Assembly (NCBI GenBank): GCA_046351535.1 | Contig: JAXLYG010000023.1 | Location: 1 to 64,000, forward strand | Direction of reading: 5' to 3' | Source: Polyangiales bacterium | GTDB taxonomy: Bacteria; Myxococcota_A; Polyangia; Polyangiales; Ga0077539 | Length of the DNA stretch: 64,000 bases | Shown here: piece after piece, positions 1 through 64,000 of the stretch | Numbering within the stretch: the stretch's first letter is position 1 | Layout of the letters: every line of letters starts with the position of its first letter | Translations under genes and position numbers: made by a program | Notes under the pieces: generated by a model | Databases searched by the model: none | The model's input: only the letters and a program-made list of their open reading frames with translations | Told to the model about the DNA's origin: nothing

Positions 1-9607: not shown

Positions 9608-11251
9608 TCATCGGAGGCGATCGGGCGCGCCGGGCGTCGATCCGTCCGCGGCGTCGTAGGTCCACGCGGCGGGGTCGAGGTCGTCGAGGGCGGTCTCCGC
9701 GCGCACGAGGCTCACGCCGGCTCTCGGCGCGCGAGCGGGAGCGCTCCCGGGCATCTGCGAGAGGACGCGACCCTCGGGGTCGGTGAGCGACACGTCGGCG
9801 CCCGAGTCTCGCAGCCCCCTCCCCGCGAGCGCCCCGCGGAGGGCGATCACCGTCGCGCCGGGCGCAACGGGCGGATCACCCTGCGAGGCCACGCCGCGCG
9901 GATCGAAGCTCGCGCCCACCACGATGGCGCGACGCCCCGGAGGAATCACCGCGCCCTCGGGCAACGTCGATCGAGAAGCCCCCTGCGAGAGACCGTACCC
10001 GGTGAGGTCCGCGGGGCCTGCTCCCTCGTTGAGGAGCTCGATGAACTCCTGCGCGCTCGTGCTGCGCGGGCGCGCGAGCACCTCGGTGATGCGCACCCTC
10101 GGGCGCGCGGGCGCGCTGCGTACGACCGCGAGCGCGCGGGTCTCGTGGGCGCGTCCGTCGAGGCCGAGGCACGCCGCGGTGATCGCGTAGTCGGCGTCTT
10201 CGCGCGGCGTCGCGACGAGCACGCGGTGGAGCGTTCCCGAGGCGCCGAGCGAGACGCGGGGAGGATCGCCCGACGAGGCCGCGGTCACGCGCACGATCGC
10301 AGGTCCCGTCGTCGACGCGCGAACCTCGATCGCGCCCGCGGCGACGCGGACGCAGAGGTCTCCATCGGCGGCCTCGTCGGCGCCGCACACGGGCGACGGG
10401 CCGAAGCCCACGCGGGCGGCGTCCCTGCGCGGCCCCGTGACGAAGCTGTCGAGCTCGGCCTCGACGCGCGCGCCGTTGCTCGCGACGAGGGCGCCGAAGC
10501 CCACGCGGTACACCGTGTCTGCGACGAGGGGATCGACGGGCTCGACCCACGCGCAGCGGGCCGTGTCTCCGTCGAGGCAGTCGAGCGATGCGCGGGTGGC
10601 GACGGGCGCGGCGCCGTCGGGCGAGAGCGAGAGCGGCGCCGCTGCGCGAGCGCGGTGCACCGGGCGATCGAAGCGGACGAAGATCCGCGCGGGGTTCGCG
10701 GGGCCATCGCCGGGGCTCACGGGCTCGACCCGCGCGAGCGCGCCGCAGCGTCGGGCGGGGGCCACCGTGAGCGGGATGGCGCGCGCGCGGCGTCCGCTGT
10801 CGGCGTCGTTGAACGCGACGCCCTCTTCGCTTCGAAGCAGCGACGAGACCAGCAGCGTCGCGGGCGTGTCGGGCAGCAGCGCCGCGAGCGCGTCGACGTG
10901 AATCACCGTGGAATCAAGCGGATCGCGAGAGAGACGCACGGAGACCCTGCGCGCGGCGTTGCTCGCGGTGAGCGCGCCGTCGGCGGCGTCGGCGCGGAGC
11001 GCGTCGCTCGGCGAGCCCGTCACGAGCAGCGCGGCGCCCTCCTCGGGCCACGCGACGGGGCGATCGAAGCGGAGCGTGAGCGACGGCACGCGGCCGATGC
11101 CGTCGAGGTCGCCGGTGGGCGTCTCGATCGCGACGAGCGACGGCGGCGACGGCGGGTCGCGCAGCGGCGGGACCGCGATGCAGCGGGTGGCGAGCGTGAA
11201 TGAGAGGAGGGTCGCGAGAGCCTGGCGGGCGCGGCGCATGAGCGCGGTCAT
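9608..11251 (-). CDS. secreted protein with C-terminal lamin-tail-domain (LTD)-like region
   Basis: Signal peptide (ALATLLSFTLATRCIAVPP). C-terminal segment (RVRITEVLARPRSTSAQEFIELLNEGAGPADLTGYGLSQG) matches the LTD consensus (ITEv...EfIEL.N.g...dLsGw.L). Confidence 0.6.
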   Translation of the reverse strand: MTALMRRARQALATLLSFTLATRCIAVPPLRDPPSPPSLVAIETPTGDLDGIGRVPSLTLRFDRPVAWPEEGAALLVTGSPSDALRADAADGALTASNAARRVSVRLSRDPLDSTVIHVDALAALLPDTPATLLVSSLLRSEEGVAFNDADSGRRARAIPLTVAPARRCGALARVEPVSPGDGPANPARIFVRFDRPVHRARAAAPLSLSPDGAAPVATRASLDCLDGDTARCAWVEPVDPLVADTVYRVGFGALVASNGARVEAELDSFVTGPRRDAARVGFGPSPVCGADEAADGDLCVRVAAGAIEVRASTTGPAIVRVTAASSGDPPRVSLGASGTLHRVLVATPREDADYAITAACLGLDGRAHETRALAVVRSAPARPRVRITEVLARPRSTSAQEFIELLNEGAGPADLTGYGLSQGASRSTLPEGAVIPPGRRAIVVGASFDPRGVASQGDPPVAPGATVIALRGALAGRGLRDSGADVSLTDPEGRVLSQMPGSAPARAPRAGVSLVRAETALDDLDPAAWTYDAADGSTPGAPDRLR

Positions 11252-11294
11252 CGCGCGCGGCGCGGCGCGGGTTGCGTCGGTCGCGGAGAAAAAC

Positions 11295-12473
11295 TCAGTC
11301 GCGCATCGCTTCGAAGGCGGCGCGCGTCGCGGCCCGGAGCTCGGCGTCGACGAGGAACTCCGCGGCGGTGCGCGCCATCGCGCTGGCGGCCTTGAGCATC
11401 GTGTCGAGGCCCACGGGCGAGGCCGCGGCGAGGGCGAACTCGTGCTGGTGGCAGAGCGTCTCGTTCTCGCCGCAGATCGCGAGCCACGGGTGGATCGCGG
11501 GGACGGCGTGCGAGATGTCGCCCATGTCGGTGCTCCCCGCGCCGACGCGGTCGTCGTTCTCGACGGCGCCGCGGCCGAGGTCCGTGAGGTGGCGGCCGAA
11601 GGCGCGCGCGAGGGGCATGTTGTTGACCATGTCGCGGTAGCCCTGGCGCACGGCGAGGTCGACCTCGACGCCGCAGGCGATGGCGGCCCCGCGGGCGCAG
11701 CGCTCGACGATGGCCTTCACGCGCTCGAGCTCGCGGCCGTTGCGCGCGCGCACCGAGAACTCGCACGCGGCGTGCTCGGGGATGATGTTCACGGCCTGTC
11801 CGCCGTCGGTGATGAAGCCGTGGACGCGCACGCCGTCGCGGAAGTGAACGCGCTGCGAGTCGATGAGCGAGAAGGTCTGGAGGCACGCCGTGAGCGCGCT
11901 CGCGCCGTCGTGCGGAGCGGCCGCGGCGTGGGCCGGGCGACCGTGGAACTTCATGGTGATCCACACGCTCGCGAGCGCCGGGTGCGAGACCAGGTCGCGG
12001 TCGAAGGGGTGGAACATCATCGCCGCGTCGACGCCCTCGAAGGCGCCCTCGCGCAGGAGGATGATCTTGCCGCCGCCGCCCTCTTCGGCGGGCGTTCCCA
12101 CGAGGTCGACGGAGCCGCCGAGCTCCTTCGCGAGGGGCGCGAGCGCGAGGAAGGCCCCGACGGCGCCCGCGGCGATGAGGTTGTGCCCGCAGGCGTGACC
12201 GATCTCGGGCAGCGCGTCGTACTCCGCGAGGATCGCGACGCGCGGACCGCCCTCCCCCGCCCTCGCGCGAAAGGCCGTGGGGAGCCCGCCGAGGGCGCGC
12301 TCCACGGCGTGACCGTGGGCTTCGAGCGCCTCGGAGATCCACGCGGAGGCCCGGTGCTCTTCGAAGCGCAGCTCGGGGTGCGCGTGGATCTTGAGGGAGA
12401 GGGCCGAGAGGGCTTCGCGGTGCCGCTCGACGCCCGCGTCGATGCGTCGGATGGTGTCGTCGTTGAGGGCCAT
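11295..12473 (-). CDS. M20 family amidohydrolase / peptidase (M20D, hippurate hydrolase-like)
   Basis: ATG at 12473 (MALNDDTIRR...). Metal-binding motifs typical of M20D (HAHPELRFEEH; AILAEYDALPEIGHACGHN; FHGRPAHAA). Confidence 0.85.
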   Translation of the reverse strand: MALNDDTIRRIDAGVERHREALSALSLKIHAHPELRFEEHRASAWISEALEAHGHAVERALGGLPTAFRARAGEGGPRVAILAEYDALPEIGHACGHNLIAAGAVGAFLALAPLAKELGGSVDLVGTPAEEGGGGKIILLREGAFEGVDAAMMFHPFDRDLVSHPALASVWITMKFHGRPAHAAAAPHDGASALTACLQTFSLIDSQRVHFRDGVRVHGFITDGGQAVNIIPEHAACEFSVRARNGRELERVKAIVERCARGAAIACGVEVDLAVRQGYRDMVNNMPLARAFGRHLTDLGRGAVENDDRVGAGSTDMGDISHAVPAIHPWLAICGENETLCHQHEFALAAASPVGLDTMLKAASAMARTAAEFLVDAELRAATRAAFEAMRD

Positions 12474-12559
12474 ACGAGAGGCCACTGGGAGTACACCCTC
12501 GCGCGTCGGAAAGTCCATCGCGGCGGGGCGTCCGTGGTAGGGATCGACCGGGCACCACC

Positions 12560-13573
12560 GTGGACATCCACTCAGCGACCGACAGCGCGGCGAAGGGCAA
12601 GCTGCTCCCGATCTATCTGCTCGCGGGCGACGAGCGACTGCTCATCACGCGATGCGCCGACGCGATCCGCGCGGCCACCGTCGGGGGCGGGCCGAGGGGT
12701 CTCTCGGAAGACCTCTTCGACGCGAAGCAGACGACGGGCGCGACGATCATCAACGCGTGCCGCACGCTCCCCATGATGGCGAAGCGTCGCCTCGTGGTGG
12801 TGCGCGGCGTCGAAGAGATGCGCAAGGCCGATCAGGAGACGCTGCTCCCCTACCTCGACAAGCCCGAGCCGAGCGCCGTGCTCCTGCTCGTGGGTCACGG
12901 CTTCGACATGCGTTTGAAGCTCGCGCTCACCGCGAAGGAGAAGGGCTTTCTCTTCGTCGCCAAGGCCCCGTCGGAGGGAGAGCTCGCGCCCTGGATCGAG
13001 CGCGAGGCCAAGGCCCGCGGCGCCACGCTGGAGCCCGGCGCGTCGGACTCGCTCGCGATGCTCATCGGCCCCGACCTGTCGCTCCTCGGCGACGCGCTCG
13101 AGCGGTTGCAGCTCTACACCGCGGGCGGTCCCATCACGACGCGCGCCGTCGACGAGGTGGTGACCGCGGTGCGAGAGATCCCCGCGTGGGACCTCGCCGA
13201 CGCGATCGGTCAGCGCAACGTCGCGTCGTGCATGACGATCCTCGCGCGGCTCACGGCGCAGCGGCAGCACGCGCTCCCGACGCTCGGGCTCATCGCGCGG
13301 CAGATCCACTCGCTCGCGAAGGCCAAGGCCAACGCCGAGGGCAAGCTCCCCGGCGCGCTCGCGTCGGTGCTCAAGATGCCCCCCTTCGCGGCCGACAAGG
13401 TCGCGCAGCAGGCGAAGAAGTGGACCTCGCCGCAGCTCTCGCGCGCGATCCGCGTGCTCGCGGCCACCGACGCGGCGCTCAAGGGCTCGAAGCGCGGCGA
13501 CGAGCGCGTGCTCGAGGAGTGCGTCATCGCCCTCTGCGGCGGACCGGGGATGGGCGAGGCCCCCTCGCGGTAG
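12560..13573 (+). CDS. holA: DNA polymerase III subunit delta
   Basis: LPIYLLAGDERLL...LVVVRGVEEMRKADQETLLPYLDKPEPSAVLLLVG and the C-terminal helical domain (QRQHALPTLGLIARQIHSLAKAK) are typical of HolA. Divergent from the M20 gene. Confidence 0.85.
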   Translation: MDIHSATDSAAKGKLLPIYLLAGDERLLITRCADAIRAATVGGGPRGLSEDLFDAKQTTGATIINACRTLPMMAKRRLVVVRGVEEMRKADQETLLPYLDKPEPSAVLLLVGHGFDMRLKLALTAKEKGFLFVAKAPSEGELAPWIEREAKARGATLEPGASDSLAMLIGPDLSLLGDALERLQLYTAGGPITTRAVDEVVTAVREIPAWDLADAIGQRNVASCMTILARLTAQRQHALPTLGLIARQIHSLAKAKANAEGKLPGALASVLKMPPFAADKVAQQAKKWTSPQLSRAIRVLAATDAALKGSKRGDERVLEECVIALCGGPGMGEAPSR

Positions 13574-13628
13574 CGCCCCCTCCGCGCGACCCTGTTTTTC
13601 GGCGCCGTGATACCGTCCGCGCGTTGCC

Positions 13629-14486
13629 ATGAAGCCAGGGGCTCGCGCGACCGACATGCATGTGTGCCCGCAGTTCACCGGGCCCATCCCCCACGTAGGC
13701 GGACCGATCATCCCCGCGGCGCCGACGCCGACGCAGGCCGAGACGCTCCAGGCCGCGCGGCTCGCGGACTACGCGTTCTGCGTGGGCCCTCAAGACGTGG
13801 TCTTTCAGGGCGCCTCGACGGTGCTCGTCGGGGGCCTGCCCTTCGCAGGTCGGTTCGACTCCACGGCGCACTCGGGGGTCATCATGATGGCCGCGAGCAC
13901 GGTGATGCTCGGCGGCCCGACCTTCTCGCTCCCGCCCAACTTCAGGGTGCGCGGCGGCGCGGCCTTTCAGAACGCCACGATCCGCGACCTCTACTACCTC
14001 TCGACGCTCCCGTCGGGTCGCGCGCTCATGCAGCGCCTCGAAGACTCTGGCGAGACCATCACCTTCGTGCCCGAGAGCGACCCCCACAACTCGTTCTGCT
14101 CGCCCGCGAGCGACTTTCTCGCGCGCCACGGCATCCCGACGGGATCGACCGTGAGCTACAACCCCGACGTCGCGCTGCGCGCGTATGACTCGGGCAACAA
14201 CCTCATCGACATGCCCCCGCAGGCGGTGCTCGGCCACGAAATGGTGCACGCGCTCAACAACGCCGAGGGCACGCATCACTACGGCACCGACCCCGCGGGC
14301 CCGGCCACGCAGCCCGGCATCGAAGAAGAAGAGTCTTCGGCCATCGGAACGGGCAGCCACAGCGGCGACTACCCGACCGAGAACGACCTCCGCAACGACA
14401 TGGGCGGAGGCGTCGGGCGACGCGACAACCACTACGGGCAGAACACCCCGGCGCCCACCGGCAACCGCCGCCCCGGAGGCTACTGA
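13629..14486 (+). CDS. PAAR-like (DUF4150) polymorphic toxin with C-terminal HExxH metallopeptidase-like domain
   Basis: N-terminus (MHVCPQFTGPIPHVGGPIIPAAP...VLVGGLPFAGRFDSTAHSGV...MLGGPTF) matches the PAAR_like/DUF4150 spike-tip fold. C-terminus carries GHEMVHALNNAEGTHHYG followed by an acidic run (IEEEESSAIGTG), i.e. HExxH plus a downstream Glu as in NleD/M91-like or Tox-MPTase domains. Confidence 0.8.
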   Translation: MKPGARATDMHVCPQFTGPIPHVGGPIIPAAPTPTQAETLQAARLADYAFCVGPQDVVFQGASTVLVGGLPFAGRFDSTAHSGVIMMAASTVMLGGPTFSLPPNFRVRGGAAFQNATIRDLYYLSTLPSGRALMQRLEDSGETITFVPESDPHNSFCSPASDFLARHGIPTGSTVSYNPDVALRAYDSGNNLIDMPPQAVLGHEMVHALNNAEGTHHYGTDPAGPATQPGIEEEESSAIGTGSHSGDYPTENDLRNDMGGGVGRRDNHYGQNTPAPTGNRRPGGY

Positions 14487-14491
14487 CCGCC

Positions 14492-15067
14492 ATGAACGTC
14501 TCGCTGCGCTTCACACACCGCTTCGACGGCCGCGACCTCGTCATCGCGTGGACCTTCGCCAACCGCGAGTCCGCGGAGCTCGGCGTCTTCAACCTCATCG
14601 AGGTCGTGCGCCCCGACGGGACGCTGAGCTTCTCGCCCGAGGTCGCCTGGGTCGAGTTCGACGAGGGCGTGCTCACGGTCTCGCAGCGCGCCCTCGCCGC
14701 GCCGCCGGGCCTCGCGATGGCCGCGCGCGTGCCGCCTTCGTGCTCGCGCCTCGCGGCGAGCGCCGACAGCGCGGGAGAGGTCCGCGTCCCGCTGCCGCTG
14801 CGCGTGATGCACACGTATCGCCGCGCGGCGCTCGGCGGACAGGTCGTGGCCGATGTGCCCCGCGAGGCGAGCGTGCTGCGCTTCTCGATGGGCGTGTTTC
14901 CCCTCGACGACCGGTGTCGCCTCGCGGCGGAGCAGCCCGCGTTCCCCGAGGTGTTCTCCGCGCTCCCTCCGGGCGCCGCGCTCGCGCGACAGGAGATCGT
15001 GAGCGCCGAGGTCGCGCTCGCGCACCCCGTCGCGGTGCTCGATTACCGGAGCGTGCCTTGGGACTGA
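14492..15067 (+). CDS. putative immunity protein for upstream PAAR toxin
   Basis: Starts 3 bp after the toxin stop on the same strand. 191 aa, no signal peptide, non-repetitive composition. Its position downstream of a polymorphic toxin is the main evidence. Confidence 0.55.
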   Translation: MNVSLRFTHRFDGRDLVIAWTFANRESAELGVFNLIEVVRPDGTLSFSPEVAWVEFDEGVLTVSQRALAAPPGLAMAARVPPSCSRLAASADSAGEVRVPLPLRVMHTYRRAALGGQVVADVPREASVLRFSMGVFPLDDRCRLAAEQPAFPEVFSALPPGAALARQEIVSAEVALAHPVAVLDYRSVPWD

Positions 15068-15483
15068 GGTGGCTCCCGCTCGCGGGGTTCGTGGCCGCGT
15101 GCGCCGCGACGCCCGCGCGGGTTCAGGTCGACCGCGAGGCCGCGCTCGCGCTCGGACAGCGCGCGGTCTTTCACGCCGCGCACGGCTGCGAGGTGCTCTT
15201 CGAACGCGTCGTCGAAGACGGACGCTGCCCGCGGGGGCGGCAGTGCGCCGCTTCGAACCCCGTGCGGGTGAGCGTGCGGATCACCTGCGCGGGCAGCGCG
15301 CGCAGCGAGGAGCTCGCCGTGCTCGACCGCGACGTGGGCGAGCCGCGCATGCAGGGCGTGAGGTCGTGCGCGCCCATCGACGGCGCCGTGCTTCGCCTGC
15401 GCGACGTGACGCCGTACCCCGGCGCGTCGTCGGAGCGAACGCGCGCGGTCCTCGTCGTCGAAGGGCGCTGCGGCGGGCCTTGA
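15058..15483 (+). CDS. small Cys-rich lipoprotein
   Basis: In-frame TTG/CTG start near 15058-15064 (LRWLPLAGFVAACAATP: lipobox VAAC). 6 Cys in ~140 aa. Overlaps the stop of the upstream gene. Start codon uncertain. Confidence 0.4.
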   Translation: MGLRWLPLAGFVAACAATPARVQVDREAALALGQRAVFHAAHGCEVLFERVVEDGRCPRGRQCAASNPVRVSVRITCAGSARSEELAVLDRDVGEPRMQGVRSCAPIDGAVLRLRDVTPYPGASSERTRAVLVVEGRCGGP

Positions 15484-15510
15484 AAACAGTGCGTTCGAGG
15501 GGTTCGACGC

Positions 15511-17796
15511 TCAGCAGTTGAGCTTCACGAGGGCGCCGGTCACCTCGGCGTTGGCGTTGAGGTTCACCTGCGCGCCGCCCGACGAGGTCATCGTCGCGTT
15601 GCTCGTGAGGTTCACCGCCGCGCCGCCGTTGGAGTGCATGTTGGCGTCGGCCGTGAGGTGCACCATCCCGCCGCCGCTGCCGTGCATGTTGGCGTCGGCC
15701 GTGAGGTACACCTGCGCCCCGTCGTGGGCGTGCATGTCAGCGTTGGCGGTGAGGTACACCTGGGCCCCGTCGGCGGACTTGAGGTCGGCGTTTCCCGTGA
15801 GATAGAGCTGCCCGCCGCCCGAGGCCGTCATGCGCCCGTTGGCGTCGAGGTAGACCTCGGCGCCGCCGCCCGCCACGAGCTTGATGTGGCCGGGGTACAT
15901 CTCGATCTTGCTCCCGCCGCACTCGAAGATGATCGAGTCGGGCGCGGTCATCTTGATGTTCTGCGACACCTCGACGATGTAGTCGCCGGTCACGTTGAGC
16001 TTCGCGCCGTGAAAGTCTCCGCGACCCGCGCCGTCGACGGTGGTGATCTGGTTGCCGTGCACGTGGATGGTCTCGTTGCCCCCCACGCCGAGGGAGCGGC
16101 TCCCTCCCACCGACACGCTCTGGCTGCCGTCGACGCGCATCGTGTGGTTGTGGAGCACCTTCTCGTCGAGGTCGCGCTGCGCGTGCATGTGGATGAGCTC
16201 GTGCCCCGCGGCGTCCTCGAAATAGAGCTCGTTGTAGCCGTTGCCGCCCGGTGAGCTGTTCGTTCGAATGATGCTGCGCGTGGGGTTGGCCTCGAGCTGG
16301 TCGACGGGCGGCGGCGGGTGGTTGTCGAGGTTGTAGACGCAGCCCGTGATGAGCGGACGGTCGGGGTTGCCATCGAGGAAGGTGACCACCACCTCCATGC
16401 CCACGCGGGGGTTGAACACCACGCCCCAGCCCGCGCCCGCCCACGTCTGCGCCACGCGGATCCAGCACGAGCTGTACTTCGACTGCTGCGCGCGCGACCG
16501 CAGCTCGGGGCGCTCCCAATGGAAGCGCACGAGCACGCGGCCGTAGAAATCAACGCACACCTCGGCGTTGGGCGCGCCGGGCATCGCCATCACCTGCGCC
16601 GTCTGCGCGCCGTGGATGCGCGGCCGTCGCACGGTCCTCGCGGGGCGGTACACGGTGCCCTCGGGGACGAGCGTGAACTTGTTCCCGTAGCGCTCCTCGT
16701 CGACGGGCGGATGCGGGTCGTGATCGCCCTCGGCCACGCGGCCCCAGTGCTCTGCCGTGACGATGGTGAAGGGACCCTTCTCGGCGCCGTCTTCGTCGGT
16801 GACCGTCACGCGTCGACCGGGCATGAAGCCCGTGACCACGCCGCGCCCGCTCCAGGTCTCGGCCTGCACCGTGCGCTCGGCGAGGCGCTGCGAGGCGCGC
16901 GTCGCGAGGTCGTTGTTCGCGTAGTAGTGGTCGGCGTTGTAGTCGTAGAAGGTCGCCTCGGCGGGGTAGTCGTAGAGCGAGCGCTCGCCAGCAGATGCGG
17001 GCGACGACTGCGTGGTGGCGGCCTCGCGACCGGGCGACGACTCGTCGGCGCGGTAGGGATGGGTGAAGTCCCAGTCGCGCAGGGTCACGCCCGTGGGCGC
17101 GAGCGCGAAGCGCGTCTCGAGCACGCGCACGCTCTCGGTGTCGAGCGTCGATCCCCCTTCGCCCATCACCGGCACCGCGCCCGCCGCGATCGTGGGGACC
17201 ACCTCGGCGAACGCGTCGACGGCGCTGTCGTCGGCCAGCACGAGCTGCTCGCCGCCCGCCTCGTGGCGGAAGTAGTACGTCACGCCCTCGTCGGCGAGGA
17301 GGCGCTGGATGAAGTCCAGGTCGGTCTCCTGGTACTGCACGCAGAACTCTCGAACGGGGTGCGACTCCATGCGAACGGCCGACGTGTCGAGGCCGCTGTC
17401 GCCCTGGTAGACGCCCGCCGCAGCGAGCACCTCGCGCACCACGTCGATCGCGTGGAGGTCCTGAAAAACACGGCAATCGCGGCGCTGCGAGAGGAGCCAC
17501 AGCGAGGGCACGAGGAGCGCCCGCACGTGGCGCCGACGCACCACGGCGCCGAGGTCTTCGGCGGCGCGAATGACGCCCGCCACGCGACGCGTGAGGGCGC
17601 CGCGGGTGATGGTGAAGGTCGCGGGTCGACCGAGGAGCCCGCGCAGGTCGGAGCGCTCGTCTTCCCACAGGTCGATGACGGCCTCGTAGACCTCGGAGAG
17701 GCCCTCGTGGAGCCTGAAGCTCCGCACCTTCCAGCCCGTCGCGGGCCCGACGGCCCCGCGAAACTCGTAGTCTGCCTCGGGGAGCAGGTCGCTCAT
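15511..17796 (-). CDS. vgrG: type VI secretion spike protein VgrG with C-terminal repeat extension
   Basis: ATG at 17796 (MSDLLPEADYEF...). gp27-like and gp5/OB regions (RFHWERPELRSRAQQSKYSSCWIRVAQTWAGAGWGVVFNPRVGMEVVVTFLDGNPDRPLITGCVYN) and a beta-helix (IHMHAQRDLDEKVLHNHTMRVDG...). The last ~115 aa are degenerate ~15-aa repeats (GAQVYLTANADMHAH...). Confidence 0.9.
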   Translation of the reverse strand: MSDLLPEADYEFRGAVGPATGWKVRSFRLHEGLSEVYEAVIDLWEDERSDLRGLLGRPATFTITRGALTRRVAGVIRAAEDLGAVVRRRHVRALLVPSLWLLSQRRDCRVFQDLHAIDVVREVLAAAGVYQGDSGLDTSAVRMESHPVREFCVQYQETDLDFIQRLLADEGVTYYFRHEAGGEQLVLADDSAVDAFAEVVPTIAAGAVPVMGEGGSTLDTESVRVLETRFALAPTGVTLRDWDFTHPYRADESSPGREAATTQSSPASAGERSLYDYPAEATFYDYNADHYYANNDLATRASQRLAERTVQAETWSGRGVVTGFMPGRRVTVTDEDGAEKGPFTIVTAEHWGRVAEGDHDPHPPVDEERYGNKFTLVPEGTVYRPARTVRRPRIHGAQTAQVMAMPGAPNAEVCVDFYGRVLVRFHWERPELRSRAQQSKYSSCWIRVAQTWAGAGWGVVFNPRVGMEVVVTFLDGNPDRPLITGCVYNLDNHPPPPVDQLEANPTRSIIRTNSSPGGNGYNELYFEDAAGHELIHMHAQRDLDEKVLHNHTMRVDGSQSVSVGGSRSLGVGGNETIHVHGNQITTVDGAGRGDFHGAKLNVTGDYIVEVSQNIKMTAPDSIIFECGGSKIEMYPGHIKLVAGGGAEVYLDANGRMTASGGGQLYLTGNADLKSADGAQVYLTANADMHAHDGAQVYLTADANMHGSGGGMVHLTADANMHSNGGAAVNLTSNATMTSSGGAQVNLNANAEVTGALVKLNC

Positions 17797-18350
17797 GCTC
17801 GGCTCCAATCCGGTCCGTGGAGGGTGTGAAAGCTGATCTGACAGGTGCCCGGCACGATGCCCTCCTCGCGCGCGCGGCCGTGACGGTCGAGGGTGCCCGC
17901 GCGAACGCCGCCGTCGGGCATCGTGATGCGATAGGGGACGTCGGCCATGTCGCGCCCGTCCTGATCGACGAGGTGGATCTCGATCCAGCTCGTGTCGTGC
18001 GGCGAGTCGGGCGCCTCGGGCTCGTCGGCGGGGTCGCTCCCGAAGGCCGCCGTGGGCCTCGCGCGCGTCACGCGATACGCCACCACGCGCCGCACGCGGA
18101 GGGCGTCGGCGACGCGGCGCACGAGCTCGTCGGCCTCGACCCACGAGGCGTCGTCCACGGCGGATCCGAGCGTGCGCAGCACGTCGAGGAGCGCGCCGCG
18201 GAGCCACACGTCATCGCGCAGGCAGCGCTCGATGAAGGCCGCCGCCGCCTCGCGGTGGAGCTTCACCCCGCGCGTCTCGGTGGTCACGTCGCTCGGGAGG
18301 TAGAGGGTCACCTCGCCGTCACCGTCAGGGAGTCTCGTGAGGTACCGCAT
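17793..18350 (-). CDS. hypothetical protein in vgrG operon (185 aa)
   Basis: ATGA overlap with the vgrG start, and 4 bp after the upstream gene stop. Sequence MRYLTRLPDGDGEVTLYLPSDV... No family recognised. Could be an adaptor/chaperone or immunity component. Confidence 0.6.
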   Translation of the reverse strand: MRYLTRLPDGDGEVTLYLPSDVTTETRGVKLHREAAAAFIERCLRDDVWLRGALLDVLRTLGSAVDDASWVEADELVRRVADALRVRRVVAYRVTRARPTAAFGSDPADEPEAPDSPHDTSWIEIHLVDQDGRDMADVPYRITMPDGGVRAGTLDRHGRAREEGIVPGTCQISFHTLHGPDWSRA

Positions 18351-18354
18351 GCGC

Positions 18355-20253
18355 TCACTCCAGCGGCGAGAGGACCGCCGCGCCGTTCGCGCGGATGCGG
18401 GCCTCCTGCGCGATGCCCACGGCGGGCGTGTCGTAGGCCACGGCGGCCTCGTCGAAGCGCTTGCTGCCGTCGACGGGGTGATCGCCCGACGTTCCGTTCC
18501 GCATCACCTGCGTGTTCACCGTCGCGTGGATCGCGTCGAGCATCACGTGCCCGCACTCGTGCGGTCCGCTCACGGGGTTGTTGTCGGTGCCGTCCATCAC
18601 GATCTGCGCGACGGTCGCCGAGCGGATCACCTGCGCGATCGCCTGGCGCCCCGCCGTGTAGATGTTCCCCGGCATGAGGGCCTGCCCGCGGTCGCCTGAG
18701 GTGTGCGCGCCGATGACGAAGAGGTCGATGCGGTCGCTGCCCGTGTCGTAGGCCTGCGCGAGCACGCGCTGCTGGATCGACCCGATGACCCAGTCCTGCC
18801 GACCGCCCGCGGCCCAGCCCACGAAGGCGCCGACGTTCACGCGCCCCACGGTGATCGTCTGCGAGGGATCATTCGCGGCGAGGGCCTCGACGGTCACGCG
18901 TCCGCCGTCGGGGTCCGTGATCACGATGTCCGCGGAGCCTCCCGCGATGGTGACGTCGAGCGGCGGCGGGTTCTGCACCACGCGCACGTTGAAGGTCCCG
19001 TCGGCGTTGATGAGCGCCGCGAGCGCGTTGGCCGTCGTGATCGGCGTGTCGCCCGCGGTGAACGCGCGCGGACCGATGACCGCGACCTTGTCGGCCACGC
19101 CCGCCCTCGTCGCGCGAAGCGTGAAGCGCGCCTGACGCCCCGCGCCGCCCGTCGCGTTCGCGCCCGTGTAGTCCGAGACGGAGATGAGGTTCTCGAGGGG
19201 ATCGACGGTGCGCACGAGCTTGAGGTCGGGCGCCATCGAGATCTGCGCGTAGAGCCTGCGCCACCACTTGAAGACGCGGACGCGCGCGTCGTCTTCGGTC
19301 ACCACGCCCGCCGCGCCCGGCGCCGTTCGCACGATGTGAACCGCGAGCGCGATGCGTGAGCGGGTGGCGCCGCCGACGGTGGCGCGCGCGGCGACGACCT
19401 CGCCCGACGAGCCCGTGTAGCGCACGCGGACGTACTGCCCGAGGATGTCGACGGCGTGATCGGTCGAGTCCCAGTCGGTGAGGAGCGTCTGCGTGGGCGC
19501 CGCGGCGAGGTCCTGGTCGTCGACGACGAGGCGCAGGTAGCGCGAGCGAAAGCGCTTCGTCCCCGCGACGCGGTGGAGCTCGACCTGCAGCGTGCGCGCG
19601 GGCGCGAAGTCCGCCGGGTCGTGGTCGAGGGGGATCCAGAGGCGCTCGCCCACGTGAATCACATTGGGGTCGGGATGCGCCGCGGCCCACGCGCGGTTGC
19701 GCGGGTGCAGCGTGATCGTGCGCCAGTCTTCGATGCCGTAGCGCGCGGCGATGCGCGAGAGCGACTCGCCCGCCGCGACGACGTGCGTGCGCCCGTTCCG
19801 CAGCGCTTCGAGCGTGACGCGCGCCGCGGGGATCGAGTCTCCCCCTTCGCCCTCGTCTTCGACCTCGATCTTGAAGTTGTCCCGGTCCGTCGACGGGTCG
19901 GTGAAGCCCGCGGGGAGGTCCGCGGTGGTGACGCGGTTGCTCACCTCGACGCGCGTGCGCACCACGGCGGCGGGCGCGGCGGGAGCCCCGAGGTCGTCGA
20001 CGATGCGCACCACCGCGGGCTTCGCGACGACGGCCCTGAACTCGTGGATCGACTCGGTGCCGCCCGCGAGGACCTTCACCTCGGGGTCGGGGATGGTCAC
20101 CGCGTCGCCGGGGAGGCACTTCCACGTCTCGTGTCGCTTCGCGCGGAGGGCGGCGTTGGCCGCGTGGTCCCAGATCGCGCGCCACGACGCGAAGCCGTTC
20201 TCCTTCGCGTAGCGGGTGAAGCTGTCTCCCTCCGCGTAGCGCACGGTCCTCAC
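18355..20253 (-). CDS. LysM-domain protein with C-terminal HExxH motif (candidate T6SS cargo/effector)
   Basis: Two LysM-like segments (YAEGDSFTRYAKENGFASWRAIWDHAANA...PGDAVTIP; HVVAAGESLSRIAARYGIEDWRTITLHPRN...GERLWIP). C-terminal GPHECGHVMLDAIH (HExxH). 632 aa. 4-bp overlaps with both neighbours. Confidence 0.7.
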   Translation of the reverse strand: MRTVRYAEGDSFTRYAKENGFASWRAIWDHAANAALRAKRHETWKCLPGDAVTIPDPEVKVLAGGTESIHEFRAVVAKPAVVRIVDDLGAPAAPAAVVRTRVEVSNRVTTADLPAGFTDPSTDRDNFKIEVEDEGEGGDSIPAARVTLEALRNGRTHVVAAGESLSRIAARYGIEDWRTITLHPRNRAWAAAHPDPNVIHVGERLWIPLDHDPADFAPARTLQVELHRVAGTKRFRSRYLRLVVDDQDLAAAPTQTLLTDWDSTDHAVDILGQYVRVRYTGSSGEVVAARATVGGATRSRIALAVHIVRTAPGAAGVVTEDDARVRVFKWWRRLYAQISMAPDLKLVRTVDPLENLISVSDYTGANATGGAGRQARFTLRATRAGVADKVAVIGPRAFTAGDTPITTANALAALINADGTFNVRVVQNPPPLDVTIAGGSADIVITDPDGGRVTVEALAANDPSQTITVGRVNVGAFVGWAAGGRQDWVIGSIQQRVLAQAYDTGSDRIDLFVIGAHTSGDRGQALMPGNIYTAGRQAIAQVIRSATVAQIVMDGTDNNPVSGPHECGHVMLDAIHATVNTQVMRNGTSGDHPVDGSKRFDEAAVAYDTPAVGIAQEARIRANGAAVLSPLE

Positions 20254-21107
20254 GGCGAAGCCTCCGGCGCGAGCACGGCGCGGAGGCTCCCCGCGGCGCG
20301 CAGCTCGGTGACCTCTTCGGCGCTGAGGTCACCGCCGAAGACCTGCACCGCGGCGAGGGCCTTCGCGCGCTGCCCCGCGGGCGCGTCGTCGCCCATGCGC
20401 GCGAGGCACCGTCGAAACGCGGCCATCGGACGCGACGGGTCGCTGAACCCGACGCGCGCGAGGAGCCACACGCACGCGGGTTCGAGGTGCTCGCGCCAGG
20501 TCATGTCGCGGCCGACGTAGACGTCGGCGCAGCGATCGAGGCGCGCCTCCTCGGAGGGCTGCGCGGTGATGCTCCGCCACGCCGCGAGGGCCTCGGTGAG
20601 CCGCGGAAGGGCGACGTCGCGCACGTCGGCGGCCTCGCGCGCGAGGAGGCCCGCCTGCGGGTCGCGCGACGAGACCTGCTCGCGAACGAAGCCGTCGAGG
20701 CGAGCGCTCAGCGTCGAGGCGTCACCGAGCGCCCACGCGACGGGGAGGAGCTCGGCGAAGCGATCGTTCCAACGCGGGTGCTGCGCGATGGGCGCGAAGG
20801 CGGCGGAGGCCTCTTCGCGGGCGCGCGTGTCACCGACGAGGGCGACGGCGCGAACGGCCTGTGCAGCCACGGCGAGGGCGTTCGCGTCGCGGCCTTCGGG
20901 GCGCATGCGAGGGCGCCACGCGTCGACGGCGGCGTCGAGGTGATAGAAGGCCGTGAGCTCCGCGAGGCGCGTCGCGGGCATCGGGGCGAGGTCTGCCGCG
21001 CGGAGCTGCTCGACGACGAAGCGCTCGACCTCTTCGCGCGGGAGCCCCGAGGGGAAGCGATCGGCGCGAGGGTCGAAGTGCGCGACGTAGTCGTGGAGGG
21101 TGGTCAT
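20250..21107 (-). CDS. hypothetical alpha-helical protein, first gene of vgrG operon (286 aa)
   Basis: ATG at 21107 (MTTLHDYVAHFDPRADRFPSGLPREEVERF...). No signal peptide. Ala/Leu/Arg-rich helical protein. 4-bp overlap with the downstream LysM gene. Size and position fit a T6SS adaptor (DUF4123-like) but the similarity is not established. Confidence 0.55.
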   Translation of the reverse strand: MTTLHDYVAHFDPRADRFPSGLPREEVERFVVEQLRAADLAPMPATRLAELTAFYHLDAAVDAWRPRMRPEGRDANALAVAAQAVRAVALVGDTRAREEASAAFAPIAQHPRWNDRFAELLPVAWALGDASTLSARLDGFVREQVSSRDPQAGLLAREAADVRDVALPRLTEALAAWRSITAQPSEEARLDRCADVYVGRDMTWREHLEPACVWLLARVGFSDPSRPMAAFRRCLARMGDDAPAGQRAKALAAVQVFGGDLSAEEVTELRAAGSLRAVLAPEASP

Positions 21108-21345
21108 CGAAGGGCTCCCGCGTTGGGGCGGCGGTGCGGGCGGAGCGAGCGCGCGCGCGTCGGACGAGCGCGCAGGGCGCGACCTCGTCGCAGGACATGC
21201 GAGGAGGAGGAGGAGAGAGAGGCACCAGCGTCGCGTCACCGCGCCCACGGCGCGAATGAGAGCGACAGTGTGAAGAGCGTGTCAACGGCCCACCGCGCGA
21301 TGCGCAGCGCGCAGCGCGCGCGCCGACGCGCATCGACTTCGCGGG

Positions 21346-22194
21346 CTACTCGTCGGCGACGGTGTTGCGCAGCACGCCGACGCCGCGCACCTCGACCTCG
21401 ACCACGTCGCCGCGCTTCATGAACACGGGCGGATCGCGCTTCCACCCGACGCCGCCGGGGGTTCCCGTGGCGATCACGTCGCCGGGGACGAGCTCGGTGA
21501 AGGCCGAGATGTACTCGATGAGCGCCGGCACATCGAAGATGAGCAGGTCCGTCGTCGACCGCTGCATCTCGTCGCCGTTGAGGCGCAGCACCACCTCGAG
21601 CTTCGAGGGATCGGGTAGCTCCTCGGGCGTCACGAGCCACGGGCCGAGGCCCGCCGTCGCGACGAAGTTCTTGCCCGGCGTGAACTGCGTCGTGTGCCGC
21701 TGCCAGTCGCGCACCGACGCGTCGTTGAAGCACGCGTAGCCCGCGACGTGCGCGAGCGCGTCTTCGCGGGCGACGTGTCGCGCGGGCTTGCCGATGATCA
21801 CCGCCATTTCGGCTTCGAAATCGAGCTGCGACGAGACCCTCGGGCGAACGAGCGCGCCGCCGTGGCCCACGAGCGTGTTGGCGAAGCGCGTGAAGAGCGT
21901 CGGGTACGGGACCGCGTCGCGGCCCGTCTCGAGCCTGTGCGCCACGTAGTTCACGCCGACGCAGAACACCTTGTCGGGCGACGGGATCACCGGGTCGAAG
22001 GCCACGGCGTCGAGCGCGACGTCGGCCGAGCGCTGGAGCGCGTAGTCGGCGATCTCCGCGAGCGCGCCGCGGTCGAGCGCGCTTCGAAGCGTCGGGAAGC
22101 GTCCGTCGAGGTGCCTCCCCACGTCGACGATCCCCTGATCGATGACGACGCCCCACGAGGCGACGGAGTCGATGCGATAGCTTGCGAGTCGCAT
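21346..22194 (-). CDS. fumarylacetoacetate hydrolase (FAH) family protein
   Basis: DKVFCVGVNYVAHRLE...EAEMAVIIGKPARHV...LVPGDVIATGTPGGVG are classic FAH-fold motifs. Confidence 0.85.
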   Translation of the reverse strand: MRLASYRIDSVASWGVVIDQGIVDVGRHLDGRFPTLRSALDRGALAEIADYALQRSADVALDAVAFDPVIPSPDKVFCVGVNYVAHRLETGRDAVPYPTLFTRFANTLVGHGGALVRPRVSSQLDFEAEMAVIIGKPARHVAREDALAHVAGYACFNDASVRDWQRHTTQFTPGKNFVATAGLGPWLVTPEELPDPSKLEVVLRLNGDEMQRSTTDLLIFDVPALIEYISAFTELVPGDVIATGTPGGVGWKRDPPVFMKRGDVVEVEVRGVGVLRNTVADE

Positions 22195-22245
22195 GGCGGT
22201 CTCTGTGATTTGCTGGAGGGAGTGGAGGGTGCCGCCGCGGAGCGC

Positions 22246-22797
22246 TCAGGCGCCGGGCGTGAACGAGCCGTAGCTGCGGTTGTGATAGGCGAGCGCGTCG
22301 GCCGCGCCCCCGAGGTGCATCGCGGTGACGTCGCCGAGGCAGAGCGTGTGATCGCCCGCGGCGACGAGCTCTCGCACCGTCGCGGACCACGCCCCGAGCG
22401 CGCCGGGCAGGAGCGGGACCCCGTGCGCATCGGGCGTCCAGGTGTGCACGGAGAAGGGCTCGCCGCGGCGGTCGTGGGGCGTGGCGAAGAGGTCGGCGAG
22501 GTGGCGCTGCCCGAGGGCGAGGTGATTCACCGCGAAGCACTCCGCGTCGCGCAGCATCGCGAAGGCGCTGCCCGCGTTCGAGGCCGACACCAGGATGATG
22601 GGCGGCGCCATCGAGACCGTGATGAAGCTCGTGGCCGTGAAGCCGTCGAGGAGCGGCGCAAATACCCCTACGGCGCCCTCGCGACGGCGCACCGTGATGA
22701 TCGAGACCCCGGCGGTCTGGACGCGCGCGAGGCGGCGATAGGCGTCGCCATCACCAGGGCCGAAATTCTCGAAGGGAGGCGACGTGGCGGCAGACAT
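22246..22797 (-). CDS. flavin reductase family protein (FMN-binding split barrel)
   Basis: ATG at 22797 (MSAATSPPFENFGPGDGDAYRRLARVQTAGVSIITVRRREGAVGVFAPLLDGFTATSF...). Typical HpaC/NADH:FMN oxidoreductase-like sequence. Confidence 0.8.
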   Translation of the reverse strand: MSAATSPPFENFGPGDGDAYRRLARVQTAGVSIITVRRREGAVGVFAPLLDGFTATSFITVSMAPPIILVSASNAGSAFAMLRDAECFAVNHLALGQRHLADLFATPHDRRGEPFSVHTWTPDAHGVPLLPGALGAWSATVRELVAAGDHTLCLGDVTAMHLGGAADALAYHNRSYGSFTPGA

Positions 22798-23084
22798 CGG
22801 CGCTGTCTCACTGGCGACGTGGTGACGAAGTTTTCGAAGAACTGATCGATGGGGTCGACGGAGCTCCTGGCGATGTCGCCGCTCCGACGCGTTGTGTACC
22901 CGTCTCGGGGAGGCCGCGCGAGGGTTTCTTTCGGTCGACGCCTCACGCTGCGGCCGAGGTCCGCCGTAGTGAAGGATGAGAGTCGACAAGTGATGGCTAC
23001 CTCACACGATCGCCGGTTCGAGCTTCGCGCAGTCGGCGCTGGCCCCCGCCAGACGCCCCAGATGAGCGGCATGGAGGCACTGGG

Positions 23085-25154
23085 ATGAGCGCAGATTCCG
23101 CCCTTTCGTCGGCTGCACCGGCGCTGTTCCCTCGGGAGCCGCGTCGCGTCGGCAAGTTCGATTTCCTCATGCGGCTCGGACAGGGCGGCATGGCGACCGT
23201 CTACCTGGCCCGAACGGTCAGCACGGGCGGCTTCCAGCGCCTCGTCGCGATCAAGCTGATGCACCAGTTCCTCGGGGCTGATGGGCAGTTCGTCGAGATG
23301 TTCCTCGACGAGGCCAGGGTGGCGGCCAACATCCGTCACCCCAACATCGTCTCGATCGTCGACCTGGGCACCGACGGCGACAACCTCTTCATGGTGATGG
23401 ACTACGTCGAGGGCGACACCCTCGCCGCCATCGAGGGAACCGCCGCCCGCCTCGGCCGCGCCATTCCCCTCGGGGTCGTCCTGCGGATCGTCCTCGACTC
23501 GCTCGCCGGCCTCGACGCCGCGCACGAGCTCAGGACGCCCGACGGCGTGGACCTCAAGGTCGTCCACCGCGACGTCTCTCCGCAGAACATCCTCATCGGC
23601 GTCGATGGTGCCGCGAGGCTCACCGACTTCGGCATCGCGCGCGCCGAGCAGCGCATCGCCACGACCCGCACCGGGATGCTCAAGGGCAAGGCGCCCTTCA
23701 TGGCCCCCGAGCAGTTCGAGGGAAAGCCCGTCGACCGCCGCGCCGACGTCTTCGCGATGGGCGTCACGCTCTGGGAGGCCGTCGCCCTCCGTCGCCTCTA
23801 TCCCGGCCGCGAGAGCTACGAGCAGGCCGTTCGCAACGCCCGCGCGCCGTACCGCAAGCTCAAGGACATCCTCCCGTCGGTGCCCGACAGCCTCGACGAC
23901 ATCGTCCGCAAGGCGCTCGCGCCCGACCCCGCCGATCGCTACCCCACGGCGGCCGCCTTCGCCGACGCGCTCGAAGAGGAGTTCCGCGCCATCCTCGCGT
24001 CGCACCGCCAGGTGGGATCGTTCATGTCGGCCGTCGCGTCGGAGAAGATCCAGCGCGAGCGCGACGCCGTTCGCAAGGCCCCGAAGCCCGAGGAGAGCAA
24101 CCCTCGCGCTGGCGGGCGGCCCTCGCGTTCGACCGCGTTCGGCATGCGCAGGGTCGACGAGCCCATCGCGCACACCGCCGCGAAGGCCTTCGAATCGAGG
24201 CCGCCGGAGCGCTTCCCCTCGGTGCCCCCGGAGCCGCCTGCGAACGACGTCTCGGAGGCCGACGACGACGAGGTCGAGGCCGCGCTCCAGGCGCTCAACG
24301 AGATGCCCGAAGACGTGGTCGAAGCCGCGGAGCTCCCGGTGCCGTCGCTGCACCGCGCGGCGACCCCGGCTCGGATGCGCTCCGAGGATGACCTCCCCGT
24401 GGCCCGCGGCAACACGCCGACGCGCAACGTGGGCCTCCCCGCGCGGCGCGCGCGCTCGTCGACGCTCATGCACCCGCCGCCCACGCAGACCGGCGCGCGC
24501 AAGAGCACACCCCCGCGCCTGAGGAGCACCGTCGCCAACGTCGACAACGCGCAGTTCCGCGGCGTCCCCAAGGCCCGCGGCACCATCGGCGCGCCGCCCG
24601 CCGCGCCCGCGAAGCACGACGAGCTCGACCTTCAGCCTCCGCGTCGCCGCAGGGCCCCCTCGCTCGCAGGACCGCGCGCGATGCTCGAAGCGCCGCGCAT
24701 GCCCCAGGAGCCCGTCGAGCCTCCCTCGCTCGACCTCGCGCCCGCGACGCCCGTGCCGCCGGCGCCCGTGCGTCCGAGCGTTCGCCCGCTCGGCGAAGGC
24801 ATCGCCGACTCGACCATCGAGTTCGATCTCGTCGCCCGGCAGGCGCGCAAGCACGGCGCCGAGAACAAGCTCCCGGCCACCACGATCACCGCGGCCAGCC
24901 GCGTCGAGCGCCCCCGCGCCGACGAGCGGAAGGTCAACAGCGAGGCGCGACGGCTCATCGCCGACACCGCGATCGTGCTCACGCCGACGACACCCGAACA
25001 GCCCGGCACGAAGCGTCAGCCGACGGCCGTGGCGCGCTTCCCCTCGCTCGTTCCGTCGCCGAAGACGAGCCTGCTCCAGAACCGCTGGGTCGCGGGGAGC
25101 GTCGTCGTCGCCGTGCTCTCGGTGGTCTTCTTCGTCCTCGCCCGCGGCCTCTGA
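23085..25154 (+). CDS. Ser/Thr protein kinase with C-terminal transmembrane anchor
   Basis: Hanks kinase motifs (LGQGGMATVYLA, AIK, HRDVSPQNILI, DFG, APE). Long Pro/Ala-rich linker. C-terminal TM helix (WVAGSVVVAVLSVVFFVLA). Confidence 0.9.
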   Translation: MSADSALSSAAPALFPREPRRVGKFDFLMRLGQGGMATVYLARTVSTGGFQRLVAIKLMHQFLGADGQFVEMFLDEARVAANIRHPNIVSIVDLGTDGDNLFMVMDYVEGDTLAAIEGTAARLGRAIPLGVVLRIVLDSLAGLDAAHELRTPDGVDLKVVHRDVSPQNILIGVDGAARLTDFGIARAEQRIATTRTGMLKGKAPFMAPEQFEGKPVDRRADVFAMGVTLWEAVALRRLYPGRESYEQAVRNARAPYRKLKDILPSVPDSLDDIVRKALAPDPADRYPTAAAFADALEEEFRAILASHRQVGSFMSAVASEKIQRERDAVRKAPKPEESNPRAGGRPSRSTAFGMRRVDEPIAHTAAKAFESRPPERFPSVPPEPPANDVSEADDDEVEAALQALNEMPEDVVEAAELPVPSLHRAATPARMRSEDDLPVARGNTPTRNVGLPARRARSSTLMHPPPTQTGARKSTPPRLRSTVANVDNAQFRGVPKARGTIGAPPAAPAKHDELDLQPPRRRRAPSLAGPRAMLEAPRMPQEPVEPPSLDLAPATPVPPAPVRPSVRPLGEGIADSTIEFDLVARQARKHGAENKLPATTITAASRVERPRADERKVNSEARRLIADTAIVLTPTTPEQPGTKRQPTAVARFPSLVPSPKTSLLQNRWVAGSVVVAVLSVVFFVLARGL

Positions 25155-25163
25155 ACCCGTCGC

Positions 25164-25655
25164 TCAGCTCCGCCCCTCCGCAGGCCAGAGGCGCCGAAAG
25201 CCGATGGCCAGCATGGCCCCGTCGGGCCGCGCGACCAGGGCTCCGTAGCGGCAGCGCTCGACGACGTGCCCCTCGGCCACCGCGCCGCCGCCGGCGTCGT
25301 ACAGCACCCGCCGCCCGCGCTCGATCGCACCAAACACCCGCGCGTCGGCCGACGCCTTGAGCATCTCGTCGGAGATCTCGCGCGTCGTCGCGTCGACCGC
25401 CACCACGACTTCGACGCGCGTGCGACGCACCACCGTGGCGCCGAGCCACACGTCGACCTCACGGTCGGTCTGGTGCAGCACCACGCCGAGCGAAGGGGGC
25501 TTGCCTTCGAGGCGGAGCTCGACGAAGCGTCCCGCGCCGAGGTTCGAAAGGGCCTCTCCGCCGAGGCGCTGACGCGCGCGTTCGAGGTGCAGGGGTCCGT
25601 CGTCGACGCGACCTTTGTGGTTCTGCGTGATCACCGGGAGCGAGCGCTTGGTCAT
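25164..25655 (-). CDS. hypothetical protein downstream of Ser/Thr kinase (163 aa)
   Basis: ATG at 25655 (MTKRSLPVITQNHKGRVDDGPLHLERARQRLGGEAL...). It is the only natural-looking part of the long 25164..27227 ORF. 53 bp downstream of the kinase stop and co-directional. Confidence 0.45.
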   Translation of the reverse strand: MTKRSLPVITQNHKGRVDDGPLHLERARQRLGGEALSNLGAGRFVELRLEGKPPSLGVVLHQTDREVDVWLGATVVRRTRVEVVVAVDATTREISDEMLKASADARVFGAIERGRRVLYDAGGGAVAEGHVVERCRYGALVARPDGAMLAIGFRRLWPAEGRS

Positions 25656-25708
25656 GGCGAGGCGCGAGTCTCTCGCGATGGAGCACCGCGCGTCGAGGGG
25701 CCCAGGGC

Positions 25709-27211
25709 TCAGGCTCGCAGAACGCGCACCAGCGCGATGACCACGCAGGCCGCCACGAAGATCACCCACGCCGCGACGGGGACGCGCCGACGCCGCGCCG
25801 CGCGGTTCGACTCCGTGGGAGGGCTCTGCAGCGGCGTCCAGCGCACGGGTTCGAGGGCCACCTCGACGTGCTCGACCTCGCGGTCGTCGATCACCTCGAT
25901 GGAGAGCGGCGCGACGGCCTCGGGCGGCACGGGAGTCGGGGTGGCGCCGACCTTTCGCTCCATCGGGAGCTCGCGCGTGACCGACTCGTCGGGGTCCGCC
26001 ACGCGCTGCGCGGCCTTCGGAAAGAAGCGGCTCGCGGGCGCGTTGGGGTCGGGCGCCTCCATCGATACGCGCCGACGCTGCGGCACGAGCGGGATCGGTT
26101 CGAGCACCGACGCCTCGAGCATCTCGGTGACCGACGGGAGCTTCGGCTGCGGCGCGGCGACCTGCGGCGGCGGGCGATCGGAGCCGCCCGCCACACGACG
26201 CGGCGCGGCCCTCAACGCCGCGCGCTCGCGATCGAGCTTCTCGCGCGCCACCGCGGCGATCAGGGCGCCGACCTCGCGCGACGACGCGAGCGTGGGGCCG
26301 AACGCCTGCTCGATCGCGTCGGCGAAGGCCGCCGCCGTGGGGTAGCGATCGGCGGGGTCGTGCGCGAGCGCCTTCGCGCAGATCTCGTCGAGCACCGGCG
26401 GCGCGCCCTTGAGAAAGCCGCCGAGCGGACGGTACGGGGCCCGCGCGTTCTGCCGCGCGCGCTCGTAGGTCTCGCGCCCCGTGAAGAGGCGACGAAGCGT
26501 GAGAGTCTCCCAGAGCGTGACGCCCATCGCGAAGACGTCGGCGCGGCGATCGAGCTCCGTCGCCTCGAGCTGCTCGGGGGGCATGTACGACAGCTTGCCC
26601 TTGAGCATCCCGAGGGAGGTCGCGACGAGGCGGCCGCGCGCCCGCGCGACGCCGAAGTCGGTGAGCCTCGCGGTGCCGTCGACGCCGATGAGGATGTTCT
26701 GCGGGGTCACGTCGCGGTGGACGAGGCTGAGGGGCTCGCCGCGCTCGTCGCGGAGCTCGTGCGCAGCGTGGAGCCCCGAGAGCACGTCGATCGCGATGCG
26801 CAGCGCGATGGGGATCGGCACGCCCTTTCCGAGCGCCGTCGCCGTGGACTGCACCGCCGCGAGGGTGTCTCCCTCGACGTAGTCCATCACGTTGTAGAGC
26901 AGGCCGTCTTCCATCCCCACGTCGAGAATGCTCACGACGTTGGGGTGGAGGATGTTGGCCGCGACGCGCGCCTCGTGGAGGAACATGTCGACGAAGCCGC
27001 GATCTTCGGCCAGGTGGGGGTGGAGCACCTTCACGGCCGCGAGGCGCTCGAAGCCGCGGTCGTCGCGCATGCTCCCGACGGCGCGCGCGAGGTAGACGTT
27101 CGCCATGCCCCCCGCGCCGATGCGCTCGATGACCTCGTAGCGACCGACACGGAAAGGCAGCGACCGCCCGGCCACACGTCGCGCGTCTTGCTTGGGGCGT
27201 TCTGCGGTCAT
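25709..27211 (-). CDS. Ser/Thr protein kinase with C-terminal transmembrane anchor (paralog of 23085..25154)
   Basis: IGAGGMANVYLA, AVK, HRDVTPQNILI, DFG, PPE motifs. C-terminal TM helix (VPVAAWVIFVAACVVIALV). The catalytic domain is highly similar to the convergent kinase. Confidence 0.9.
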   Translation of the reverse strand: MTAERPKQDARRVAGRSLPFRVGRYEVIERIGAGGMANVYLARAVGSMRDDRGFERLAAVKVLHPHLAEDRGFVDMFLHEARVAANILHPNVVSILDVGMEDGLLYNVMDYVEGDTLAAVQSTATALGKGVPIPIALRIAIDVLSGLHAAHELRDERGEPLSLVHRDVTPQNILIGVDGTARLTDFGVARARGRLVATSLGMLKGKLSYMPPEQLEATELDRRADVFAMGVTLWETLTLRRLFTGRETYERARQNARAPYRPLGGFLKGAPPVLDEICAKALAHDPADRYPTAAAFADAIEQAFGPTLASSREVGALIAAVAREKLDRERAALRAAPRRVAGGSDRPPPQVAAPQPKLPSVTEMLEASVLEPIPLVPQRRRVSMEAPDPNAPASRFFPKAAQRVADPDESVTRELPMERKVGATPTPVPPEAVAPLSIEVIDDREVEHVEVALEPVRWTPLQSPPTESNRAARRRRVPVAAWVIFVAACVVIALVRVLRA

Positions 27212-27315
27212 CGTGAAAGACGCCCACAACGGACGCGTCCTGCGTCTATCGTAACCGTTCTCGCGCGGTGCCGCGATGTCTCGCGGCGCCTCCCTCACGC
27301 GGAGCGCCGCGCGGG

Positions 27316-28740
27316 TCATGCGCCCCTCGTCCCGTCGACCTCGAGCATCATGAAGAGTCGTTCGACGTCGGGCGTCGCCACGAGGAGGGCCTCGACCTCG
27401 CCGTCGTGAAGGGCGCCGCCGTCGTACGCGCGCACCGTCACCCGACCGCCCTCGCGCGACACGGCGACGCGCACGGCGCCGGTGGTCGTCCACTGCGCGC
27501 GGTGGGCGAACGGACGCTCGTGCGGCCCCGGCGCGTCGTCGGGCAGCGCGGGCCGCGTCGCGCCCTCGGGCGGCTCGGTCAACGGCGGAACCGAGGGCGT
27601 GACCGCGAGCACGAGGCCCTCGAGCTTGTGCTCCTCCGTCGACCTGTCTTCGACGCGCGGGGGCTCCGGCGCAGACACCGGCGGCGCTTCCTTCGCGTGC
27701 GGAACCGTGAGCGGTCGCGGCGGCGTGGCGGTCCGCGGCATTGCGAGCGGCGTGAGGAACTTTCGATCGAAGCGGGGTCGATCGATGACCTCGTCGCGAG
27801 GCTCCTCCGCGCGCTTCTCGGCCGCGTCGTGCGCGGCCATCACGTCGATCTTCGAGGGCGCGTCGGAGGGCACCGTCACGCGCGTCGAGGCGTCTTCGAC
27901 CGCGAGCCTCGCAGCCTCGGCCACCAGCGCCTCCGACGGGCTCGCGGGAGCCTCGGTAGGCACCCTGGGCGCGGGCCTCGACGAGTCGTCGCTCCGCGTG
28001 CTTCGAAGCGGCGGCCTCGCCGTCGCGGTTCGCAGCCCGGCAGGCGGACGACTCGAACGGTTTCGTCCCGTGATCGGCCGCGGCGGCGCGGTGCGCGGAA
28101 CCGGCGGCGGCAGCGGAACGGACAGACGCTTCGCGGGCGCCTCGTCGACAGGCGCGGCGGCGACGGGCTCGGGCTCTCGGAGCTCTCGCGGCGCGGGCGC
28201 GGCGCTCGTCGCAACAGGCTTCACCGAAGCCGTTTCCTGTGACGCCGCGACGGGCGGAGGGTCCGACGTGACGGGCGGAGGCGCGGGGTTCGCGACGGGC
28301 GGAGGCGTGGGGCTCGCGACGAGCGGAGGCGCGGGGCTCGCGACGGGCGGAGGCGCGGGGCTCGCGACGGGTGGCGTCACGCTCGCGACCGGCGGAGGCG
28401 CGGGACTCACGACGGGCGCGGGCGCGTGAACAACGGGCGGAGGCACGGTCCCCGCGTTGGGCGAGGGCAGCGCGGTGACCGTCGCGGGCGGCGCCGCCGT
28501 CGAGGTCGCAGAGGGCTTCGCGCTCGGCGCGGGTGGCACCAGCGAGGCGATCGCGGCGGCGGACTTCGAGAGCTCCAGACCGCGCTCGTCGAGGCCCGCT
28601 TCGAAGGCCTCGTCGACGGCCTTCCGCAGCCATTTCATCGCCTCGGCCTGCTCTCCGCGGGACCACATCGAGGCGCCCACCTCGAGCGCGGTCACCACCG
28701 AGTCGGGATCAGCTTCGAGCGGTTCGGGATAGTCAGCCAT
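27316..28740 (-). CDS. proline-rich repeat protein (474 aa)
   Basis: Globular N-terminal region (MADYPEPLEADPDSVVTALEVGASMWSRGEQAEAMKWLRKAVDEAFEAGL). Long Pro/Ala-rich region with tandem PAPPPVAS octapeptides. Globular C-terminal ~70 aa (AQWTTTGAVRVAVSREGGRVTVRAYDGG...). Upstream of and co-directional with the second kinase. Confidence 0.65.
   Translation of the reverse strand: MADYPEPLEADPDSVVTALEVGASMWSRGEQAEAMKWLRKAVDEAFEAGLDERGLELSKSAAAIASLVPPAPSAKPSATSTAAPPATVTALPSPNAGTVPPPVVHAPAPVVSPAPPPVASVTPPVASPAPPPVASPAPPLVASPTPPPVANPAPPPVTSDPPPVAASQETASVKPVATSAAPAPRELREPEPVAAAPVDEAPAKRLSVPLPPPVPRTAPPRPITGRNRSSRPPAGLRTATARPPLRSTRSDDSSRPAPRVPTEAPASPSEALVAEAARLAVEDASTRVTVPSDAPSKIDVMAAHDAAEKRAEEPRDEVIDRPRFDRKFLTPLAMPRTATPPRPLTVPHAKEAPPVSAPEPPRVEDRSTEEHKLEGLVLAVTPSVPPLTEPPEGATRPALPDDAPGPHERPFAHRAQWTTTGAVRVAVSREGGRVTVRAYDGGALHDGEVEALLVATPDVERLFMMLEVDGTRGA
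28250..28430. repeat. 24-bp tandem repeat (~7 units) encoding PAPPPVAS octapeptide repeats
   Basis: Repeating unit gcgacgggcggaggcgcggggctc with point variants, read directly in the sequence. It lies in-frame inside CDS 27316..28740. Confidence 0.8.
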
Positions 28741-28851
28741 GGCAGTGCTTCAAACGGTACTCTCGCGGCGTCCGTCGACGCACCTTCTCGGCGTCTTTCT
28801 GCGCCGCGCGCGTTGACAACGCTCGCGCGCGTCCGCGACACACATCCCTCG

Positions 28852-29169
28852 ATGCGCGAAGCCTCCATAAAACGCGGCCCCCGCTACGCCACCGCAGCCG
28901 CCGCGCTCGTCGCGCTCGCGCCGACGGTCTACCTCGTCGTGCGCGGCATCGCCCATCGACGCGCGCCCGAACCCGACCCCACCGTGATGCTCTGGACCGA
29001 GCGCTCGACGCTCGTCGGCCGCGTCGCGGTGACGGGCTACGTCGTCTTCGCGCTCGTCGCCCTCGTCGCGCCCTGGCTCGCGCGCCGCCCCGCCGCCGCG
29101 GCGCGAGCCTTCGACGTGAGCGTCGCGGTGAGCCTCGTCGCGGCGCTCGTCGCGGGCTTCGTCCGATGA
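28852..29169 (+). CDS. small membrane protein (105 aa)
   Basis: ATG at 28852 (MREASIKRGPRYATAAAALVALAPTVYLVV...). Two or three hydrophobic helices. The stop overlaps the next ATG (ATGA). Confidence 0.4.
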   Translation: MREASIKRGPRYATAAAALVALAPTVYLVVRGIAHRRAPEPDPTVMLWTERSTLVGRVAVTGYVVFALVALVAPWLARRPAAAARAFDVSVAVSLVAALVAGFVR

Positions 29170-29531
29170 GGGCCACGGCGTGGATCGTCGTGTGCGCCTC
29201 GGCCTCTTCGCTCGCGGCGTCGCTGGGCGGAGCGCGCGTCGGCCCCGCGCGGGCTCGGTGGGCGGCCCTCGCGGTCTCGGTCGCGGGCGTCGCCGCGATC
29301 CTCGCGACGCGGCACGGGTGGGAGTTCGAAGTGCGCCGTCCGCTGTGGCTCCTCGACGCGGCGAAGGGGCGCTGGCTGGAGCGCGGCGTCGAGTGGTCGC
29401 TCTCGTCGCTCGCGCTCCTCGGCGCGGCGGGGCTGCGGGCCTTCGGTGAACCGATGACGGGGCGCGCGTGGTGGGCCTCGTCGGCGCTCGCAGCCGCCGC
29501 GCTCGGGGCGCTGGCGTGGGCCTCGTCGTGA
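29166..29531 (+). CDS. small membrane protein (~121 aa)
   Basis: MRATAWIVVCASASSLAASLGG... with several hydrophobic segments. Translationally coupled to the upstream small ORF. Confidence 0.4.
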   Translation: MRATAWIVVCASASSLAASLGGARVGPARARWAALAVSVAGVAAILATRHGWEFEVRRPLWLLDAAKGRWLERGVEWSLSSLALLGAAGLRAFGEPMTGRAWWASSALAAAALGALAWASS

Positions 29532-29534
29532 CGG

Positions 29535-30551
29535 CTACGACGCTTCGGCGATGGGCTTCGCGGCGGGCGCGACGGCCCTGACCGCGTCGCGGAGCTTCGC
29601 GTAGAGGGCGGGGTTCGACAGGAGGGCCTCGCGGCACTTCTCGCGGCCGTTGCCGACGTGCGCGCCCGCGAAGGTGAGGTGCGAGCCCGAGCGCTCGAGC
29701 ACGCCGCGGTCGACGCCCGCGTCGAGCACCTCGGAGACCGCGTCGATGCCCGCGCCGTAGCGCACGTCGAACTCGGCCTCGCGGAAGGGCGGCGCGAGCT
29801 TGTTCTTCACGACCTTCACGCGCGTGCGGCTGCCCTGCACCTCGTCGCCCGACTTGAGCGCGCCGACGCGGCGCACGTCGAGGCGCATCGAGGCGTAGAA
29901 CTTCAGCGCGTTGCCCCCGGTGGTGGTCTCGGGGTTGCCGAACATCACCCCGATCTTCATGCGGAGCTGGTTGATGAACATCACGCACGCGCCGTTGCGG
30001 TGCGCCGCCGCCGTGAGCTTGCGGAGCGCCTGCGACATGAGCCGCGCCTGGAGGCCCGGGAGCTGGTCGCCCATGTCTCCGTCGAGCTCGGCCTTCGGGA
30101 CGAGCGCCGCCACGGAGTCGACGACGATGAGGTCGACGGCGCCCGAGCGGATGAGCGCGTCGGCGATCTCGAGGGCCTGCTCGCCCGTGTCGGGCTGCGA
30201 GATGAGGAGCTCCGCGAGGTTGACGCCGAGGGCCTTGGCGTACGCGGTGTCGAGCGCGTGCTCGGCGTCGATGAAGGCCGCCACGCCGCCCATGCGCTGC
30301 ACCTCGGCGATCGCGTGGAGGGTGAGCGTGGTCTTGCCCGAGCTCTCGGGGCCGTAGACCTCGACGATGCGCCCGCGGGGGTAGCCTCCGATGCCCAGGG
30401 CGGCGTCGAGGGAGAGCGACCCGCTGGGGATCACGGCCTGCGGCTCGCGCTCGCCCTCGTCGCCGAGGGTCATGATGGTGCCCTTGCCGAACTGCTTCTC
30501 GAGCGCGTTGATGGCCGTGCGAACCGTGCGGAACTTCTCGGTGATGTTCAT
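29535..30551 (-). CDS. recA: recombinase RecA
   Basis: ATG at 30551 ([27 protein letters not shown]). Walker [10 protein letters not shown], then FIDAEHALD and VDSVAAL. Unmistakable RecA. Confidence 0.95.
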
Positions 30552-30649
30552 GGCGTTGGTCTCTCTCTCCGTGAGGTCGGTCACTCGGGCGGCGCCGGTC
30601 TTCGGCGCGCCACTGACGGAGCCTCGGGTGTAGGCGCCGTACCATCGCG

Positions 30650-30664
30650 TGAAACACCTTGTTT
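30650..30664. promoter_or_regulatory. putative SOS (LexA-type) operator palindrome upstream of recA
   Basis: GAAACACCTTGTTTC is a perfect GAAAC-N5-GTTTC inverted repeat ~100 bp upstream of the recA start. It resembles the GAAC-N4-GTTC class of LexA boxes. Confidence 0.3.
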
Positions 30665-30811
30665 CCAGGCACTTCACAAAGCAGGGTAGCGGAAAGGGTG
30701 AGGAGGGTGGCGAGGGTGGCGGGCCCGCCACCCCGGGCGCGCGAAGACGGTTCGTGCGCGCCCGCGGAGGCGGAGGTGGTGTATAGACCTCGCTCGACGC
30801 AAATGGCCGAA

Positions 30812-32190
30812 ACGAAGTCGGATCCTCATCGTCGACGACGAGGCGAACGCGCGCGCGGCGCTCTCAGGAGATCCTCGTGAGAGGAGGCTACGGACGCCGA
30901 GACCGCCGCCGATGGCTTCAAGGCGCTCGGCAAGATCGGGTCGTTCTCGCCCGATCTCATCCTCCTGGACCTCAAGATGCCTGGCCCTCGACGGGATCGA
31001 ATGCTTGAAGGCCCGCGCGGCGTCGCCCACCACCGTGGTCGTGGTGATGACCGCCTTCGGCACCATCGACTCCGCCGTCGAGGCCATCAAGGCCGGCGCC
31101 GAGAACTACCTCACCAAGCCCCTCGACCCGGTGACCCTCGTCGCCGTCGTCGAGCGCGCGATGGAGAAATCGAAGCTCCTCGAAGAGACCGCGCTCCTGC
31201 GGGAAGCGGCTGCGCGGTACAACGCCTTCAGGCGCATCGGCGAGCGTCGATGAAGGCCCTCCTCGACACGGTGGCGCAGGTCGGCGTGAGCCGGTCGAGC
31301 GTGCTCATCGTGGGCGAGTCGGGCACGGGCAAGGAGCTCATCGCCGCGGCCCTCCATCGCTCGTCTCCGCGCGCGCCGCAGCCCTTCGTGCGGCTCAACT
31401 GCGCAGCCCTCGCGGAATCGCTGCTCGAGAGCGGGCTCTTCGGTCACGGCGGCGCCTTCACGGGCGCCATCGGGCGGCGCGAGGGCGCTTCCGTCGAGCC
31501 CGACGGAGGGACGCTCTTTCTCGACGAGGTGAGCGAGATCCCGCTAGCCACGCAGGTGAAGCTCCTGCGCTTTTCTTCAAGGAGCGCGAGTTCGAGCGCG
31601 TCGGCGGCAACGAGACCCTCAAGGTCGACGTGCGCATCCTCGCAGCCACAACGCATCGACCTCGAGCGCGCGTCCATCGCCGATCGTTCCGCGGAGCCTC
31701 TTCCTCCGCCTCAACGTCATCCGTCTGGAGATTCCCTCGCTGCGTCAGCGGCGGAGCGACATCCGCTGCTCGCGGGCTTCTTTCCTCAAGCGCTACAGCC
31801 AGGAGAACGCTTGCCGACCTCGCCGACCTGCCGAAGACGCCCTCCAGCGGCTGATGGTGGCCGGGCAACGTGCGCGAGCTCGAAAACGCGCACCATCGAG
31901 CGCGGCGTGGTGCTCGCCCGCGCGAACTACGTCGAGGCCGACAACCTCCCGCCGGCCCTCGCCCCCTCGCCCTCGCAGCGAGGCGCCGCGACGCGGTGAC
32001 GCCTGTGCCGGGAGCACCATCACGAGACCTCGAACGCCACGCCATTCTCGAGACGCTCAAGGCCATGAGCGGGAGCACTTCAGAAGCCGCGCGCATCCTC
32101 GGGATCTCGCCGCGCAAGATCCGGGTACAAGCTCGAGTACCCGGGAGAGCGGGCGGATCGACGGCCCCACAGCCGCCGGACGACCGGTGA
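30812..32190 (+). pseudogene. sigma-54-dependent Fis-family response regulator (NtrC-like), disrupted by multiple frameshifts
   Basis: REC, AAA+ sigma-54 activator and HTH segments are all present but split over all three plus frames (ORFs 30659..30880, 30912..31253, 30977..31999, 31630..31854, 31870..32190). Recognisable pieces include [14 protein letters not shown] / [13 protein letters not shown] / [18 protein letters not shown] / [23 protein letters not shown] / GNVRELEN / EAARILGISPRKIRY. At least ~10 single-base indels are needed to restore one frame, several of them in homopolymer runs. Confidence 0.7.
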
Positions 32191-32638
32191 TGTCTTCAAG
32201 TGAGCGCGCGGGCGCCGCGGTCGGTGTTGCTGAATGCCGGGAACAGGCACGGGCGAGAGCTGCAGGCGCTCGGCGACGCTGCCGAGAAAATTGAGCCGGT
32301 CGAGGCCCCTGCGCGCCTCGCTGGCCGCGACGATCACGTCGCCGCCCTTGTGCACGTACGAGATGAGCTCCTCGGCAGCGCGGCCGCGCACGACGCCGTA
32401 GTCGACGTGGGCGTGGTGGTCGCGCGGCCGGGCGCTGATCTGCTGGAGGCGCTCCTCGATGTGGAGCATGGCGTCGTTGTCGCCGCCGGGCGACGCGCGG
32501 TGGGCCTCGTCCGTGGCCTCGGGGAGCACGTGCACGAGGATGGTGGTGCCGTGCGTGGACTTCGCGAGGTTGATCGCCACGCCGACCGCGCGATCGGTCT
32601 TCGGGGTGAAATCGATGCCGACGATGACTTTCTTGAAC
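32080..32638 (-). CDS. universal stress protein (UspA family)
   Basis: GTG start near 32638 with GGGAGGA SD (VFKKVIVGIDFTPKTDRAVGVAINLAKSTHGTTILVHV...IVAASEARRGLDRLNFLGSVAERL). The ORF continues to 32080, well past the expected Usp C-terminus, and overlaps the 3' end of the sigma-54 pseudogene, so the true stop is uncertain. Confidence 0.7.
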
Positions 32639-32718
32639 ACGTTCGTTCCTCCCGTCGAAGGAATTCCGTTGGGCGGCGGTACTTCCCACAATCGCCCGCC
32701 GTTGGCGATGGTCGAGCG

Positions 32719-32985
32719 TCAGCGCGCTGCGGGATCTTCGGGATCACTCTTCGGGGGCGGCTGAGACGAGGCGCTTGGGGTCGCGCGCTCCGCATCCTCT
32801 CGGAGCTTGTCTGCGGGCGCGCGGCGAAGGTCGCGACCTCGCGGCTCCTCTCCGACAGCCACTTCGCCCTCGCGACCGAGGCGCGCGAGGGCGCCTTCGG
32901 CCTCTTCGAGCGAACGGCTCACCTGCGGCTCGACCTGGCTCGCGACCTTGCGCGCCGCGGCAGAAGTGGGTGGGCCTCGGCTCAT
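32719..32985 (-). CDS. possible small hypothetical protein (88 aa)
   Basis: ATG at 32985. Charged E/R/A-rich sequence with no SD and no family. It could be a spurious ORF. Confidence 0.25.
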   Translation of the reverse strand: MSRGPPTSAAARKVASQVEPQVSRSLEEAEGALARLGREGEVAVGEEPRGRDLRRAPADKLREDAERATPSASSQPPPKSDPEDPAAR

Positions 32986-33480
32986 CGATGCCGTTGCGCT
33001 CGGCCGGGACTTTGGGATCTTCAGGGGTGGTCATCTGCGTGTCTCCGTGTGGCCTCCACGCGAGGCGTGCACGACCTGCTGCACGACGCGGCGAAGGGAC
33101 TGTGAAGGGATTTGTGGCCGTTCGGGAGGTCGAGAGGTTGTAGGTCGCGATGTCGTCGGCGTTGTTCTCCAGGTGCCGACTCGATGAGGGCGCGACGCAC
33201 TGAATCGCCGCGGGGTTGACCCGTCAGCGTGGCTCACGGCGCCGGTGCTGTCGCGCACCGGAACTGCACGCGCGTCGCGGGTGACCGCGAACAGCCCCGC
33301 AGACACTCGAGGAGCCGCGCGCGCGGCGAAGCCGCCCTCGATGGCCTCGGCGTTGAGCCGCGCGGGCGCTTGAAGGCCATCGACGCCGCCCGACGACAGG
33401 CGCCCGAGCCGTTGTTCGCCGTGGCCGTGGCGGTCTGCGTGTCGCCGTTTCTCACGCGCGTCCACGGCGTTTCAGGCTGA

Positions 33481-35261
33481 TCAGGGCGGCGCGGGGTGCG
33501 CGGCGATCTCGTCGAGCACGCGACGCTCTGCGGGGCCTCCCATCGCGCCGACGGCGAGCACGGCCTGTTCGAGCGCGGCGTCGAGCGGGTCTTGTTCGCC
33601 GACGTGGCGATCGTCGATGAGCTCTCCGCCACCCACGGGTGGGAGCATCCCGGTGTCGGCGTGGTAGAGCCGCAGGAAGTCGACGAGGGGCGCGACCGCG
33701 GCGGTGTCACCGAGCTCCCGCAGCGCCGCGACGACCTGGGGCAGATCCGCGGACGGGGTCGCCGGGTCTTGAAGGTGCGCGATGAGCGCGGGAACAGCCC
33801 TGCGCTCATGCGCCGCAGCGACACCGCGCGCGAGGAGCCCCACGGGCGGCACGGCCACGTCGCGGACGTAGTCTTGATGGACCGCCAGCGCTTCGAGCAT
33901 CGCCTCGGCGCCGTTGGTGCGGTGCGTGATCGCCTCGCCCGCAGCGGCGCGGAGCTCCTGCGGATACTGCCGGTGCGTGAGCACGGCGACCAGGGCGTGC
34001 GTGGCCTCGGCCGCGTCGATCTCGATGAGCGTGCGCACGGCGAAGAGCTGCGCGGGCATGAGCCGCGTGTCGGTCCCCCCCGCCGCGAGGAGCAGGTCTT
34101 CGACGAGGGAGCGCGCGGGTTCACCCGCCGCCCCGCCGCTCGGCGCGAAGTCCGCCGGGACGCGGATCACCGCCTGCGCGGTCGGCGTGTTGAGCTCGGC
34201 GCGCCACTGGACTCTCCCCGTGTTCGCGTCGATGAAGCTCGCGTGTCCGCCGTCGTCGATCACCGTGACGCCGCCGCGCGAGACCTCGAGGCCCGCGATG
34301 TCCGCGGGGCTCACGAGCGCCCACTTCACCGCGCTCGACTGCGCGTCGATCGCGAACACGTCACGGTGAAAGACCGAGTACACCGAGTTGTTGAGCAGCG
34401 TCACGCCGGGCGCCACACCGTCGGGTCGCCACGCGAGGCGCACGCGCTCCCTCGCGTCGAGGCCCGCGTTGAGCGTCACGTAGGGGTCGTTCATGAAGGG
34501 CGGATCGCCGGGCAATCCCGGCCGTGAGAACGCGAAGCGCTGCGCGTTGGCCGAGCGTCCGTCGGCGAGCTCGGGCCCGAAGCGATAGAGGGCGCGCGCG
34601 CCGATCCAGACCGTGGGGCCCTCGCGCCGCGCGAAGCCGAAGGTGTCGTCGCGCGAGCGAACGCGCGCGATCTCGTCGCCGCTCGCGGCGTCGAAGACCG
34701 AGAGGTTCTGTCCGTCCCACGGAACGTAGAGGTCTCGCGCGACGAGCACCGGGACACCGAACGCGTGCGACTCGGGGCGCTGCACGATCGAGGACCCCGA
34801 CGCCGCGTCGACCACGAGGAGCGCGCCGCTGCGACGCGTGACGCCCGCGCCGCCGAGGGTGATCGCGACGCGTCCTTCGTCTTGCGACGCGCCCACGAGC
34901 GAGTAGCCGCGGTCGGGCACGCGCCAGTGCTCACGGCCGTCGAAGCCCCACGCGATGATCGAGCCGGGCTCGCGCGCGAGCACGAGGTCGCCCGCGATCA
35001 CGGGGCGTCCGGTGATGGCCGCGCCGACCTGACCGAGCCGAACACCCTCGGGCAGGCTGAACACCGTGAAGCCCCGCGCGGGCGCGGGCGGAACGATCAC
35101 CGCCACGGCGGGTCCCTCGGCGGATCCGTTGCTCGCGCGGGCGACGATGGCCGAGAGATCCGCCGACGAGGAGGGCGCGTAGGCGAGGCCGAAGGCGCCG
35201 TGCGTTCCCGCACTGCACGCGACCAGCGACGCGAGCGCGGCGATGGAGATGAAGCCCCTCA
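33481..35261 (-). CDS. lipoprotein with beta-propeller (PQQ-like) N-region and HEAT/armadillo-like C-region
   Basis: ATG near 35261 (MRGFISIAALASLVACSAG: lipobox LVAC). Repeated W/G-containing beta-blade motifs (WGFDGREHWRV; VKWALVSPAD; VQWRAELNT). C-terminal helical repeats (ALIAHLQDPATPSADLPQVVAALRELGD). ATGA overlap with the upstream gene. Confidence 0.7.
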
Positions 35262-36103
35262 TGACCCGCCTCCCGGCTCTTGAATGCGCTGCGCGTTGGC
35301 GCGCGCGAGGTCGACCCACCGCGCGGGGCGACCGTGGTGATTCGTCGCCGCGCGCAGGAGGAACTCCCTCGCCTCGCCCGTCGCGAGGCTGCCCACGGTG
35401 TTCACCACGCGCTCCTTCACGCTGTCGGGGATGTTGTCGCGCTCCAGCGCGATCTCGAAGGCCTCGGTGAGCGACTGCAGCGGCGCGCGTCGCAGATATC
35501 CGAGGAGCCGCTCGATGTCGTCGGCGCTCGATAGACGCGCGATCGAGTGCGCGCACCCGCGGATGAGCGGCGTGCCCTCGGAGTGGAGCGAGGTGCCGAG
35601 CTCGCGGTCGAGCGCGGTCCAGAGCGATCCGAGGGCGGCGCGATCACCCATGTCTCCCAGGGCCATCGCAGCGTCGCCGCGCACCTCGACGTCGGGGTCT
35701 CCGACGCGGGTCTCGACCGCGCGCGCGAGCGACGAGCCTCCGATGGCCACCGCCGCCGCGATCGCGTGACGACGAAGACCCGGCCTGCGGTGCGAGAGAA
35801 AGCGCTGAACGGCGAGCGCCCCCTCGGGGCGCGCGAGGGCCGCGAGCGCGTGCAGTCCGTAGGCTGCGACGTGGGGCTCGACGCCGTGGAGCAGGGCCGC
35901 GGAGATGTTCCTCGCGGCGGCCGCGGGCTCACCCGCAGCGGCCTGCTGCATGCGCTGCAGGAGCGCGTCGGAGTCGTTCATGTTCCACCACGCGGGCACG
36001 CCGGCGTTGGGCGCGTCGTGCTCGTGGGTGACCTGCTGCGCCGCGGCGACGGGCGCGAACGCCAGCGTCGCCAGGACGATCAACCCGACACATGGGGCCC
36101 GCA
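35259..36103 (-). CDS. secreted HEAT-repeat protein
   Basis: ATG near 36103 (MRAPCVGLIVLATLAFAPVAAAQQ: signal peptide). Repeats of the form GDPDVEVRGDAAMALGDMGDRAALGSL are HEAT/PBS-lyase-like. Confidence 0.65.
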
Positions 36104-36168
36104 TGGGCGCGACGATACACCATCCCGCGGGGGGCGAAACGCCCTTCTGCGCAGGGGTTTGCGCGAGG

Positions 36169-39100
36169 TCACTCCTTGCGTCGCGGCGCACCGGGCGGCG
36201 GAGGCACGTCGCCGCCCGAGGGGACGAAGGTCAACGCAGCGAGGGCGTCGAGCGAGGGCGCGTCGTCGGAGTCCGAGAGGCTCACCTCGACGTCACCCGC
36301 ATCGACCTCCTCGGCGTCCGAGACGCTCAGCTCGTCGAGGGCGTCGAAGGGAGAGGGTGCAGGCGGTGCAGACGCCTGGGGCTCCGCAGGAGGCGCAGGG
36401 GGCGCCGACATCCGCGGCAGCGGCGGCGGGAACGACGGCGACGGATCAGGCTGCGCAGCCGCGGCGACGGGCGCGATGGGCGCAGGCGCGGCGGGCCACA
36501 CGGGGCGAACCTCTTCGGCATCGGCGACGAACTCCGCCGACACCTCGGGCGCGTCGAGGAAGCTCTGCCCCGCAGGGTTCGCCTCGCTCACGCTGGGGAA
36601 CGAAGGCGGCGAGGGCATCCGCGGCGGAGACACCTGCGCGAGCGCGGCCCCGAGGTTCGCAGGCGGCGGCACCGTCGGCGTCTCGGCGACATCCTCGTGG
36701 AAGCGAAGCGGCGGGGCCTCGGCGCTCGCATCACCGAACGACGACGCGCCGAAGAGCGGCTGCGCGGCGGGCGCGACCGGCATCGCAGGAGGCGCCTCGT
36801 ACGCGGGCTGCTGCGCGTACTCGGGCTGCGCCGGATACTGCGGCGGCGCGACGAACTCGGCCTGCGCCGGGTACTGCGGCTGCGCTTCGTACTGCGGCTG
36901 GGCTTCGTACTGCGGCTGCGCTTCGTACTGCGGCGCGGCCTCGTACTGCGGCTGCGCCTCGTAGGTCTGCGCGACCTCGTACGAGGGCGCGGCGTCGAAC
37001 ATCACCGTGGGCGGATCGTCGGCGGGGATGTTCCCTCGCTGCGTGACGGAGCCCTGCTCCTCCTCGGGCGCCGACGGGACCACGGGCGTCGTCGTCGCGG
37101 GCTCCGCGGGAGCCTCCTCGAAGGCCATGAGGTCGGCCTCGATGATCGTGGGCCTGCGCTCCAGGCGTTCGAGCGCGGCCTTCGCCTCCTCGTCGCCGGG
37201 GGCCATCTTCAGCACGCGGCGCCAGATGTCGCGCGCTTCGAAGACGTTCTTGATCCGCGTCTCCCAGATCACCGCCATGCGACGCATCACCGCCGCGCGG
37301 TCTCCGCCCGCGTCGATCTCACGCTCGAGCGCCATGAGCAGCGGCTGCCAGCGCTCGTGACGCTCCAGCAATGACTGGAGCGCGCGCAGCACGTCGATGT
37401 CCTTGGGGGCGAGCTCGGCGAGCCGCTGGTACGCCTCGATGGCCTCCTCGACGCGACCGAGACGGTCGGCCAGGAGCGACGCGCGACGCCCCGTGTACGT
37501 GCGCGCGGTGCGAGCCTCGTAGGCCTCGTCGATCACCTTGCGGTAGAGGGTCACCACCTCGCCGAGACGGTCCGCGCGACCCGCGGCGTCTTCGAGCGCA
37601 GCGGCGCCGCGGACGTCATCGGGCCACACCGAGACCGCGCGGGTGTAGAGCCCGAGCGCGTGATCGAGGAGCGCGAGCTCCTGCTCACACAGCGCGCCGG
37701 CGCGACGGAGCAGCACGGCGCCCACGCGGGGGTTGTCTTCGACGGCGTCTTCCGCGAGGCGCGCGTAGCGCTCGACGAGGCCCGAGACCATGCCCGCGTC
37801 GGCGCGACGCTGGTCGGCCTGGATGCAGGCGTTCTCGACGCGCGCGAGCATCTCCTCGTCGGGCTCCTTGCGGCCCACGGCCTGACCGATGGCCTGCTCG
37901 ACGTACTGAAAGGCCGTCTCGCGGTCACCGAGCGAGCCGCCCGCGGTCTCGGCCGCGCGGAGCGTCACGCCGAAGCGCTCGGAGTCCGACTGCGCCGCCT
38001 TCTTGCGGCGATCGAAGGCCACGAAGAGGTCCGCGTGGCGCTTCGCGTTGGGCACCAGCCGCACCACCGCGTCGAGGATCTCGTCGTCGGCAGGCGCCTT
38101 CGCGAGCGCCGCGAGCGCGAACTCGAAGGCCTGCGCCCGGCCGCCGCTGCCCTCGATGGCGTTGAGGCCGCGCATCGAGAGCTCGTGCGCGAGCGTCGGA
38201 TCGGTGCACCCGTCGAGCGCGGCTTTGTACGCCTCGGCCACGCGCTGCGGGCGCTTGACCTTCGAAGCGAGCGCGTCGATGTGCGTGAGGTCCTCGGCGT
38301 CGACCTTGGCCACCGCGGCGCTCACCCACGCTTCGAAGGCCCCCTCCGGGTCACCGAGGAAGGTCTCCTTGCGCCGCGCCACCTCGCGCCAGAGCATCGA
38401 GCGCCCTTCGCGGTCGCTCACGCGGTTCGAGAGCTCCGAGAGGATCGGCACGAGCGCCGCGTGGAGGTCACGCTTGTTCGACAGGTCGAGCATCATCTCG
38501 ATGCACGCGACGTCGCCGCTCTTCACGGGCGCGATGAGCACCTCCCAGGCGCGGTGCGCGTCGTCGAGCTTCTCATCCGAGAGGTGCGCGATGCGCTGCG
38601 CGAGCTTCGAGATCTCCTCGTCGTCGCCCTCGATCTCGATGAGCTGATCGAGGTAGCCCACGGCCTCGCGGTAGCGCCCCTCGGCCTCGCACATGTCCGC
38701 GAGGCGCTGGATCACACCGAGGTCGCCCTGATCGGCGCGGTGCTGGATCTCGAGCGCCTTGATGATCGCCTCGGGCGTCTTGACCTCGCGCTCGACCATC
38801 GTCACGAGTCGCGAGGCGTGATCGGCGCGACGCTCGTCGTCCTCTTCGGGCGTGAGGTCGACCTGACGCTCGATGGCCTCCGACGCCACGTCCCAGCGAC
38901 GCGCTTCGAGGGCCATCTTCTCGAGGAGCTCCCAGGTCTCGGCGTGATCGGCGCCGTGCTCTCGCGCGGCCGCGGCGAGGGCGTCGACGGCCTCGTCGAC
39001 CCGACCGAGCTCCGTCGCGAGGAGCTGCGCGCGACGCTTGAGGATCTCGCGCTTCGCCTCGCGATCCTTCGCGGCGGCGGCGGCTTCGATGAAGAGCCCC

Positions 39101-41316
39101 GCGAGCGCCTCGTTGTCGCCCTTGAGCTCGGCGATGCCCATGAGCGCTTCGAGCGCCTCGGAGTCATCTCCGAGCGCGGCGCGCATCGAGACCTCGCGAA
39201 GCTCACGCCACACGCCCGACGCGGCCACGGCGTCCGAGAGTCCGACGACCCTCGCCGCGCGGCGCAGGAGCTCGACCTTCGCCTCTCCATCCGGCAGTCG
39301 CGCGGTGCGCTCACGCACGAACGCGAGGAGCCGCTCACGCTGCCCCGACGCTTCGAGCGCGTTCATCAGGGCGCCCGCGAGCGAGTCGTCATCGGGCGCC
39401 ATCTTCACGGCGCGCTCGGCCTCTTCGAGCGCGGTGGCGGTGTCGCCCATCGCCCGCGCGGCGTCGGCGGCCCTCGCATGGAGCGCGGCCCTCGCGGGAC
39501 CTTCAGGCAGCGCCTCGGCGCGGTTGACGAGCGTCGCGTAGAGCTCTGCGTTCTGTCCCGCGCGCGAGAGGAGCCGTTCGAGCGTGGCCCAGCCTTCGGG
39601 GTACTCGGGGTTGCGACCCACGACCTCGCGCCACGCCTCGATGGCCTCGGGGAGCTGCCCCGCCTCTTCGCGCGCCGCGCCGAGCTCGGCCTGACGCTGC
39701 GTGATGTTCTCTTCGGTCGCGACGTCGACGCGCGCGCGCATCACATCGGCCGCGCCCGCGGGGTCACCCGAGTCGCGGCGGGCGCGCGCGAGCTTCAGCG
39801 CGACGGCGTCATCGTCGGGCGTGAGGTCCCACACCATCGCGAGGATGAGCGCCTCGCTCGACGGATCCTCGCGGCGCTCGCGGTGAACCTCGGCGAGCTT
39901 GAGCAGCGTGTCGCGCCGCTCCGTCGCATCGGGAACGAGGTCGGCGCACTGGCCGAGCACGTCGGCGTAGGCCTCCCACTGGCCGCTGCGTTCGAAGAGG
40001 GCCCCGAGGGCGCGCAGCGCGTCGAGGTCCGTGGGGATCGTCTCGACGACCTCGCGCCACGCCTCGATGGCCGACTCGACGTCGTTGAGGTTCTCGGCGT
40101 TGACCTTGCCGAGCTCGCGCAGCTTCGGGATGCGCACGTCGGGCGGGCATCCCGGCGAGCGCACCGCGTTGGCGATGAGGTCGCGCAGCTCTTCGAACTG
40201 CCCCTTCGCGCGGAGGTCGTCTTCGACGAGGGTGAGCGCGTCGGTGTCCGCGGGCGACTGCGCCAGCACGGCGCGCATCGTCGCGAGCATCGAGGCCCTG
40301 TCGCCGTGGGCTCCCTGGAGCACGGCGAGATCTTTCATGTCTTGCAGGCGCTGCTCGTCGCTCGACGAGGGCGCGAGCTGATCGATGAGGGCCGCGAGGT
40401 CCTGCACGCGGCCCGCCTGGCGGTAGAGCGCCGCGAGCTGGCGCGCGAGCGAGGGGTCGTCGTTGATGAGCGGTTCGAGGCAGGTGATGGCGTCGTCGAC
40501 CTGACCGACGGCGGCGTACATCTCCGCGAGGCTGCGGCGGATCGACGGCGTGTACGGGCTCGTGGGGTTCGTCGTGACGAAGGCGATCTGTCGTACGGCG
40601 AGGTCTTCGCCGCGGCCCGCGTTCGTGTAGGCCTCGTGAACGACCTGATAGGCCATTTCATCGCCGGGGTATGTGTCGAGCGCGATCTCGGCGAAGGCGA
40701 GCCCGTGCTCGGGGCCCATCGCTTGCGAGAGCGCGCCGAGCAGCGAGGCCGCGCGCGGCGCGTCGTCGGGCTGCGCCTGCGGAGACTGCGACCGCGCGAT
40801 GAGCGCCTCGGAGAGGTCGCGCATCACGTCCCAGTCGTCGGGCGAGAGCGAGTAGAGCTCTTCGAGGCACGCGATGCGACGGCCCGTGTCGTTGGCCTGC
40901 GCGTAGATGCCCGCGGCCTCGCGCAGCCTCGGGAGCCTCAAGAGCGGGTCGGAGATCGCGTTGAGGACGCGCTCCAGCAGCGGCGACGCGGCGCGGAGGT
41001 TCCCGATCTGGACGTAGATCTGGTAGCAGGCTTCGAGCGCGGGGAGCAGCGACGGATCGAGCTCGAACGCGCGCTTGTAGCAGGCCACCGCTTTGTCCGG
41101 TCGACCTACGTTCTTCGCCCAGATCTCGCCTGCCCGGTAGAAGAGATCCGCGGAAGACGCGGGGTCCGGGCGTCTCCCTGCGATCTGCTCGGCGAGCGTC
41201 GCGAGCTGTTGAAACTCCCCTCTCGACGCATAGTAGTCCCAGAGGAACGCGAGCGACTCGGCGTCATCGGGGTTGGCGCGCAGACGCTCGTAGTAGGCGT
41301 AGATCGTTGGGTCCAT
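36169..41316 (-). CDS. giant tetratricopeptide-repeat (TPR) protein, 1715 aa, with Pro/Ala/Gln-rich C-terminal tail
   Basis: Dozens of TPR-like helical hairpins (…AVACYKRAFELDPSLLPALEACYQIYVQIGNL…). The C-terminal ~350 aa are low-complexity and contain tandem YEAQPQ hexapeptides. Confidence 0.85.
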   Translation of the reverse strand: MDPTIYAYYERLRANPDDAESLAFLWDYYASRGEFQQLATLAEQIAGRRPDPASSADLFYRAGEIWAKNVGRPDKAVACYKRAFELDPSLLPALEACYQIYVQIGNLRAASPLLERVLNAISDPLLRLPRLREAAGIYAQANDTGRRIACLEELYSLSPDDWDVMRDLSEALIARSQSPQAQPDDAPRAASLLGALSQAMGPEHGLAFAEIALDTYPGDEMAYQVVHEAYTNAGRGEDLAVRQIAFVTTNPTSPYTPSIRRSLAEMYAAVGQVDDAITCLEPLINDDPSLARQLAALYRQAGRVQDLAALIDQLAPSSSDEQRLQDMKDLAVLQGAHGDRASMLATMRAVLAQSPADTDALTLVEDDLRAKGQFEELRDLIANAVRSPGCPPDVRIPKLRELGKVNAENLNDVESAIEAWREVVETIPTDLDALRALGALFERSGQWEAYADVLGQCADLVPDATERRDTLLKLAEVHRERREDPSSEALILAMVWDLTPDDDAVALKLARARRDSGDPAGAADVMRARVDVATEENITQRQAELGAAREEAGQLPEAIEAWREVVGRNPEYPEGWATLERLLSRAGQNAELYATLVNRAEALPEGPARAALHARAADAARAMGDTATALEEAERAVKMAPDDDSLAGALMNALEASGQRERLLAFVRERTARLPDGEAKVELLRRAARVVGLSDAVAASGVWRELREVSMRAALGDDSEALEALMGIAELKGDNEALAGLFIEAAAAAKDREAKREILKRRAQLLATELGRVDEAVDALAAAAREHGADHAETWELLEKMALEARRWDVASEAIERQVDLTPEEDDERRADHASRLVTMVEREVKTPEAIIKALEIQHRADQGDLGVIQRLADMCEAEGRYREAVGYLDQLIEIEGDDEEISKLAQRIAHLSDEKLDDAHRAWEVLIAPVKSGDVACIEMMLDLSNKRDLHAALVPILSELSNRVSDREGRSMLWREVARRKETFLGDPEGAFEAWVSAAVAKVDAEDLTHIDALASKVKRPQRVAEAYKAALDGCTDPTLAHELSMRGLNAIEGSGGRAQAFEFALAALAKAPADDEILDAVVRLVPNAKRHADLFVAFDRRKKAAQSDSERFGVTLRAAETAGGSLGDRETAFQYVEQAIGQAVGRKEPDEEMLARVENACIQADQRRADAGMVSGLVERYARLAEDAVEDNPRVGAVLLRRAGALCEQELALLDHALGLYTRAVSVWPDDVRGAAALEDAAGRADRLGEVVTLYRKVIDEAYEARTARTYTGRRASLLADRLGRVEEAIEAYQRLAELAPKDIDVLRALQSLLERHERWQPLLMALEREIDAGGDRAAVMRRMAVIWETRIKNVFEARDIWRRVLKMAPGDEEAKAALERLERRPTIIEADLMAFEEAPAEPATTTPVVPSAPEEEQGSVTQRGNIPADDPPTVMFDAAPSYEVAQTYEAQPQYEAAPQYEAQPQYEAQPQYEAQPQYPAQAEFVAPPQYPAQPEYAQQPAYEAPPAMPVAPAAQPLFGASSFGDASAEAPPLRFHEDVAETPTVPPPANLGAALAQVSPPRMPSPPSFPSVSEANPAGQSFLDAPEVSAEFVADAEEVRPVWPAAPAPIAPVAAAAQPDPSPSFPPPLPRMSAPPAPPAEPQASAPPAPSPFDALDELSVSDAEEVDAGDVEVSLSDSDDAPSLDALAALTFVPSGGDVPPPPGAPRRKE
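36800..36965. repeat. 15/18-bp tandem repeat encoding (YEAQPQ)n inside the TPR gene
   Basis: ctgcgcttcgtactgcgg units repeated ~8 times on the plus strand (minus-strand sense QYEAQP). Confidence 0.75.
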
Positions 41317-41382
41317 CGCGAGCGGCGCGACGGTATCACGCTGCGACCCGGCCGGAACAACTCCCGTCGAGCCTTCGAAGTG

Positions 41383-42786
41383 TTACCGGAACACGGCGCT
41401 CGACCGGCCTCTGCGGGTGCCTCGGGGCCTTCGCACCGCGAGCCTGCGGGGCCTCTCCCTCGGACTCGGATCCGCTTCGGGCGCGCGTCGCGCGTGCAGC
41501 ACCGACTCGCTCCGAACGCTCGCTTCTGCGGCTCCTGCGACGGCTTCGACGGGGAGCAACATCGCAGCGTCGGCGTCGCGGAGCGTGCGAGACCACGCCC
41601 GGGTCATCCTCCGATCGCCTCCTCCGTCGCGGGGCATGAGCCCTGCGCTGACGTGTACGGCGGGCGCATCGGGCGAGGCCCTGTGTGAATTGACCGTCCA
41701 CAGCGGGAGGTATCCCGCCGACGCGACGGCGAGGCGCTCACCCCTGCGTTCGAAGCGCAGCACGGCGAGCAGGCCCGCGCGGGTCCTCGCGTCGAGCGAC
41801 ACGTGGGGATGCCTGAGGTCTTCGAGGAGCGCTGCCTCGGCGTTGGCGCCCTGATTCGAAACCAGGTTGCCGAGCGAGTAGTAGAGCGGAACGAGCCTGC
41901 CCCCCGCGTCGATCCACTCGGCGCGCAGCGGGACGTGGGGGTGGTGACCGATCACCGCGTCTGCGCCGGCCTCGGCGACGCGACGAAAGAACGCGCGCTC
42001 CACGGGCGCGACGCGGTCCTGATACTCGCTGCCTGCGTGGAGCGAGACCATCACCGCGCCGCAGCGCGCACGGGCCTCTCGCACGGCGCGAAGGAAGCGC
42101 TCCTCCTCGGCGGGGACCTCGGGCCTCGCGATGGCGACACGCGCGCGATCGGGTCCGGGGATCTCCATGTCGAAGTTGAGGAGGCGCGTCGCGGCGAGCA
42201 CGCAGAGCGTCGAGCCCGCGAGCGGAAACACCTGCGGCGTGAGGGGATCCTCGCCCGCGAGCGCGGCGCCCACGGGGGTGACGTGACGGCTACGAAGCGC
42301 GCGCACGGTCTCGTCGACGCCCGCGACGCCCTGATCGAAGACGTGGTTGTTGGCCGACGACACCGCGTCGACGCCCGCCACGGTGAGCGCGTCGAGGAAC
42401 GCGGGATGCACGTTGAAGCGCATCTGCTCGCGCGACACGGGACGCGACGCGGCCACCGGGGTCTCGAGGTTCACGAGCGCGAGGTCCGCCGCGCGCAGCA
42501 CCGGCGCGACGGGCGCGAGGAGCGCGAAGGTCCCGTAGGCATCGACCGCATCGAGCACCTCGGCGTGCGGAACGAGGTCTCCCGCGAAGACCACCGTCGC
42601 GGCGGTCGGCGGCTCCTCCGCGGAGGCAGCGGGGAGCTCCCGCACGGACTCGGTGACGATGGGCGCGGTGAGCGCGGCGCTGATTGCGGTCGCGCGAACG
42701 GCCACCGACGGACGCGGATCCGCGTACGCGGACGACGCGCCGAGGAGCGCGCACACGAGCGAGAGGAGGGTGGTCGAGCGGCCCAC
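41383..42786 (-). CDS. CapA/PgsA-like metallophosphatase (poly-gamma-glutamate capsule biosynthesis family), secreted
   Basis: Signal peptide (LLSLVCALLGASSAYADP). Calcineurin-like motifs (VVFAGDLVPH; LALVNLETP; SSANNHVFDQG; IGHHPHV). Confidence 0.75.
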   Translation of the reverse strand: MGRSTTLLSLVCALLGASSAYADPRPSVAVRATAISAALTAPIVTESVRELPAASAEEPPTAATVVFAGDLVPHAEVLDAVDAYGTFALLAPVAPVLRAADLALVNLETPVAASRPVSREQMRFNVHPAFLDALTVAGVDAVSSANNHVFDQGVAGVDETVRALRSRHVTPVGAALAGEDPLTPQVFPLAGSTLCVLAATRLLNFDMEIPGPDRARVAIARPEVPAEEERFLRAVREARARCGAVMVSLHAGSEYQDRVAPVERAFFRRVAEAGADAVIGHHPHVPLRAEWIDAGGRLVPLYYSLGNLVSNQGANAEAALLEDLRHPHVSLDARTRAGLLAVLRFERRGERLAVASAGYLPLWTVNSHRASPDAPAVHVSAGLMPRDGGGDRRMTRAWSRTLRDADAAMLLPVEAVAGAAEASVRSESVLHARRAPEADPSPRERPRRLAVRRPRGTRRGRSSAVFR

Positions 42787-42825
42787 GTCGTCGCCGGTAT
42801 CACGGCGCGAAGTGGAAGGTGAAAT

Positions 42826-43682
42826 TCAGTGCTGACCGGTGAGGACCTGCGCGGGCGCGGTGAGGATCTGCGTGGGGTTGGCGCCCTGCACGCCGGGGAT
42901 CGGGAGCCCCTGCCCTCCCCCGTTGTTGAGACCGGGAACGGGCACCGGGAAGGTGTTCTGCGACGACTGCCCGCCCGCGATGCCGGGGATGGGCACGCCG
43001 GGGATCGGTCCCGCGCTCGCGCCGTTGTTCATGCCGGGGATCGCAGGCGTCGGGATCGCCGGAGGACGCCCCGTGCCCGACTGGAACCACGACTGCCCCA
43101 TCGAGCGCGCGCCCGCATAGACAGCCTGTGCGGCGGCCATGCAGGGCGTCTCGAGGAGCCCGCGATGCTCCGAGCGACAGATCGCGTTGAGGTCTTCGTG
43201 GAGGCGGTCGTCGATGCGCGTGCGACGGCCCTCGGTGCGGTCGAGGGCGAGGCCGGTGCCGCCATAGTTCCGGTAGCCGAAATCGTGGCGGTTGCAGGCG
43301 CGGTTGAAGCTCTCGCGGAACGGCCCGCTGATCTCCCCGAAGGAGCACCCGTCGGCCGACCAGTCGAAGGGCGGCGGATGGAGCGCGCGCATGTTCTGAA
43401 AGGTCTCGAGCGGGAGGTTCATGTACCCGTCGGCGGTCATCACGAGGAGCTGCCTCGGCGCATTGGCCGGGAGCGGCGTTCCGAGCGCGGTTCCGCGCGA
43501 GCGCGTGGCGCGACCGCGGGAGCGACCCGACGAGGCCGTGGCGGGGCTGTTGCCGAGCGCGCCGTTCATCACGTTGGTGGCCGCCCCGACCATCTGATCG
43601 ATGGGGACGTTCTGCGCAGAGACCGTGGGCGAGAGGGCCGCGACGGCGACCCCGAGCGTGAAGGCCGTGACGTACGTTCGCA
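42826..43682 (-). CDS. secreted prokaryotic phospholipase A2 (Phospholip_A2_3-like) with Pro/Gly-rich C-terminal tail
   Basis: ATG near 43682 (MRTYVTAFTLGVAVAALSPTVSAQ). DGCSFGEISGPFRESFNRACNRHDFGYRNYG matches the catalytic His-Asp segment of Streptomyces-type secreted PLA2 (…ACARHDFGYRNY…). C-terminal IPGxx repeats. Confidence 0.75.
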
Positions 43683-43719
43683 TGGCGGGCAACGGTGCTC
43701 GAAAGAGGGGCGCCGTGCA

Positions 43720-44576
43720 ACCCTCTCCCCGTCCCTCTCCCGCGAAGCGGGAGAGGGTGCCCGTTGGTAGCTGCCATGCCCTCACCCCGCCCTCTCCCGC
43801 CAGAGGCGGGAGAGGGAGTCCGCGAGGCGACCCCGTCGCGCAGCGCCACGCAGGAAGCCTGGCACCGCGTCACCGTGTCGCGCGACGCGCCTGTCACAGC
43901 CCCACGCGCGAAGCGAACGCGCGACACGGCGGCGCGGCAACGAGCGCGCGGTCATCGCCCTCCGCCATCGCCGCGCTGTCTGTCATCGCCCTCCGCCCGT
44001 CGCCGCGTCTCGTCGCGTGACGTCTCCCTCTCCCGCCAGAGGAGTCTGACCGCCATTGGGGAGTTGACGGCGCCAGACGCTTCCCGTCGCGCCTGGGGTT
44101 CGGCCCGCGTGAGAGGGACGCGCGTGACGCGCCCAGGGCTCGCCCCCCGAGGGATGTACGCGATCGGGGGGCTCGGCCTGGGCTTCATCAAGGCACGGAT
44201 CACCGGTCTTCGACCGGTTCAGAAGGCATGGCGAGGCTCTCTCTGCTGAACCCTCGAAGAGGGTGATCCGTGCCTCGTCATAGCCCTGGCTGAGCCCCCG
44301 ATCGTGTACATCCCTTGGGGGGCGAACCCTGGGCGCGTCACGCGCGTATCTCCCTGGGCGCGTCACGCGCGTATCTCCCTGGGCGCGTCACGCGCGTATC
44401 TCCCTGGGCGCGTCACGCGCGTCCCTCTCACGCGGGCCGAACCCCAGGCGCGACGGGAAGCGTCTGGCGCCGTCAACTCCCCAATGGCGGTCAGACTCCT
44501 CTGGCGGGAGAGGGCGGGGTGAGGGCATGCCAGCTACCAACGGGCACCCGACTCCCGCTTCGCGGGAGAGGGACGG
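43720..44576. repeat. non-coding nested inverted-repeat element (outer arms ~43720-43820 / 44505-44576; inner ~117-bp arms 44019-44137 / 44404-44520)
   Basis: Direct reverse-complement matches were found by eye. gacgtctccctctcccgccagaggagtctgaccgccattggggagttgacggcgccagacgcttcccgtcgcgcctggggttcggcccgcgtgagagggacgcgcgtgacgcgcccagg (44019-) reappears as its reverse complement at 44404-. The outer arm ggtgcccgttggtagctgccatgccctcaccccgccctctcccgcc matches the reverse complement of 44520-44565 with 1 mismatch. Only R/A/G-rich spurious ORFs overlap the region. Confidence 0.8.
44328..44427. repeat. 4 x 25-bp perfect tandem repeat (cctgggcgcgtcacgcgcgtatctc) within the inverted-repeat element
   Basis: Read directly in the sequence. 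The unit duplicates the distal end of the inner inverted repeat. Confidence 0.85.
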
Positions 44577-44584
44577 GGTGAGGG

Positions 44585-45145
44585 TCAGTGGTTGTCAGTC
44601 CCGGTCTTCGCGGGCGCGTGGGCGTCGTTGGCGGGCGCGCTGACCTTCATCTCGGCGCGGACCTTCGAGGCCCTCGCGAGGCCCTGTGCGACGGAGGCGC
44701 CGTGCGCTTCGACGTAGTCCCGCACGCCGCCGTAGCTCTCGGCGGGAATGCGTCCCCGCTCGATCCTGCGGGTGACCTCCTCGTAGGCTTCGCGGAGCAT
44801 GGCGTCGGCCTTCGGCTCGATCACGGCGCGGCGGGCCTCGACGTATTGCCGCAGCGCTTCGAGGCGCGCGAGAAAGCTCCAGATCGCATCGAGCTCGTTG
44901 GCGACGGCGCCGCACCGCTGTTGAGAGGGCGCGAGATCGCCGAGGTCTTCGCCGTTCACCTCGATCTCGCGCAGCCCGCGGAGGCACTCCGCGCGATTGC
45001 CCTCGGCGATGCGCCACTTGCTGTCGCCCGCGGCTTCGAGCACCTCCTTGCGATCACCAGGGACCACGGGCAGTTGCGCCACGCTCATCGACTGCCCACC
45101 GAACACGATCACGCCGTTGATCGGCGTCTGCAACGTCGTCGCCAT
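44585..45145 (-). CDS. hypothetical protein (186 aa)
   Basis: ATG at 45145 (MATTLQTPINGVIVFGGQSMSVAQLPVVPGDRKEVLEAAGDSKWRIAEGNRAECLRG...). Mixed composition, no family recognised. A hairpin repeat lies immediately 3' of the stop. Confidence 0.55.
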   Translation of the reverse strand: MATTLQTPINGVIVFGGQSMSVAQLPVVPGDRKEVLEAAGDSKWRIAEGNRAECLRGLREIEVNGEDLGDLAPSQQRCGAVANELDAIWSFLARLEALRQYVEARRAVIEPKADAMLREAYEEVTRRIERGRIPAESYGGVRDYVEAHGASVAQGLARASKVRAEMKVSAPANDAHAPAKTGTDNH

Positions 45146-45405
45146 CGGACACTCCGCGAGCGAACCGCCGCCGTCGAACGCACCGCGCGCCCTCCTCCGC
45201 AGTCACTCACAAGAGGCGGGAACGGCCACGTCTCGGAGTTCTTGAACGCTTTTTGAATTTTTCTCTCCGTCCCTCCCATGCGTCATGAGGATGCGCGCTC
45301 GACGCGGCGCGTCTCTCCGAAGATGTGATTTTTCGTGTGAGGTCACGAAGGAACGAAGCATCGGGTACCTCTCCCCCGCGTCGCGCGTCTGCGAAGCGAT
45401 GCCGG

Positions 45406-45768
45406 TCACGTCCGCCGCGCGCGTCTTCGAAGCGCCGCGTTGGGGAACTCCGGGAGCACCGCACCATCCCGCGCGACCGCGCGCACGATCCAGAGAACCC
45501 CGGCGAGGAGCACGGCCCGGCCGGAGCGTTCCTTCAGCTCCCTCCACGAGATGGCATCGTGGTCGAAGCCGGGGTAGGTCACGCAGAACGAGGGGAGGCT
45601 CGCGTCGTCGACGGTGACGCCCACCGTGGCCTCGCTGTCGGAGAACGCCAGCACGAGCGTGTCGCCCTGGATCTCCCCACGCACCGCGTCACCGCAGACG
45701 GCCCTGATCTCCGCGAGGACCTCAGCGAGCATTCCCGCCTCCGCTGCATTCACGGCCCGCGGTCCCAC
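45406..45768 (-). CDS. possible small hypothetical protein (120 aa)
   Basis: ATG start. Contains W/Y/F/C (SLPSFCVTYPGFDHDAISWRELKERSG). No family recognised. Confidence 0.35.
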   Translation of the reverse strand: MGPRAVNAAEAGMLAEVLAEIRAVCGDAVRGEIQGDTLVLAFSDSEATVGVTVDDASLPSFCVTYPGFDHDAISWRELKERSGRAVLLAGVLWIVRAVARDGAVLPEFPNAALRRRARRT

Positions 45769-45819
45769 GCGGGTCGCGGTGTCGAGCCGAGCACGATCGC
45801 GCGGCGATCGCGTCGCGGT

Positions 45820-46155
45820 TCACTCGGGGTGGTACACATATCGGGCGTAGCGCTCCGCATAGAACGCCTCGAGCGACAGGCGCGATTCGAACAGCTCCGA
45901 CCAGAGCTCGTAGCCATCGACGAGGGGCGCTCCGTCCTGCTCATAGCCGATTCGCTCGGGGTGGATGGCGAGGTCGCGATCCTTCGCATAGTCGAGCGAC
46001 TCGGCCCTGGCCTTCTCATGGGCCTCGGTCCAGTCTCGCGCGTTGAAGGAGACGACGCGCTCCTCGAAAACGTTGGTTCCGCACTCTTGGTCACGCCGAA
46101 GTGGTAGACGGTTCGGATGGCGTACCAGGGCATCGGGGTCACCCCTGTACGGCAT
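45820..46155 (-). CDS. hypothetical protein (111 aa), acidic/aromatic-rich
   Basis: NVFEERVVSFNARDWTEAHEKARAESLDYAKDRDLAIHPERIGYEQDGAPLVDGYELWSELFESRLSLEAFYAERYARYVYHPE has a natural-looking composition. A second frame upstream (MPWYAIRTVYHFGVTK) suggests a possible frameshift near 46080. Confidence 0.45.
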   Translation of the reverse strand: MPYRGDPDALVRHPNRLPLRRDQECGTNVFEERVVSFNARDWTEAHEKARAESLDYAKDRDLAIHPERIGYEQDGAPLVDGYELWSELFESRLSLEAFYAERYARYVYHPE

Positions 46156-46653
46156 CCTTGAGCGTCCGGGCGAGCGCCATCACCTCCTCGGCGGGGCACG
46201 CGCGCACGAAGACCTGCACCCACGCCGGTAGCATCACGCAGTGTGAGGCATAGAACAGCCTCTCGTCTCGCATCGGGCGTCCGGCGAACACGAAGTCGAT
46301 GCCGTCGGTCTCGTCGAGTCGCAGGTCGAGCGACGTACCGGCTTCCCGCTCCAGACGCGCCTGCTCGTCGATCAGGGGGCGCAGCTTGCGCTTCACCATC
46401 AGCACGGTGTCACTCCCCGAGAAGAGCCTCGCGTCGGCCTTGACCTCGAGCAACCGGGGACCTTGCAAGTCGGCCAGCGTCTTCGCCTGCATGTTGATCC
46501 GGAACACCTCGAAGATGACGTGCGGCCCATGCTCCCTGAGCATCTCGTCCTCTCTCTTGAAGTGTGCCTCGACGGCGTCGTGCCCCTCGATCGTCGTGCC
46601 ATCGACGACGTTCACGACTCGGACATTGTCGTAGCGCGTGTCGGTCTCTTTCA
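46139..46653 (-). CDS. hypothetical protein, NTF2/SnoaL-like fold suspected (171 aa)
   Basis: ATG near 46653 (MKETDTRYDNVRVVNVVDGTTIEGHDAVEAHFKREDEMLREHGPHVIFEVFRINMQ...). The pattern of polar and hydrophobic residues fits a cone-shaped alpha+beta barrel, but this is tentative. Confidence 0.5.
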
Positions 46654-46724
46654 TCGGTTGCACACGTCGCGCAGCCGTCGTCGATCTGGCGCTGCCGATG
46701 GTAGGTCTCTGGAGCGCTCCTCGC

Positions 46725-47432
46725 TCACACCCGACGCGCACGCCCCGCGACGCGCCCCAGGAACGGCGCCACATGCGCCCATGCCTCTCGCGGCCGCGCT
46801 TGCAGGAGGAGGTGCGGCGCATCAACCAGCGCGAACGCAGCGTCCGGTCTCACCGCGCGCATGCGTTCGGCGCTTCGGGCGCTCACGAGTCGATCTCGCC
46901 CCGCGTTCAGGCACAACACAGGACAGCTCAGTTGCTGGAACTCCCGTGCGACATTCACCCGGGAGACCGAGGCGACGCGCTCCGCGATGACCTCACCGCG
47001 CACACCGAGCATCGCACGTCGAACGGTTGCCGCGAGCGCAGCGTCGCCGCCGGTCAGGAACACGCCCAACAGGAACTCGGGCGGCGGTCGGCTCCACATC
47101 TGCGAGGGAACGAGCCGGGAGAGCGCAGAGAGCGGACCGGACAACGGAGGCTCGATGAAGGTGGTGCTGAGCACGACACCCACCACCCGAACGCTCCGAG
47201 CCGCGAGAAGGATCGCGAGCGGTCCAGAGAACGACTCCGCCACGAGCACCACGTCGCCGTCTGGCAGACTGGCCTGCACCCGTTCCGCGAGCTCGGGATA
47301 GCGCTGCGCGCCGTCGTCAGGGAGCCGCAATCGCGCAACTGCGAGCCCCGGTGGCGCGGCTGCGATGAAGGGCGCGAACAGATCCCCCGTTCCGTCGAGA
47401 CCGGGAAGCAACACCGTGGTGGTCTGGCTCAC
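46725..47432 (-). CDS. alpha/beta hydrolase family protein
   Basis: VLLPGLDGTGDLFAPF...DVVLVAESFSGPLAIL carries the nucleophile elbow (GxSxG-like ESFSG) and matches the fold pattern. Confidence 0.7.
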   Translation of the reverse strand: MSQTTTVLLPGLDGTGDLFAPFIAAAPPGLAVARLRLPDDGAQRYPELAERVQASLPDGDVVLVAESFSGPLAILLAARSVRVVGVVLSTTFIEPPLSGPLSALSRLVPSQMWSRPPPEFLLGVFLTGGDAALAATVRRAMLGVRGEVIAERVASVSRVNVAREFQQLSCPVLCLNAGRDRLVSARSAERMRAVRPDAAFALVDAPHLLLQARPREAWAHVAPFLGRVAGRARRV

Positions 47433-47529
47433 GTCGCGGTCTCCGGGTCAGCGCGCGGCCGAAGCGTGCCCGCATGAACCGCCCTCGACACGCGACGTGT
47501 GAGCCCCTCGCCCGTCTGGAACCGTCGCG

Positions 47530-48018
47530 CTACTCAAGCTTCGCAAGCTCCTCCAGCAAGCACGCCTGAAGCTCTTCCCCCAGTTGAAAGAAACCGTCCG
47601 CCGACAAGATCACGTGTCGCGGGCTGGCCCGGTAGGAGCCAGGAAGAAGCTGTCCACCCCTGACCTCGAACCCGCCCACGATGTCCTCAGGCGGCACGGC
47701 GCCGTTCGGCGTTCGAGTCCGCTGGTCGATGACGTAGAGCCAGCCATCACCCTGTCGCCGGGCCGCCGCGACAAGGCCCGAAGCGCCCGGCCCACGACGG
47801 GCGATCACGTCGTGCATGAAGTCTACGAACACGCGGTTCCTCGCGAAGATCGCCGGGGTGATGTCCTCCCCGGGCTTCGGGGGCCGGAGCAGAACGCCGA
47901 CGATCGCCTCGGGCGCAAGCCCGCGCGCGAACACATGTTCGCCAGGCAGACAGCTTACATAGTGCTTGATCCCCTCGGGCGTATTGGACTCGTAGATGCT
48001 CATTGAAAACTCAGCCAT
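47530..48018 (-). CDS. hypothetical protein (163 aa)
   Basis: ATG at 48018 (MAEFSMSIYESNTPEGIKHYVSCLPGEHVFARGLAPEAIVGVLLRPPKPGEDITPAIFARNRVFVDFMHDVIARRG...). Natural-looking composition. No family recognised. Confidence 0.5.
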   Translation of the reverse strand: MAEFSMSIYESNTPEGIKHYVSCLPGEHVFARGLAPEAIVGVLLRPPKPGEDITPAIFARNRVFVDFMHDVIARRGPGASGLVAAARRQGDGWLYVIDQRTRTPNGAVPPEDIVGGFEVRGGQLLPGSYRASPRHVILSADGFFQLGEELQACLLEELAKLE

Positions 48019-48234
48019 CGCACCCCGCTCCTCGCGCTCAACCGCCTGCCACGACTGCCCCAGAGAGATCGACGGTATCATGGGCGCTCGTCGCCCGCCC
48101 CGCCAGCCGCGCCTCGCGCGAAATCGGGGGCGTCACGGTCACCACCCGAGCTGCCATGTCGGTCTCCTACCTCAGTTCATACGGAATGGCGAGCGCGGCC
48201 GGTGTCCGCACACCCGAAACACACGCCCGTCCGA

Positions 48235-48915
48235 TCAAGCCCCCGTCGCGACACCGTTCATGCGGAGCAGCGGTCGGAGACCGTACTCATCTACGGTGCT
48301 CCGACAGAACGCAGATTGGAAGCGCGGATCCTGCACCGACTCGTAGACCGGCCGCCCTCCCGCCTCGTAGCCGACGACGCGCCCATGAACGACACAGGCG
48401 AGCGGAAACGCGCCCGCGAGCCGCACCGTCGCCGAGGGACTGAACGGGTGAGGCGTGTCTCCGCGGGTCGAGGCCACAGGACCGAGCTCCACCACGAGCT
48501 CGGCGCGAAGACCGTTGGCCGCGAACACGAACTGAAACGCGCGAACGGGCCGCGCCACGCCGCCGAGTCCCACCGGATACACGACGCGGCTGACGGTCTC
48601 CTCCGCGGGAATCTCGACGCGCACGCCCGCAAGAAGGAGCTGCGATCGGTCGGGCGTCAGGTCGATCGTCCAGTCGAGCAGCTCGATCTCGTCGCCCCCG
48701 GGACGACCCACCGACTGAAAGCTGTAGGTGAGTCCGCGGCCCTCCTCGACGACGAAGCCACCGTGGAGCGCGAAGGTTCCAGTCGCATCGGTCACCGCGC
48801 CGGTCACGGGTGCAGGCGTGAGGTCGGGCATGAAGCCGGGTACGTGCGTCCCGCCCGCGTCGCACGCGACGAGGAGGGCGAAGGTCACGAGATTGAGCGC
48901 GACGCGATCGGGCAT
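48235..48915 (-). CDS. hypothetical lipoprotein
   Basis: Internal ATG (MPDRVALNLVTFALLVACDAG: lipobox LVAC). Beta-rich mature region. Confidence 0.5.
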   Translation of the reverse strand: MPDRVALNLVTFALLVACDAGGTHVPGFMPDLTPAPVTGAVTDATGTFALHGGFVVEEGRGLTYSFQSVGRPGGDEIELLDWTIDLTPDRSQLLLAGVRVEIPAEETVSRVVYPVGLGGVARPVRAFQFVFAANGLRAELVVELGPVASTRGDTPHPFSPSATVRLAGAFPLACVVHGRVVGYEAGGRPVYESVQDPRFQSAFCRSTVDEYGLRPLLRMNGVATGA

Positions 48916-49027
48916 ACGGTCACTTCGTGGACCTCGACGATACACCGACGGCCCGCCTCTCACGCGCGATCCCTGCTAACCCTCCAGTAACGTCAGTCCG
49001 CCGCCGATCACCGTCGCTCGTCGTCGT

Positions 49028-49118
49028 TGCCGAACGGCTGGCCGATGTGCCGCCGCAGCGGGTGGAGCGGGTTGGCAATGCGTGAGGTGGGGGCGGACGG
49101 CACCATCGGCTTGTTCGG
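49028..49118. repeat. attC-like imperfect inverted repeat, copy 1 (91 bp)
   Basis: Begins gccgaac (RYYYAAC-like, one mismatch) and ends gttcggc (GTTRRRY-like). Inner paired boxes ggctggccgatgtgcc / ggcaccatcggc. Lies ~120 bp downstream of CDS 49241..49849. Confidence 0.5.
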
Positions 49119-49240
49119 CAAGCCTGACTCGGCGACGAACCTAACCGTTGCGATCACGTGCTGCCCCTCCGAGACCGTTGTGCCTTGGTTCGTTGCATCC
49201 ATCCTCGGGGCGCATTCTCTCCCAATTTCGCTCTTATGGA

Positions 49241-49849
49241 TCAACTCTCTTCGTCCGCAGTTCGCTTGGGCTTCGATCCACGCCCTTCACTCACCGTCCG
49301 TACAGATGCGGCGCCCGCTTCAGCCTCCACCGTCGGCAGCCCGATGTACTTACCCTGAAGCGCGACATGCACTCCGTCCGCGCGGTAGTCCGTGAGGATC
49401 ACCTCCACAGTGGATGATAACCGCGAGTAGGTGAGTGATCTGTAGCTCTGCCTAATGGGGGCTATGCCCTCGAGCTCGGGTTGCTCGACCGTGACTCCGT
49501 GGGGGTCGTCGCGATCGGGCACCCCGAGGACGCGAAACGCATCCTCCACCGACTTGATCCCGGCAAGCAGTCGGTCGAGCCGCTGCCGCTCCTCCGGGGA
49601 GATGACGGCAAACAGCAGGTGTCGCTTCGACTCGGGAGCCGCGCCGCCGCAGAATGGGCAGTGGTAGATCCGCAGCGACGCGTTGCCGACCTCGCACGTA
49701 CCGTCGCTGCTAGGGTCGGGGTACACGAAGTTGTACTCGTTCAGTTTCGGGTCGAAGACGATCGGCGATTGCGGATCGTCGGCAGCGCGCTCCAGATAGT
49801 GGCAGGCGCACGACTGCTCAGTCACGGAAGCAAAGGTCGGCTTCGCCAT
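49241..49849 (-). CDS. hypothetical zinc-ribbon-like protein (cassette ORF)
   Basis: ATG at 49849 (MAKPTFASVTEQSCACHYLERAADDPQSPIVFDPKLNEYNFVYPDPSSDGTCEVGNASLRIYHCPFCGG...). CxC…C…CPFC Cys cluster. Lower local GC. Confidence 0.55.
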   Translation of the reverse strand: MAKPTFASVTEQSCACHYLERAADDPQSPIVFDPKLNEYNFVYPDPSSDGTCEVGNASLRIYHCPFCGGAAPESKRHLLFAVISPEERQRLDRLLAGIKSVEDAFRVLGVPDRDDPHGVTVEQPELEGIAPIRQSYRSLTYSRLSSTVEVILTDYRADGVHVALQGKYIGLPTVEAEAGAASVRTVSEGRGSKPKRTADEES

Positions 49850-49913
49850 TGGATCACCTCCACCAACACCGCCGAACGGCCGAGACGGGCCTCGCCAGCG
49901 CGATTGCTTGGAG

Positions 49914-50003
49914 GCCGAACGGCTGGCCGATGTGCCGCCGCCCCGAGGGCCGTGCGGGCTCCGCAAGGGCAGCGGTGGCGGTCGGCACCATCGGCTTGTT
50001 GGG
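49914..50003. repeat. attC-like imperfect inverted repeat, copy 2 (90 bp)
   Basis: gccgaac ... gttgggc, where the terminal core GTTGGGC fits GTTRRRY exactly. Same internal boxes as copy 1. A partial extra gccgaacggcc lies at 49871. ~168 bp downstream of CDS 50171..50707. Confidence 0.5.
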
Positions 50004-50170
50004 CATCCCGCTCGTGCTCGCATCACACGCGTCCGACGCTCTCTGCCGCCTCCTGCTCGTAGCTTTGTTCATCTACCTCTCCGTAGCTGCACCGCCGTGC
50101 CCGTCGGCCAACGCCTGCCGCTCCCTAGCGGGCCGTCGGAGCGGAGGCACATCGAACGGCAGCAAAAGAA

Positions 50171-50707
50171 TCACGCTTCGGAGAAATCCAGGTTCATTGG
50201 GGCGGACTTGATTGAGTACATCGACTGCATGTTGGTGGCGGGCACCGAATCATCGACAGCCTCGAAGCGCACGTCCGCCCAGAAGAGCTCGCCGCTCCCC
50301 GTGAGAATATTCGAGATGAAGATCGCGTTGGCCTCCTCGGGGACGTCGAGCACGCACGCGTAGTGAGTCCATTCTGTAGTTCCGGAGACAGCTGGACGCG
50401 TCTCCATATTGTCGAACGCTAGAGTTCGTCGTGAGCCGTCCGACTCAGCGCCATCGATGCGGAAGCAAATCGCGGCGCGGCCGGTTACATCTACCGTGCG
50501 TAGAGCAGCCGAGAGCCGGACGCGCCTCCCACGATATGGATCGGGCTTGAATACCTGAAACATTGCGCCGAAGCCATCGGCCCCATCAGCCGAACGCCAC
50601 ATCCGAACAACGGGCTTTCCGCTGTGCACCTCAGAACTGACCTCAGCCGAATACGCGTCGCTCCTTGAACCCGTAATGCCCCAGTCCTTCACCGCACAGG
50701 TGCCCAT
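50171..50707 (-). CDS. hypothetical protein (178 aa, cassette ORF)
   Basis: MGTCAVKDWGITGSRSDAYSAEVSSEVHSGKPVVRMWRSADGADGFGAMFQVFKPDPYRG... with natural-looking composition and a lower GC than the flanks. Confidence 0.5.
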   Translation of the reverse strand: MGTCAVKDWGITGSRSDAYSAEVSSEVHSGKPVVRMWRSADGADGFGAMFQVFKPDPYRGRRVRLSAALRTVDVTGRAAICFRIDGAESDGSRRTLAFDNMETRPAVSGTTEWTHYACVLDVPEEANAIFISNILTGSGELFWADVRFEAVDDSVPATNMQSMYSIKSAPMNLDFSEA

Positions 50708-50757
50708 CGGAGTGCCTCCTTCTCGACCGTAGAGGAAATTCGGTGCTTTCGCAGGCT

Positions 50758-50848
50758 GCCCAACGGCTGGCCGATGTGGCGCCGCCCCGAGTCAGGTGAG
50801 TAGTTCGCGAGTTGAGTGGGTGCGGTCGCCACCATCGGCTTGTTCGGC
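50758..50848. repeat. attC-like imperfect inverted repeat, copy 3 (91 bp)
   Basis: gcccaac (exact RYYYAAC) ... gttcggc. Internal boxes ggctggccgatgtggc / gccaccatcggc. Confidence 0.5.
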
Positions 50849-51190
50849 CCGGCGGGTCCAGTGGGCTGATCCACGGGGGCCACAGCCAACCGCTCCGTCG
50901 CTCGGAGTCCGTTGCCCGTCGCTCGCCTCGTGAGTCCCGCCACCGTCACCCTTGCTTTTTGTCGTTCAACACCCATTGCCGCCAACTCGTCAAGAGCTTT
51001 CCGACCGCGTCGACGCCATGACCAGCGAGTTTCTAGCCTGTGAGGGGAGATCGCGGGCGTGGATGGACAGGCGCGTCGGGCGCCCGCTCCGCGCCTCGGA
51101 AACTCTGGTCTACGGACCAATGCACCGGCACCGCGGCATCAGATCAAACCCTCCCGACTACACCTCCCCGTGTCCGAATCTCCTTACCGA

Positions 51191-51568
51191 CTATCGAGCT
51201 GTGCACGCCCTTCCCGAGACGATGGCACCAGAATCCGAAATCACCGCAGCGGTATTACAATGATACTGACTTGTGAGTCTTCTTGAACAGTACGTCGACT
51301 CATCGCACGCGAGTGCGCAGACACGTGACGTCGTATCCACCAAACAAACCACGCCGACTCCACCGCAATCGAAAATATTTTCGCAGTATTTCGTGCACAC
51401 TCCTTGCGGAAACTGAGCGCTTCGCAGGCAAAATGTGCTTGGTGGGCAATCCGCGTTGAGTGAACACGGGGCCGAAATTGGCGAATATTCCTCTGTGGCC
51501 CCACCACACCCTCCACCCTCCCATGCTGACGCGACAGCAAGAATTACCCCCACCTTCACGGAGTTCAC
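51191..51568 (-). CDS. small secreted Cys-rich protein (125 aa, cassette ORF)
   Basis: Signal peptide (MNSVKVGVILAVASAW). 14 Cys (…CSLNADCPPSTFCLRSAQFPQGVCTKYCENIFDCGG…). Low GC. Confidence 0.45.
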   Translation of the reverse strand: MNSVKVGVILAVASAWEGGGCGGATEEYSPISAPCSLNADCPPSTFCLRSAQFPQGVCTKYCENIFDCGGVGVVCLVDTTSRVCALACDESTYCSRRLTSQYHCNTAAVISDSGAIVSGRACTAR

Positions 51569-51612
51569 GGGCTCAACTCCCTACGTCGCCGCCGACCACC
51601 GCCGCCGAAGCT

Positions 51613-51703
51613 GCCGAACGACTGGCCGGTCTGCCGCCGCAGCGAGCCAGGCGCGTAGTTGTTGAGTGAAGTGCAAGCGGTCGGCAGCACCGGCTTGTTC
51701 GGC
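51613..51703. repeat. attC-like imperfect inverted repeat, copy 4 (91 bp)
   Basis: gccgaac ... gttcggc. Begins 34 bp after the stop of CDS 51737..52321. Confidence 0.5.
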
Positions 51704-51736
51704 ATTGTGTTCATCAATTTCGGAGGTCTTCCTCAG

Positions 51737-52321
51737 TCAAAATATCCCGCCGCCGCAGAGCACGAGACCACGGCCGTCGGCCAATGGCAACAGTGTCGGC
51801 GCGAAATACCGAGCCTGCCACTGGGGCGCTTCGGTAGTCTGCCGCGCGCTGTTCGCTGACGAGATCTCGTACGCGACCACTCCGCCTGTGATCCAGCCGA
51901 TCGCGGTCGTGACCATGGGAACGACCGAGAGATCATTATCCGCGAGTTGGAACGGAACACCTACCAGGTAGCCCGCGAACCCGCCTGCCCAGCCGCCGAG
52001 CATGGTCCACCCATAGCCGCCGCCTCCCCCCATCGCATTGCCGGTGAGCGTGATGCCTCCCGGAACCGCGAACCACGTTCCGACGGCGCCTACCACGATG
52101 ATCGAGATTGTACCGGCGCTCGAACTGCCTTCGAAGCCCGCCAGCGCGAGGCCGTAGGTCAAGCCGAAACCGAGCGCGAAGGCCGCGCTCCCTCCGCCAA
52201 CTTCCACGAGCACGCGCCCCGTACTGATAGGACTGATCGGGTGCCCCTGAGCCCACACGTCCGAGGCGCTCATGCACACGGCAAGCGAGAGCGGAACAGA
52301 CCCGGCGATTCGCCAACTCAC
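51737..52321 (-). CDS. secreted Gly-rich hypothetical protein (194 aa, first cassette ORF)
   Basis: Signal peptide (MSWRIAGSVPLSLAVCMSASDVWAQG). Gly/Ala/aromatic-rich repeats (GFGLTYGLALAGFEG; GGGGGYGWTMLGGWAGGFAGYL). Confidence 0.5.
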   Translation of the reverse strand: MSWRIAGSVPLSLAVCMSASDVWAQGHPISPISTGRVLVEVGGGSAAFALGFGLTYGLALAGFEGSSSAGTISIIVVGAVGTWFAVPGGITLTGNAMGGGGGYGWTMLGGWAGGFAGYLVGVPFQLADNDLSVVPMVTTAIGWITGGVVAYEISSANSARQTTEAPQWQARYFAPTLLPLADGRGLVLCGGGIF

Positions 52322-52539
52322 GGGTATGTAGCGCGCAGGCGCCCTGACAGATATGGCATTCGGCTCACGAGCGCTTGGAGGTGAAGGTCTCGGTCTGGCC
52401 CCAATCGACGGCGAGCACTACTGTTCTTGGTAGGTCGCTTGCCCCTATACGCCGCATCTCTCGGCTCACCTAGTGCTCCTCGTTGACCGCCGCTCATCGC
52501 GGCTGCCGAACATCTCATTCACCCGCAGGACGATAACAC

Positions 52540-52990
52540 GCATACGCGCGTCGCGTCCGAACACCTGTCTGCACGCGACGTCCGAACACCCATACGCGCG
52601 TCGCACGGTAACACCCTTCTGCATGCCGCAACAGAGAAACGTCCCGCCCGCCGCGTCCGCTCCCTCCCCGCCCCTACATCCCCCTACCCCACGCGACACA
52701 CACTCCCTCCGTCCGCCACGCCCGCACGCTCCCCTTCACTGAACAACACCCTCTCCGACACTGTGCAACACTCTCCCGGATACTCTGTGACACTATATTT
52801 CATGCGTGTCACACTCGCCCTCCCTTGAAGATCTCCGACACTCTCCCCGTGACACTACAACTCTCTCCGAGAAGATCTCCCACTCTCTCCTGGTGACACT
52901 ACAACTCTCTCCCGCGACATCTCCCAGTCTCTCCCCAAACGACTCGCGCCGCTCCCCTCCCCCCGCGACCTCGCGCCGCTGGACCGGTCG
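52540..52990. other. strand-asymmetric polypyrimidine (C/T/A-rich, G-poor) low-complexity tract with direct repeats and a palindrome
   Basis: The top strand has almost no G for ~450 bp. Direct repeats catacgcgcgtcgc x2, gtccgaacacc x2 and gtgacactacaactctctcc x2. Palindrome ctgtgacactatatttcatgcgtgtcacac includes an AT-rich tatattt box. No plausible ORF. Confidence 0.6.
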
Positions 52991-53210
52991 CGACCCACGT
53001 CCGGGTCTTGTCGCCTGCTCTCGCGAGGGCTGTATCAGCTAGGCAACGCTCAGCCATCGCCCCGCTCCGGAGCTTCGGGGAGCTGTCAGCAACACCCCCC
53101 GTTCGCCGGAGCGAGACGTCGTCAGTGACCATCCTTCACGCGCGGCCACAGCGCGGCCACGGAGGCGCTCCCGCGGACCGGAGCGCCCCCTGTGGGCCCG
53201 GCGTCAGCGG

Positions 53211-53777
53211 TCAGCGGTCGGCCGAGGCGTCGGTGCTCGCGTCGGCACCACCGTCCGCCGCGGCGCACACGCTCGCGGGGATCATCCGGCGCACGGGCGG
53301 GAGCGCGCGGAGGTACCGCGCGACCAGCGTCGCATCGGCCACGGACATCATGCGGTAGCGCGGCATGGTCGGGCACAGCACGCGACCGCCGGCGCCGACG
53401 CCCATGAGAATCGCGGCCACGATGTCGGCCTCGCTGCGGTCTCCGAGGCCGGTCATGTCAGGCGTGAGATTCGATCCGTAGGCCGTGGTCATCGGGCGCG
53501 GATCCGTCTGCCCCGAGAGCACGCCGTCGGCGGCGTTGGTCGATTGATGGCAGTTGCGGCACCCCGAGCGGGCGACCACCGCCTGCCCCGGATCGACGGC
53601 CGCGCCGTCGGACGCGTCGGAGGTCGCATCGGTCGCGACCGGCGTGTCGGACGTCACGTCGCTCGCGGACGGAACGTCGGCGGGGGTCGCCGGGTCGCTG
53701 CTGCACCCGGTCATCGAAGCGAATACGAACGGAACACTGGCCGCAGCCATCTGGATCACCCTACGAATCGTCATCAT
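53211..53777 (-). CDS. c-type cytochrome lipoprotein
   Basis: Start MMTIRRVIQMAAASVPFVFASMTGCSSD (lipobox MTGC). Heme-binding CRNCH (CxxCH). Downstream Met ligand region (PTMPRYRMM). Confidence 0.75.
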   Translation of the reverse strand: MMTIRRVIQMAAASVPFVFASMTGCSSDPATPADVPSASDVTSDTPVATDATSDASDGAAVDPGQAVVARSGCRNCHQSTNAADGVLSGQTDPRPMTTAYGSNLTPDMTGLGDRSEADIVAAILMGVGAGGRVLCPTMPRYRMMSVADATLVARYLRALPPVRRMIPASVCAAADGGADASTDASADR

Positions 53778-54038
53778 CTCGAGAATCCCTCCGAAGTGGT
53801 CATGTGCGAGGAAACCGGGCGCGCCGTCGCGGCCTCCTCGGATACCCCTCGCGGTCACATGACCGAACGAACGAGCGCAACCCTACCTTCAGGCGGGTCG
53901 CGCCGACGATGACATTCGGACCTCATCCCGATATCACCCCAACATCACACACCTGTTCAGACATGGGACGCTTGTTATTCCGCGTTCCATTGCCTACAGC
54001 GTGAGGGGTGTGTCTGTGAGTGCGGACAGAGCCTGTCG

Positions 54039-55625
54039 CTACCGGAACACTTCGGCCAGCGGGATCACCCGCACATCCTCGGCCCGCACGGGGAGCTGAT
54101 ACGCGGCGATCTCGGCGTCTTCGCGCGTGACCTCCGCGGGCTTCGGCGTGTCGTATGTGATCGGCGACGGCGCGTTCGCACCGATGGCCTGGGCGAGTTC
54201 CTGCGCGTTGGGCGCGATGATCGCGACCCAGAGGTCCTGCGCGGTGAGGTGTTGCCGCGCGGCGGCGCGTACGGTCTCGACCGTCAACCCGCTCAGGCCC
54301 TCGCGCGTGCGGGTCACCCAGGAGCCCTGGGCGTTTCCGGTGAACACGTCGTCGATGGCGTACCCGAGCCTCGCGCTCTCGGTCTGCGCGTAGAGCCCCA
54401 CGTAGCCGTCGAGAAAGCCCCTCACCCGCGTGAGGTCTCCTTCGGGGACGCCGTCGTGAATCACACGGTCGAGCGCCCGCACCGCGGCCCGCAGCGCGAA
54501 ATGCGCCGACCTCGCAGGAACGGGCCTGATCCACACCGACGTGTACTGCTGCCTTCGAACGATGTTCGATCGGGGGAAGCGCGTCCCGTCCTCCTGATCG
54601 AAGTGCTCCGCGTAGGCGTAGTCGCCGTAGTTGAGACCGCGCGCTTCACGGATGGTCTGATAGAGCACGCCCACGCTCTGGCGGTGCAGCCCGAGGTAGT
54701 TCGTCGCGAACTGAACCGCGCCGAAGTCGGGATCGCGACGGGTCACCGTGGCGGGCGTTCCGATTGAAATCGCCGTGCTCGACGACGCGGGCTTGTCGAC
54801 GATCACCACGTGCATCCCGTGAGGACGCTCCACCGCCGTCAGCGCAGGACGCTCGCCGCACTGCGCCGGGAGCGTCGAGAGGTCTCCGCGGATCGTGTCG
54901 AGGAGGGCCGTGGGGTAGCTCCCTGCGACGCCGAAGGTCACACCCGCCACGCAGACCACGCGGGCGTAGTGGGCGCGCAGCTCGTCGAGGGTGATCGCTT
55001 CGAGGCCGCGCTCGGTCCCCACGGGGGGATGGCCGTACGGGTGCCCCTGGTAGATCACCGACTGGAGCACCTCCTTTCCGAGCGTCTCGTCGCTCGAACC
55101 GCGGAGGTCGAGGCGCAGGTCCGCGAGGCTCTGCGTCTTCACACGGCGGAAGTCCTCGTCGGCGAAGCGCGGCGCCAGAAGTACATCACGCAGCAACGGA
55201 TAGAAGACCTGGACGTGATCGCGATGGGCCTCTCCCGTGATCACCACGTGGTCGCGATCGATCTGGTAGTGGATCGTCGCGGCCATCGGAAAGAGCCGCC
55301 GCGTGAGCTGTTCGAAGCTCAGCGCGCGGGTGCCGCCCTCGACCATGAGCCGGGTCATCAGCCGGGTCATTCCCTCGCGGCCCGTGGGGTCGTCGGCGCT
55401 CCCCACGTCGAGCACCACGCGGAAGGTCACCCGCGTCGACGCCTCGTTGCGAAGCTCCACGATCCTCACCGGGGGACGCGTCGGCGCCGCGACGGCCTCG
55501 ACCTGTTGGTTCCTCGGCTCGGGGTTCGTCCTCGGCGTCGGGTCTGTCATCACGGGCCTCGCGCTCGCGCACGACACCGCGAGTCCGAGCACCGCGCACT
55601 TCATGAAGTCGTTACGGATCTTCAC
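54039..55625 (-). CDS. M16 family peptidase-like protein (likely non-catalytic subunit, no HxxEH)
   Basis: Signal/lipoprotein N-terminus (MKCAVLGLAVSCASA). M16 fold segments (LDVGSADDPTGREGMTRLMTRLMVEGGT; GLNYGDYAYAE). Lacks the zinc-binding HxxEH. 4-bp overlap with the upstream M16 gene. Confidence 0.75.
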   Translation of the reverse strand: MKIRNDFMKCAVLGLAVSCASARPVMTDPTPRTNPEPRNQQVEAVAAPTRPPVRIVELRNEASTRVTFRVVLDVGSADDPTGREGMTRLMTRLMVEGGTRALSFEQLTRRLFPMAATIHYQIDRDHVVITGEAHRDHVQVFYPLLRDVLLAPRFADEDFRRVKTQSLADLRLDLRGSSDETLGKEVLQSVIYQGHPYGHPPVGTERGLEAITLDELRAHYARVVCVAGVTFGVAGSYPTALLDTIRGDLSTLPAQCGERPALTAVERPHGMHVVIVDKPASSSTAISIGTPATVTRRDPDFGAVQFATNYLGLHRQSVGVLYQTIREARGLNYGDYAYAEHFDQEDGTRFPRSNIVRRQQYTSVWIRPVPARSAHFALRAAVRALDRVIHDGVPEGDLTRVRGFLDGYVGLYAQTESARLGYAIDDVFTGNAQGSWVTRTREGLSGLTVETVRAAARQHLTAQDLWVAIIAPNAQELAQAIGANAPSPITYDTPKPAEVTREDAEIAAYQLPVRAEDVRVIPLAEVFR

Positions 55626-57043
55626 GGCGTCCTCCGGATGCGGGGCGCGGGGCGGTTGGGGCCTGCGTGAACAGCTCCGGCGGGTGCGCTCGCGGCGGGC
55701 GAGAGCGTCACCACGTCGCGTCGAGCCTCGGTGAGAAAGGTCCTCGCCACGCGGGCCACGTCGTCGGCCGTCACGTTCGAGAGGCGGTCGTGGTAGCGCT
55801 GATAGGTCATCACCTCGCCCGTGAGCGCCATGTACCGCGCGACCGTGTGCGCCGCGTCGAAGGGCGTCTGCACCGAGAGCGGGAGCCGATAGCGCAGGTG
55901 CGAGATCACGTCGGCGATGCGCTCGGCGGGGACCTCTCCGCGACCGATGCGCGCGAGCTCGGCGGTCACCGCGGCGGAGACCTCGTCGTGGGTGATGTGC
56001 TCGCCGAGCGTGGCTTCGACCACGAAGAGACCGGGGTCACGGTGAAACTCTCCGGGCCAGCTCTCGAGGCCCAGGAGCTTCGACTCTCGCACCACGAGCT
56101 GCTGATAGAGGTCCGACGATTCGCTGAAGGCCAGCGCGTGAACGACCTCGAGGGCCGCCGTGTCGGCGCTGTCGAGCGAGAAGCCCGGGACGCGATACCC
56201 GAGGAGCATCCTCGGCGGAGAGGTTCCCTCCCAGGCGAGGGCGCGCGCGCGGGGCGCCGACTGCTGCGGCTCGGGGGGAATGACCGGCGTGGCGCGATGG
56301 GAGTTCCACGGGCCATAGTGCTCCGTCGCGAGTGCGACGAGGCGGGCGCGGTCGACGTCACCCGCGACGATCACGGCGCAGTTGTCGGGTGTGTAGAAGC
56401 GCCGAAAGAACTGCTGCGAGTACGCGTAGTAGCGCGGCATCGCCTGGATGTCCGCGAGGTAGCCCATGGTCGTGTGACCGTAGGTGTGGCGCGTGAAGGC
56501 CAGCTCGCTCAGCGTCTCCCACATCTGGTGAACGGGCGAGGCCGCGTTCTTGTTGTACTCGCCGAAGACCGCGCGGGTCTCGGTCTGAAAGTCCTGCTGC
56601 GCATAGTAGAGACTTCGAAAGCGATCGGCCTCGACGGGGACGAGCTCCGCGAGCGACGCCGACGGCATGGTCACCGTGTAGAGGGTGTAGTCCTCGGTGG
56701 TGTAGGCGTTGTTGTCGGCGCCCATGTGCTGCATCCGGTGCTCGTACTCGCGCGCCGGGAGCTGCCGCGTCCCTCGGAACATCATGTGTTCGAAGAGGTG
56801 CGCGAAGCCCGAGTGACCGGCCTCGACCTCGTCGCGCGACCCCGTCCGCACGAGGGTGAAATACGCCACGATCCCAGGCGCGTCGTAGGGAACGGTCACC
56901 ACCGTGAGCCCGTTGGGCAGACGATCGACCGTGGGCTCGTGGGGGAGCACCTGAGCGCTCCCTTCGCGCGCGACGGAGAGGCCGAGCGCGAGTGCCGCGA
57001 CGCCGACCGCGACGCGGAGACGTGTGTGCTTCGAGTGAACCAT
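55622..57043 (-). CDS. M16 family zinc peptidase (pitrilysin-like, HxxEH)
   Basis: ATG near 57043 (MVHSKHTRLRVAVGVAALALGLSVA: signal peptide). GFAHLFEHMMFRGT carries the inverted zinc-binding motif HxxEH. Downstream E (…NAYTTEDYT…). Confidence 0.85.
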   Translation of the reverse strand: MVHSKHTRLRVAVGVAALALGLSVAREGSAQVLPHEPTVDRLPNGLTVVTVPYDAPGIVAYFTLVRTGSRDEVEAGHSGFAHLFEHMMFRGTRQLPAREYEHRMQHMGADNNAYTTEDYTLYTVTMPSASLAELVPVEADRFRSLYYAQQDFQTETRAVFGEYNKNAASPVHQMWETLSELAFTRHTYGHTTMGYLADIQAMPRYYAYSQQFFRRFYTPDNCAVIVAGDVDRARLVALATEHYGPWNSHRATPVIPPEPQQSAPRARALAWEGTSPPRMLLGYRVPGFSLDSADTAALEVVHALAFSESSDLYQQLVVRESKLLGLESWPGEFHRDPGLFVVEATLGEHITHDEVSAAVTAELARIGRGEVPAERIADVISHLRYRLPLSVQTPFDAAHTVARYMALTGEVMTYQRYHDRLSNVTADDVARVARTFLTEARRDVVTLSPAASAPAGAVHAGPNRPAPRIRRTP

Positions 57044-57174
57044 TGGAGGTGCGCGAGGGTATAACCCCGCCGCTCCGCCCAAGGGAACGGCCTTCGCGCG
57101 CGGCCCTCGACGCGCCTCCGCCGCGGTGCGATCGTCAAGCTTCCAGCGATCCCAAGGAGCGCCCCGTGAAGCGA

Positions 57175-58809
57175 TGGATCCGCGTGTTCGCGCCGCTCGC
57201 CGTCGTGCTCTCGGTGAACCTCTTCGCCGCGTACGGCGACAACTGGCGCGTCGCGTGGCAACGGATCGCCCACGGCTGCGGCGACTGGGGCAGCGCGGTC
57301 TTCGCCGTCACCGCGCTCGGGGTCGCGCTCCTCGGCCTCGCGAGCGCCACGGGACCGCGCGCCTGGGTGGTGCTCATCCCGACGCTTCCACCGTTCACCG
57401 CGGCGTTGGGCGTGGCCGTGCAGCTCCGCGCGCTTCGTCCCGCGATCATCGAGCGGGCGAGCTACGGGAGCGACGCATTCGGCGCTCCGTCGAGCCTCTC
57501 GCCGGACCTGATCCGCACGTGGGCGTCGGACCACGGGATGTTGCGCGCCCTCGCCGCGCAGCAGGGCCTCGCCCTCGCGCTCGCCACGCTCCTCGTCGCG
57601 TGGCGCTGGTCTCCGTGGCCGCGGGAACGACGCGCTCCGATCGCGCTCGCGATGATTCCGCTCGGACTCGCGACGCTCGCGCTCTGGGGGCCCGTGACCG
57701 CCATCAGCACGCCCTCGATGGACGTGAGCGCGCTGATGCTGCTCCTCGTGGCGCTCGCGATCCTCGCGCCTGCGACCCTCGCGACCTCGTTCCGGGGCGC
57801 CGCGCCCGACGGCGCCGAGACGCCTCCCTCGACACCCTATCGCGCGCCCCTCGATGCGCCCTACGAAGCCCCGAGCGTCGATGCTCCCTCGATCGCGGTG
57901 ATGGTCTCGCTCGTGATGCCGTGGCTCGCGCGCGGACTCCTCCGCGGAACCGTCGCGATGCACGCGGCGTGGTGGCCCTTCTCCGTGGATCCCTTCGCGG
58001 TCACCGCCCCGAGCCTCAACCTCGCGCTCCTCGCGTTCGCGTCACGTTGGGATCGCTACGTCCTCACGCTCGGCGTGACCCTCGCGCTCGTCGCGCTCGT
58101 GCGCGGCGCCGATCGTCGGGGGCTTCGAATGTGGGCCGTCGCCGTCGCGCTCCTCCTCGCGGGAGACATCACCGGCGCGCGCTCGCTCCGCGCGATCCGC
58201 GACACGATGCTGCGCGCGCGTCATCCCCACGTGTGGCTCGCGACGCCGGGCGCCGCGTGGCTCGAACGCATGCCCGACCTCTCGCACCCGCCCACCGAAG
58301 AGCTCATCTGGCGCGCGTCGGGCGAGGTCGCCGCGGTGCCTCCGCCGTCGAGGAGCGCGTCGTGGCACGCGGGTCCGCTGGTTCATGTCGATCCCGCGAT
58401 GACGGCGCGCGTGTGGAGGGCGCAGCTCCGACGCTGGCGCGCGACCTCACCCGACGGCGTGCTCACGCTGAGCGGGGGCTGCCCGCCCGATCCGCGGTCG
58501 TGGCTCTCGGACTCGCGGCAGGAGGTCGACCTCTCGAACACCCCTGGAATCACCGAGTGTCACACGGTGGCCGAGGTGGCGCCTCTCGACGGCGCCGTCA
58601 CCGACACGCTGCGTGTGATGAGCGCGTCACGCGCGACGCTCCTCGACGCGCGCGGAGAGACGCACGAGATCGACCTCCGCACCTGGCGCCCGGGGCCCGA
58701 GACGCAGTCGATCACGGTGATCGCAGGCGACGACACGGTGCGCGCGAGCGTGGTCGTCAACGCCGCGCGTCGGCTCTACGACGGACGGCGTCGCGTGCTG
58801 TTCGGGTAG
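57175..58809 (+). CDS. polytopic membrane protein, hypothetical (~544 aa)
   Basis: GTG at 57175, preceded by AAGGAG SD at 57163-57168. More than 10 hydrophobic helices (VFAPLAVVLSVNLFAAY; AVFAVTALGVALLGLASA; ALALATLLVAW; MLLLVALAILAPATLA...). Soluble C-terminal ~170 aa. Confidence 0.6.
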   Translation, partial: WIRVFAPLAVVLSVNLFAAYGDNWRVAWQRIAHGCGDWGSAVFAVTALGVALLGLASATGPRAWVVLIPTLPPFTAALGVAVQLRALRPAIIERASYGSDAFGAPSSLSPDLIRTWASDHGMLRALAAQQGLALALATLLVAWRWSPWPRERRAPIALAMIPLGLATLALWGPVTAISTPSMDVSALMLLLVALAILAPATLATSFRGAAPDGAETPPSTPYRAPLDAPYEAPSVDAPSIAVMVSLVMPWLARGLLRGTVAMHAAWWPFSVDPFAVTAPSLNLALLAFASRWDRYVLTLGVTLALVALVRGADRRGLRMWAVAVALLLAGDITGARSLRAIRDTMLRARHPHVWLATPGAAWLERMPDLSHPPTEELIWRASGEVAAVPPPSRSASWHAGPLVHVDPAMTARVWRAQLRRWRATSPDGVLTLSGGCPPDPRSWLSDSRQEVDLSNTPGITECHTVAEVAPLDGAVTDTLRVMSASRATLLDARGETHEIDLRTWRPGPETQSITVIAGDDTVRASVVVNAARRLYDGRRRVLFG

Positions 58810-58859
58810 CCCTCCCCCGGTCCCTCCCCCGCGAAGGGGGAGAGGGACGGGGTGAGGGC
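58810..58859. terminator. GC-rich imperfect hairpin (gccctcccccggtccctccccc-gcgaa-gggggagagggacggggtgagggc), a member of a dispersed palindromic repeat family
   Basis: Lies directly after the stop of CDS 57175..58809. The same gggagagggacggggtgaggg motif occurs at 43731-43756 and 44545-44575. Confidence 0.5.
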
Positions 58860-58966
58860 TTCACAACTCGCGCATCCCGCCGCACAACCCGTCCGCGAGG
58901 CACGCGCGAAATCGCCGTGTTTCCCAGCGGTATGCGCGCTGCAAACGCATCGCGGAGAGGTGATCT

Positions 58967-59659
58967 GTGACCTTTCCGCTCGCGTCCGCATCAAGCTCGA
59001 CTCCCGCGCGTTCTGCCACCGCGCGCACCGGCGCGCTCCCCTGGATCGCGGGGCTGCTCGTGACCGTCGGCGTCGTGGCGGCGATCAGCCGCTACCTGCT
59101 CCCGCACGCGCTCCACCAGTCGATCACGGCGCCGCTCTATGGGAGCTACGCCCCCGAGCAGCTCCCCGTGCTCGCGCGGCACCCGGTTTCTGAGGCGCTC
59201 CATCGCCTCGGCGGGGCGCTCTACCTGCTCCTCGGAGTGATGCAGTTCAACCCGTCGCTCCGCGCGCGTCGACCGACGCTCCACCGCTGGTCGGGCAGGG
59301 TCTTCGTGGCGCTCTCGATCGTGGCCGCGGTGTCGGGCGCCTACATGGCCCTCGCGTTCGGCTACGAGCCCGGCGAGCGCGCGCCGAGCGTGCTCTTCGC
59401 CGCCGTGATGATCGTGTCGGCGCTGATGGCCGTGTACGAGATCCGCCGCGGACGCGTCGAGGCGCACCGCGCGTGGGTCACCCGCTGCTTCGCCGTGGGC
59501 CTCGGGATCGCGACGATTCGCGTGATGGCGGTGATCGCGCTCCACACGACGCCGTGGACGACGCGTCAGCTCATCACGCCCATCTTCTGGATCGGCTGGA
59601 CGCTTACCCTCGCGATCGCCGAGCTCCTCATTCGGAGTCGGAGGCGCTCCGCTCAGTGA
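58967..59659 (+). CDS. DUF2306-like membrane protein
   Basis: Four or five TM helices (WIAGLLVTVGVVAAI; LGGALYLLLGVMQF; VFVALSIVAAVSGAYMAL; VLFAAVMIVSALMAV; FAVGLGIATIRVMAVIAL) and a conserved HRWSGR-type loop. Confidence 0.6.
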   Translation: MTFPLASASSSTPARSATARTGALPWIAGLLVTVGVVAAISRYLLPHALHQSITAPLYGSYAPEQLPVLARHPVSEALHRLGGALYLLLGVMQFNPSLRARRPTLHRWSGRVFVALSIVAAVSGAYMALAFGYEPGERAPSVLFAAVMIVSALMAVYEIRRGRVEAHRAWVTRCFAVGLGIATIRVMAVIALHTTPWTTRQLITPIFWIGWTLTLAIAELLIRSRRRSAQ

Positions 59660-60295
59660 GCGGCGCGGGGGGCGCGGAGGTCGAAGCGGATCGTGACCTC
59701 GTCGCGAATGAGGTTGTCGGGCATCCCGGGGTACACGAGCCCGAAGTCCCGGCGGTTGATGACGAACTCGCTCCGCGCGGTGACCTCCGACGCGCCCACC
59801 GCGATGGTCGCGGGGAAGGTGATCGACCGCGACTGACCGTGCAGCGAGAGCGTTCCGGTGACCGTGTGGGTCGCGCCGTTGGAGCCGCCCACACTCGATC
59901 GCCGTCGACTCGAAGGTCGCGCGGGGAAAGCGCGCCACGTCGAAGAAGTCGGCCGACTTGAGGTGGTTGGTGAGTCGATCCCGGTCGGTGCTCACCGAGG
60001 CCGTCTCGATGGTCACCGAGATGCGGCTGTTCTCGGGGTGCGCCGCGTCGAGGTCGATGGCGCCGTTGAACGCGCCGAAGGTGCCGTTGTGGCTCCCGGT
60101 GACCTTGGCCCCGGTGAACCCGAGGCTCGACGTGGGGGGCGCGAAGACGAGGTGCTCGCTCCCCGCTGCGGGAGCGCTCGGTGCAGCCGTCGTCGCCGCG
60201 GTGGAAGTCGCGCGCGGGACGCCCGCGTTGGGATCCTTGCAGGCCGCGAGCGCGAGGATCGGGAGCGAGAGGAGCAGTGTGGCGTGGTGGCGCAT
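59653..60295 (-). pseudogene. YceI-family periplasmic lipoprotein with single frameshift
   Basis: The N-terminal 134 aa sit in frame of ORF 58991..60931 (MRHHATLLLSLPILALAACKD…NGTFGAFNGAIDLDAAHPENSRISVTIETASVSTDRDRLTNHLKSADFFDVARFPRATFESTAIE). The C-terminal 79 aa sit in ORF 59653..59892 (GGSNGATHTVTGTLSLHGQSRSITFPATIAVG…). The junction is at a g-run (gtgggcgg, ~59888); a 1-bp change restores a full-length YceI. Confidence 0.65.
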
Positions 60296-60426
60296 GGGCG
60301 TTGCGATCGTCTCTTCGTTGGGGTGGTGCTGCGCGCGACGACGAATCATCGCCGCGTGGATGGGGTAGAGCCGCGAGCGGTGCATCGCAATGTGCGATCG
60401 AGGCAACGCGCCGTTGCGGAGGGCGC

Positions 60427-61704
60427 TCAGCCGAAGGTCCAGCTCCGCTCGACCCAGCGGTCTCCGACGAAATAGAACTCTCGCGCGCGGTGTTCGAAGA
60501 GCACCGTGGCGGTGATCGTCTGCGCGCCCGCGTGGAGCACCTCCGACGCGTACTTCACGAACCCGACGCCGTACTCGGGGTGCGCGACGACGACGCCGCC
60601 TCGGGTGCGCGGCGAGAGCGCGTCGAGGGGCGTCGGTGAGGGACCGGCGTCCTTGACCTTGCGGCTCCATGCGCTGCGACGCGTCGAGGCGAGCTTCGCG
60701 GTGAGCTTCTCGAAGGGGACGCGCTTCTCCTTTCGCAGCGCGGCGAGGTCGTACTCGTGCGCGTCGTGGGCGTGCAGCACGAGCAGGGCGTCGCGCGACC
60801 TCACCCACACGGGCTTCGGCGTGAAGAGCGGCATCGTCGGGCTCAGGCGCATGGCCTTGAGGTCGAGGGCGATGACCTCGCGCTCCTTCGGAAACACCCA
60901 GTGCACGGTCTCGTCGCAGAGCAGGAACCACGTCGCATCAGGGCCGGGCGCGGCGGAGCGAACGGGGTGAGAGCCCGGCGAGATCTCCGTGTGATGGCCG
61001 TCGCGGTCGAGCGTGAGAAAGTGATCGTGCACGACCGCGAGCGCGCGTCCCGCGTCGTCGATGGCGCCGTGACGCCCCTCACGGAGCGACTCCCACGAGG
61101 CGAAGAGTCGGTCGAGCGAGAGCGGCGTCACGCCGTCGCGTCCCGCGCGATGGAGCCGCTCGAACCAGATCACGAGCGCCTCGTCGTCGGGCAGCGGAAT
61201 CACATCGACGCGGTCCAACGGACGCGGCACCGCGTACCGACGCCCGCCCGACTCGATCACCGCGGGGGCCTCTGGAACAGGGAGTTCGAGCGGCGTCACG
61301 GCGCCGTCCTCTGCCCACCACGAGGGTCTGCGTGAGGGGTCCTTGAGGTCGATCGCGGGCACCACCATCACGCGTTCACCGACGGCGAAGACCGAGGTGA
61401 GCGAGGTCCACGGCGCGTTGAACGGCAGCGCCTTCACGCGCGCGGCGTCGAGGTCGATCTCGTAGAGCTTGTAGGGGTTGTCGTGGTGGTGCCGCGCGAC
61501 GGCGAAGACCCTTCCGCTGCGCGTTCGCGCCACGCTCGACGCGAAGAAGCCGGGGATCGACTTCACGGTCATGGGCCACGCGCCGAGGTCGAGCGCGTAG
61601 CTCACGTCGGGCATCGAGGCCGAGAGAAAGACCGTGTCGCCCCACGCGATTCCGAGGTCGCTGCTGGTGGGGAGCTTCGCCGTGCGCGCGGGGGTGATCG
61701 CCAT
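60427..61704 (-). CDS. hypothetical protein (425 aa)
   Basis: ATG at 61704 (MAITPARTAKLPTSSDLGIAWGDTVFLSAS…). The upstream part of the ORF-track ORF is S/G/V-rich antisense sequence of the neighbouring gene and was excluded. W/F/H-rich natural composition. Divergent from 61793..63682. Confidence 0.55.
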   Translation of the reverse strand: MAITPARTAKLPTSSDLGIAWGDTVFLSASMPDVSYALDLGAWPMTVKSIPGFFASSVARTRSGRVFAVARHHHDNPYKLYEIDLDAARVKALPFNAPWTSLTSVFAVGERVMVVPAIDLKDPSRRPSWWAEDGAVTPLELPVPEAPAVIESGGRRYAVPRPLDRVDVIPLPDDEALVIWFERLHRAGRDGVTPLSLDRLFASWESLREGRHGAIDDAGRALAVVHDHFLTLDRDGHHTEISPGSHPVRSAAPGPDATWFLLCDETVHWVFPKEREVIALDLKAMRLSPTMPLFTPKPVWVRSRDALLVLHAHDAHEYDLAALRKEKRVPFEKLTAKLASTRRSAWSRKVKDAGPSPTPLDALSPRTRGGVVVAHPEYGVGFVKYASEVLHAGAQTITATVLFEHRAREFYFVGDRWVERSWTFG

Positions 61705-61792
61705 CGTGGCGCCGACGGTATCGCAGCCTCGCGCCGCGGATGGAGCACGATCGCACCCACGCATTTTGAGCCCCCCGGCGACCTCCGATACC

Positions 61793-63682
61793 ATGCGCGC
61801 CATGAACTCGCTTCGATTCGCCCTCGTCGCCTCGGCGCTCACCCTCGCGGCGTGCGCGCCGAAATCGACCTCGGGAAACGTCTCGTTCAACGACGTGCAC
61901 TCCACCGACGGAGACCCCGGCGATGTCGTCACCACCGACACGCCGACGCCGACGGACACCCCTACGCCCACCGACGTCACGACCGATGCGCCCGATCCGC
62001 AGGACGTCGTCACCCCCACCGACACACCGACCGACACGCCGCCGCCGCTCGACGCGCCCGTCGACGTGGTGACCGACGTCTCCGTCGACGCGGTGACCGA
62101 CGCGCCCGCCGACGTTCCGACGGATGCGCGCCCGAGCTGTCGCAGCGACCGCGAGTGCGCGGCGAGCTCCCAGGTCTGCGACCTCTCACAGTCGCGCTGC
62201 GTCGACTGCGTGCGCGACGCCGACTGCCTCACGGCCGGCACGCGGTGCCTCTCGAACCGCTGCGTGACGCCCGTGATGTGCACGAGCTCCCGCATGTGTC
62301 CCGGCCAGGTCTGCGACACGACGCGGAGCCTCTGCGTCGACTGCGTGGCCGACGTCGACTGCGCGCCCACCGAGATGTGCCGCGCCAGCGCGTGCGTGCT
62401 GCGTCCTCCGACCTGCGCGTCGGACGCCGAGTGCGCAGCGCCGACGCCGCGCTGCAACCCCACGTCACACGCCTGCGTGGCCTGCAACGTCAACGCAGAC
62501 TGCGGCCCGTCGAGGGCCTGCACCGCGGATCACGTCTGCGTCTCGACGGCGTGCACCCCCGGCGCGACGGACTGCTTCGACTCCCGCACGCGTCGCGTCT
62601 GCGCGGCCGACGGGATGTCGTCGATGAACACCCCCTGCCCCGACGCGACCGGAGGCACCGGCGCATGCGCCGCGGGCGCCTGCACGATCACCTGCGCCGC
62701 GGGCCTCGCCAACTGCGACGGGATGGCGGCCAACGGCTGCGAGACCTCGCTCAACTCGAACCCGCTCAACTGCGGCGCGTGCGGAAACCGCTGCGCCGCC
62801 GTGGGCGACAGCTCGACCCCCGTGTGCACCGCGGGCCGTTGCAGCCTCGCGTGCGCGGCCGGTCGCGGAGACTGCGACGGCGTCGTTTCGAACGGCTGCG
62901 AGACCGACCTGCTCACGTCGAACACCAACTGCGGACGCTGCGGAAATACGTGTTCCACGGGCGCGTGCAGCGCCGGCGCGTGCCCGCGCATCCTGCGGAC
63001 CTTCACGGGCCCCACGGGCATCGGCACCAACTGCCTCGCCCCCAACGACGACGGGTCGTGGGCGGGCGCCGGGGTGATGACCGGCGCGGGTGTGCCCATC
63101 GACATCACGCCCGCGTTCGCGATGGGGCTCCAGTACTTCGGCGCCAACTACCGGGCGATGTACGTGAACAACAACGGCAACATCACGTTCCGCGGCGCGC
63201 TCGGGACGTACACGCCGGCGCCCTTCCCCGTGGCGATGCAGCCGATGACCGCGCCGTGGTGGGGCGACGTCGACACGCGCGGCGTCGGCCAGCCCATGCG
63301 CAACAACGTGTGCTTCGTGGTCGAGCCCTCGCGGGTCATCGTGACGTGGGATCGCGTGGGGTACTTCTCGTCGCACGACGATCGGCAGAACACCTTTCAG
63401 CTCCTCCTCTCGACGCGCGCGGGCCTCGCGGCGGGCGACTTCGACGTGGAGTTCCGCTACGAGCGCTGCGAGTGGACGACGGGCGACGCCTCGGGCGGCG
63501 CGGGCGGCTTCGGCGGAACCCCCGCGCAGGTCGGCTTCGACGCGGGTGACATGCGCACCTACTTCTCGCTCCCGATGTCACGCACGATGGCGATCCTCGA
63601 CGTGTGCACGTCGTCGAACGTCGGCACGCCCGGCATCTGGCGCTTCCAGGTCCGCGGCAGCGTGATCACCCCCGGCCTCTGA
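61793..63682 (+). CDS. lipoprotein with Thr/Pro/Asp linker, myxobacterial Cys-rich repeats and C-terminal NIDO domain
   Basis: MRAMNSLRFALVASALTLAACAP (lipobox LAAC). TDTPTPTD linker. About 9 Cys-rich repeats (CxxDxDCxxGxxCxxxxCV type). C-terminal 250 aa (YFGANYRAMYVNNNGNITFRG…YTPAPFP…APWWGDVDTRG…VTWDRVGYF…NTFQLLLSTRAG…FDVEFRYERCEWTTGDASGG…AQVGFDAGD…YFSLP) follows the NIDO domain consensus. Confidence 0.8.
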   Translation: MRAMNSLRFALVASALTLAACAPKSTSGNVSFNDVHSTDGDPGDVVTTDTPTPTDTPTPTDVTTDAPDPQDVVTPTDTPTDTPPPLDAPVDVVTDVSVDAVTDAPADVPTDARPSCRSDRECAASSQVCDLSQSRCVDCVRDADCLTAGTRCLSNRCVTPVMCTSSRMCPGQVCDTTRSLCVDCVADVDCAPTEMCRASACVLRPPTCASDAECAAPTPRCNPTSHACVACNVNADCGPSRACTADHVCVSTACTPGATDCFDSRTRRVCAADGMSSMNTPCPDATGGTGACAAGACTITCAAGLANCDGMAANGCETSLNSNPLNCGACGNRCAAVGDSSTPVCTAGRCSLACAAGRGDCDGVVSNGCETDLLTSNTNCGRCGNTCSTGACSAGACPRILRTFTGPTGIGTNCLAPNDDGSWAGAGVMTGAGVPIDITPAFAMGLQYFGANYRAMYVNNNGNITFRGALGTYTPAPFPVAMQPMTAPWWGDVDTRGVGQPMRNNVCFVVEPSRVIVTWDRVGYFSSHDDRQNTFQLLLSTRAGLAAGDFDVEFRYERCEWTTGDASGGAGGFGGTPAQVGFDAGDMRTYFSLPMSRTMAILDVCTSSNVGTPGIWRFQVRGSVITPGL

Positions 63683-63937
63683 CCCGCAGCGAGCGGCGCG
63701 TTCACGCCCGCTCCGTCCCATTCCCCCCAATCACCGCTTCGTCCGACCGGCACCGTGCGTGTCGGCGACGCACGCGTCGGAATCGTCCCTCCGTCTGCCC
63801 TGAATGTCATAGCCGCGGGTCGCACCACAGAGTCCGACCGCGCCCGACGGGAACACAGGGCGGGCATTCGGAGCGTGACGTCCGTCGCGCCTCCGTCGCG
63901 GTCTCCCATTCACTCGCTGACGAAAGGAGATCGTGCG

Positions 63938-64000
63938 ATGACCTCGCGCTGTTTCGTCGCGTGCGCGTTCGCGTGCGCGTGCTCTCTCGCGCTCTGGGGC
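63938..64000 (+). CDS. start of a secreted/lipoprotein gene (partial, runs off window end)
   Basis: AAGGAG SD followed by ATG at 63938 (MTSRCFVACAFACACSLALWG: signal-peptide-like). Only 21 codons are visible. Confidence 0.3.
   Translation, partial: MTSRCFVACAFACACSLALWG

Follow-up and report, generated by a model that had tools for sequence, protein, structure and literature searches.

The window, that is, the whole 64,000-nt stretch of Polyangiales DNA that was analysed, carries on its forward strand a three-gene module. It consists of a putative toxin gene whose product joins a PAAR domain to a zinc peptidase domain, a candidate immunity gene and a small lipoprotein gene, and it faces the 3' end of a vgrG on the opposite strand. 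All of the open reading frames and motifs claimed in the original prediction are present at their coordinates, and the features of the locus are as follows.

13629..14486, plus strand: PAAR-M91 toxin gene, 285 aa, third-position GC (GC3) 0.90
13629..13943, plus strand: PAAR spike-tip domain, aa 1-105, with the Pfam match at aa 17-86
13944..14483, plus strand: Peptidase_M91 (Tox-HopH1) zinc endopeptidase domain, aa 106-285, ~180 aa
14235..14249, plus strand: HExxH zinc-binding/catalytic motif (H203, E204, H207), invariant in 101 homologues
14331..14333, plus strand: E235, putative third zinc ligand, invariant in 101 homologues
14379-14384, plus strand: E251-N252 ([DE]N motif), kept in at least 90% of 101 homologues
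14421-14432, plus strand: R265..H268 (RxxH), R265 invariant and H268 kept in at least 90% of 101 homologues
14492..15067, plus strand: candidate cognate immunity gene, 191 aa, no signal peptide, predicted all-beta
15058..15483, plus strand: small exported lipoprotein gene, 141 aa, TTG start, lipobox FVAAC
15511..17796, minus strand: vgrG, 761 aa, convergent with the module across a gap of 27 nt
17793..21107, minus strand: three genes co-directional with vgrG, overlapping or abutting, context outside the toxin cassette (the next three lines)
17793-18350, minus strand: 185-aa gene
18355-20253, minus strand: 632-aa gene with LysM and an HECGH motif
20250-21107, minus strand: 285-aa gene upstream of vgrG

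In all three plus-strand ORFs, the GC content at the third codon position (0.90-0.93) differs strongly from that at the second (0.51-0.58), which is the coding signature of a 72% GC genome. The 285-aa toxin is identical to NCBI entry MFO0648743.1 from a Polyangiales MAG, where the product is named "M91 family zinc metallopeptidase". The 191-aa ORF is entered at NCBI as hypothetical protein U0326_21055, and the same 141-aa call is made there for the lipoprotein. The spacer between the toxin stop codon and the ATG of the 191-aa ORF is 5 nt, not the 3 bp given originally, the first 10 nt of the lipoprotein gene lie within the 191-aa ORF, and the gap to the convergent vgrG is 27 nt and not 28 bp. 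Neither a sigma-70-like promoter nor an intrinsic terminator was found around the module. Searches of the window for tRNA genes and Rfam families were negative, each module gene is present there only once, and the AAA_21 gene seen in relatives has no homologue in it.

The module is positioned directly after holA and is convergent with vgrG, not downstream of it. The VgrG protein matched the T6SS-specific model TIGR03361 with 441 bits against a cut-off of 186, as well as Phage_GPD, Phage_base_V and Gp5_trimer_C, and is likely to be the spike carrier of the PAAR toxin. This vgrG had been described as an orphan, and indeed no T6SS core gene was found among the 36 predicted proteins scanned in the 64-kb window, which is part of a 185-kb contig, but the gene closes an operon of four translationally coupled genes. 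The three genes ahead of vgrG possibly form a second cargo set. The C-terminus of the 185-aa protein and the N-terminus of the 632-aa protein resemble genes beside a vgrG fragment in one of the related loci (L021).

PAAR spike tip and M91 peptidase domain

In the 285-aa toxin we read the motifs MHVCP, VGGPI, GGLPFAGRFDST and GGPTF, followed by GHEMVHALNN (H203-E204-x-x-H207) and IEEEE (E232-235). PF05488 (PAAR_motif) matched the whole toxin with 41.4 bits and the isolated residues 1-105 with 46.5 bits, where the gathering cut-off is 27. Among PDB sequences, the toxin N-terminus matched SalCis10 (9rce_c, E=1e-16, aa 4-96) and a T6SS PAAR protein (8gra_J, 5.6e-11), and residues C13, H22, C51 and H81 of the PAAR domain are kept across 101 homologues. 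The N-terminus is thus a PAAR spike tip, with the role that had been assigned to it originally, while the DUF4150 label was not borne out, considering that the isolated N-terminal 105 aa gave zero matches to PF13665 (PAAR_like/DUF4150) even at E<=10. The homologue P0120 shares 54% identity across the PAAR third, yet its C-terminal domain is another one (PF15538), which is polymorphic-toxin behaviour. On plasmids, the PAAR and M91 halves were met by tblastn separately only. Short PAAR-M91 proteins form more than 110 sequence clusters in Myxococcota, Acidobacteriota and Alphaproteobacteria, and the cultured carriers of the cassette are Sorangium cellulosum So0157-2 and Neoroseomonas terrae LMG 31159.

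The C-terminal part of the toxin matched PF14891 (Peptidase_M91) with 60.3-61.4 bits against a cut-off of 25, covering profile positions 6-169 of 176, and a precomputed PF14891 match is common to all 118 best toxin homologues. AlphaFold2 modelled the toxin with a pLDDT of 97 and a pTM of 0.94, and when the model was compared with the PDB by Foldseek, the best 50 matches were all light chains or holotoxins of botulinum neurotoxin (BoNT) or BoNT-like toxins, each with a probability of 1.00. The toxin C-terminus is predicted from this model to adopt a zincin fold resembling the BoNT light chain. No closer relatives of the botulinum neurotoxin protease than the M91 peptidases are known. The metallopeptidase C-terminus with HExxH had been anticipated in the original prediction at a size of ~90 aa; the PF14891 match and the model agree with the zincin assignment, but the domain spans ~180 aa (106-285). 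Considering the PF14891 match and the BoNT-like predicted fold together, the toxin family, which had been left open, is resolved as Peptidase_M91 / Tox-HopH1, and zinc-dependent endopeptidase activity is predicted for it. The model NF041347 (XopG/HopH/AvrPtoH T3SS effector subfamily) scored 29 bits against its curated cut-off of 150, and only aa 199-259 were aligned.

The motif set of Tox-HopH1 is HExxH plus a downstream [DE]N (Zhang et al. 2012, PMC3482391), and the active-site set of the BoNT light chain includes E261, E350 and RxxY (PMC6367388). In the toxin, the spacing of E235 and R265..H268 fits that of BoNT, and the position of H268 is occupied by Tyr in some toxin homologues. E235, E251-N252 and R265..H268 would complete an active-site set of the BoNT/M91 type, for which we infer the residue-by-residue correspondence.

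The 191-aa partner and the cysteine-rich lipoprotein

A homologue of the 191-aa protein is encoded directly 3' of the toxin gene in all 15 related loci with readable sequence, which upholds the toxin-immunity arrangement that had been suggested, and tandem copies of the family occur in L012, L017, L018 and L020. The partner diverges faster than the toxin, with mean identities of 33% and 54%, respectively, and the distance sets of the two proteins are correlated (Mantel r=0.39, p=0.006). In about 10 near-identical strains, the trio of toxin, partner and lipoprotein is present on the same contigs. Judging from this linkage, the 191-aa protein is likely to be the cognate immunity protein of the toxin.

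The 191-aa family has 317 representatives in a full HMMER scan; a word-indexed protein search gave 2 clusters for the 191-aa protein and 3 for the lipoprotein. About 20% of the family bear export signals, as lipoprotein, Tat or TM-anchored forms, and in L021 it is such an exported member that directly follows the toxin, whereas in L018 and L020 it is the second copy. The family has no match in Pfam (77 members), the Imm and SUKH immunity families included, in NCBIfam or the PDB (77-sequence profile), and since it matches neither Pfam nor PDB entries it is unannotated. The structure model of the 191-aa protein, built from a 3-sequence alignment, was poor (pLDDT 49). The fold search with it returned generic beta-sandwich matches only, namely TMEM106B, factor XIII barrels, ApaG, arrestin and B. 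subtilis Ipi (TM 0.3-0.4), and was not relied on.

The N-terminus of the lipoprotein, MGLRWLPLAGFVAAC, presents a hydrophobic segment and then the lipobox Cys, and all four lipoprotein homologues also have a lipobox, both by pattern inspection. A 6-Cys lipoprotein overlapping the stop of the 191-aa gene had been described; the lipobox and the overlap are as described, but the protein has 7 Cys including the lipobox Cys, and of the remaining Cys only 4 are kept in homologues. The homologues adjoin the toxin or immunity gene in L004, L015/L016, L017 and L019, always so across five loci, and a metagenome scan with the lipoprotein alignment gave one locus. The family is missing from L002, L003, L008, L009, L012, L013, L014, L020 and L021, all of which have the toxin, and an unrelated lipoprotein holds the equivalent position in L007. 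Its distribution among these loci marks the lipoprotein as a third module component that is specific to a clade. Nothing in Pfam or the PDB matched the lipoprotein family. The lipoprotein might have diverged from the 191-aa family or be an exported form of it, as the motifs 'LRLRDVxPWP' versus 'VLDYRxVPWP' suggested, but hhalign gave such a relationship a probability of 0.3%, and it was rejected.

Secretion context and closest known systems

A search for related loci with a 20-sequence toxin alignment gave at least 6 genome loci. Among the relatives, vgrG is located directly or one gene ahead of the PAAR-M91 gene in eight loci, namely L004, L007, L008, L009-11, L014, L020, L021 and the P0111 locus, and in L009-11 and the P0111 locus the cassette ends a TssE/F/G-ClpV-VgrG cluster. 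No vgrG was found near the cassette in L003, L012 and L013. The neighbourhoods of the cassette differ widely among relatives, and the peptidase does not belong to the housekeeping enzymes that are kept in conserved synteny. Because the cassettes of relatives follow vgrG, and at least two of them are within T6SS core clusters, the link of the cassette to T6SS is well supported by gene order, consistent with the T6SS-delivered effector proposed originally.

A precedent comes from Salmonella Dublin, where the T6SS Rhs effector SED_RS06335 has an M91 domain with antibacterial action, against which the neighbouring gene encodes a neutralising protein (PMC13556075). In this pair, SED_RS06335/SED_RS06340 of SPI-19 (PMC8867033, PMC13556075), as in the window, PAAR is N-terminal and Peptidase_M91 with HExxH is C-terminal, the peptidase domain is predicted to resemble the BoNT light chain, the (candidate) immunity gene comes next after the toxin gene, and the setting is that of a T6SS. 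While SED_RS06335 is 1,406 aa long with an Rhs cage between PAAR and toxin, the protein of the window is a direct fusion of 285 aa. The Salmonella immunity protein has 110 aa and a single TM and its toxin is periplasmic, whereas the partner in the window is a soluble all-beta protein of 191 aa accompanied by a separate lipoprotein.

NleD of EPEC/EHEC and HopH1/XopG are the founders of MEROPS M91 / PF14891 / Tox-HopH1. They have the Pfam family, HExxH, [DE]N and a small zincin core in common with the window toxin and are injected by a secretion machine, as is predicted for the toxin, and they differ in using a T3SS, in having eukaryotic targets (JNK/p38 for NleD) and in lacking both PAAR and an immunity gene. 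The best structural match is the light chain of BoNT/tetanus toxin (MEROPS M27), with a Foldseek E of about 1e-5 over 140-210 aligned columns. HExxH, the Glu third ligand, the second-shell Glu and R-x-x-aromatic/His appear to have equivalents there (PMC6367388), the residues being mapped by inference. However, the identity between the two is 13-18%, and the window domain, at ~180 aa against ~420 aa, is less than half the size and is without the BoNT substrate-binding insertions (Mansfield et al.) and the translocation or receptor domains. Tpe2 (PA14_33970) of the P. aeruginosa H3-T6SS (PMC9846239) likewise combines an M91 domain in a T6SS cluster with a BoNT-like active site, but it is a predicted effector without PAAR fusion, and its immunity gene is predicted to be absent. 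With specialised PAAR effectors in general, the window toxin has in common the architecture, the gene order, the vgrG islands and a PAAR module that combines with other toxins (P0120), while its toxin domain and partner family are different and it has no prePAAR and no TM region. The toxin family to which the cassette belongs is already named, and what is new is only the family of the candidate immunity protein and, possibly, protection in two compartments.

Proposed function of the cassette and alternative explanations

We consider it quite probable that the three-gene locus is a T6SS effector-immunity cassette with a 'specialised PAAR' toxin, where secretion, toxicity and neutralisation are predicted. 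The PAAR cone of the toxin would cap the tip of a VgrG trimer, plausibly of the VgrG whose gene lies on the opposite strand at a distance of 27 nt, and the C-terminal 180 aa would form a compact M91 / Tox-HopH1 zinc endopeptidase. When the T6SS fires, the spike tip and the protease would be carried into a neighbouring cell, presumably a bacterial one, in which the protease would cut one or more proteins. The 191-aa protein may protect the producer and its kin by binding and blocking the protease. The lipoprotein would be a lineage-specific third component and most likely a periplasm-facing guard, either a second immunity factor or an inhibitor.

Several observations count against this reading. 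The 191-aa partner is without an export signal, yet the Salmonella M91 domain is toxic in the periplasm only (PMC13556075), and among characterised M91 enzymes, those whose substrates are known (NleD) have eukaryotic kinases as their targets. In addition, no T6SS core gene was found among the window proteins scanned, the window cassette is convergent with vgrG and comes after holA, and the cassettes of L003, L012 and L013 are without a nearby vgrG.

With regard to the compartment, toxicity of the Salmonella M91 domain depends on its being directed to the periplasm, and the corresponding immunity protein is anchored in the membrane (PMC13556075), which would suit a periplasmic toxin whose true immunity factor is the exported lipoprotein, the 191-aa protein then being a chaperone, stabiliser, loading adaptor or protection before secretion only. 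The overlap of the lipoprotein gene with the stop codon of the 191-aa gene in the window, L015 and L017 and the unrelated lipoprotein at the equivalent position in L007 are consistent with such an arrangement. Most toxin loci, however, are without the lipoprotein family while the 191-aa family is always present, the exported 191-aa forms (L021 and the second copies in L018 and L020) fit a neutraliser better than a loading chaperone, and the genes of known T6SS adaptors mostly precede that of the effector, so we regard this explanation as unlikely.

The nature of the target and of the delivery machine allows two further explanations. Considering that M91 members with known substrates all target eukaryotes (NleD; PMC9846239, PMC3482391), that the closest fold is that of BoNT light chains, which cut eukaryotic SNAREs, and that an immunity gene is predicted to be absent for the M91 protein Tpe2 of P. 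aeruginosa (PMC9846239), the toxin might be an anti-eukaryotic effector of a soil myxobacterium against amoebae, fungi or nematodes that cuts signalling proteins of host or prey, in the way that the type III effector NleD cuts JNK and p38, and the downstream gene would not confer interbacterial immunity. We give this little credence, because a linked, fast-evolving and sometimes duplicated partner in 15/15 loci is a hallmark of self-protection against an antibacterial toxin; moreover, the toxin scores 29 bits with the XopG/HopH T3SS-effector model, whose cut-off is 150, and the sole experimentally tested T6SS M91 domain is antibacterial (PMC13556075). The toxin may nevertheless have a trans-kingdom role. 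A payload of an eCIS/PVC-like or other phage-tail-like particle, instead of a T6SS, would agree with the PAAR domain matching SalCis10, a contractile injection system spike tip, better than any other PDB entry, with PVC being among the Tox-HopH1 delivery routes according to Zhang et al. (PMC3482391), and with no T6SS core gene having been found in the window. Such a particle is nevertheless highly improbable: the adjoining gene matches the T6SS-specific VgrG model TIGR03361 with 441 bits, homologous cassettes end TssE-TssF-TssG-ClpV-VgrG clusters, and no eCIS sheath, tube or baseplate genes were seen in the window or in any locus.

Within the T6SS effector-immunity reading, we tentatively put forward, as a rather doubtful extension, that self-protection against the BoNT-like T6SS protease operates in two compartments, with a cytosolic ~190-aa all-beta protein and a disulfide-bonded periplasmic lipoprotein guard. 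If this scheme is true, the protease would have targets, or need interception, on both sides of the inner membrane, and the lineages would have gained a periplasmic guard by differing routes, that is, through an exported paralogue (L018, L020), an unrelated lipoprotein (the window, L007) or the exported form only (L021).

The 191-aa family could carry an annotation name as a candidate M91-toxin immunity family. NleD is the one M91 peptidase with known substrates, and the first experimental evidence of bacterial killing by an M91 domain dates from 2026. The PAAR-M91 protein and its linked partner form a compact and tractable toxin-antitoxin pair, which could serve to find a bacterial M91 substrate and to solve the structure of a protease-inhibitor complex, and which could help to explain the cytoplasmic location of the protective protein in most lineages and its export in others.

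Gene layout and toxin family

Between holA and a convergent vgrG, three plus-strand ORFs are tightly packed in the window, whose GC content is about 72%.

Genes of the cassette and its flanks
12560-13573, +, holA, upstream flank of the cassette
13629-14486, +, toxin ORF, 285 aa
14492-15067, +, 191-aa partner ORF, ATG beginning 5 nt past the toxin stop
15058-15483, +, lipoprotein ORF, 141 aa, TTG start, overlapping the partner ORF by 10 nt
15511-17796, -, vgrG, convergent, 27 nt past the lipoprotein ORF

In all three cassette ORFs, GC was 0.90-0.93 at the third codon position versus 0.51-0.58 at the second. This pattern is the coding signature of the genome. The NCBI gene calls for a Polyangiales MAG give the same three products, where the toxin (MFO0648743.1) is named "M91 family zinc metallopeptidase" and the other two (MFO0648744.1 and MFO0648745.1) "hypothetical protein", and about 10 near-identical strains carry all three proteins on the same contigs.

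The original prediction described a DUF4150 PAAR-like toxin with an HExxH domain of about 90 aa, and the peptide strings it cited were all found in the sequence. In the Pfam scan, toxin residues 17-86 matched PAAR_motif (PF05488; 46.5 bits for the isolated N-terminus, cut-off 27) and residues 106-259 matched Peptidase_M91 (PF14891; 60-61 bits, cut-off 25), with nearly the full model covered. No further Pfam match was present even at E<=10, either to DUF4150/PAAR_like or to the suggested Tox-MPTase families. The N-terminal domain is PAAR_motif, and the peptidase domain spans about 180 aa rather than about 90. Among 101 homologues, C51, L201, H203, E204, H207, G214, E235, G240 and R265 are invariant, and E251, N252 and H268 are kept in at least 90%. 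Zhang et al. described the signature reproduced by these columns, "HExxH, [DE]N", for Tox-HopH1 (PMC3482391). The active site common to M91 and BoNT light chains consists of HExxH, a Glu as third zinc ligand, a second-shell Glu and RxxY (PMC6367388), and these four elements appear to be matched in the toxin by their spacing, with RxxH replacing RxxY in our putative residue mapping. The AlphaFold2 model built from the 101-sequence alignment reached a pLDDT of 97 and a pTM of 0.94, and its best 50 PDB matches were all BoNT or BoNT-like light chains or holotoxins (E ~1e-5, probability 1.00). Taken together, the Pfam matches, conserved residues and fold matches place the toxin, whose family had been left open, in M91/Tox-HopH1. 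Every criterion that could be tested makes the toxin a PF14891 member, and its source database already lists it under the M91 name.

Past the end of the Pfam M91 model, a conserved tail (residues 265-285, window 14421-14483) reaches the C-terminus. In close homologues it reads R-D-N-H-x-G ... (L)RPGG[Y]; at 50% identity or more, R281, P282 and G283 do not vary. It was modelled at a pLDDT of ~88-96. The tail could form part of the active-site wall, an autoinhibitory tail or a contact for the immunity protein.

The candidate immunity family and the lipoprotein

Among the window and the related loci retrieved from other genomes and metagenomes (L001-L021), a partner homologue lies directly downstream of the toxin in all 15 loci with downstream sequence (window, L001, L002, L003, L004, L007, L008, L009, L012, L013, L014, which is truncated, L015, L019, L020 and L021). 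Tandem copies occur in L012 (the second broken), L017, L018 and L020. The partner diverges more than the toxin (mean identity 33% versus 54%, 12 pairs), and the two distance matrices correlate (Mantel r=0.39, p=0.006). Its place next to the toxin, the strict linkage, the duplicated copies and the fast divergence are together what is usually seen for a cognate immunity gene, which makes the 191-aa protein a candidate immunity protein. Scanned in full with HMMER, 1.84 billion representatives yielded 317 family members (E<=1e-3), nearly all stand-alone and 190-205 aa long. Neither the window partner nor 77 family members matched Pfam, the 191-aa partner had no NCBIfam match, and the 77-sequence profile matched no PDB chain. 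Zhang et al. gave no immunity family for Tox-HopH1 (PMC3482391). Among M91 immunity proteins only Salmonella SED_RS06340 has experimental support, and it is 110 aa long with a single TM segment (PMC13556075); the partner family therefore appears to be unannotated. The partner model was all-beta and of low confidence (pLDDT 49), and its fold matches, generic beta-sandwiches only, were set aside.

Among the best 150 of the 317 representatives, 104 begin with the conserved domain and have no signal peptide, as in the window, about 28-30 have extra N-terminal sequence containing a lipobox, twin-arginine motif or membrane anchor, and 15 are fragments. About one fifth thus have lipoprotein, Tat or TM export signals, and the rest are cytoplasmic by signal. 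Three exported members were traced to contigs: P0175 is the sole gene after a PAAR-M91 toxin that itself follows vgrG (L021), P0166 comes second in a tandem pair behind a PAAR-M91 toxin, the first copy having no signal (L020), and P0140 is likewise the second copy of a tandem pair (L018). These loci suggest that most lineages have a neutraliser predicted to stay in the cytoplasm, that some have a periplasmic one, and that others have both. Some of these loci pair an exported and a cytoplasmic copy in tandem.

The lipoprotein has a short signal sequence ending at the lipobox FVAAC, and C57, C63, C104 and C138 are kept among its homologues. These occur in only four other places, each beside the module: L015/L016 and L019 have the lipoprotein gene behind the immunity gene, L017 has it behind a tandem immunity pair, and Sorangium L004 has it flanked by AAA_21 and the toxin. 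In L015 and L017 the lipoprotein gene begins 4 nt before the previous gene ends, as against 10 nt in the window, and an unrelated lipoprotein gene overlaps the immunity-gene stop at the same position in L007. No Pfam or PDB match was found for the lipoprotein, and hhalign ruled out that it is a relative of the immunity family. An M91 domain of Salmonella Dublin is toxic only if sent to the periplasm (PMC13556075), which, with the exported immunity paralogues, suggests the lipoprotein as a periplasmic guard, a tentative reading drawn from gene position. That it is the true immunity factor, in place of the 191-aa protein, seems unlikely to us; its family is missing from most loci that have the toxin, whereas a partner homologue follows the toxin in every locus with downstream sequence.

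Genomic contexts and proposed delivery

The word-indexed search with the toxin gave 127 protein clusters. Of the 120 listed, 118 have the M91 domain, 106 of them together with PAAR_motif; the listed clusters are mostly 275-295 aa and metagenomic, with named sources including Sorangium cellulosum So0157-2 and a Bryobacteraceae MAG. Neoroseomonas terrae LMG 31159 came from the genome scan, as did a Myxococcota MAG with 93% identity in which the holA-toxin junction is retained. Cluster P0120 is 54% identical to the toxin over the PAAR third, but its C-terminal domain is PF15538, an exchange of domains as expected of polymorphic toxins.

Contexts of related toxins
L009-L011: TssE-TssF-TssG-ClpV-VgrG, then toxin
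P0111 locus: TssF-TssG-...-VgrG, then toxin
L004, L007, L008: vgrG, AAA_21, toxin
L020: vgrG, DUF6931, toxin
L014, L021: vgrG, toxin
L003, L012, L013: cassette alone among housekeeping genes

These varied contexts indicate a mobile cassette that usually sits in a vgrG island or a T6SS cluster. The intervening AAA_21 ATPase-like genes (~330 aa; L004 6262-7248, L007 7000-8004, L008 7007-7999) and the DUF6931 gene (L020 578-1165) could encode loading or accessory factors; the window has no AAA_21 homologue.

We consider it probable that the PAAR cone would place the toxin on a VgrG trimer, T6SS contraction would bring it into a neighbouring cell, the M91 domain, as a minimal BoNT-like gluzincin, would cut a target protein, and the 191-aa protein would bind and block the toxin in sibling cells. 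The window VgrG scored 441 bits on the T6SS-specific model TIGR03361, and no T6SS core component was found among the 36 predicted window proteins scanned. Against solved spike tips, the toxin N-terminus matched SalCis10 (9rce_c, 1e-16) and a T6SS PAAR (8gra_J, 5.6e-11). That the toxin is an eCIS payload we regard as highly improbable. An NleD-like effector aimed at eukaryotes is very unlikely: the toxin scored 29 bits against a cut-off of 150 on the T3SS-effector subfamily model XopG/HopH, and one T6SS-linked M91 domain has been shown to be antibacterial (PMC13556075).

The window vgrG closes an operon of four overlapping or abutting genes, in which it is preceded by genes for proteins of 285 aa, 632 aa and 185 aa at 17793-21107(-). 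The 632-aa protein has a weak LysM match, a HECGH (HExxH) motif near its C-terminus and an N-terminus similar to PG_binding_1 proteins encoded beside the L021 VgrG fragment, and the last 80 aa of the 185-aa protein are similar to the C-terminal extension of that fragment. Together these genes could supply the same spike with a second set of cargo. Nearby are Ser/Thr protein kinase genes (23169-25154(+) and 25709-27175(-); also in L007, L008 and L009), which may simply reflect kinase abundance in Myxococcota. Elsewhere, the window encodes an 819-aa protein with a major vault protein shoulder (PF11978, 98 bits), a vault repeat and an SPFH/Band 7 region (4468-6927(-)), and a 288-aa protein with a prokaryotic phospholipase A2 domain (PF09056, 70 bits; 42826-43692(-)), whose gene follows those for a PGA_cap protein and a 1,715-aa TPR protein within a single run of minus-strand genes. 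The stretch at ~45000-53000 has a GC of 0.61-0.68 versus ~0.72 elsewhere, a GC skew to -0.28 at 52-53 kb, short ORFs mostly without Pfam matches (DUF6980; a weak alpha/beta hydrolase match) and no tRNA/Rfam match; foreign DNA or an island poor in genes would be possible readings.

T6SS-linked M91 proteins are known from bioinformatics as PAAR-Rhs-M91 in Salmonella (PMC8867033) and Tpe2 in P. aeruginosa (PMC9846239), and T6SS is among the delivery routes of Tox-HopH1 (PMC3482391). In contrast with the Salmonella protein, the window toxin fuses PAAR straight to M91 without Rhs and is simply a more compact version of that design. What is modestly new is the immunity family without annotation, the occurrence of its members in two predicted compartments, and the lipoprotein confined to one clade. 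The cassette would not surprise a T6SS specialist, and it is a useful experimental handle.

Follow-up and report, generated by a model that had tools for sequence, protein, structure and literature searches.

Genes and features of the locus

We analysed a 64,000-nt (64-kb) stretch of DNA from a Polyangiales bacterium, referred to as the window. Four co-directional genes, A to D, lie on its minus strand. As stated in the preliminary description, the last of them is vgrG; the four gene calls are backed by codon-position GC (GC3 0.91–0.95) and the identity of vgrG by its match to the model TIGR03361. A convergent plus-strand operon comprises three further genes, E to G. The genes and their relevant parts are:

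Gene A, 20250..21248, minus strand: helical, from an uncharacterised family; interpreted as a periplasmic (lipoprotein) immunity protein for B
Gene B, 18355..20253, minus strand: zinc metallopeptidase of 632 aa with LysM, β-sandwich and metzincin-fold parts, interpreted as a cargo effector of VgrG
B residues 1–55, 20089..20253, minus strand: N-terminal LysM-like module, β-α-α-β in the predicted model
B residues 153–210, 19624..19797, minus strand: second LysM module (Pfam LysM 22.2 bits, cutoff 20.9, residues 157–174)
B residues ~315–632, 18358..19311, minus strand: metzincin-like catalytic domain (approximate boundaries)
B active-site stretch, 18502..18561, minus strand: H565-E566-x-x-H569, H576, M584 (HECGHVMLDAIH...QVM)
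Gene C, 17793..18350, minus strand: 185-aa stand-alone protein with a C-terminal TTR/prealbumin-fold domain, read as a VgrG-effector adaptor
TTR-like domain of C, residues ~118–180, 17811..17999, minus strand: C-terminal part of C
Gene D, 15511..17796, minus strand: VgrG/TssI spike protein, 761 aa, MSDLL start at ATG 17796
VgrG C-terminal extension, 15545..15868, minus strand: 48-nt tandem repeat, 6.8 copies, translating into 16-residue repeats (Tandem Repeats Finder; translation)
Gene E, 13629..14486, plus strand: tip protein combining PAAR with a Peptidase_M91 toxin domain (HopH1/NleD-like, HEMVH)
Gene F, 14492..15067, plus strand: 191 aa, no signal peptide, candidate cytoplasmic immunity protein for E
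Gene G, 15058..15483, plus strand: 141-aa predicted lipoprotein (MGLRWLPLAGFVAAC), TTG start

The four minus-strand genes had been described as linked throughout by 4-bp overlaps. Such overlaps are present at the A/B (GTGA) and C/D (ATGA) junctions, but between B and C there is a spacer of 4 nt (TGA-GCGC-ATG). The extent of four genes originally given to the unit was too small, as the convergent operon E-F-G is part of the same spike module. Once this operon and the long form of A are counted, the island extends from 13629 to 21248. The long form of A probably represents the true protein: with its start at GTG 21248 (332 aa) it gains a lipoprotein signal (RRWCLSLLLLLAC). The frame of the extension is kept through an in-frame 3-nt indel in a relative with 91% identity, as is the lipobox; L007 and L008 are homologous loci in which frame and lipobox of the extension are preserved. 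The competing start at ATG 21107 (20250–21107, 285 aa) has the better Shine-Dalgarno sequence (GGGAG) and gives the form annotated by NCBI.

A Pfam scan of ORFs across the 64-kb window (by ORF, not exhaustive) yielded no match to T6SS core families, in line with the earlier statement that core T6SS genes are absent near vgrG. A functional T6SS in the source organism is therefore only assumed.

E carries an N-terminal PAAR motif (41.4 bits, Pfam cutoff 27) and a C-terminal Peptidase_M91 domain with an HExxH motif (60.3 bits, cutoff 25), which places it among the PAAR-Peptidase_M91 (Tox-HopH1) proteins. Its PAAR part is 42–53% identical to the PAARs of homologous loci, and a weak match to XopG/HopH (29 bits) lies under the cutoff of 150. 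F follows E after a 5-nt spacer, has a GC3 of 0.93 and is 94% conserved in L008; it matched no family in Pfam, NCBIfam or PHROG. G, a previously unlisted gene, begins with TTG inside F and shares the last 10 nt of that gene. At position 15070 GC3 rises from about 0.5 to 0.95, and in L008 a protein 91% identical to G over all 141 residues is encoded at the same position. G, for which Pfam gave no match, is possibly a second immunity protein. The convergent PAAR-Peptidase_M91 toxin operon had been overlooked in the preliminary description.

The VgrG spike and the transthyretin-like domain of C

D is a true T6SS VgrG with gp27-like and gp5-like (OB fold plus β-helix) domains, and the call thus passed the domain searches that had been proposed for checking it. 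The protein scored 441.2 bits with TIGR03361 (T6SS TssI, cutoff 186.35) and 309 bits with TIGR01646. Pfam returned Phage_GPD (222.7 bits) together with Gp5_trimer_C and Phage_base_V. Matches to solved VgrG structures reach an E-value of 5e-72 (PDB-entry 7q5p), in contrast to 8e-6 for Afp8; phage central spikes were also matched weakly.

These weak matches to Afp8 and phage spikes would be expected if the unit were a phage-tail or eCIS remnant (a LysM protein akin to Afp7 and a spike akin to Afp8) instead of a T6SS module. A LysM protein beside a spike is typical of eCIS (PMC10673891), and TTR-type domains also occur in Mu-type DNA_circ_N hub proteins. We nevertheless regard this origin as highly improbable: the spike is far closer to T6SS VgrG than to Afp8, homologous loci carry tssE, tssF, tssG, clpV and tssA, and sheath, tube and baseplate families had no match among the scanned ORFs of the window. 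Membership in the Afp/PVC-like eCIS was rejected on these grounds.

D contains no TTR domain of its own. Such a domain, a transthyretin/prealbumin-like β-sandwich of the type found at VgrG C-termini, is present in C. The best structural match of C is chain 6sjl_A, the EAEC VgrG spike chain solved in complex with Tle1; this match is modest, and the model is confident only for the C-terminal domain, the N-terminal ~100 residues being poorly modelled (pLDDT <50 for residues 1–33 and 86–119). In the EAEC VgrG1-Tle1 complex (PDB-entry 6SJL) the TTR domain is fused to VgrG1, and Tle1 is a phospholipase without LysM. The C-terminus of C is 40% identical (E 7e-15) to the C-terminal extension of the VgrG of L004, and close relatives of C directly follow VgrG in T6SS clusters. 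Among 22 loci with a TTR-type domain, 15 have it as a C-terminal part of VgrG, 6 as a separate protein and 1 within a PAAR-TTR-LysM fusion. Since the same type of domain is fused to VgrG in 15 of these 22 loci, we read C as a split-off adaptor for loading the effector onto VgrG.

The adaptor families suggested in the preliminary description, DUF4123 (Tap/Tec) and DUF2169, did not apply: neither A nor C matched any Pfam or NCBIfam model at E <0.1, and the further adaptor family DUF1795 (Eag) was likewise not matched. DUF4123 proteins were encountered only in the Polyangia-type homologous loci. Three informative loci without a TTR domain have PAAR and DUF4123 instead, and their B homologues have no LysM. 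LysM and TTR thus occur together, whereas the DUF4123 loci have neither. Our support for C bridging VgrG and the effector comes from this joint presence or absence and from the fusion pattern; physical binding between C, B and VgrG would be in keeping with both.

The metallopeptidase B and its neighbour A

B has a confident predicted model (pLDDT 92). Its two LysM-like segments and the C-terminal HECGH motif, both noted previously, map to residues 1–55 and 153–210 and to residues 565–569, respectively. The assignment to LysM is based on the β-α-α-β fold and the Pfam LysM model, which matches 5 of 31 B family members (best E 1.3e-8). Wherever a TTR domain lies next to B, the B homologues have the N-terminal module; it is missing, according to the alignment, from those of the DUF4123-type Polyangia loci. 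The second module is an insertion (alignment columns 301–370) restricted to the closest (Myxococcota) relatives; PHROG endolysin and transglycosylase matches span residues 152–212.

The catalytic domain adopts a metzincin fold, with ulilysin, mirolysin, ADAMs and fragilysin as the closest folds. Across 31 B homologues H565, E566 and H569 are invariant, and H576 as well as M584, a candidate Met-turn residue 8 positions past H576, are kept in at least 90%. The motif aligns with that of the fragilysin-like 4on1 (HEIGHLLGAEH..DLM), including the Met, at a non-significant E-value of 0.39. B does not follow the extended motif HExxHxxGxxH/D of metzincins (ulilysin/pappalysin M43, mirolysin, adamalysin/ADAM M12, fragilysin M10): it has HExxH-x6-H, with the third His, the putative third zinc ligand, one residue later (HECGHVMLDAIH) and the canonical Gly replaced. 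For this reason B is metzincin-like and not a canonical metzincin. It further differs from these proteases in its T6SS context and in having no signal peptide. No Pfam metzincin model reached threshold; the best was Reprolysin_5 (E 0.012), in other family members. More generally, A, B and C had no match among the effector and adaptor families of Pfam, NCBIfam and PHROG, and the earlier view that they belong to no obvious known effector family was borne out.

The B family was detected in 28 of 185,579 species representatives from about six phyla, with the gene order VgrG(TTR)-B-A(-PAAR). In 20 species loci of the 28, B and vgrG are neighbours, and in 6 of the other 8 the contig ends at or near B; the homologous loci examined initially showed the same adjacency. 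Orthologues of the genes upstream of vgrG that are unlinked to it, which had been named as counter-evidence, were not found on contigs long enough to judge. In about 14 of the 28 loci VgrG directly follows tssF-tssG-clpV. B also occurs in orphan vgrG islands (the window and L002) and as tandem paralogues (L004).

Of the 28 species loci, 23 have a homologue of A next to B. A is 30–32% identical to the product of the gene directly downstream of B in L001–L003, and no relative was found in Pfam or the PDB. An N-terminal hydrophobic signal or lipobox is present in 19 of 24 A copies, the lipobox in several of them; the remaining 5 have no signal peptide. The B-A pair is tandemly duplicated in L025, and L004 has a single A for two B paralogues. 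Because A is the constant neighbour of B and carries a signal or lipobox in 19 of 24 copies, we read it, on sequence grounds, as a periplasmic immunity protein of B. The five copies that have no signal peptide and the single A of L004 speak against this reading. The pair has the conserved adjacency of an effector and its immunity protein, with A predicted in the compartment where the toxin would act. We infer that B is toxic, that A neutralises it and that B acts in the periplasm.

The previous proposal that the LysM/HExxH protein is a peptidoglycan-targeting cargo could be retained in part. The cargo role is supported by the adjacency to vgrG, but a peptidoglycan target goes beyond the evidence, as B has the fold of a metzincin protease. 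In the window the genes run A-B-C-vgrG, which mirrors the canonical order, and cargo genes usually lie downstream of vgrG; these points count against the cargo reading.

B could instead be a quasi-structural, spike-associated enzyme of this T6SS lineage which cuts the wall or envelope for spike passage, either that of the producer during assembly (like TagX or MltE) or that of the prey (like the phage T4 gp5 lysozyme), with A regulating it in the periplasm or protecting the producer there. Indeed, the B-A pair of Acidobacteriota, Planctomycetota and other phyla lies within the main T6SS cluster, directly after clpV-vgrG, in a fixed, almost core-like order. Moreover, five Polyangia-type B homologues have a lipoprotein signal peptide, a feature not easily squared with export by the T6SS and one that would put B into the periplasm of the producer. 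Most B copies, however, including that of the window, have no signal peptide, whereas A has one. With 28 carrier species the family is not general to T6SS; orphan islands, tandem paralogues and duplicated B-A pairs are the behaviour of a polymorphic effector-immunity cassette, and the fold does not match known peptidoglycan hydrolases. We consider such a role unlikely.

The closest folds of B belong to extracellular or host-directed proteases, a point in favour of a further alternative. B might be delivered by the T6SS against eukaryotic or extracellular protein substrates, in the manner of ADAMs, fragilysin or ulilysin, with A as a chaperone or inhibitor and not as antibacterial immunity. Myxobacteria are predators with large repertoires of secreted proteases, and toxin E, the partner of B, is a member of the HopH1/NleD family, whose best-known representatives are T3SS effectors directed at hosts. 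On the other hand, B is carried mostly by phyla of free-living bacteria from soil and sediment, and the tight pairing of B with a signal-peptide or lipoprotein A is the signature of a periplasm-acting antibacterial pair, as in VgrG2b/PA0261 (PMC6899460). A eukaryotic or extracellular target is thus quite unlikely in our view.

Proposed mechanism and comparison with known systems

The evidence supports a stand-alone T6SS weapon-loading island comprising a spike with a further toxin at its tip, a small adaptor, and a putative zinc-protease toxin together with its probable antidote. All comparative evidence agrees with the auxiliary VgrG island, with LysM/HExxH cargo and small adaptor or immunity proteins, that had been suggested before. 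We think it fairly likely that the region 13629–21248 encodes one complete 'loaded spike' for a T6SS whose core genes lie elsewhere in the genome. VgrG (D) would form the trimeric spike, with E capping it as a toxin fused to the tip; F, G or both would provide immunity against E. B would be the cargo, its N-terminal LysM-containing region docking onto the TTR domain. In most genomes this domain is a C-terminal extension of VgrG; here it would be supplied in trans by C, which for that reason is proposed to act as a split-off adaptor. After firing, the metzincin-type zinc peptidase domain of B would work in the periplasm of the target cell, where its substrate could be envelope proteins, lipoproteins or peptidoglycan peptides. 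The producer would be protected by A as a periplasmic lipoprotein.

LysM has been shown to mediate VgrG-toxin binding and to be needed for the interaction (Wang et al. 2023, PMC10673891), and in Tae17 the N-terminal Ig+LysM part binds to the TTR domain of VgrG17 (PMC11796386). By analogy, the LysM module of B may serve mainly for loading the effector onto VgrG. The Acinetobacter baumannii VgrG17-Tae17 system (PMC11796386) resembles the one proposed for B in that a LysM-bearing N-terminus docks on a VgrG TTR domain, the effector acts in the periplasm and the genes adjoin vgrG. It differs in its toxin domains (lytic transglycosylase and amidase, compared with the metzincin-fold metallopeptidase of B), in the Ig-like domain preceding LysM in Tae17, and in the TTR domain, which is part of VgrG17 but here forms the separate 185-aa C encoded upstream of vgrG. 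No sequence homology between VgrG17-Tae17 and the system of the window was detected.

Pseudomonas aeruginosa VgrG2b is a VgrG-TTR-HExxH metallopeptidase with periplasmic action; in some species the proteins that confer immunity to it are lipoproteins (PMC6899460). VgrG2b/PA0261 shares with our locus the VgrG spike, the TTR-like linker and the HExxH zinc metallopeptidase, as well as the periplasmic action and envelope-targeted immunity that we propose here. The three modules reside in one polypeptide in VgrG2b and in three genes (D, C, B) in the window, and A (~300 aa, helical) has no detectable relation to any known family.

B also resembles the LysM-fused or LysM-adjacent T6SS effectors of vgrG loci (PMC10673891) in having an N-terminal LysM and being encoded in the vgrG locus. 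The validated examples have an NlpC/P60 toxin domain (BRPE_05220) or a separate downstream toxin (Kalk_10455), whereas B is encoded upstream of vgrG and has two LysM modules. That screen covered only genes downstream of vgrG, and a TTR domain is not listed there. While the kind of locus is ordinary, the putative toxin family it carries is previously undescribed.

For the second toxin, HopH1-type peptidase domains are known in T6SS polymorphic toxins (PMC3482391). E has the same architecture as the PAAR-fused HopH1/NleD-type (Peptidase_M91, Tox-HopH1) toxins, followed by small putative immunity genes, and looks like an ordinary PAAR-Peptidase_M91 toxin with no notable difference.

Layout of the island and the VgrG protein

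Because the G+C content of the window is about 72%, genes were called by codon-position GC. The locus is an ordinary auxiliary vgrG effector island, which encodes a new, putative metzincin-like effector/immunity family together with a stand-alone candidate adaptor of transthyretin-like (TTR, prealbumin-fold) type. Four co-directional minus-strand genes (A to D, GC3 of 0.91–0.95) are adjoined by a convergent plus-strand operon (E to G), so that the island extends from 13629 to 21248 and provides VgrG as the spike, PAAR-M91 as the tip toxin and, in addition, a cargo set:

13629–14486, plus strand: gene E, PAAR fused to Peptidase_M91 (HopH1/NleD-type, HEMVH)
14492–15067, plus strand: gene F, small protein, GC3 0.93, no family match
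15058–15483, plus strand: gene G, TTG start, predicted lipoprotein of 141 aa
15511–17796, minus strand: gene D, VgrG, 761 aa
17793–18350, minus strand: gene C, TTR protein, 185 aa
18355–20253, minus strand: gene B, LysM/HExxH protein, 632 aa
20250–21107, possibly to 21248, minus strand: gene A, candidate immunity protein, 285 aa (332 aa in the long form)

The preliminary description, which was largely right about the four co-directional genes, the VgrG and the lack of core genes in the scanned ORFs, had all four genes joined by 4-bp overlaps. Such overlaps are present at two of the three junctions (A/B, GTGA; C/D, ATGA), each with GGAG(G) ahead of it, and at the B/C junction there is a 4-nt gap instead (TGA GCGC ATG). 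The spacing at all three junctions is tight enough for coupled translation. A scan of 13400–21500 for promoter and terminator consensus sequences gave no match, and neither did Rfam and tRNA searches of the whole window.

As judged by its sequence, D is clearly a type VI secretion system (T6SS) spike protein, and its initial assignment as VgrG is borne out by gp27/gp5-type Pfam domains (Phage_GPD with 222.7 bits, Phage_base_V and Gp5_trimer_C), by TIGR03361 (441 bits, cutoff 186) and by matches to solved VgrG structures (E-values from 5e-72 to 1e-68). The TssI scores of D and the T6SS neighbours of the homologous loci in other genomes effectively exclude that the locus is the remnant of a phage or of an extracellular contractile injection system. 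D lacks a C-terminal TTR or toxin domain. The C-terminal extension of the protein is built up from 16-residue repeats (..GAQVYLTANADMHxxx..), and the 3' end of the gene carries a 48-nt tandem repeat (15545–15868, minus strand; 6.8 copies, 72% match), the length of which could change by slippage. An 898-aa version of the ORF starting from GTG 18207 was rejected as an artefact, because GC3 is only 0.53 in the 5' extension. A Pfam scan, run per ORF on the GC3-supported ORFs of all 64 kb and not exhaustive, contained no T6SS core family, in agreement with the "orphan" status ascribed to this vgrG.

The E-F-G operon is absent from the preliminary description. In E, both PAAR and Peptidase_M91 exceed the Pfam cutoffs. 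G is missing from ORF lists owing to its TTG start; a listing by first start codon absorbs it into a spurious ORF of 432 aa. GC3 in the reading frame of G rises abruptly from ~0.5 to 0.95 at position 15070, the N-terminus reads MGLRWLPLAGFVAAC, a lipobox, and a protein with 91% identity over all 141 residues occupies the same position in the close relative L008. The first 10 nt of the gene are shared with the end of F, and 27 nt separate its own end from the vgrG stop codon. With Pfam, NCBIfam and PHROGs, no family beyond a weak LysM match was recovered for A, B, C, F and G; F and G matched no family.

A metzincin-like protein and its putative immunity partner

A homologue search with B returned only 39 clusters, none with an annotation other than hypothetical; they come from Polyangia, Acidobacteriota and similar groups. 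When 31 homologues are aligned, His565, Glu566 and His569 are invariant, as are Lys598, Arg599 and the central motif FRSRYLRLVVDD; His576 and Met584 are kept in at least 90%. An AlphaFold2 model calculated from the family alignment (pLDDT 92, pTM 0.88) confidently predicts a metzincin-like protease fold. We refer to B as metzincin-like and not as a canonical metzincin, because its motif is HExxH-x6-H without the glycine. Reprolysin_5 was matched below threshold by four family members (E-value 0.012), HExxH..H..LM was aligned non-significantly to the fragilysin-like entry 4on1, and PDB profile searches with the A and B families gave non-significant matches only. In the literature searched, no metzincin-like protease fold is described for T6SS effectors. 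The model further contains two LysM-like modules of β-α-α-β topology (residues 1–55 and 153–210), the second of which occurs, as an insertion, in the closest relatives only.

In the Polyangia-type homologues of B (P0006, P0007, P0009, P0011 and P0020; loci L009, Sorangium sp. So ce1128, and L010, a Polyangiaceae MAG), a classical lipoprotein signal peptide (..ALTVLAFGAFLTGC..) replaces the LysM N-terminus. The genes of this type in L009 and L010 are preceded by VgrG-PAAR-FHA/DUF4123 and followed by a second VgrG. The lipobox is hard to reconcile with T6SS export, and Sec/Lol export of a protein from a T6SS island is unexpected.

Protein A has no Pfam or PDB relative and is 30–32% identical to the product of the gene directly downstream of B in L001–L003. 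Its family was recovered by BLAST against the neighbours of B homologues; a word-based search gave only near-identical sequences. An N-terminal hydrophobic signal, in many cases with a lipobox, can be reached from an in-frame start in 19 of the 24 members. For A of the window this signal is encoded in an extension of 141 nt that precedes the annotated ATG and starts at GTG 21248 (RRWCLSLLLLLAC). In L007 (91% identical) the frame of the extension is kept through an in-frame 3-nt indel and the lipobox is retained; extension and lipobox are likewise kept in L008. Three features favor the short form: the Shine-Dalgarno sequence is better at ATG 21107, the extension has a GC3 of just 0.79, and the 285-aa protein is the one annotated by NCBI. 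On these sequence features A is probably the long, lipoprotein form. A partner bearing such a signal disfavors a host-directed or extracellular role of B, which we regard as quite improbable.

Synteny and the stand-alone TTR domain

B was found beside VgrG in the first five loci examined. A systematic scan in which each GTDB species was represented by one genome, followed by tblastn with the family queries, gave 28 loci from Myxococcota, Acidobacteriota, Planctomycetota, Verrucomicrobiota, Thermodesulfobacteriota and SAR324. The shared gene order is strikingly uniform, [tssF-tssG-clpV]-vgrG-TTR-B-A-(PAAR); the order A-B-C-vgrG of the window and of L008 is its mirror image with all genes still co-directional. 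A homologue of A adjoins B in 23 loci, and L025 has a tandem duplication of the B-A pair. A TTR domain is found beside B in 22 loci: at the extreme C-terminus of the VgrG ORF in 15, as a small ORF of its own in six (including L008, a 95% relative of the window) and within a PAAR-TTR-LysM fusion in one. Three of the loci without TTR are informative (L009, L010 and L029, all Polyangia). They contain PAAR and an FHA-DUF4123 adaptor, and their B has no LysM N-terminus, which indicates that this N-terminus and the TTR domain are gained and lost together. In L028, a Phycisphaerales MAG, a single ORF (2152–4062) downstream of a B-A pair combines PAAR, a TTR-like domain and a B-type LysM N-terminal region; the loading modules are thus fused in yet another way.

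That B and A occupy a fixed place inside main T6SS clusters, and that the Polyangia homologues of B have a lipoprotein signal, would suit a pair of near-core accessories, B being a spike-associated envelope-opening enzyme and not a toxin. The rarity of B and its occurrence as tandem paralogues, in duplicated pairs and in orphan islands argue for a cassette instead, and we consider the accessory reading unlikely. Only a slight chance is given to the idea that VgrG(TTR)-B-A is a near-core, lineage-defining T6SS component in Acidobacteriota, Planctomycetota, some Myxococcota and related phyla. B would then be a spike-mounted metzincin-like enzyme that opens the envelope, analogous to the gp5 lysozyme of phage T4, A a dedicated periplasmic guard, and the lipoprotein versions of Polyangia the same enzyme re-routed via Sec/Lol into the producer's own periplasm.

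The C-terminal ~70 residues of C share 40% identity with the C-terminal extension of the VgrG encoded ahead of B in L004. Since this domain is fused to VgrG in most of the 22 loci, C is a free-standing form of the VgrG TTR recruitment domain. The AlphaFold2 model of C is confident at residues ~120–175 only; the N-terminal ~100 residues are modeled poorly and have relatives in P0040–P0042 only. An exhaustive HMMER search with the C-family profile gave 4773 cluster representatives with one to nine domain copies per protein. Ten matches were analyzed with Pfam: four are VgrGs with the TTR domain at the C-terminus, and in others it accompanies CarboxypepD_reg/SpaA-type prealbumin folds or Mu-type DNA_circ_N hub domains. 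Proteins P0048, P0050, P0052, P0067 and P0074 contain three to nine tandem TTR copies with an N-terminal DNA_circ_N domain (Mu-type baseplate hub) and 'Decapeptide' repeats, so the module also decorates phage-like hubs. The possibility that C is a pseudogene fragment broken off VgrG was rejected in view of relatives of the same length (186 aa) elsewhere, a GC3 of 0.91 and translational coupling to vgrG.

Short C-like genes (134 aa) also occur in other T6SS clusters, after VgrG and before a PG_binding_1 protein, and the stand-alone adaptor may for this reason serve other cargo with peptidoglycan-binding domains. At L005/L006 and the P0041 locus, C-like TTR proteins of 134–186 aa, in L005/L006 directly after VgrG, are followed by a 214-aa PG_binding_1 protein and by proteins of 172 and 1043 aa.

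Proposed mechanism and genomic surroundings

The LysM domain of toxins encoded at vgrG loci is needed for their binding to VgrG (PMC10673891), and in Tae17 of A. baumannii an Ig+LysM N-terminus binds the TTR domain of VgrG17 (PMC11796386). VgrG2b of P. aeruginosa, a VgrG-TTR-HExxH metallopeptidase fusion, shows toxicity in the periplasm only, and in some species the immunity proteins against it are lipoproteins (PMC6899460). On the basis of these precedents and of synteny, domain fusions and localisation signals, we favor a model in which C would bridge VgrG and B and A would provide immunity. D would form the spike, capped by E, while C would supply the TTR domain in trans and hold B via its LysM-containing N-terminus. 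B would act as a metallopeptidase toxin in the periplasm, and A, as a lipoprotein of the same compartment, would confer immunity to it. In this model, binding, toxicity, substrate and secretion are what we infer. Synteny, TTR fusions and the signals of A support the original idea of an auxiliary VgrG island with cargo, adaptor and immunity genes.

B and A represent an uncharacterised, putative T6SS effector/immunity family with no relative by sequence in Pfam, NCBIfam or the PDB. It is broad but rare, occurring in soil and sediment phyla (Acidobacteriota, Planctomycetota, Myxococcota, Verrucomicrobiota, Thermodesulfobacteriota, SAR324) in which, to our knowledge, T6SS biology is almost unstudied. 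Whether TTR is fused, split off or absent tracks the LysM N-terminus of the effector; this pattern lends independent comparative support to the TTR-LysM loading mechanism put forward in studies of Acinetobacter and Burkholderia and suggests that the TTR module can act as a free-standing adaptor. The locus offers a toxin/antitoxin pair that can be tested and what may be a new class of adaptor, and leaves the understanding of T6SS unchanged.

Other Pfam matches in the window include holA, M20 peptidase, FAA hydrolase, flavin reductase, Ser/Thr kinase, recA, a USP-family protein, a giant TPR protein, PGA_cap, phospholipase A2, M16 peptidases and a major-vault-protein-like gene. A protein with a prokaryotic phospholipase A2 domain (42826–43869, minus strand) is encoded beside a PGA_cap protein and a 1737-aa TPR-rich protein (36169–41382, minus strand); no link of these genes to the VgrG island was seen. 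Between ~49000 and 53000, G+C falls to 0.61–0.65 and GC skew is strongly negative (−0.28 at 52–53 kb); few ORFs there carry the GC3 signature of the genome, and tRNA and Rfam searches gave no matches. This stretch may be foreign or non-coding DNA. An 825-aa protein (4468–6945, minus strand) combines a major-vault-protein shoulder (MVP_shoulder, 98 bits) and repeat domains with SPFH/Band 7, and its gene is adjoined by one for a GAF-histidine kinase-receiver hybrid (2735–4441).

What the first reader, a model, noticed from the sequence alone, without database searches (positions are those of the whole stretch)
30812..32190. Sigma-54-dependent response regulator shattered by at least 10 frameshifts (pseudogene or localized low-quality sequence)
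All three domains of an NtrC-like activator are recognisable but spread across three frames. Many breakpoints sit in short homopolymers (tcaGgag, ctggcCctc, cgcttTtct, caagG). An intact recA lies immediately upstream. Elsewhere in the window only the YceI gene shows a comparable lesion, and that is a single one. Either this is a genuinely decaying regulator, or a patch of indel-rich sequence from homopolymer-type sequencing error. The two explanations have different implications for every other call in the window.
Basis: seen in the sequence. Interest (0 to 1): 0.55.

Follow-up and report, generated by a model that had tools for sequence, protein, structure and literature searches.

The report
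Garbled 2.9-kb assembly patch, not pseudogene
The broken NtrC-type regulator gene lies inside a 2.9-kb stretch of indel-riddled sequence that also damages three neighbouring genes. The stretch is intact in two other assemblies of the same species, so it is most likely an assembly or consensus error in this metagenome-assembled genome, not a decaying gene.

Summary
Window 30803-32190 encodes an NtrC-type sigma-54 activator (REC, AAA+, HTH_8). Reading it needs at least 14 net frame changes, and it has 27 indel-bearing lesions against a conspecific copy.

The lesions are not confined to this gene. They fill a contiguous block, about 30628-33497. The block also covers the recA-ntrC spacer, a universal stress protein gene (Usp), a conserved 108-aa ORF and the last ~125 codons of a PQQ-repeat gene. 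Both edges are abrupt.

The damaged sequence is in the public record. The GenBank MAG (Polyangiales bacterium, locus tags U0326_) lists the stop-less Usp and the truncated PQQ protein.

Short-read contigs of the same species (98.6-99% identity, one activated-sludge sample) carry all four genes intact. Across about 20 kb of flank they show no small indel against the window.

Against them the block has 55 indel-bearing and 12 multi-base lesions. Isolated point differences are as frequent as in the flank (6.8 vs 7.2 per kb) and as often synonymous (75% vs 78%).

Real decay should add many point substitutions, so a local consensus artefact is favoured (about 0.78). The remaining probability goes to a very recent real multi-gene inactivation. 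One fact fits neither: all five Usp indels preserve the reading frame.

The parts
30628..33497 (.). Lesion patch: a contiguous block of about 90 short lesions (indels, indel+mismatch scrambles, multi-base changes) with abrupt edges
   Evidence: Against conspecific contig L088 the first lesion is at 30628, after 10.7 kb without small indels. Against L090, 30700-33497 holds 86 events, 55 indel-bearing, net -69 nt. Then 33498-42940 holds none except one 18-nt tandem-repeat unit. L089 shows the same edge.
30803..32190 (+). Remnant of an NtrC-type sigma-54-dependent response regulator gene (REC, AAA+, HTH_8). As written, translation from the ATG stops after 25 codons ([25 protein letters not shown]).
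   Evidence: Three-frame translation. DP alignment with 14 net frame changes. Pfam domains. 44 lesions, 27 with indels, against the intact 470-aa conspecific gene in L090.
30628..30802 (.). recA-ntrC divergent spacer, the left end of the patch. It is G-rich, and conspecific short-read contigs L088 and L090 both end here (30707 and 30696).
29535..30551 (-). recA, intact; marks the clean left flank (the GenBank product starts at the GTG at 30584, 349 aa)
   Evidence: DP alignment: 0 frameshifts, 93.5% aa identity to the L001 RecA. The exact 349-aa product is MFO0648758.1.
32080..32640 (-). Universal stress protein gene, in frame but damaged. It has five net-3n indel lesions (-6,-3,+3,-3,-3) and a replaced ~25-nt block. 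An invariant Trp and the terminal PVLVV strand are lost. The stop is changed TGA>CGA, which extends the ORF to 32080. The part equivalent to the ortholog is 32224-32640.
   Evidence: Pfam Usp. The exact 186-aa product is GenBank MFO0648761.1.
32722..33034 (-). Remnant of a conserved 108-aa ORF with 3 net frameshifts
   Evidence: DP alignment. The ORF is intact at 108 aa in L001, L085, L086, L087, L002, L089 and L090. Protein alignment.
33122..33497 (-). Damaged 3' end (last ~125 codons) of the PQQ-repeat/HEAT protein gene: at least 5 net frameshifts and 2 in-frame stops
   Evidence: DP alignment. Lesion list. Relatives encode 717-721 aa.
33498..35262 (-). Undamaged 5' part of the same PQQ-repeat gene; marks the clean right flank. 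The annotated product (33481-35262, 593 aa) is the truncated form.
   Evidence: No frameshift and high identity over the first ~590 aa (92.2% for the whole protein). The exact 593-aa product is MFO0648762.1.

Best explanation
The shattered regulator is part of a 2.87-kb stretch (about 30628-33497) of low-accuracy consensus in the deposited MAG contig. The organism most likely carries intact ntrC, Usp, 108-aa ORF and PQQ-repeat genes, as its conspecifics do. Shown: the block's extent, its lesion spectrum, its presence in the GenBank record, and its absence from independent assemblies of the same species. Inferred: the technical cause. One possibility is that a gap between accurate contigs was bridged with noisy, unpolished or very low-coverage sequence, for example a long-read gap fill. 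This would fit the short-read assemblies of this species, which break in the G-rich recA-ntrC spacer about 70-80 nt from the left edge of the block.
For: 1) The lesions ignore gene and strand boundaries. They begin in a spacer and end inside a gene whose first ~590 codons are untouched. 2) Conspecific short-read contigs carry intact ntrC (470 aa), Usp (143), ORF108 and PQQ (720). L088 and L090 come from one activated-sludge sample and are 98.6-99% identical to the window in the flanks; L089 is about 97% identical. 3) Flanks of 10.7 kb and 9.4 kb against those contigs contain only two indels, both whole repeat units (27 and 18 nt). The block holds 55 indel-bearing events in 2.8 kb. 4) Lesion spectrum against L090: 24 pure indels, 31 indel+mismatch scrambles, 12 multi-base changes and 19 isolated SNVs in the block, against 68 SNVs, 10 MNVs and 1 indel in the flank. 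Isolated SNV density is 6.8/kb in the block and 7.2/kb in the flank. Coding SNVs are synonymous in 12 of 16 cases in the block and 53 of 68 in the flank. The point-substitution record is therefore that of genes under normal purifying selection. 5) All frameshifting indels are unique to the window lineage when polarised with an outgroup. 6) A lesion-spanning 57-mer has no match in the JGI metagenome contigs. 7) Established knowledge: small-indel frameshifts are the typical residual error of long-read (meta)genome assemblies where polishing coverage is lacking (bioRxiv 10.1101/2021.08.23.457338 and PMC9262707, abstracts seen).
Against: No read data, coverage or assembly method for the MAG could be examined, so the technical cause is inferred. 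All five indel lesions in Usp are net multiples of three, against 10 of 49 elsewhere (post hoc P about 3e-4); random error does not predict this. Perfect stretches of up to ~200 nt between lesions are not what a uniformly noisy read gives. Lesions are not motif- or homopolymer-specific. The rest of the contig is clean, so a special local cause must be assumed.
Confidence: 0.78

Rival explanations
1. Real, very recent multi-gene inactivation. In this population ntrC, the 108-aa ORF and the 3' end of the PQQ gene are true pseudogenes, produced by many small indels. Usp is kept in frame by selection.
For: The sequence is what the public record holds. Every Usp indel is frame-preserving while neighbouring genes are frameshifted, which looks like selection on a reading frame. 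A conspecific pair (L001 and L085) also differs by a single 1-nt indel that lies inside ntrC, so this regulator may be prone to loss. A truncated PQQ protein could keep its function, which would explain a clean 5' part.
Against: There is no excess of isolated point substitutions, and the synonymous fraction is unchanged. Spontaneous mutation spectra are dominated by point substitutions (general knowledge), so 55 indel events should come with hundreds of them. Conspecifics at 99% identity are intact. The damage forms one contiguous block with an edge inside a gene and lesions in the spacer. The Usp changes remove residues that are invariant in all relatives, and its stop codon, so Usp does not look selected for function. 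The lesions are clustered scrambles, not dispersed mutations.
Confidence: 0.13
2. An artefact of a different kind: a chimeric consensus. The assembler or polisher mixed reads from paralogous sigma-54 activators or from co-occurring related populations, garbling the sequence, rather than copying a noisy read.
For: Short-read contigs of close relatives end inside ntrC at the conserved WPGNVRELE-coding motif (L089 ends at 31871) or just upstream of the gene (L088, L090), which suggests repeat-induced graph breaks. The lesion at 31884 turns ELEH into the paralog-typical ELEN, with a 19-nt match to a Polyangiales paralog.
Against: The block extends 1.3 kb beyond ntrC into single-copy genes. Lesion k-mers match other loci no more often than control regions do (about 7% in each). 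Replaced blocks match neither the conspecific nor the sister-species allele. Mixing real alleles does not by itself create frameshifts.
Confidence: 0.08

Closest known systems
NtrC-family bacterial enhancer-binding proteins (sigma-54-dependent response regulators; myxobacteria carry many paralogs)
   Same: The conceptual translation has REC, a sigma-54 AAA+ domain with Walker A GESGTGKE and GAFTGA, AAA_lid_14 and a Fis-type HTH_8. Orthologs of 454-516 aa are conserved across Polyangiales-like MAGs, next to recA in every relative locus examined.
   Different: As written, the gene cannot be translated beyond 25 codons and has 27 indel-bearing lesions. Residues invariant in orthologs are changed: ESELFGHERGAFTGA became [14 protein letters not shown], and LILTDLKMPG became [10 protein letters not shown].
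Residual indel errors and frameshifted genes in long-read or hybrid (meta)genome assemblies
   Same: Dense small insertions and deletions break ORFs, with no matching rise in point differences, and they are absent from short-read assemblies of the same organism. The phenomenon is described in 10.1101/2021.08.23.457338 and PMC9262707.
   Different: Here the damage is confined to one 2.87-kb block in an otherwise clean contig. Many lesions are multi-base scrambles rather than homopolymer length errors. The sequencing platform of this MAG is unknown to me.
Genuine bacterial pseudogenes from relaxed selection (for example in Mycobacterium leprae or host-restricted Salmonella; from general knowledge)
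   Same: Multiple frameshifts and stops in a recognisable gene whose orthologs are intact.
   Different: True decay gives gene-bounded damage, an excess of non-synonymous and other point substitutions, and lesions shared by related strains. None of these is seen here.

Membership tests
NtrC-type sigma-54-dependent response regulator | N-terminal receiver domain with the phospho-acceptor Asp | tested here: met
   Pfam Response_reg 3.9e-28 on the stitched translation; profile positions 55-110 on ORF 30912-31253. The Asp of ...DLKMPG is present.
NtrC-type sigma-54-dependent response regulator | Central AAA+ sigma-54 interaction domain with Walker A, GAFTGA loop and Walker B | tested here: met
   Pfam Sigma54_activat 3.3e-54. 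[14 protein letters not shown] and LFLDE are visible in frame. The two residues before GAFTGA are altered.
NtrC-type sigma-54-dependent response regulator | C-terminal Fis-type HTH (HTH_8) | tested here: met
   Pfam HTH_8 5.7e-09 on the stitched translation and 4.8e-07 on ORF 31870-32190.
NtrC-type sigma-54-dependent response regulator | One uninterrupted reading frame encoding all domains | tested here: not met
   At least 14 net frame changes; 27 indel-bearing lesions against the intact conspecific gene. This applies to the deposited sequence and probably not to the organism.
True pseudogene (biological decay) | The same lesions present in independent assemblies or strains of the lineage | tested here: not met
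   L089 and L090 (97-99% identity) lack every lesion where they overlap. A lesion-spanning 57-mer is absent from the JGI metagenome contigs.
True pseudogene (biological decay) | Relaxed selection seen as an excess of point substitutions and a lower synonymous fraction | tested here: not met
   Isolated SNVs 6.8/kb in the block against 7.2/kb in the flank. Synonymous 12/16 against 53/68.
True pseudogene (biological decay) | Damage bounded by the gene | tested here: not met
   The block runs from the spacer at 30628 to codon ~590 of the PQQ gene at 33497 and crosses four genes on both strands.
Local assembly/consensus artefact | A contiguous block with abrupt edges unrelated to annotation, flanked by accurate sequence | tested here: met
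   No small indel in 19937-30620 or in 33498-42940 against conspecific contigs; 55 indel-bearing events in between.
Local assembly/consensus artefact | An indel-dominated error spectrum | tested here: met
   67 of 86 events are indels, scrambles or multi-base changes; the flank has 1 indel in 79 events.
Local assembly/consensus artefact | Lesions random with respect to reading frame | tested here: inconclusive
   True for ntrC, ORF108 and the PQQ 3' end. All 5 Usp indels are net 3n.
Local assembly/consensus artefact | Low or atypical read support (coverage drop, single noisy read, gap-fill record) | not testable with these tools
   No reads, coverage or assembly metadata are available. Only the GenBank protein accessions and the contig length (185,138 bp) were recovered.

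The most novel reading that the evidence does not exclude
The lesions are real. A wild Polyangiales population suffered a localised burst of indel-rich and complex mutations over one 2.9-kb block, which destroyed an NtrC-type regulator and its neighbours, while selection kept the embedded Usp gene in frame. This would imply an unknown block-restricted, indel-biased mutagenic or repair process.
Probability: 0.05. Interest if true: 0.6.

Novelty: not a real feature. Interest (0 to 1): 0.12.

Why it matters
The finding bears mainly on data quality. Three database entries probably do not describe real gene states: the pseudogene call for this regulator, the 186-aa stop-less Usp (MFO0648761.1) and the 593-aa truncated PQQ-repeat protein (MFO0648762.1). 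Any inference that this lineage lost the recA-adjacent NtrC-type regulator would be unsafe.

For the scan itself, the result limits the problem. Outside 30628-33497, the roughly 20 kb that could be checked against conspecific contigs has no small indels, so other calls there need not be discounted. The rest of the window could not be checked in this way.

Tried and rejected
1) A genome-contig scan with P0001 was swamped by sigma-54 activator paralogs. The best hit was 62% identical, and neither the source nor close relatives were returned.

2) RecA (338 aa) and p474 look-ups in the contig index found nothing. The source was identified through exact protein look-ups instead.

3) Gap-friendly pairwise scoring (57 indels in ntrC) was rejected as a count, because control genes also gained spurious indel pairs.

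4) The GC3 phase plot and the codon-model Viterbi segmentation flagged the patch and YceI but were too coarse to find single frameshifts elsewhere.

5) The paralog-chimera test with lesion 14-mers gave matches at the control rate.

6) Motif and k-mer enrichment at lesions (a possible methylation-type systematic error) found nothing convincing.

7) The transition/transversion ratio and the GC>AT direction did not discriminate.

8) Two metagenome scans, one with a lesion 57-mer and one with a clean 54-mer, both returned nothing.

9) Rfam on the whole window found no family.

10) Programmed frameshifting was considered and dismissed: there are far too many shifts, in both directions, and conspecifics are unshifted.

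Full report
**What is at the coordinates.** The window is about 70% G+C. A three-frame translation of 30780-32230 shows pieces of one NtrC-like protein spread over all three + frames. These include [29 protein letters not shown]...[13 protein letters not shown]...[24 protein letters not shown], the Walker A and GAFTGA region, [36 protein letters not shown] and the HTH segment. Pfam places Response_reg, Sigma54_activat and HTH_8 on separate ORF fragments. It places all of them plus AAA_lid_14 on a stitched translation.

The closest intact homolog is P0001 (470 aa). A frameshift-aware protein-to-DNA alignment against it spans 30803-32187 and needs 14 net frame changes. Several further short compensated shifts are absorbed as mismatches. 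recA (29535-30551, minus strand, divergently oriented) is intact.

**The damage is larger than the gene.** The locus is collinear with relatives: kinases, small ORFs, recA(-), ntrC(+), Usp(-), a 108-aa ORF(-) and a 717-721-aa PQQ-repeat gene(-). ntrC is intact in nearly all of them; the one exception is noted under "Other frameshifts" below.

A pairwise alignment with the ~90%-identical locus L001 gives no frameshifting indel in coding DNA from 20.8 to 30.5 kb or from 33.5 to 35.6 kb. From 30.8 to 33.5 kb such indels are dense. At the protein level:
- The 108-aa ORF needs 3 frame changes.
- The last ~125 codons of the PQQ gene need at least 5 and contain two stops.
- The first ~590 codons of the PQQ gene are clean.
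- Usp stays in frame but has five window-specific in-frame indels and a replaced block. It has also lost an invariant Trp, its terminal beta strand and its stop codon.

**The source, and whether the lesions are in the public record.** Exact-sequence look-ups match a GenBank MAG named "Polyangiales bacterium" (locus tags U0326_, contig 185,138 bp). The matches are:
- p474 = MFO0648755.1
- RecA (349 aa) = MFO0648758.1
- the stop-less 186-aa Usp = MFO0648761.1
- the truncated 593-aa PQQ protein = MFO0648762.1
- the next gene = MFO0648763.1

The damaged sequence is therefore what was deposited. From U0326_21110 (p474) to U0326_21155 (the next gene) there are nine locus-tag steps but only eight protein accessions, so one of the intervening loci has no protein. 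That fits one annotated pseudogene.

**Conspecific references.** Two contigs from one activated-sludge sample (ENA ERZ937806, run DRR046817) belong to the same species.
- L088 covers window 19937-30707 at 98.6% identity. It has a single 27-nt in-frame repeat indel up to 30620, and lesions begin at 30628.
- L090 covers 30696-42940. In 33498-42940 it differs by 89 mismatch columns in 9443 nt (99.06% identity) and one 18-nt tandem-repeat unit. It encodes an intact 470-aa NtrC, a 143-aa Usp, the 108-aa ORF and a 720-aa PQQ protein.
- A third contig, L089 (Logan SRR33769814), covers 31871-43750 at about 97% identity in the flank. It gives the same right edge and the same lesions.

The patch is therefore about 30628-33497, or 2870 nt.

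**Lesion spectrum.** Against L090, the stretch 30700-33497 holds 86 events, with a net length change of -69 nt:
- 24 pure indels
- 31 indel-plus-mismatch scrambles
- 12 multi-base changes
- 19 isolated SNVs

ntrC alone has 44 events, 27 of them with indels. The 9.4-kb flank has 68 SNVs, 10 MNVs and 1 repeat-unit indel.

Outside the lesions the block matches its conspecifics almost perfectly, with stretches of up to ~200 nt. Isolated SNV density is the same inside and outside the block (6.8 against 7.2 per kb). The coding SNVs are synonymous in 12 of 16 cases inside and 53 of 68 outside, and all 12 synonymous changes in the block are at third codon positions.

With an outgroup (L002), all frameshifting indels map to the window lineage. 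The apparent excess of window-unique substitution columns (ntrC 123 against 17) comes from the scrambled segments, not from dispersed point changes.

**Interpretation.** Neutral decay of real pseudogenes is driven mostly by point substitutions (general knowledge of bacterial mutation spectra). Fifty-five indel events should come with a large excess of isolated, frame-independent substitutions, and none is seen. The point-substitution record is that of genes under ordinary purifying selection.

The damage also forms one contiguous block. It starts in a spacer, crosses genes on both strands, and stops inside a gene whose other 1.8 kb is untouched. Conspecifics at 99% identity lack every lesion.

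I therefore read the block as a local consensus artefact in the MAG contig (confidence about 0.78). The cause is inferred, not shown.
- Short-read assemblies of this species break in the G-rich recA-ntrC spacer. L088 ends at 30707 and L090 starts at 30696 with a poly-G tip.
- L089 ends inside ntrC at the conserved WPGNVRELE-coding motif.
- So a gap here bridged by noisy, unpolished or very low-coverage sequence is plausible.
- Small-indel frameshifts are the known residual error of long-read (meta)genome assemblies where polishing support is missing (abstracts of 10.1101/2021.08.23.457338 and PMC9262707).

**What does not fit.** All five indel-bearing lesions in Usp are net multiples of three, against 10 of 49 elsewhere in the block (post hoc P about 3e-4). 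Random error does not predict this. Selection on Usp function does not either, because the changes remove invariant residues and the stop codon.

The lesions are also not classic homopolymer errors, and no k-mer is enriched at them. A test for paralog-derived micro-chimeras gave matches at the control rate.

These points keep a real, very recent multi-gene inactivation alive at about 0.13 and a chimeric-consensus variant of the artefact at about 0.08.

**Other frameshifts.** The YceI gene (59653-60446, minus strand) is split by one frameshift near 59893. Pfam YceI profile positions 5-87 are in one frame and 89-150 in another. No conspecific reference was available to judge it.

In the sister species, L085 and L001 (99.56% identical) differ by a single 1-nt indel in 14.7 kb. 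It lies inside ntrC and shortens the called product to 403 aa.

**Verdict.** The "low-quality patch" reading is favoured over the "decaying regulator" reading. The feature is ordinary and of low biological interest. It is useful as a caution about three GenBank annotations, and it shows that the checked part of the window (about 20 kb of flank) is reliable.

Noticed in passing
window 59653-60446 (minus strand), break near 59893: The YceI-like gene is split by a single frameshift, apparently one extra base in ...ATCGAGTGTGGGCGG.... Pfam YceI profile positions 5-87 and 89-150 fall in different frames. No conspecific reference was available, so it is undecided whether this is real or an error.
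   Followed up: partly
L085:10001-11212 versus L001:10001-11413 (difference at L001 position 10201): In the sister species, two 99.56%-identical assemblies differ by one 1-nt indel in 14.7 kb. It lies inside the same ntrC ortholog and cuts the called product to 403 aa in the 719-kb-contig MAG.
   Followed up: partly
window 30696-30707 (ends of L088 and L090) and 31871 (end of L089): Independent short-read assemblies of this species break in the G-rich recA-ntrC spacer (L090 ends in a 20-nt poly-G tip) or inside ntrC at the conserved WPGNVRELE-coding motif. This locus is hard to assemble from short reads.
   Followed up: partly
window 43700-53200: A lower-GC stretch (0.61-0.68 against about 0.72) with short ORFs, weak coding signal under the local codon model and strongly negative GC skew at 52-53 kb. 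Rfam finds nothing. The conspecific contig L089 ends at 43750, at its edge, so this may be a strain-variable island.
   Followed up: no
window 36792-36997: An 18-nt tandem repeat array (about 9.6 copies) near the 3' end of a very large gene (1482-1721 aa in relatives). Copy number differs between strains (an 18-nt unit against L090; 28/19/37-nt gaps against L085).
   Followed up: no
window 13629-14486 (+): An ORF with an N-terminal PAAR motif and a Peptidase_M91 effector domain (Pfam 1.7e-10 and 3.9e-16), which looks like a secreted toxin/effector.
   Followed up: no
window 28325-28351: A 27-nt in-frame insertion, relative to conspecific L088, in the Pro/Ala-rich repeat region of the 474-aa protein (MFO0648755.1). 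It is ordinary repeat-length variation.
   Followed up: no
window 45406-46155 (minus strand): Two ORFs (111 aa and 120 aa) lie in the same frame, separated by one stop and about 50 nt. The coding signal runs across both, so this may be a gene with an internal stop or two small genes.
   Followed up: no

Follow-up and report, generated by a model that had tools for sequence, protein, structure and literature searches.

A complete minus-strand gene in the window, by which we mean the whole 64,000-nucleotide (64-kb) stretch of DNA analyzed here, encodes a 285-amino-acid precursor of a phospholipase A2 (PLA2). The protein displays all features that define the PF09056 or group XIV PLA2 family in sequence and in fold, and is a canonical member of it. 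Judged from the sequence and a structure model, it is, with a probability of roughly 85%, an active secreted PLA2 that depends on Ca2+. The gene originates from an uncultured soil/sludge member of the Polyangiales (Myxococcota). Its product departs from characterized group XIV members in the host phylum, in a conserved region preceding the core (N-region) and in a conserved C-terminal tail, while the core itself is ordinary. The features of the gene and its product are compiled in the table.

Table. Features of the PLA2 gene and of the encoded protein. Positions refer to the window; SvPLA2 denotes the Streptomyces violaceoruber enzyme.
Feature	Position	Strand	Remarks
CDS of the PLA2 precursor	42826..43683	(-)	ATG 43683-43681; stop TGA 42828-42826
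5' leader, 36 nt, directly upstream of the ATG	43684..43719	(-)	TTGCACGGCGCCCCTCTTTCGAGCACCGTTGCCCGCC, the same stretch at L001, at L010 and in the window
Signal peptide, residues 1-23, predicted Sec/signal peptidase I type	43615..43683	(-)	MRTYVTAFTLGVAVAALSPTVSA followed by QN; read from sequence
N-region, residues 24-70	43474..43614	(-)	motif VGAAxNxxxGxLGNSP, then Ser/Arg-rich basic stretch
Group XIV (prokaryotic/fungal) PLA2 catalytic core, residues 71-200	43084..43473	(-)	PF09056, 1FAZ alignment, AlphaFold2 model
Putative Ca2+-binding loop Asp111-Gly112-Cys113	43345..43353	(-)	= Asp43-Leu44-Cys45 of SvPLA2; codons gac-ggg-tgc
Cys130			= Cys61 of SvPLA2
Catalytic His133 and adjacent Asp134, in CNRHDFGYRNY	43282..43287	(-)	= His64-Asp65 of SvPLA2; codons cac-gat
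Asp158, dyad partner of the catalytic His	43210..43212	(-)	= Asp85 of SvPLA2
Cys169, Cys181			= Cys96, Cys107 of SvPLA2
C-terminal tail, residues 201-285	42829..43083	(-)	uncharged, predicted disordered

The reading frame was examined by base composition and by comparison with homologs. GC content at third codon positions amounts to ~0.91 in all four protein segments, the other two codon positions lying at ~0.5-0.7. Comparison with the ortholog at locus L001, a ~95%-identical relative, revealed 28 synonymous and 7 non-synonymous codon differences. In an alignment of 28 homologs, Met1 forms an invariant column that coincides with the ATG at 43683. The third-position bias, the excess of synonymous differences and the alignment of Met1 establish that the frame is real. 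Of the range 42826-43682 proposed in an earlier note, which had been made from the letters alone, the first coordinate stands; the second was one nucleotide out of frame, so that a translation begun there runs into stop codons, and was corrected to 43683. The longest version in the ORF listing of the window (42826..43785, minus strand, 319 amino acids) begins at a GTG codon. We dismissed this start, as the Met1 of the homologs falls on the ATG and the 34 additional codons are located within a repeat element upstream of the gene, which the close relative L001 lacks; these codons were therefore excluded from the protein. The window mostly has a GC content of ~70-75%, with 62-69% at 44-56 kb, and overlapping spurious ORFs occur throughout it as a consequence of the high GC content. 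A block of lower GC content at ~45.4-53.9 kb contains small minus-strand ORFs, nearly all of them without a Pfam match.

The search that the earlier note had suggested for its assignment to the prokaryotic PLA2s gave a clear result. PF09056 ("Prokaryotic phospholipase A2", Phospholip_A2_3) matched residues 89-196 with 70.3 bits (E=2.5e-19) against a gathering score of 29.4 bits, the alignment spanning positions 7-110 of the 110 positions of the profile. It was the single Pfam family reported for the protein at E<=1. At the same threshold the animal-type secreted PLA2 family (PF00068; groups I/II/V/X) gave no match, and the four cysteines of the protein contrast with the 5-8 disulfides of that type. 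Searching the PDB by sequence brought up four PLA2s of group XIV type with solved structures, at E values from 1.5e-14 to 1.6e-10. The best match was SvPLA2 (1FAZ, besides four other entries; E=1.5e-14, residues 72-193), which is 34% identical across the 124 positions aligned. Among 1.84 billion cluster representatives, 801 matched at E<=1e-3; the number falls to 195 for E<=1e-10 and to 3 for E<=1e-30, so that the description of the family as small and patchily distributed is a fair one.

An AlphaFold2 model built from the 28-sequence alignment is in line with this assignment. The core (14.6 kDa) is modeled as five helices (residues 77-88, 92-101, 123-140, 151-172 and 178-202). The pLDDT values are 82-93 over most of residues 70-205 and drop to 70 at residues 111-120. 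The only significant match in a Foldseek comparison with the PDB was the Tuber borchii PLA2 4AUP (probability 1.00, 33% identity), on which the model superposes with a target TM-score of 0.82 and an rmsd of 2.0 Å. Structural modeling, which the earlier note had suggested as a check, thus agrees with a solved group XIV PLA2.

The active-site string quoted in that note is present in the translation (...ADGCSFGEISGPFRESFNRACNRHDFGYRNYGG...), and the residues that matter for catalysis can be assigned by alignment with SvPLA2 (see table). The Ca2+ ligands of SvPLA2 are reportedly Asp43, the main-chain oxygen of Leu44 and Asp65. Catalysis in group XIV PLA2s involves a His/Asp dyad and an important Asp adjoining the His (PMC11525133), and SvPLA2 is a 14-kDa enzyme with two disulfides that requires Ca2+ (PMC9728194). 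Cys113, Cys130, Cys169 and Cys181 are the only cysteines of the protein encoded in the window and align with both SvPLA2 disulfides, in keeping with the disulfide pattern claimed for it. His133, the catalytic His of the CNRHD motif, aligns with His64 of SvPLA2 and, like Asp158 and all four cysteines, is invariant in the 28-sequence alignment; its conservation had been named beforehand as decisive. By analogy with the characterized enzymes, two disulfides (Cys113-Cys130 and Cys169-Cys181) formed in the periplasm would lock the core, and Ca2+ would be held by Asp111, the backbone carbonyl of Gly112 and Asp134. His133, oriented and polarized by Asp158, would then activate a water molecule to attack a glycerophospholipid at its sn-2 ester, so that a free fatty acid is split off and a lysophospholipid is left.

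The acidic Ca2+ ligands are more variable than the dyad. Asp111 and Asp134 are both kept as Asp in the window protein; the position of Asp111 is occupied by Arg, Asn, His, Gly or Ser in 18 of the 28 aligned sequences, and that of Asp134 by Glu or Ser in 14. One or both acidic ligands are lost in 19 of the 28 clade members (e.g. Arg...His-Glu), indicating that the lineage does not adhere strictly to canonical Ca-dependent chemistry, while the window protein is canonical. Sorted by ligand pattern, nine sequences including the window protein show Asp...His-Asp, nine show Arg...His-Glu, and the rest are Asn/Ser/His/Gly variants.

These substitutions suggest a relaxed or altered catalytic constraint in the lineage, and they might be taken to mean that the window protein has the PLA2 fold but is no longer a lipase, and that it binds or perturbs membranes through its basic N-region or its tail in the manner of the snake-venom Lys49 PLA2 homologues. 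The basic character of the mature protein (pI 9.2) would fit such a role. We regard it as very improbable, since the window protein itself possesses all catalytic and Ca-binding residues as well as both disulfide pairs, and the invariance of His133, Asp158 and the four cysteines throughout the clade argues that catalysis has been retained.

The N-terminus of the precursor carries a putative signal peptide, as the earlier note had stated; this hydrophobic leader ends in VSA before QN. It shows the n-h-c pattern, with Arg2, a hydrophobic core and small residues at positions -3 and -1, and contains no lipobox cysteine. The most hydrophobic window of 19 amino acids in the whole protein begins at residue 5, and the junction between Ala23 and Gln24 is nearly invariant in the 28-sequence alignment. 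Downstream of the leader no transmembrane-like segment was detected, the mean hydropathy being <=0.66 in every window of 19 amino acids. The precursor is thus predicted to be exported as a pre-pro-protein by the Sec pathway, with removal of the leader between VSA and QN.

The N-region that follows has a pI of 12 and a net charge of +4 and is predicted to be disordered. Its motif, with the consensus VGAAxNAxxGVLGNSP, is conserved throughout the clade. Most of residues 17-62, which comprise most of this region, received pLDDT values below 50, and the model does not dock the N-region confidently onto the core. The mature N-terminus of SvPLA2 aligns with residue 71/72 (query residue 72 corresponds to chain residue 2), and the N-region is therefore extra relative to SvPLA2. 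SvPLA2 and TbSP1, the T. borchii enzyme, are classified as "group XIV" secreted PLA2s, and both are matured by removal of an N-terminal sequence (PMC11525133). With this precedent, the N-region is probably a propeptide. This basic segment of 47 residues would be removed once the protein had passed the cytoplasmic membrane, as happens with the enzymes of Streptomyces and the truffle, an arrangement that would protect the producer's membranes. Signal cleavage, propeptide removal, disulfide formation and Ca2+ binding are all steps that we infer from the sequence and from these analogies.

At the other end of the protein, the Pro/Gly-rich IPG-repeat tail reported in the earlier note was found fused to the core, with five [I/V]PG motifs. 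It consists of 20% Gly and 19% Pro and lacks Cys. It opens with a conserved block, RPPxIPTPxIPGxNNGxxxGPIPGVPIPG, continues with (L/V)PIPG repeats that vary in number, and closes with a duplicated end, QILTAPAQVLTGQH; the duplicated ...QVLTAPAQVLxGGR ending is present in only part of the clade. From about residue 219 onward the pLDDT is below 50. Within the tail, the comparison with L001 revealed 10 synonymous and 2 non-synonymous codon differences. From the codon differences to L001 it is evident that both the N-region and the tail are translated and, like the leader, under purifying selection.

Neither segment resembles a described domain. The N-region alone and the tail alone matched no Pfam family at E<=10, and the whole protein matched no NCBIfam family at E<=1, and hence no named equivalog or sorting signal. 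MYXO-CTERM, PEP-CTERM, GlyGly-CTERM, the T9SS CTD and LPXTG were absent by the NCBIfam search (E<=1) and the search of the tail against Pfam (E<=10). A profile search with the tail only (5.8 billion proteins, 8000 candidates scored) returned five matches, all of them truncated pieces of the same PLA2 family. Among the best 150 of the 801 matches in the search of 1.84 billion representatives, no protein other than a family fragment matched the N-region or the tail alone. In these searches the tail was seen only on this PLA2 clade, where it probably forms a flexible extension. Speculatively, it could act as a spacer, as an element for retention at the surface or on vesicles, or as an interfacial contact.

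The full architecture of leader, N-region, core and tail is common to 27 further proteins with 54-85% identity, all of them from metagenomes or metagenome-assembled genomes (MAGs). Three clade members occur in species-representative genomes, labeled Myxococcota or "delta proteobacterium". The nearest sequences outside the clade are actinobacterial and match the core only, with 30-42% identity. A protein identical to that of the window can already be found in NCBI under MFO0648766.1, with the title "MAG: phospholipase A2 [Polyangiales bacterium]", and a further identical copy is encoded on an activated-sludge assembly (locus L010). In IMG, a protein that clusters with it at 90% identity bears the name "Prokaryotic phospholipase A2". 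One candidate for a distant member with the same architecture, P0049, was dismissed as a frameshift-garbled gene call. The 64-kb window contains no paralog of the PLA2 core elsewhere. No description of a group XIV PLA2 in Myxococcota was found in the literature searched; in a paper on Collimonas, PF09056 served only as a model to search with, and no PLA2 was reported there. The clade is almost free of lysine. As a special feature, the lysine-free composition was dismissed, for lysine is also missing from seven of the window's roughly 40 remaining ORFs.

The region upstream of the gene was compared between the window, L001 and L010, and the 36-nt leader listed in the table is the only upstream sequence common to all three. 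Between this leader and the upstream ORF, 37 nt upstream of the gene, lies a nested near-perfect palindrome of 866 nt (43720-44585), with the hairpin center near 44233. Its arms comprise a 113-nt pair with 100% complementarity and others that measure 52 and 34 nt. In the left arm there is a 236-nt side branch between 17-nt direct repeats, and the right arm contains a 25-nt unit in four copies. Folded as single-stranded DNA, the palindrome reaches -461 kcal/mol (z=-38). L001 has only 41 nt at this site and lacks the palindrome. L010 agrees with the window over the first ~200 nt of the region, a part that contains two small REP-like hairpins, but not beyond. Two pieces of the inner arm were searched for exact matches among metagenome contigs and gave none each. 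The inner part of the palindrome may stem from a genuine insertion or from fold-back during assembly.

Scans around the PLA2 gene, by consensus in the case of promoters, detected neither a sigma-70-like promoter nor an intrinsic terminator, and Rfam and tRNA scans of the window returned nothing. On the same strand, 39 nt downstream of the PLA2 gene, lies the gene of a CapA-like (PGA_cap) protein with a signal peptide (41383-42786), followed by the gene of a 1715-amino-acid TPR protein. Among the loci examined, the order PLA2, CapA-like, TPR recurs at L001 alone, which is nearly identical to the window. Where clade members lie on long contigs, their neighborhoods are unrelated to each other: an aspartyl-tRNA synthetase and an ABC transporter at L005/L006, BamD-like TPR genes at L007/L008, and glyoxylate-shunt genes with Spo0M at L009. 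No conserved partner, operon, immunity gene or link to a secretion system emerged among the loci compared.

Since the host is Gram-negative, a secreted PLA2 of this type must pass the outer membrane. Its presumed use would be the extracellular breakdown of foreign membrane lipids, by which the producer, a predatory or saprophytic myxobacterium, might feed on or lyse other microbes; this is a guess. That the enzyme serves predation specifically, as the earlier note had considered, is a plausible but tentative idea to which we give somewhat less than an even chance; gene neighborhood and the literature searched neither support nor contradict it.

The same observations can be read in favor of an active PLA2 that acts on the producer's own envelope. 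Such an enzyme would be retained in the periplasm or outer membrane, perhaps by way of the Pro/Gly tail, and would remodel outer-membrane phospholipids or release fatty-acid or lysolipid signals. The precursor has a Sec leader, whereas NCBIfam and Pfam searches found no signal for export across the outer membrane; the conserved tail could serve as a tether, and the neighborhoods are housekeeping-like and variable, without a toxin or secretion link. We nevertheless consider this reading unlikely. Characterized group XIV enzymes go into the medium (PMC9728194, PMC11525133), and the protein has neither a lipobox nor a transmembrane anchor nor a known sorting signal. Moreover, an active PLA2 kept beside the membranes of its producer would presumably be hazardous, given that the neighborhood holds no conserved gene for immunity or for an inhibitor. 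An active enzyme secreted by the cell thus remains our preferred reading.

A bolder extension of the secreted-enzyme reading assumes a mode of delivery specific to Myxococcota. The protein would be a zymogen silenced in the periplasm by its basic propeptide, and the tail would be a new retention or targeting signal, for instance for outer-membrane vesicles or the cell surface and contact-dependent attack on prey. In the Arg...His-Glu branch, a guanidinium group would replace Ca2+, giving rise either to a Ca-independent PLA2 or to a Lys49-like non-catalytic membrane toxin. Taken as a whole, this scheme is rather improbable.

The gene encodes a new, uncharacterized member of an enzyme family that is well known and in industrial use, and public pipelines already name it correctly. 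What the analysis documents is a coherent group XIV PLA2 clade known so far only from metagenomes and Myxococcota MAGs, and not from actinomycetes or fungi. The two conserved accessory segments could bear on how a Gram-negative predator safely handles a membrane-destroying enzyme. Given the natural variation of its Ca2+ ligands, the clade might also yield PLA2s that work independently of Ca2+ and could be used to process lecithin or degum oil.

Among the known systems compared, the DUF1353-class PLA2 TtaP of Salmonella Typhi is a distant group XIV relative with the same His/Asp dyad and adjacent Asp (PMC11525133). It differs in having no disulfides and no secretion signal and shares <20% identity with SvPLA2; the window protein gave no Pfam match to DUF1353. 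TbSP1 (4AUP), a fungal group XIV enzyme, is the best structural match to the model and was matched in sequence with E=1.6e-10. In contrast to the window protein, it is eukaryotic, has an unrelated pro-sequence and lacks a Pro/Gly tail.

Multidomain actinobacterial PF09056 proteins (such as P0054, P0128, P0166 and P0106) have cores with 38-44% identity to the window protein, and in several such proteins a Pro-rich stretch directly follows the core, as it does here. There, however, this stretch connects the core with an additional folded domain, or the core comes after a long repetitive N-terminal region (P0054); for P0029, the precomputed Pfam annotation lists FN3 (PF00041). The tail of the window protein, on the other hand, terminates the protein and carries conserved motifs of its own.

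The known system nearest in sequence is SvPLA2 (PDB 1FAZ, 1LWB, 1KP4, 1IT4 and 1IT5; group XIV, PF09056), to which the 34% identity extends over the whole mature enzyme. Both proteins have in common the CxRHDFGYRNY active-site motif, the Asp of the Ca-loop, the dyad Asp and the four cysteines, a core of ~14 kDa and an N-terminal leader for secretion, which in the window protein is predicted. The window protein adds a conserved basic N-region of 47 amino acids between leader and core and a Pro/Gly-rich tail of 85 amino acids, and its host is a Gram-negative member of the Myxococcota, whereas that of SvPLA2 is an actinomycete.

Upstream of the phospholipase A2 (PLA2) gene, 37 nt from its start codon, lies a nearly perfect nested palindrome of 866 nt. 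It is centred at approx. 44233 and has a calculated folding energy of -461 kcal/mol (z=-38). Three pairs of arms were distinguished, and a side branch flanked on both sides by direct repeats is located in the left arm. The 25-nt unit CCCTGGGCGCGTCACGCGCGTATCT occurs in four tandem copies in the right arm versus a single copy in the left arm. In a relative with 95% identity (L001), 41 nt were found in place of the palindrome, and an activated-sludge assembly encoding the identical PLA2 protein (L010) has it in common with the window only in part. Scanning of metagenome contigs with probes of the inner arms yielded no exact matches. Two explanations are conceivable for the palindrome, a genuine insertion at a rearrangement hotspot and an assembly artefact of the fold-back type.

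Several copies of a small GC-rich, REP-like hairpin were observed in the PLA2 upstream region, composed of CTCTCCCGC, a loop and GCGGGAGAG followed by GGGCGGGGTGAGGG. One extra copy resides elsewhere in the window, and the activated-sludge assembly also carries such hairpins upstream of its PLA2 gene.

Features of the PLA2 region and other parts of the window
Feature	Position	Strand	Remarks
PLA2	42826-43683	-	
Nested palindrome	43720-44585		
Palindrome arm pair 1	44026-44138/44402-44514		113 nt, 100%
Palindrome arm pair 2	43755-43806/44498-44549		52 nt, 98%
Palindrome arm pair 3	43720-43753/44552-44585		34 nt, 97%
Side branch, left arm	43807-44042		236 nt
Direct repeat CCCTCTCCCGCCAGAGG flanking side branch	43790-43806, 44026-44042		17 nt
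CCCTGGGCGCGTCACGCGCGTATCT tandem copies, right arm	44327-44426		
REP-like hairpins upstream of PLA2	43735-43757, 43792-43814, 44552-44572		
REP-like hairpin, extra copy	~58822-58858		~15 kb away, directly past ORF ending at 58809
CapA-like (PGA_cap) metallophosphatase-family protein	41383-42786	-	PF09587, E=5.8e-59
TPR-repeat protein	36169-41316	-	1715 aa
Lysine-free ORFs (examples)	41383-42786, 9608-11251, 139-723		
Reduced-GC block	~45400-53900		
DUF6980	49244-50026		
DUF4288	45823-46155		sub-threshold

Beyond the palindrome, a block of reduced GC content with a run of small minus-strand ORFs was observed. The GC content at 46-54 kb is 0.62-0.67 compared to 0.70-0.75 across most of the other window sequence, and no ORF at 49-53 kb displayed the elevated GC3 that characterises this genome. 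Almost none of the small ORFs gave a Pfam match, the exceptions being DUF6980 and, at a sub-threshold score, DUF4288. The block may represent a horizontally acquired island.

On the other side, the CapA-like protein is encoded on the same strand as PLA2, with its start 39 nt downstream from the stop codon of the latter, and has a signal-peptide-like N-terminus of its own. This adjacency is present in L001 and was not found around more distant PLA2 homologs. The C-terminal third of the TPR-repeat protein is of low complexity; hexapeptide repeats of the PQYEAQ type occur there in tandem, alongside stretches rich in Pro and Ala. The window PLA2 contains 21 arginines and no lysine, and its clade is nearly lysine-free with a K frequency of 0.0009 versus a window background of 0.0165. 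Lysine is also missing from seven of the approx. 40 other ORFs in the window, including the one encoding the adjoining secreted CapA-like protein.

The actinobacterial homologs P0054, P0128, P0166 and P0106 are multidomain proteins that contain the same PLA2 core. It is located either behind a long repetitive N-terminal region or ahead of a Pro-rich linker that leads to a Trp/Gly-rich domain at the C-terminus. Usage of the PF09056 domain is thus more modular than the picture of a 'small secreted enzyme' implies. Within the clade, an alignment of 28 members shows the window PLA2 to be canonical at the Ca2+-ligand Asp (Asp43 of Streptomyces violaceoruber PLA2) and at the Asp beside the catalytic His. 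Nine members (P0010, P0012, P0014, P0016, P0018-P0020, P0022 and P0025) carry Arg and Glu, respectively, at these positions, and further members exhibit Asn/His/Gly/Ser variants or His-Ser. Judged from these substitutions, the Arg and Glu branch may be Ca-independent or non-catalytic, and it recalls the Lys49 PLA2 homologues of snake venoms.

Follow-up and report, generated by a model that had tools for sequence, protein, structure and literature searches.

Within the window, the 64,000-nt stretch of Polyangiales DNA analyzed here, the spacer between a phospholipase A2 (PLA2) gene and a 186-aa gene is filled by an 866-bp element (positions 43720 to 44585). The locus raises the question of whether this element is mobile DNA or its remnant, a hotspot of recombination, or a structured regulatory RNA, all of which had been put forward as candidates in the original prediction.

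Anatomy of the quasi-palindrome

The element is a quasi-palindrome in which palindromes are nested within palindromes. Its predicted form, a non-coding stretch of ~860 bp built from nested inverted repeats, was borne out in every feature with small shifts in coordinates; the right end is placed at 44585 instead of 44576, abutting the stop codon of the upstream gene, because the outer arms reach this position. The flanks are as anticipated, a PLA2 gene on one side and the 3′ end of the next gene on the other. The parts of the element, the flanking genes, and a related palindrome elsewhere in the window are as follows (strand is given for genes).

42826 to 43683, minus strand: prokaryotic phospholipase A2 gene (Pfam PF09056), the downstream flank, with its ATG 36 nt from the element
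43720 to 43757: unit A, BoxC/PIT-like with three blocks; block a is ACCCTCTCCCCGT and the hairpin is CCCTCTCCCGC-GAA-GCGGGAGAGGG; pairs with A′ at the far right
43758 to 43778: spacer B (TGCCCGTTGGTAGCTGCCATG), pairs with B′ to form a 21-nt spacer pair
43779 to 43816: unit C, the second BoxC/PIT-like three-block unit, CCCTCACCCCG plus CCCTCTCCCGCC-AGA-GGCGGGAGAGGG
43817 to 44025: segment D, 209 nt, with no counterpart in the right arm; holds a 20-nt hairpin (43865-43884/43918-43937) and a 16-nt repeat in two copies
44026 to 44042: 17-nt copy of a BoxC half-stem and loop (CCCTCTCCCGCCAGAGG), a direct repeat of 43790-43806 that forms the outermost part of the perfect 113-nt arm
44043 to 44138: E, left terminal inverted repeat (AGTCTGACCGCCATTGGGGAGTTGACGG...), containing the 25-bp repeat core once; all 96 nt match both E′ and L002
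44139 to 44326: F, the core, an imperfect palindrome; three small hairpins lie inside the central stem GGCACGGATCACC/GGTGATCCGTGCC, and the symmetry center is at ~44205-44261
44327 to 44422: tandem array of 3.8 copies of a 25-bp unit (CCCTGGGCGCGTCACGCGCGTATCT), 100% matches, the last unit overlapping E′
44402 to 44497: E′, right terminal inverted repeat, pairs with E over 96/96 nt
44498 to 44525: C′, half a BoxC unit (CCTCTGGCGGGAGAGGG plus CGGGGTGAGGG), directly abutting E′
44526 to 44546: spacer B′, pairs with B
44547 to 44585: unit A′, BoxC-like but slightly degenerate, with GGGAGAGGGACGGGGTGAGGGT at its end; the unit's final base also completes the stop codon of the 186-aa gene
44585 to 45145, minus strand: 186-aa gene without a Pfam family, the upstream flank, whose stop codon touches the element
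58810 to 58860: lone BoxC-like palindrome with four blocks, belonging to the family of the shell units and lying directly after a stop codon

The outer arms pair as expected, in two segments of 34 nt at 97% (43720-43753/44552-44585) and 52 nt at 98% (43755-43806/44498-44549). The inner arms, previously described as near-perfect reverse complements of ~117 bp (44019-44137/44404-44520), span 113 nt with 100% complementarity (44026-44138/44402-44514). The further palindromes expected in the core measure 58 nt at 91% (44113-44170/44295-44352) and 38 nt at 82% (44167-44204/44262-44299). The only other long inverted repeats in the 64-kb window are what look like two diverged paralogous genes. As single-stranded DNA, an 876-nt stretch folds at −460.8 kcal/mol versus −226 ± 6 in shuffled sequences (z = −37.9).

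The left and right arms differ by specific indels and substitutions in the arm alignment. On the left, segment D together with 43807-43816 and 44026-44042 makes up an extra segment of 236 bp lying between the 17-bp direct repeats. A repeat in D originally read as two copies of 26 bp does occur twice, at 43951 and 43982, with an exact length of 16 nt (GTCATCGCCCTCCGCC). The right arm contains three 25-bp units (75 bp) more than the left; the predicted four tandem repeats of 25 bp correspond to the array of period 25 listed above, and each unit holds the 13-bp palindrome GCGCGTCACGCGC. Within the 64-kb window, the array motif is unique to the element. Another 25-bp array, at 52.5 kb, was considered as kin, has only the short word ATACGCGCGT in common with it, and was treated as unrelated.

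Open reading frames of 50 to 184 aa are present mechanically in the element, with GC content flat across codon positions and a GC3 of 0.67 to 0.80, versus 0.87 to 0.91 in the flanking genes. Searches with a 127-aa frame and a concatenate of the other frames across the module returned no homologues among 5.8 billion proteins. The earlier judgment that the element has no credible open reading frame is thereby upheld.

The repeat shell and the locus in relatives

The shell units follow the CCCTCNCCC..GGGNGAGGG..GGGNGAGGG pattern of BoxC/PIT (potential intrastrand triplex)/TMECO motifs, which occur in E. coli and other Proteobacteria (Holder et al. 2015, PMC4666352). The published TMECO consensus has three 9-nt blocks, CCCTCNCCC-N3-6-GGGNGAGGG-N3-GGGNGAGGG (PMC4666352). 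The fit to this strict form is near but not exact: the blocks match exactly, while the first loops are 7 to 9 nt and the second 2 to 3 nt long. Under a relaxed consensus (loops N3-9 and N2-3), four matches were found in the window, at 43721-43757 (unit A, minus strand), 43779-43816, 58810-58846, and 58822-58858, compared with 0 in 100 shuffles. Units A and C stand on the left and C′ and A′ on the right, in an inverted configuration. The palindrome at 58810-58860 is of the same family, and the shell units therefore appear to be a dispersed repeat in this genome. All BoxC-like copies found here are intergenic: two loci in the 64 kb (43.7-44.6 kb and 58.8 kb) and one in the relative L004, which carries a three-block version of the 58.8-kb palindrome that differs by an indel of a 12-nt block. 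A 49-nt unit was matched in 4961/5426 E. coli genomes, at a median of 6 places per genome; full-length matches of ~80-82% were found at intergenic sites in 1695 of the genomes, an example being CCCTCACCCCGGCCCTCTCCCCAGAGGGGAGAGGGCTAGGGTGAGGG, between phnK and phnL. In the plasmid search, unit C matched replicons of Cupriavidus, Mitsuaria, and Variovorax at ~88-90%.

Comparison across relatives revealed ten loci (L003-L012) in which the element is absent and the same two genes are separated by a spacer of 77 to 78 bp. The whole composite stands in place of 27 to 38 nt of this spacer, without duplication, and the blastn alignments of L003 and L004 stop exactly at window positions 44575 and 43725. 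Both flanks of the element are syntenic with the relatives. The lineages with empty sites are the more distant ones, with 186-aa gene identities of 94 to 97% (96.6%, 95.3%, and 94.3%), and in the nearest relatives, L013 (99.3%) and L014 (98.4%), a BoxC unit follows right after the stop codon. Since the empty sites are found in distant lineages and the BoxC unit in the two nearest, the parsimonious polarity is that the element was inserted in a recent common ancestor; this polarity is read from gene identities, not from a rooted tree, and the more distant homologues of the 186-aa protein (P0002 and P0007) provided no usable outgroup. The repeat units at the locus are restricted to the closest relatives (≥98.4% identity), which therefore points to a lineage-specific insertion.

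A relative from sludge, L001, shares A-B-C-D with the window; the first half of D is common to both, and they diverge at 43919 and inside A′. The breakpoints of the close relatives L001 and L013 fall inside repeat hairpins, and the contigs of L001, L013, and L014 end inside or beside repeats. The tails of L001 (1-167) and L013 (3559-3632), compared as possible ends of a single IS, had no similarity to each other or to the other sequences in the comparison. The natural alleles at this locus thus range over empty, partly filled, and fully loaded states. TMECO-type motifs have been linked to locus variability, intergenic indels, and palindromic pairs (PMC4666352), and the same strain variability is seen here in the presence or absence of repeats at the PLA2 locus, the 12-nt indel at 58.8 kb, and the hairpin breakpoints of L001 and L013. 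The suggestion of a recombination hotspot gains support from these observations.

Origin of the fold-back module

The module E-F-E′ (44043-44497, ~455 bp) lies between two halves of unit C. A second copy is present in a Sandaracinaceae MAG, L002, where positions 439-679 match window 44043-44284 at 99.2% identity with different flanks. The L002 contig ends inside a group II intron (Rfam RF02001, 108 bits) located 10 nt after the central 13-bp stem of the module, and the comparison covers the left end, the center, and the start of the right core. Within this span, identity drops in a step at the module boundary, from 99.2% inside to 14/18 in the adjoining half-site and none beyond. The left end of the L002 copy adjoins a BoxC-like half-site, reproducing the "a-b-E" junction seen at C′/E′. 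The left/right asymmetries of the core are mostly common to both copies, in the same orientation. Together with the sharp boundary step, this is what would be expected had a discrete unit been copied in its entirety. The copies found thus occupy two contexts in two genomes: a 24-mer scan of GTDB representatives returned one match (L002), two different patterns run against JGI metagenome contigs and a search of viral contigs gave no further copies, the protein searches described above, which served as a proxy for copies elsewhere, likewise gave none, and in plasmids the BoxC-like unit C was matched but the inner module was not.

On this evidence, we consider the element to be a non-coding, lineage-specific composite of structure-prone repeats, assembled in three layers and inserted into a spacer formerly of 77 to 78 bp, a reading to which we give a probability of roughly 55%. 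The first layer would be the shell of inverted BoxC/PIT/TMECO-type units (A, C/C′, A′) with the B/B′ spacers, and the second the ~455-bp E-F-E′, lodged between the two halves of unit C. The third would consist of secondary changes, namely, the 236-bp left-arm segment and a slippage expansion by three 25-bp units in the right arm. Such layers may have built up through a preference of breakage, insertion, and recombination for BoxC units, which would form hairpins or triplexes. The composite probably includes a non-autonomous fold-back element: E-F-E′ behaves like a MITE-like or foldback-like element, with terminal inverted repeats (96/96 nt), a small size (455 bp), and no coding signal, and it may have moved by transposition or repeat-mediated recombination with functions supplied in trans. 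The imperfect center and the two arm asymmetries could have allowed so long a palindrome to survive hairpin-cleaving nucleases. The original suggestion of a MITE or mobile-element remnant is supported by the absence of the element from the ten loci of relatives, the BoxC/PIT shell, and the recurrence of the module at 99.2% elsewhere. Bacterial MITEs are usually multicopy, with target-site duplications and a recognizable parent IS. No target-site duplication was found here, the flanks of E-F-E′ (CAGAG/CTCTG) being inverted complements rather than direct repeats, and no transposase, RAYT, or IS gene was present among the 14 window ORFs scanned against Pfam.

The lack of a target-site duplication and a transposase would also be expected if nothing mobile was involved, and we regard it as somewhat unlikely that the palindrome was made locally, with a BoxC cluster setting off an inverted duplication, through fold-back repair or template switching at a hairpin, that was later altered by slippage and small insertions. 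The mirror symmetry of the structure extends to loop nucleotides (AGAGG...CCTCT flank E-F-E′), as fold-back synthesis would give, and copies of the element are exceedingly scarce in databases. BoxC/TM loci reportedly rearrange readily, with palindromic pairs remodelled so that hairpins persist (PMC4666352), and the relatives' breakpoints lie inside hairpins. On a local origin, L002 would hold this unstable locus, or a segmental copy of it, from a related genome whose flanks have turned over, and its different context would come from rearrangement instead of transposition. However, nothing in the 64-kb window resembles the L002 flank, and both the sharp boundary step and the core asymmetries conserved between the copies speak against local duplication.

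A more specific version of the composite reading is that E-F-E′ represents a new bacterial family of fold-back non-autonomous elements, and is its first example to be seen, the family inserting specifically at the apex of BoxC/PIT hairpins; we consider this unlikely. If it were true, BoxC units would be dedicated landing pads, giving a mechanistic explanation for the "genomic instability" around these motifs.

The notion of a structured regulatory RNA is not supported, and more generally it is improbable that the element is a functional structure, acting as a long-hairpin RNA or as a protein platform on four 25-bp units with the 13-bp palindrome, that regulates PLA2 or terminates or insulates the upstream gene. 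The PLA2 start codon does lie 36 nt downstream of the element, the tandem palindromic 13-mers resemble operator sites, two genomes carry the module at 99.2% identity, and the RNA folds of the core are very stable on both strands (−150.8 kcal/mol, z = −15.5, and −140.4 kcal/mol, z = −14.5). Stability on both strands, however, is expected of any DNA palindrome, and the arm mismatches do not favor G-U pairing on one strand in the arm alignment. A search of 42500-45800 against Rfam 15 families (E ≤ 1) returned only mir-592, a spurious hit whose 21.5 bits lie below the gathering score of 67 (E = 0.32), and a consensus scan found no sigma-70-like promoter or intrinsic terminator. The same gene pair occurs at the ten loci of relatives without the element, and the L002 module is interrupted by an intron and has no homologous gene beside it.

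An assembly artefact, in the form of a chimeric fold-back join, is highly improbable: although the window appears to be derived from a metagenome-assembled genome (Polyangiales bacterium), the 113-nt arms are perfectly identical, and three relatives' assemblies break in or beside the repeats, assemblies from other samples reproduce the structure independently, the left shell and D in L001, the start of the right shell in L013 and L014, and the left arm, center, and start of the right core in L002, the flanks are syntenic, and the arm differences are unlike a simple fold-back chimera.

The composite thus looks like selfish or structural DNA, not a gene, because it is an insertion confined to one lineage, with a BoxC/PIT-type hairpin repeat around a rarer ~455-bp fold-back module. 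Its only likely "function" would be a side effect, as a strong structural barrier or as double-stranded RNA if transcribed, and the main consequence for the host is probably that the PLA2 gene is uncoupled from its upstream neighbor. BoxC/PIT motifs are widespread, and their biology is unsettled; what is known of them is a statistical link to variable loci, with neither a promoter or terminator nor a clear triplex role in vivo. At this locus, BoxC units have stacked to give a quasi-palindrome of 866 bp, enclose a foreign fold-back module between two halves, and lie at breakpoints between close strains. Should more copies confirm the pattern, structure-specific insertion or repair at the hairpin tip would be suggested as the source of the instability. 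As a practical caution, such elements break short-read assemblies and yield long spurious ORFs in GC-rich genomes.

Comparison with known systems

Retrons, integron attC sites, CRISPR arrays, replication iterons, and hairpin telomeres were considered from the anatomy and dropped because the scanned ORFs include no RT, integrase, or cas gene, the repeats lack spacers, and the element is absent in relatives. Like the bacterial MITEs Correia/NEMIS, ERIC, and RUP, the element is small, non-coding, and intergenic, with long terminal inverted repeats, a one-hairpin fold, and presence/absence polymorphism. It differs in that its terminal repeats are at least 96 nt long, effectively the whole element and far longer than is typical, and in that there are two instances, with no target-site duplication found. 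In the possession of arms with tandem subrepeats, unequal in number between the arms, it resembles eukaryotic Foldback elements.

REP/BIME/REPIN sequences are likewise short, GC-rich intergenic palindromes, single or in inverted doublets. They are specific insertion targets of mobile DNA, namely, of IS elements such as IS1397, ISKpn1, IS621, and ISPpu9/10 and, in P. putida, of group II introns, and they also serve as recombination junctions (PMC1525189). In contrast, the unit here is BoxC-like, the GTAG-type REP head being absent from the shell units as read from their sequence, and the inserted module carries no transposase. Bacterial group IIC introns are described as typically sitting after inverted repeats, terminator-like or other (PMC1702495); the group II intron in L002, 10 nt downstream of the central 13-bp stem, recalls such target sites, whereas the module has no T-run terminator and the window's own copy has no intron.

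A further parallel is with the BoxC/PIT/TMECO family, from which the locus differs in its host, a Polyangiales/Sandaracinaceae-like myxobacterial MAG, in loops slightly longer or shorter than the published consensus, and in an arrangement undescribed in PMC4666352, with the units forming a shell of two layers that surrounds the 455-bp fold-back module. It shares with that family the same block grammar, including the four-block palindromic forms, an intergenic position of the copies found, inverted pairs, and variability among strains.

Anatomy and surroundings of the nested palindrome

The element at 43720-44585 is a real, well-defined, strain-specific nested palindrome that occupies the spacer between two minus-strand genes. 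All of the nested inverted and tandem repeats originally predicted at 43720-44576 were found on re-examination, using a repeat search and, for the tandem array, Tandem Repeats Finder.

Features of the element and its flanking genes (window coordinates)
43720-43753 / 44552-44585, outer arms, 34 nt, 97%
43755-43806 / 44498-44549, outer arms, 52 nt, 98%
44026-44138 / 44402-44514, inner inverted arms, 113 nt, perfect
Core, palindromes of 58 nt at 91% and 38 nt at 82%
44327-44422, tandem array, 25 bp x 3.8, 100% matches
42826-43683, minus strand, phospholipase A2 (PLA2) gene, Pfam PF09056; ATG 36 nt from the element's other end
44585-45145, minus strand, 186-aa gene; stop codon overlaps the element's last base

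As one DNA strand, 43715-44590 folds into one giant hairpin with branches, at -460.8 kcal/mol, compared to -226 +/- 6 kcal/mol for shuffled controls (z = -37.9). Explicit arm-versus-arm alignment revealed two asymmetries. The left arm has 236 nt extra, a segment running from a BoxC 3′ half to a BoxC 5′ half, with copies of a 17-nt direct repeat, CCCTCTCCCGCCAGAGG, at its borders (43790 and 44026). On the right arm, the surplus is 75 nt, equal to three additional 25-bp units. Arm identity falls inward, from 100% in the outer arms to 91% and then 82% at the centre. The element comprises three layers: a shell (units A, B, and C on the left and C′, B′, and A′ on the right), an inner fold-back module (E-F-E′, 44043-44497), and secondary changes. 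As originally noted, it holds no credible ORF: the mechanically called ORFs have flat GC by codon position (GC3 of 0.67 to 0.80, versus 0.87 to 0.91 in neighboring genes), have no homologues in any frame in the protein collection, and are not genes.

Directly upstream of the 186-aa gene, 45733-48068 contains ∼2.3 kb of small minus-strand ORFs with lower GC, including one weak alpha/beta-hydrolase match and one weak DUF4288 match. Four relatives (loci L003, L004, L013, and L014) carry a different, shorter segment (∼0.45 to 0.8 kb) in its place, with a small HNH endonuclease gene in the latter three; because of this swap, the element lies at the edge of a variable island. A further ∼4.2 kb (48447-52642; GC, 0.58 to 0.68, again lower) is missing from L004 and includes one ORF matching DUF6980 and four repeats spaced ∼850 bp apart (49019-51704). 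Positions 52480-53000 are CT-rich and noncoding, with tandem repeats of 25 nt x2.8 and 44 nt x2.5, and a DDE_Tnp_1 transposase gene adjoins the homologous stretch in L004. Elsewhere in the window, long diverged inverted repeats (23227-24063 and 26221-27057; 74 to 86% over 100- to 210-nt segments, ∼2 to 3.4 kb apart) are probably a paralogous gene pair in opposite orientation. Long, in-frame-looking tandem repeats occur at 28222-28471 (24 nt x6.7) and at 36788-36997 (18 nt x9.6), the latter inside the ORF of a 1,715-aa TPR protein and likely a coding repeat.

BoxC/PIT/TMECO units in the shell

Units A (43720-43757) and C (43779-43816), together with their mirror images, follow the grammar CCCTC(N)CCCC-G(T)-CCCTCTCCCGC-loop-GCGGGAGAGGG(-ACG-GGGTGAGGG). 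At 58810-58860, directly after a stop codon, there is a lone four-block palindrome of this type, which differs by a clean 12-nt block indel from its three-block orthologue in L004 (L004:1807-1843). A 49-nt unit consensus finds full-length matches of ∼80% identity in E. coli, in 4961/5426 complete genomes; the median genome has six such places, virtually all matches are chromosomal and intergenic, and one lies between phnK and phnL. Unit C also matches replicons of Cupriavidus, Mitsuaria, and Variovorax. The published TMECO consensus, 5′-CCCTCNCCC N3-6 GGGNGAGGG N3 GGGNGAGGG-3′ (PMC4666352), has four matches in the window when its loop lengths are slightly relaxed and 0 in shuffles. Judged by sequence, the shell units are the BoxC/PIT/TMECO motif, for which 3610 occurrences were reported in 262 proteobacterial genomes, always intergenic, at times in an inverted "palindromic" configuration, and with no promoter or terminator activity demonstrated (PMC4666352). 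Rearrangement between strains was significantly greater at sites of this motif than at intergenic controls (PMC4666352).

Distribution of the element and its inner module

Fourteen related loci (L003 to L014, L001, and L016) were collected through homologues of the 186-aa protein, and the comparison across related strains proposed in the original prediction found parts of the element in the closest relatives and no element at ten other loci. In L003 to L012, the 186-aa gene is followed by PLA2 across a spacer of only 77 to 78 bp. In BLASTN comparisons, L003 and L004 align collinearly with the window on either side, up to breaks at 44575 and 43725, with 27 nt taking the place of 849; when the sequences are read in parallel, TGACCC and TTGCAC enclose ∼38 nt of unrelated sequence at the empty site and the element in the window. 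At empty sites, the nucleotide sequence of the 186-aa gene is 96.6% (L004), 95.3% (L003), 94.3% (L005 to L011), and 94.2% (L012) identical to that of the window, compared with 99.3% and 98.4% in the closest relatives, L013 and L014, both of which have the first repeat unit directly after the 186-aa stop codon. In L001, recovered from the sludge sample that also yielded L013, units A to C and the first half of D (a left-arm segment lacking a right counterpart) lie upstream of an identical PLA2 protein. Because three lineages at increasing distance all have empty sites and filling is confined to the nearest clade, the parsimonious reading of this unrooted sequence comparison is an insertion in that clade.

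The breakpoints of close relatives sit within hairpins: L013 departs from the window within A′, five nucleotides past the start of its 3′ half, and L001 does so within D, in the hairpin at 43865-43937. Their tails (L013:3559-3632, of lower GC, and L001:1-167; activated-sludge sample ERZ937806) are unrelated DNA on contigs that end shortly after, and could be insertion-sequence ends or alternative contents of this site. In L004 (L004:10001-10563; GCA_964268295.1), the annotation splits the 186-aa gene into two ORFs of 108 and 79 aa, and the alignment to the window has one gap, which is a frameshift or sequencing error.

A 24-mer from the inner arm, searched against one genome per GTDB species, had a single match, on a contig of 2146 bp from an uncultured Sandaracinaceae MAG (L002). 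Positions 439-679 of this contig equal window 44043-44284 at 99.2%, with 96/96 identical positions in the arm and two differing positions in the left core and centre. Just outside the module, 14/18 nt match the window; the remaining 400 nt of flank have no match anywhere in the 64-kb window and no coding signature. The inner module is a discrete unit, occurring with different flanks in another genome. The 18-nt junction, CCCTTTCCCCGCCAGTTG, preceded by CCCTAACCCCG, is a degenerate BoxC half and recreates the "a-b-E" arrangement seen at C′-E′ on the right arm in the window; thus, the module starts beside a BoxC-like half-site in both genomes. Most left/right core differences in the window are common to L002 in the same orientation, so the imperfect palindrome is older than either copy and was copied in one piece. 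Searches with two patterns in JGI metagenome contigs, and searches of viral contigs and plasmids, revealed no other copies, nor did spurious ORFs in the protein collection betray any.

The L002 copy is interrupted by a group II intron (L002:680-2146; CAZEAA010000713.1) at the equivalent of 44284/44285, 10 nt past the 13-bp central stem. The intron has a GTGCG 5′ end, a 108-bit match to Rfam RF02001 (D1-D4-3), and an RT/maturase ORF from about position 1107, and the contig ends within it. Bacterial IIC introns are described as characteristically lying downstream of inverted repeats, terminator-like or otherwise (PMC1702495).

Origin, consequences, and relation to known repeats

BoxC units may have come first because they are common to the whole filled clade. 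Their hairpin tips, or putative triplex-forming tips, would be favored sites of breakage, insertion, and recombination; IS elements and introns that target intergenic palindromes offer a precedent (PMC1525189). The fold-back module would then have been inserted between the halves of unit C, through transposition in trans or repeat-mediated recombination. The 236-bp segment could be a BoxC-BoxC recombination product or the survivor after deletion of its mirror copy, and the 25-bp array may have expanded through slippage. Long palindromes are subject to centre-dependent hairpin extrusion and cleavage by SbcCD. The inward identity gradient and the two arm asymmetries are what would let such a long palindrome persist.

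A local inverted duplication without mobility is plausible, if somewhat unlikely: mirror symmetry is perfect at the module's flanks and the module is rare, and this reading must be weighed against the module's occurrence with different flanks in L002. The structured regulatory RNA of the original prediction was not borne out. The element bears no sign of a dedicated function, because it contains no Rfam family and, in a consensus scan, no promoter or terminator, and because the gene pair is adjacent without it in most relatives; a functional RNA or operator platform is unsupported and quite improbable. An assembly artefact is very unlikely: different parts of the structure recur in four independent assemblies, and specific indels distinguish the arms.

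The element is probably neither gene nor regulator, and any consequence is likely a side effect. The 866-nt structure-rich spacer keeps only 36 nt of PLA2's original upstream region and should hinder read-through; if transcribed, it would yield long, perfect double-stranded RNA.

We read the element as a known class of repeat (BoxC/PIT) in a new arrangement around an unclassified fold-back module. That the module belongs to a family of fold-back elements targeting the BoxC apex is unlikely. Like MITEs and Foldback elements, it has long terminal inverted repeats, internal tandem subrepeats, no coding capacity, and presence/absence polymorphism; we call it MITE-like rather than a MITE because no target-site duplication was found at the module and the copies so far are those of the window and L002. 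In contrast to REP/REPIN-RAYT systems, the shell units have no GTAG head. The shell agrees with BoxC/PIT/TMECO in sequence and context, with loop lengths slightly off the published consensus, and the element is a naturally occurring case of the instability that has been reported for these motifs and gives a starting point for tracing its mechanism.
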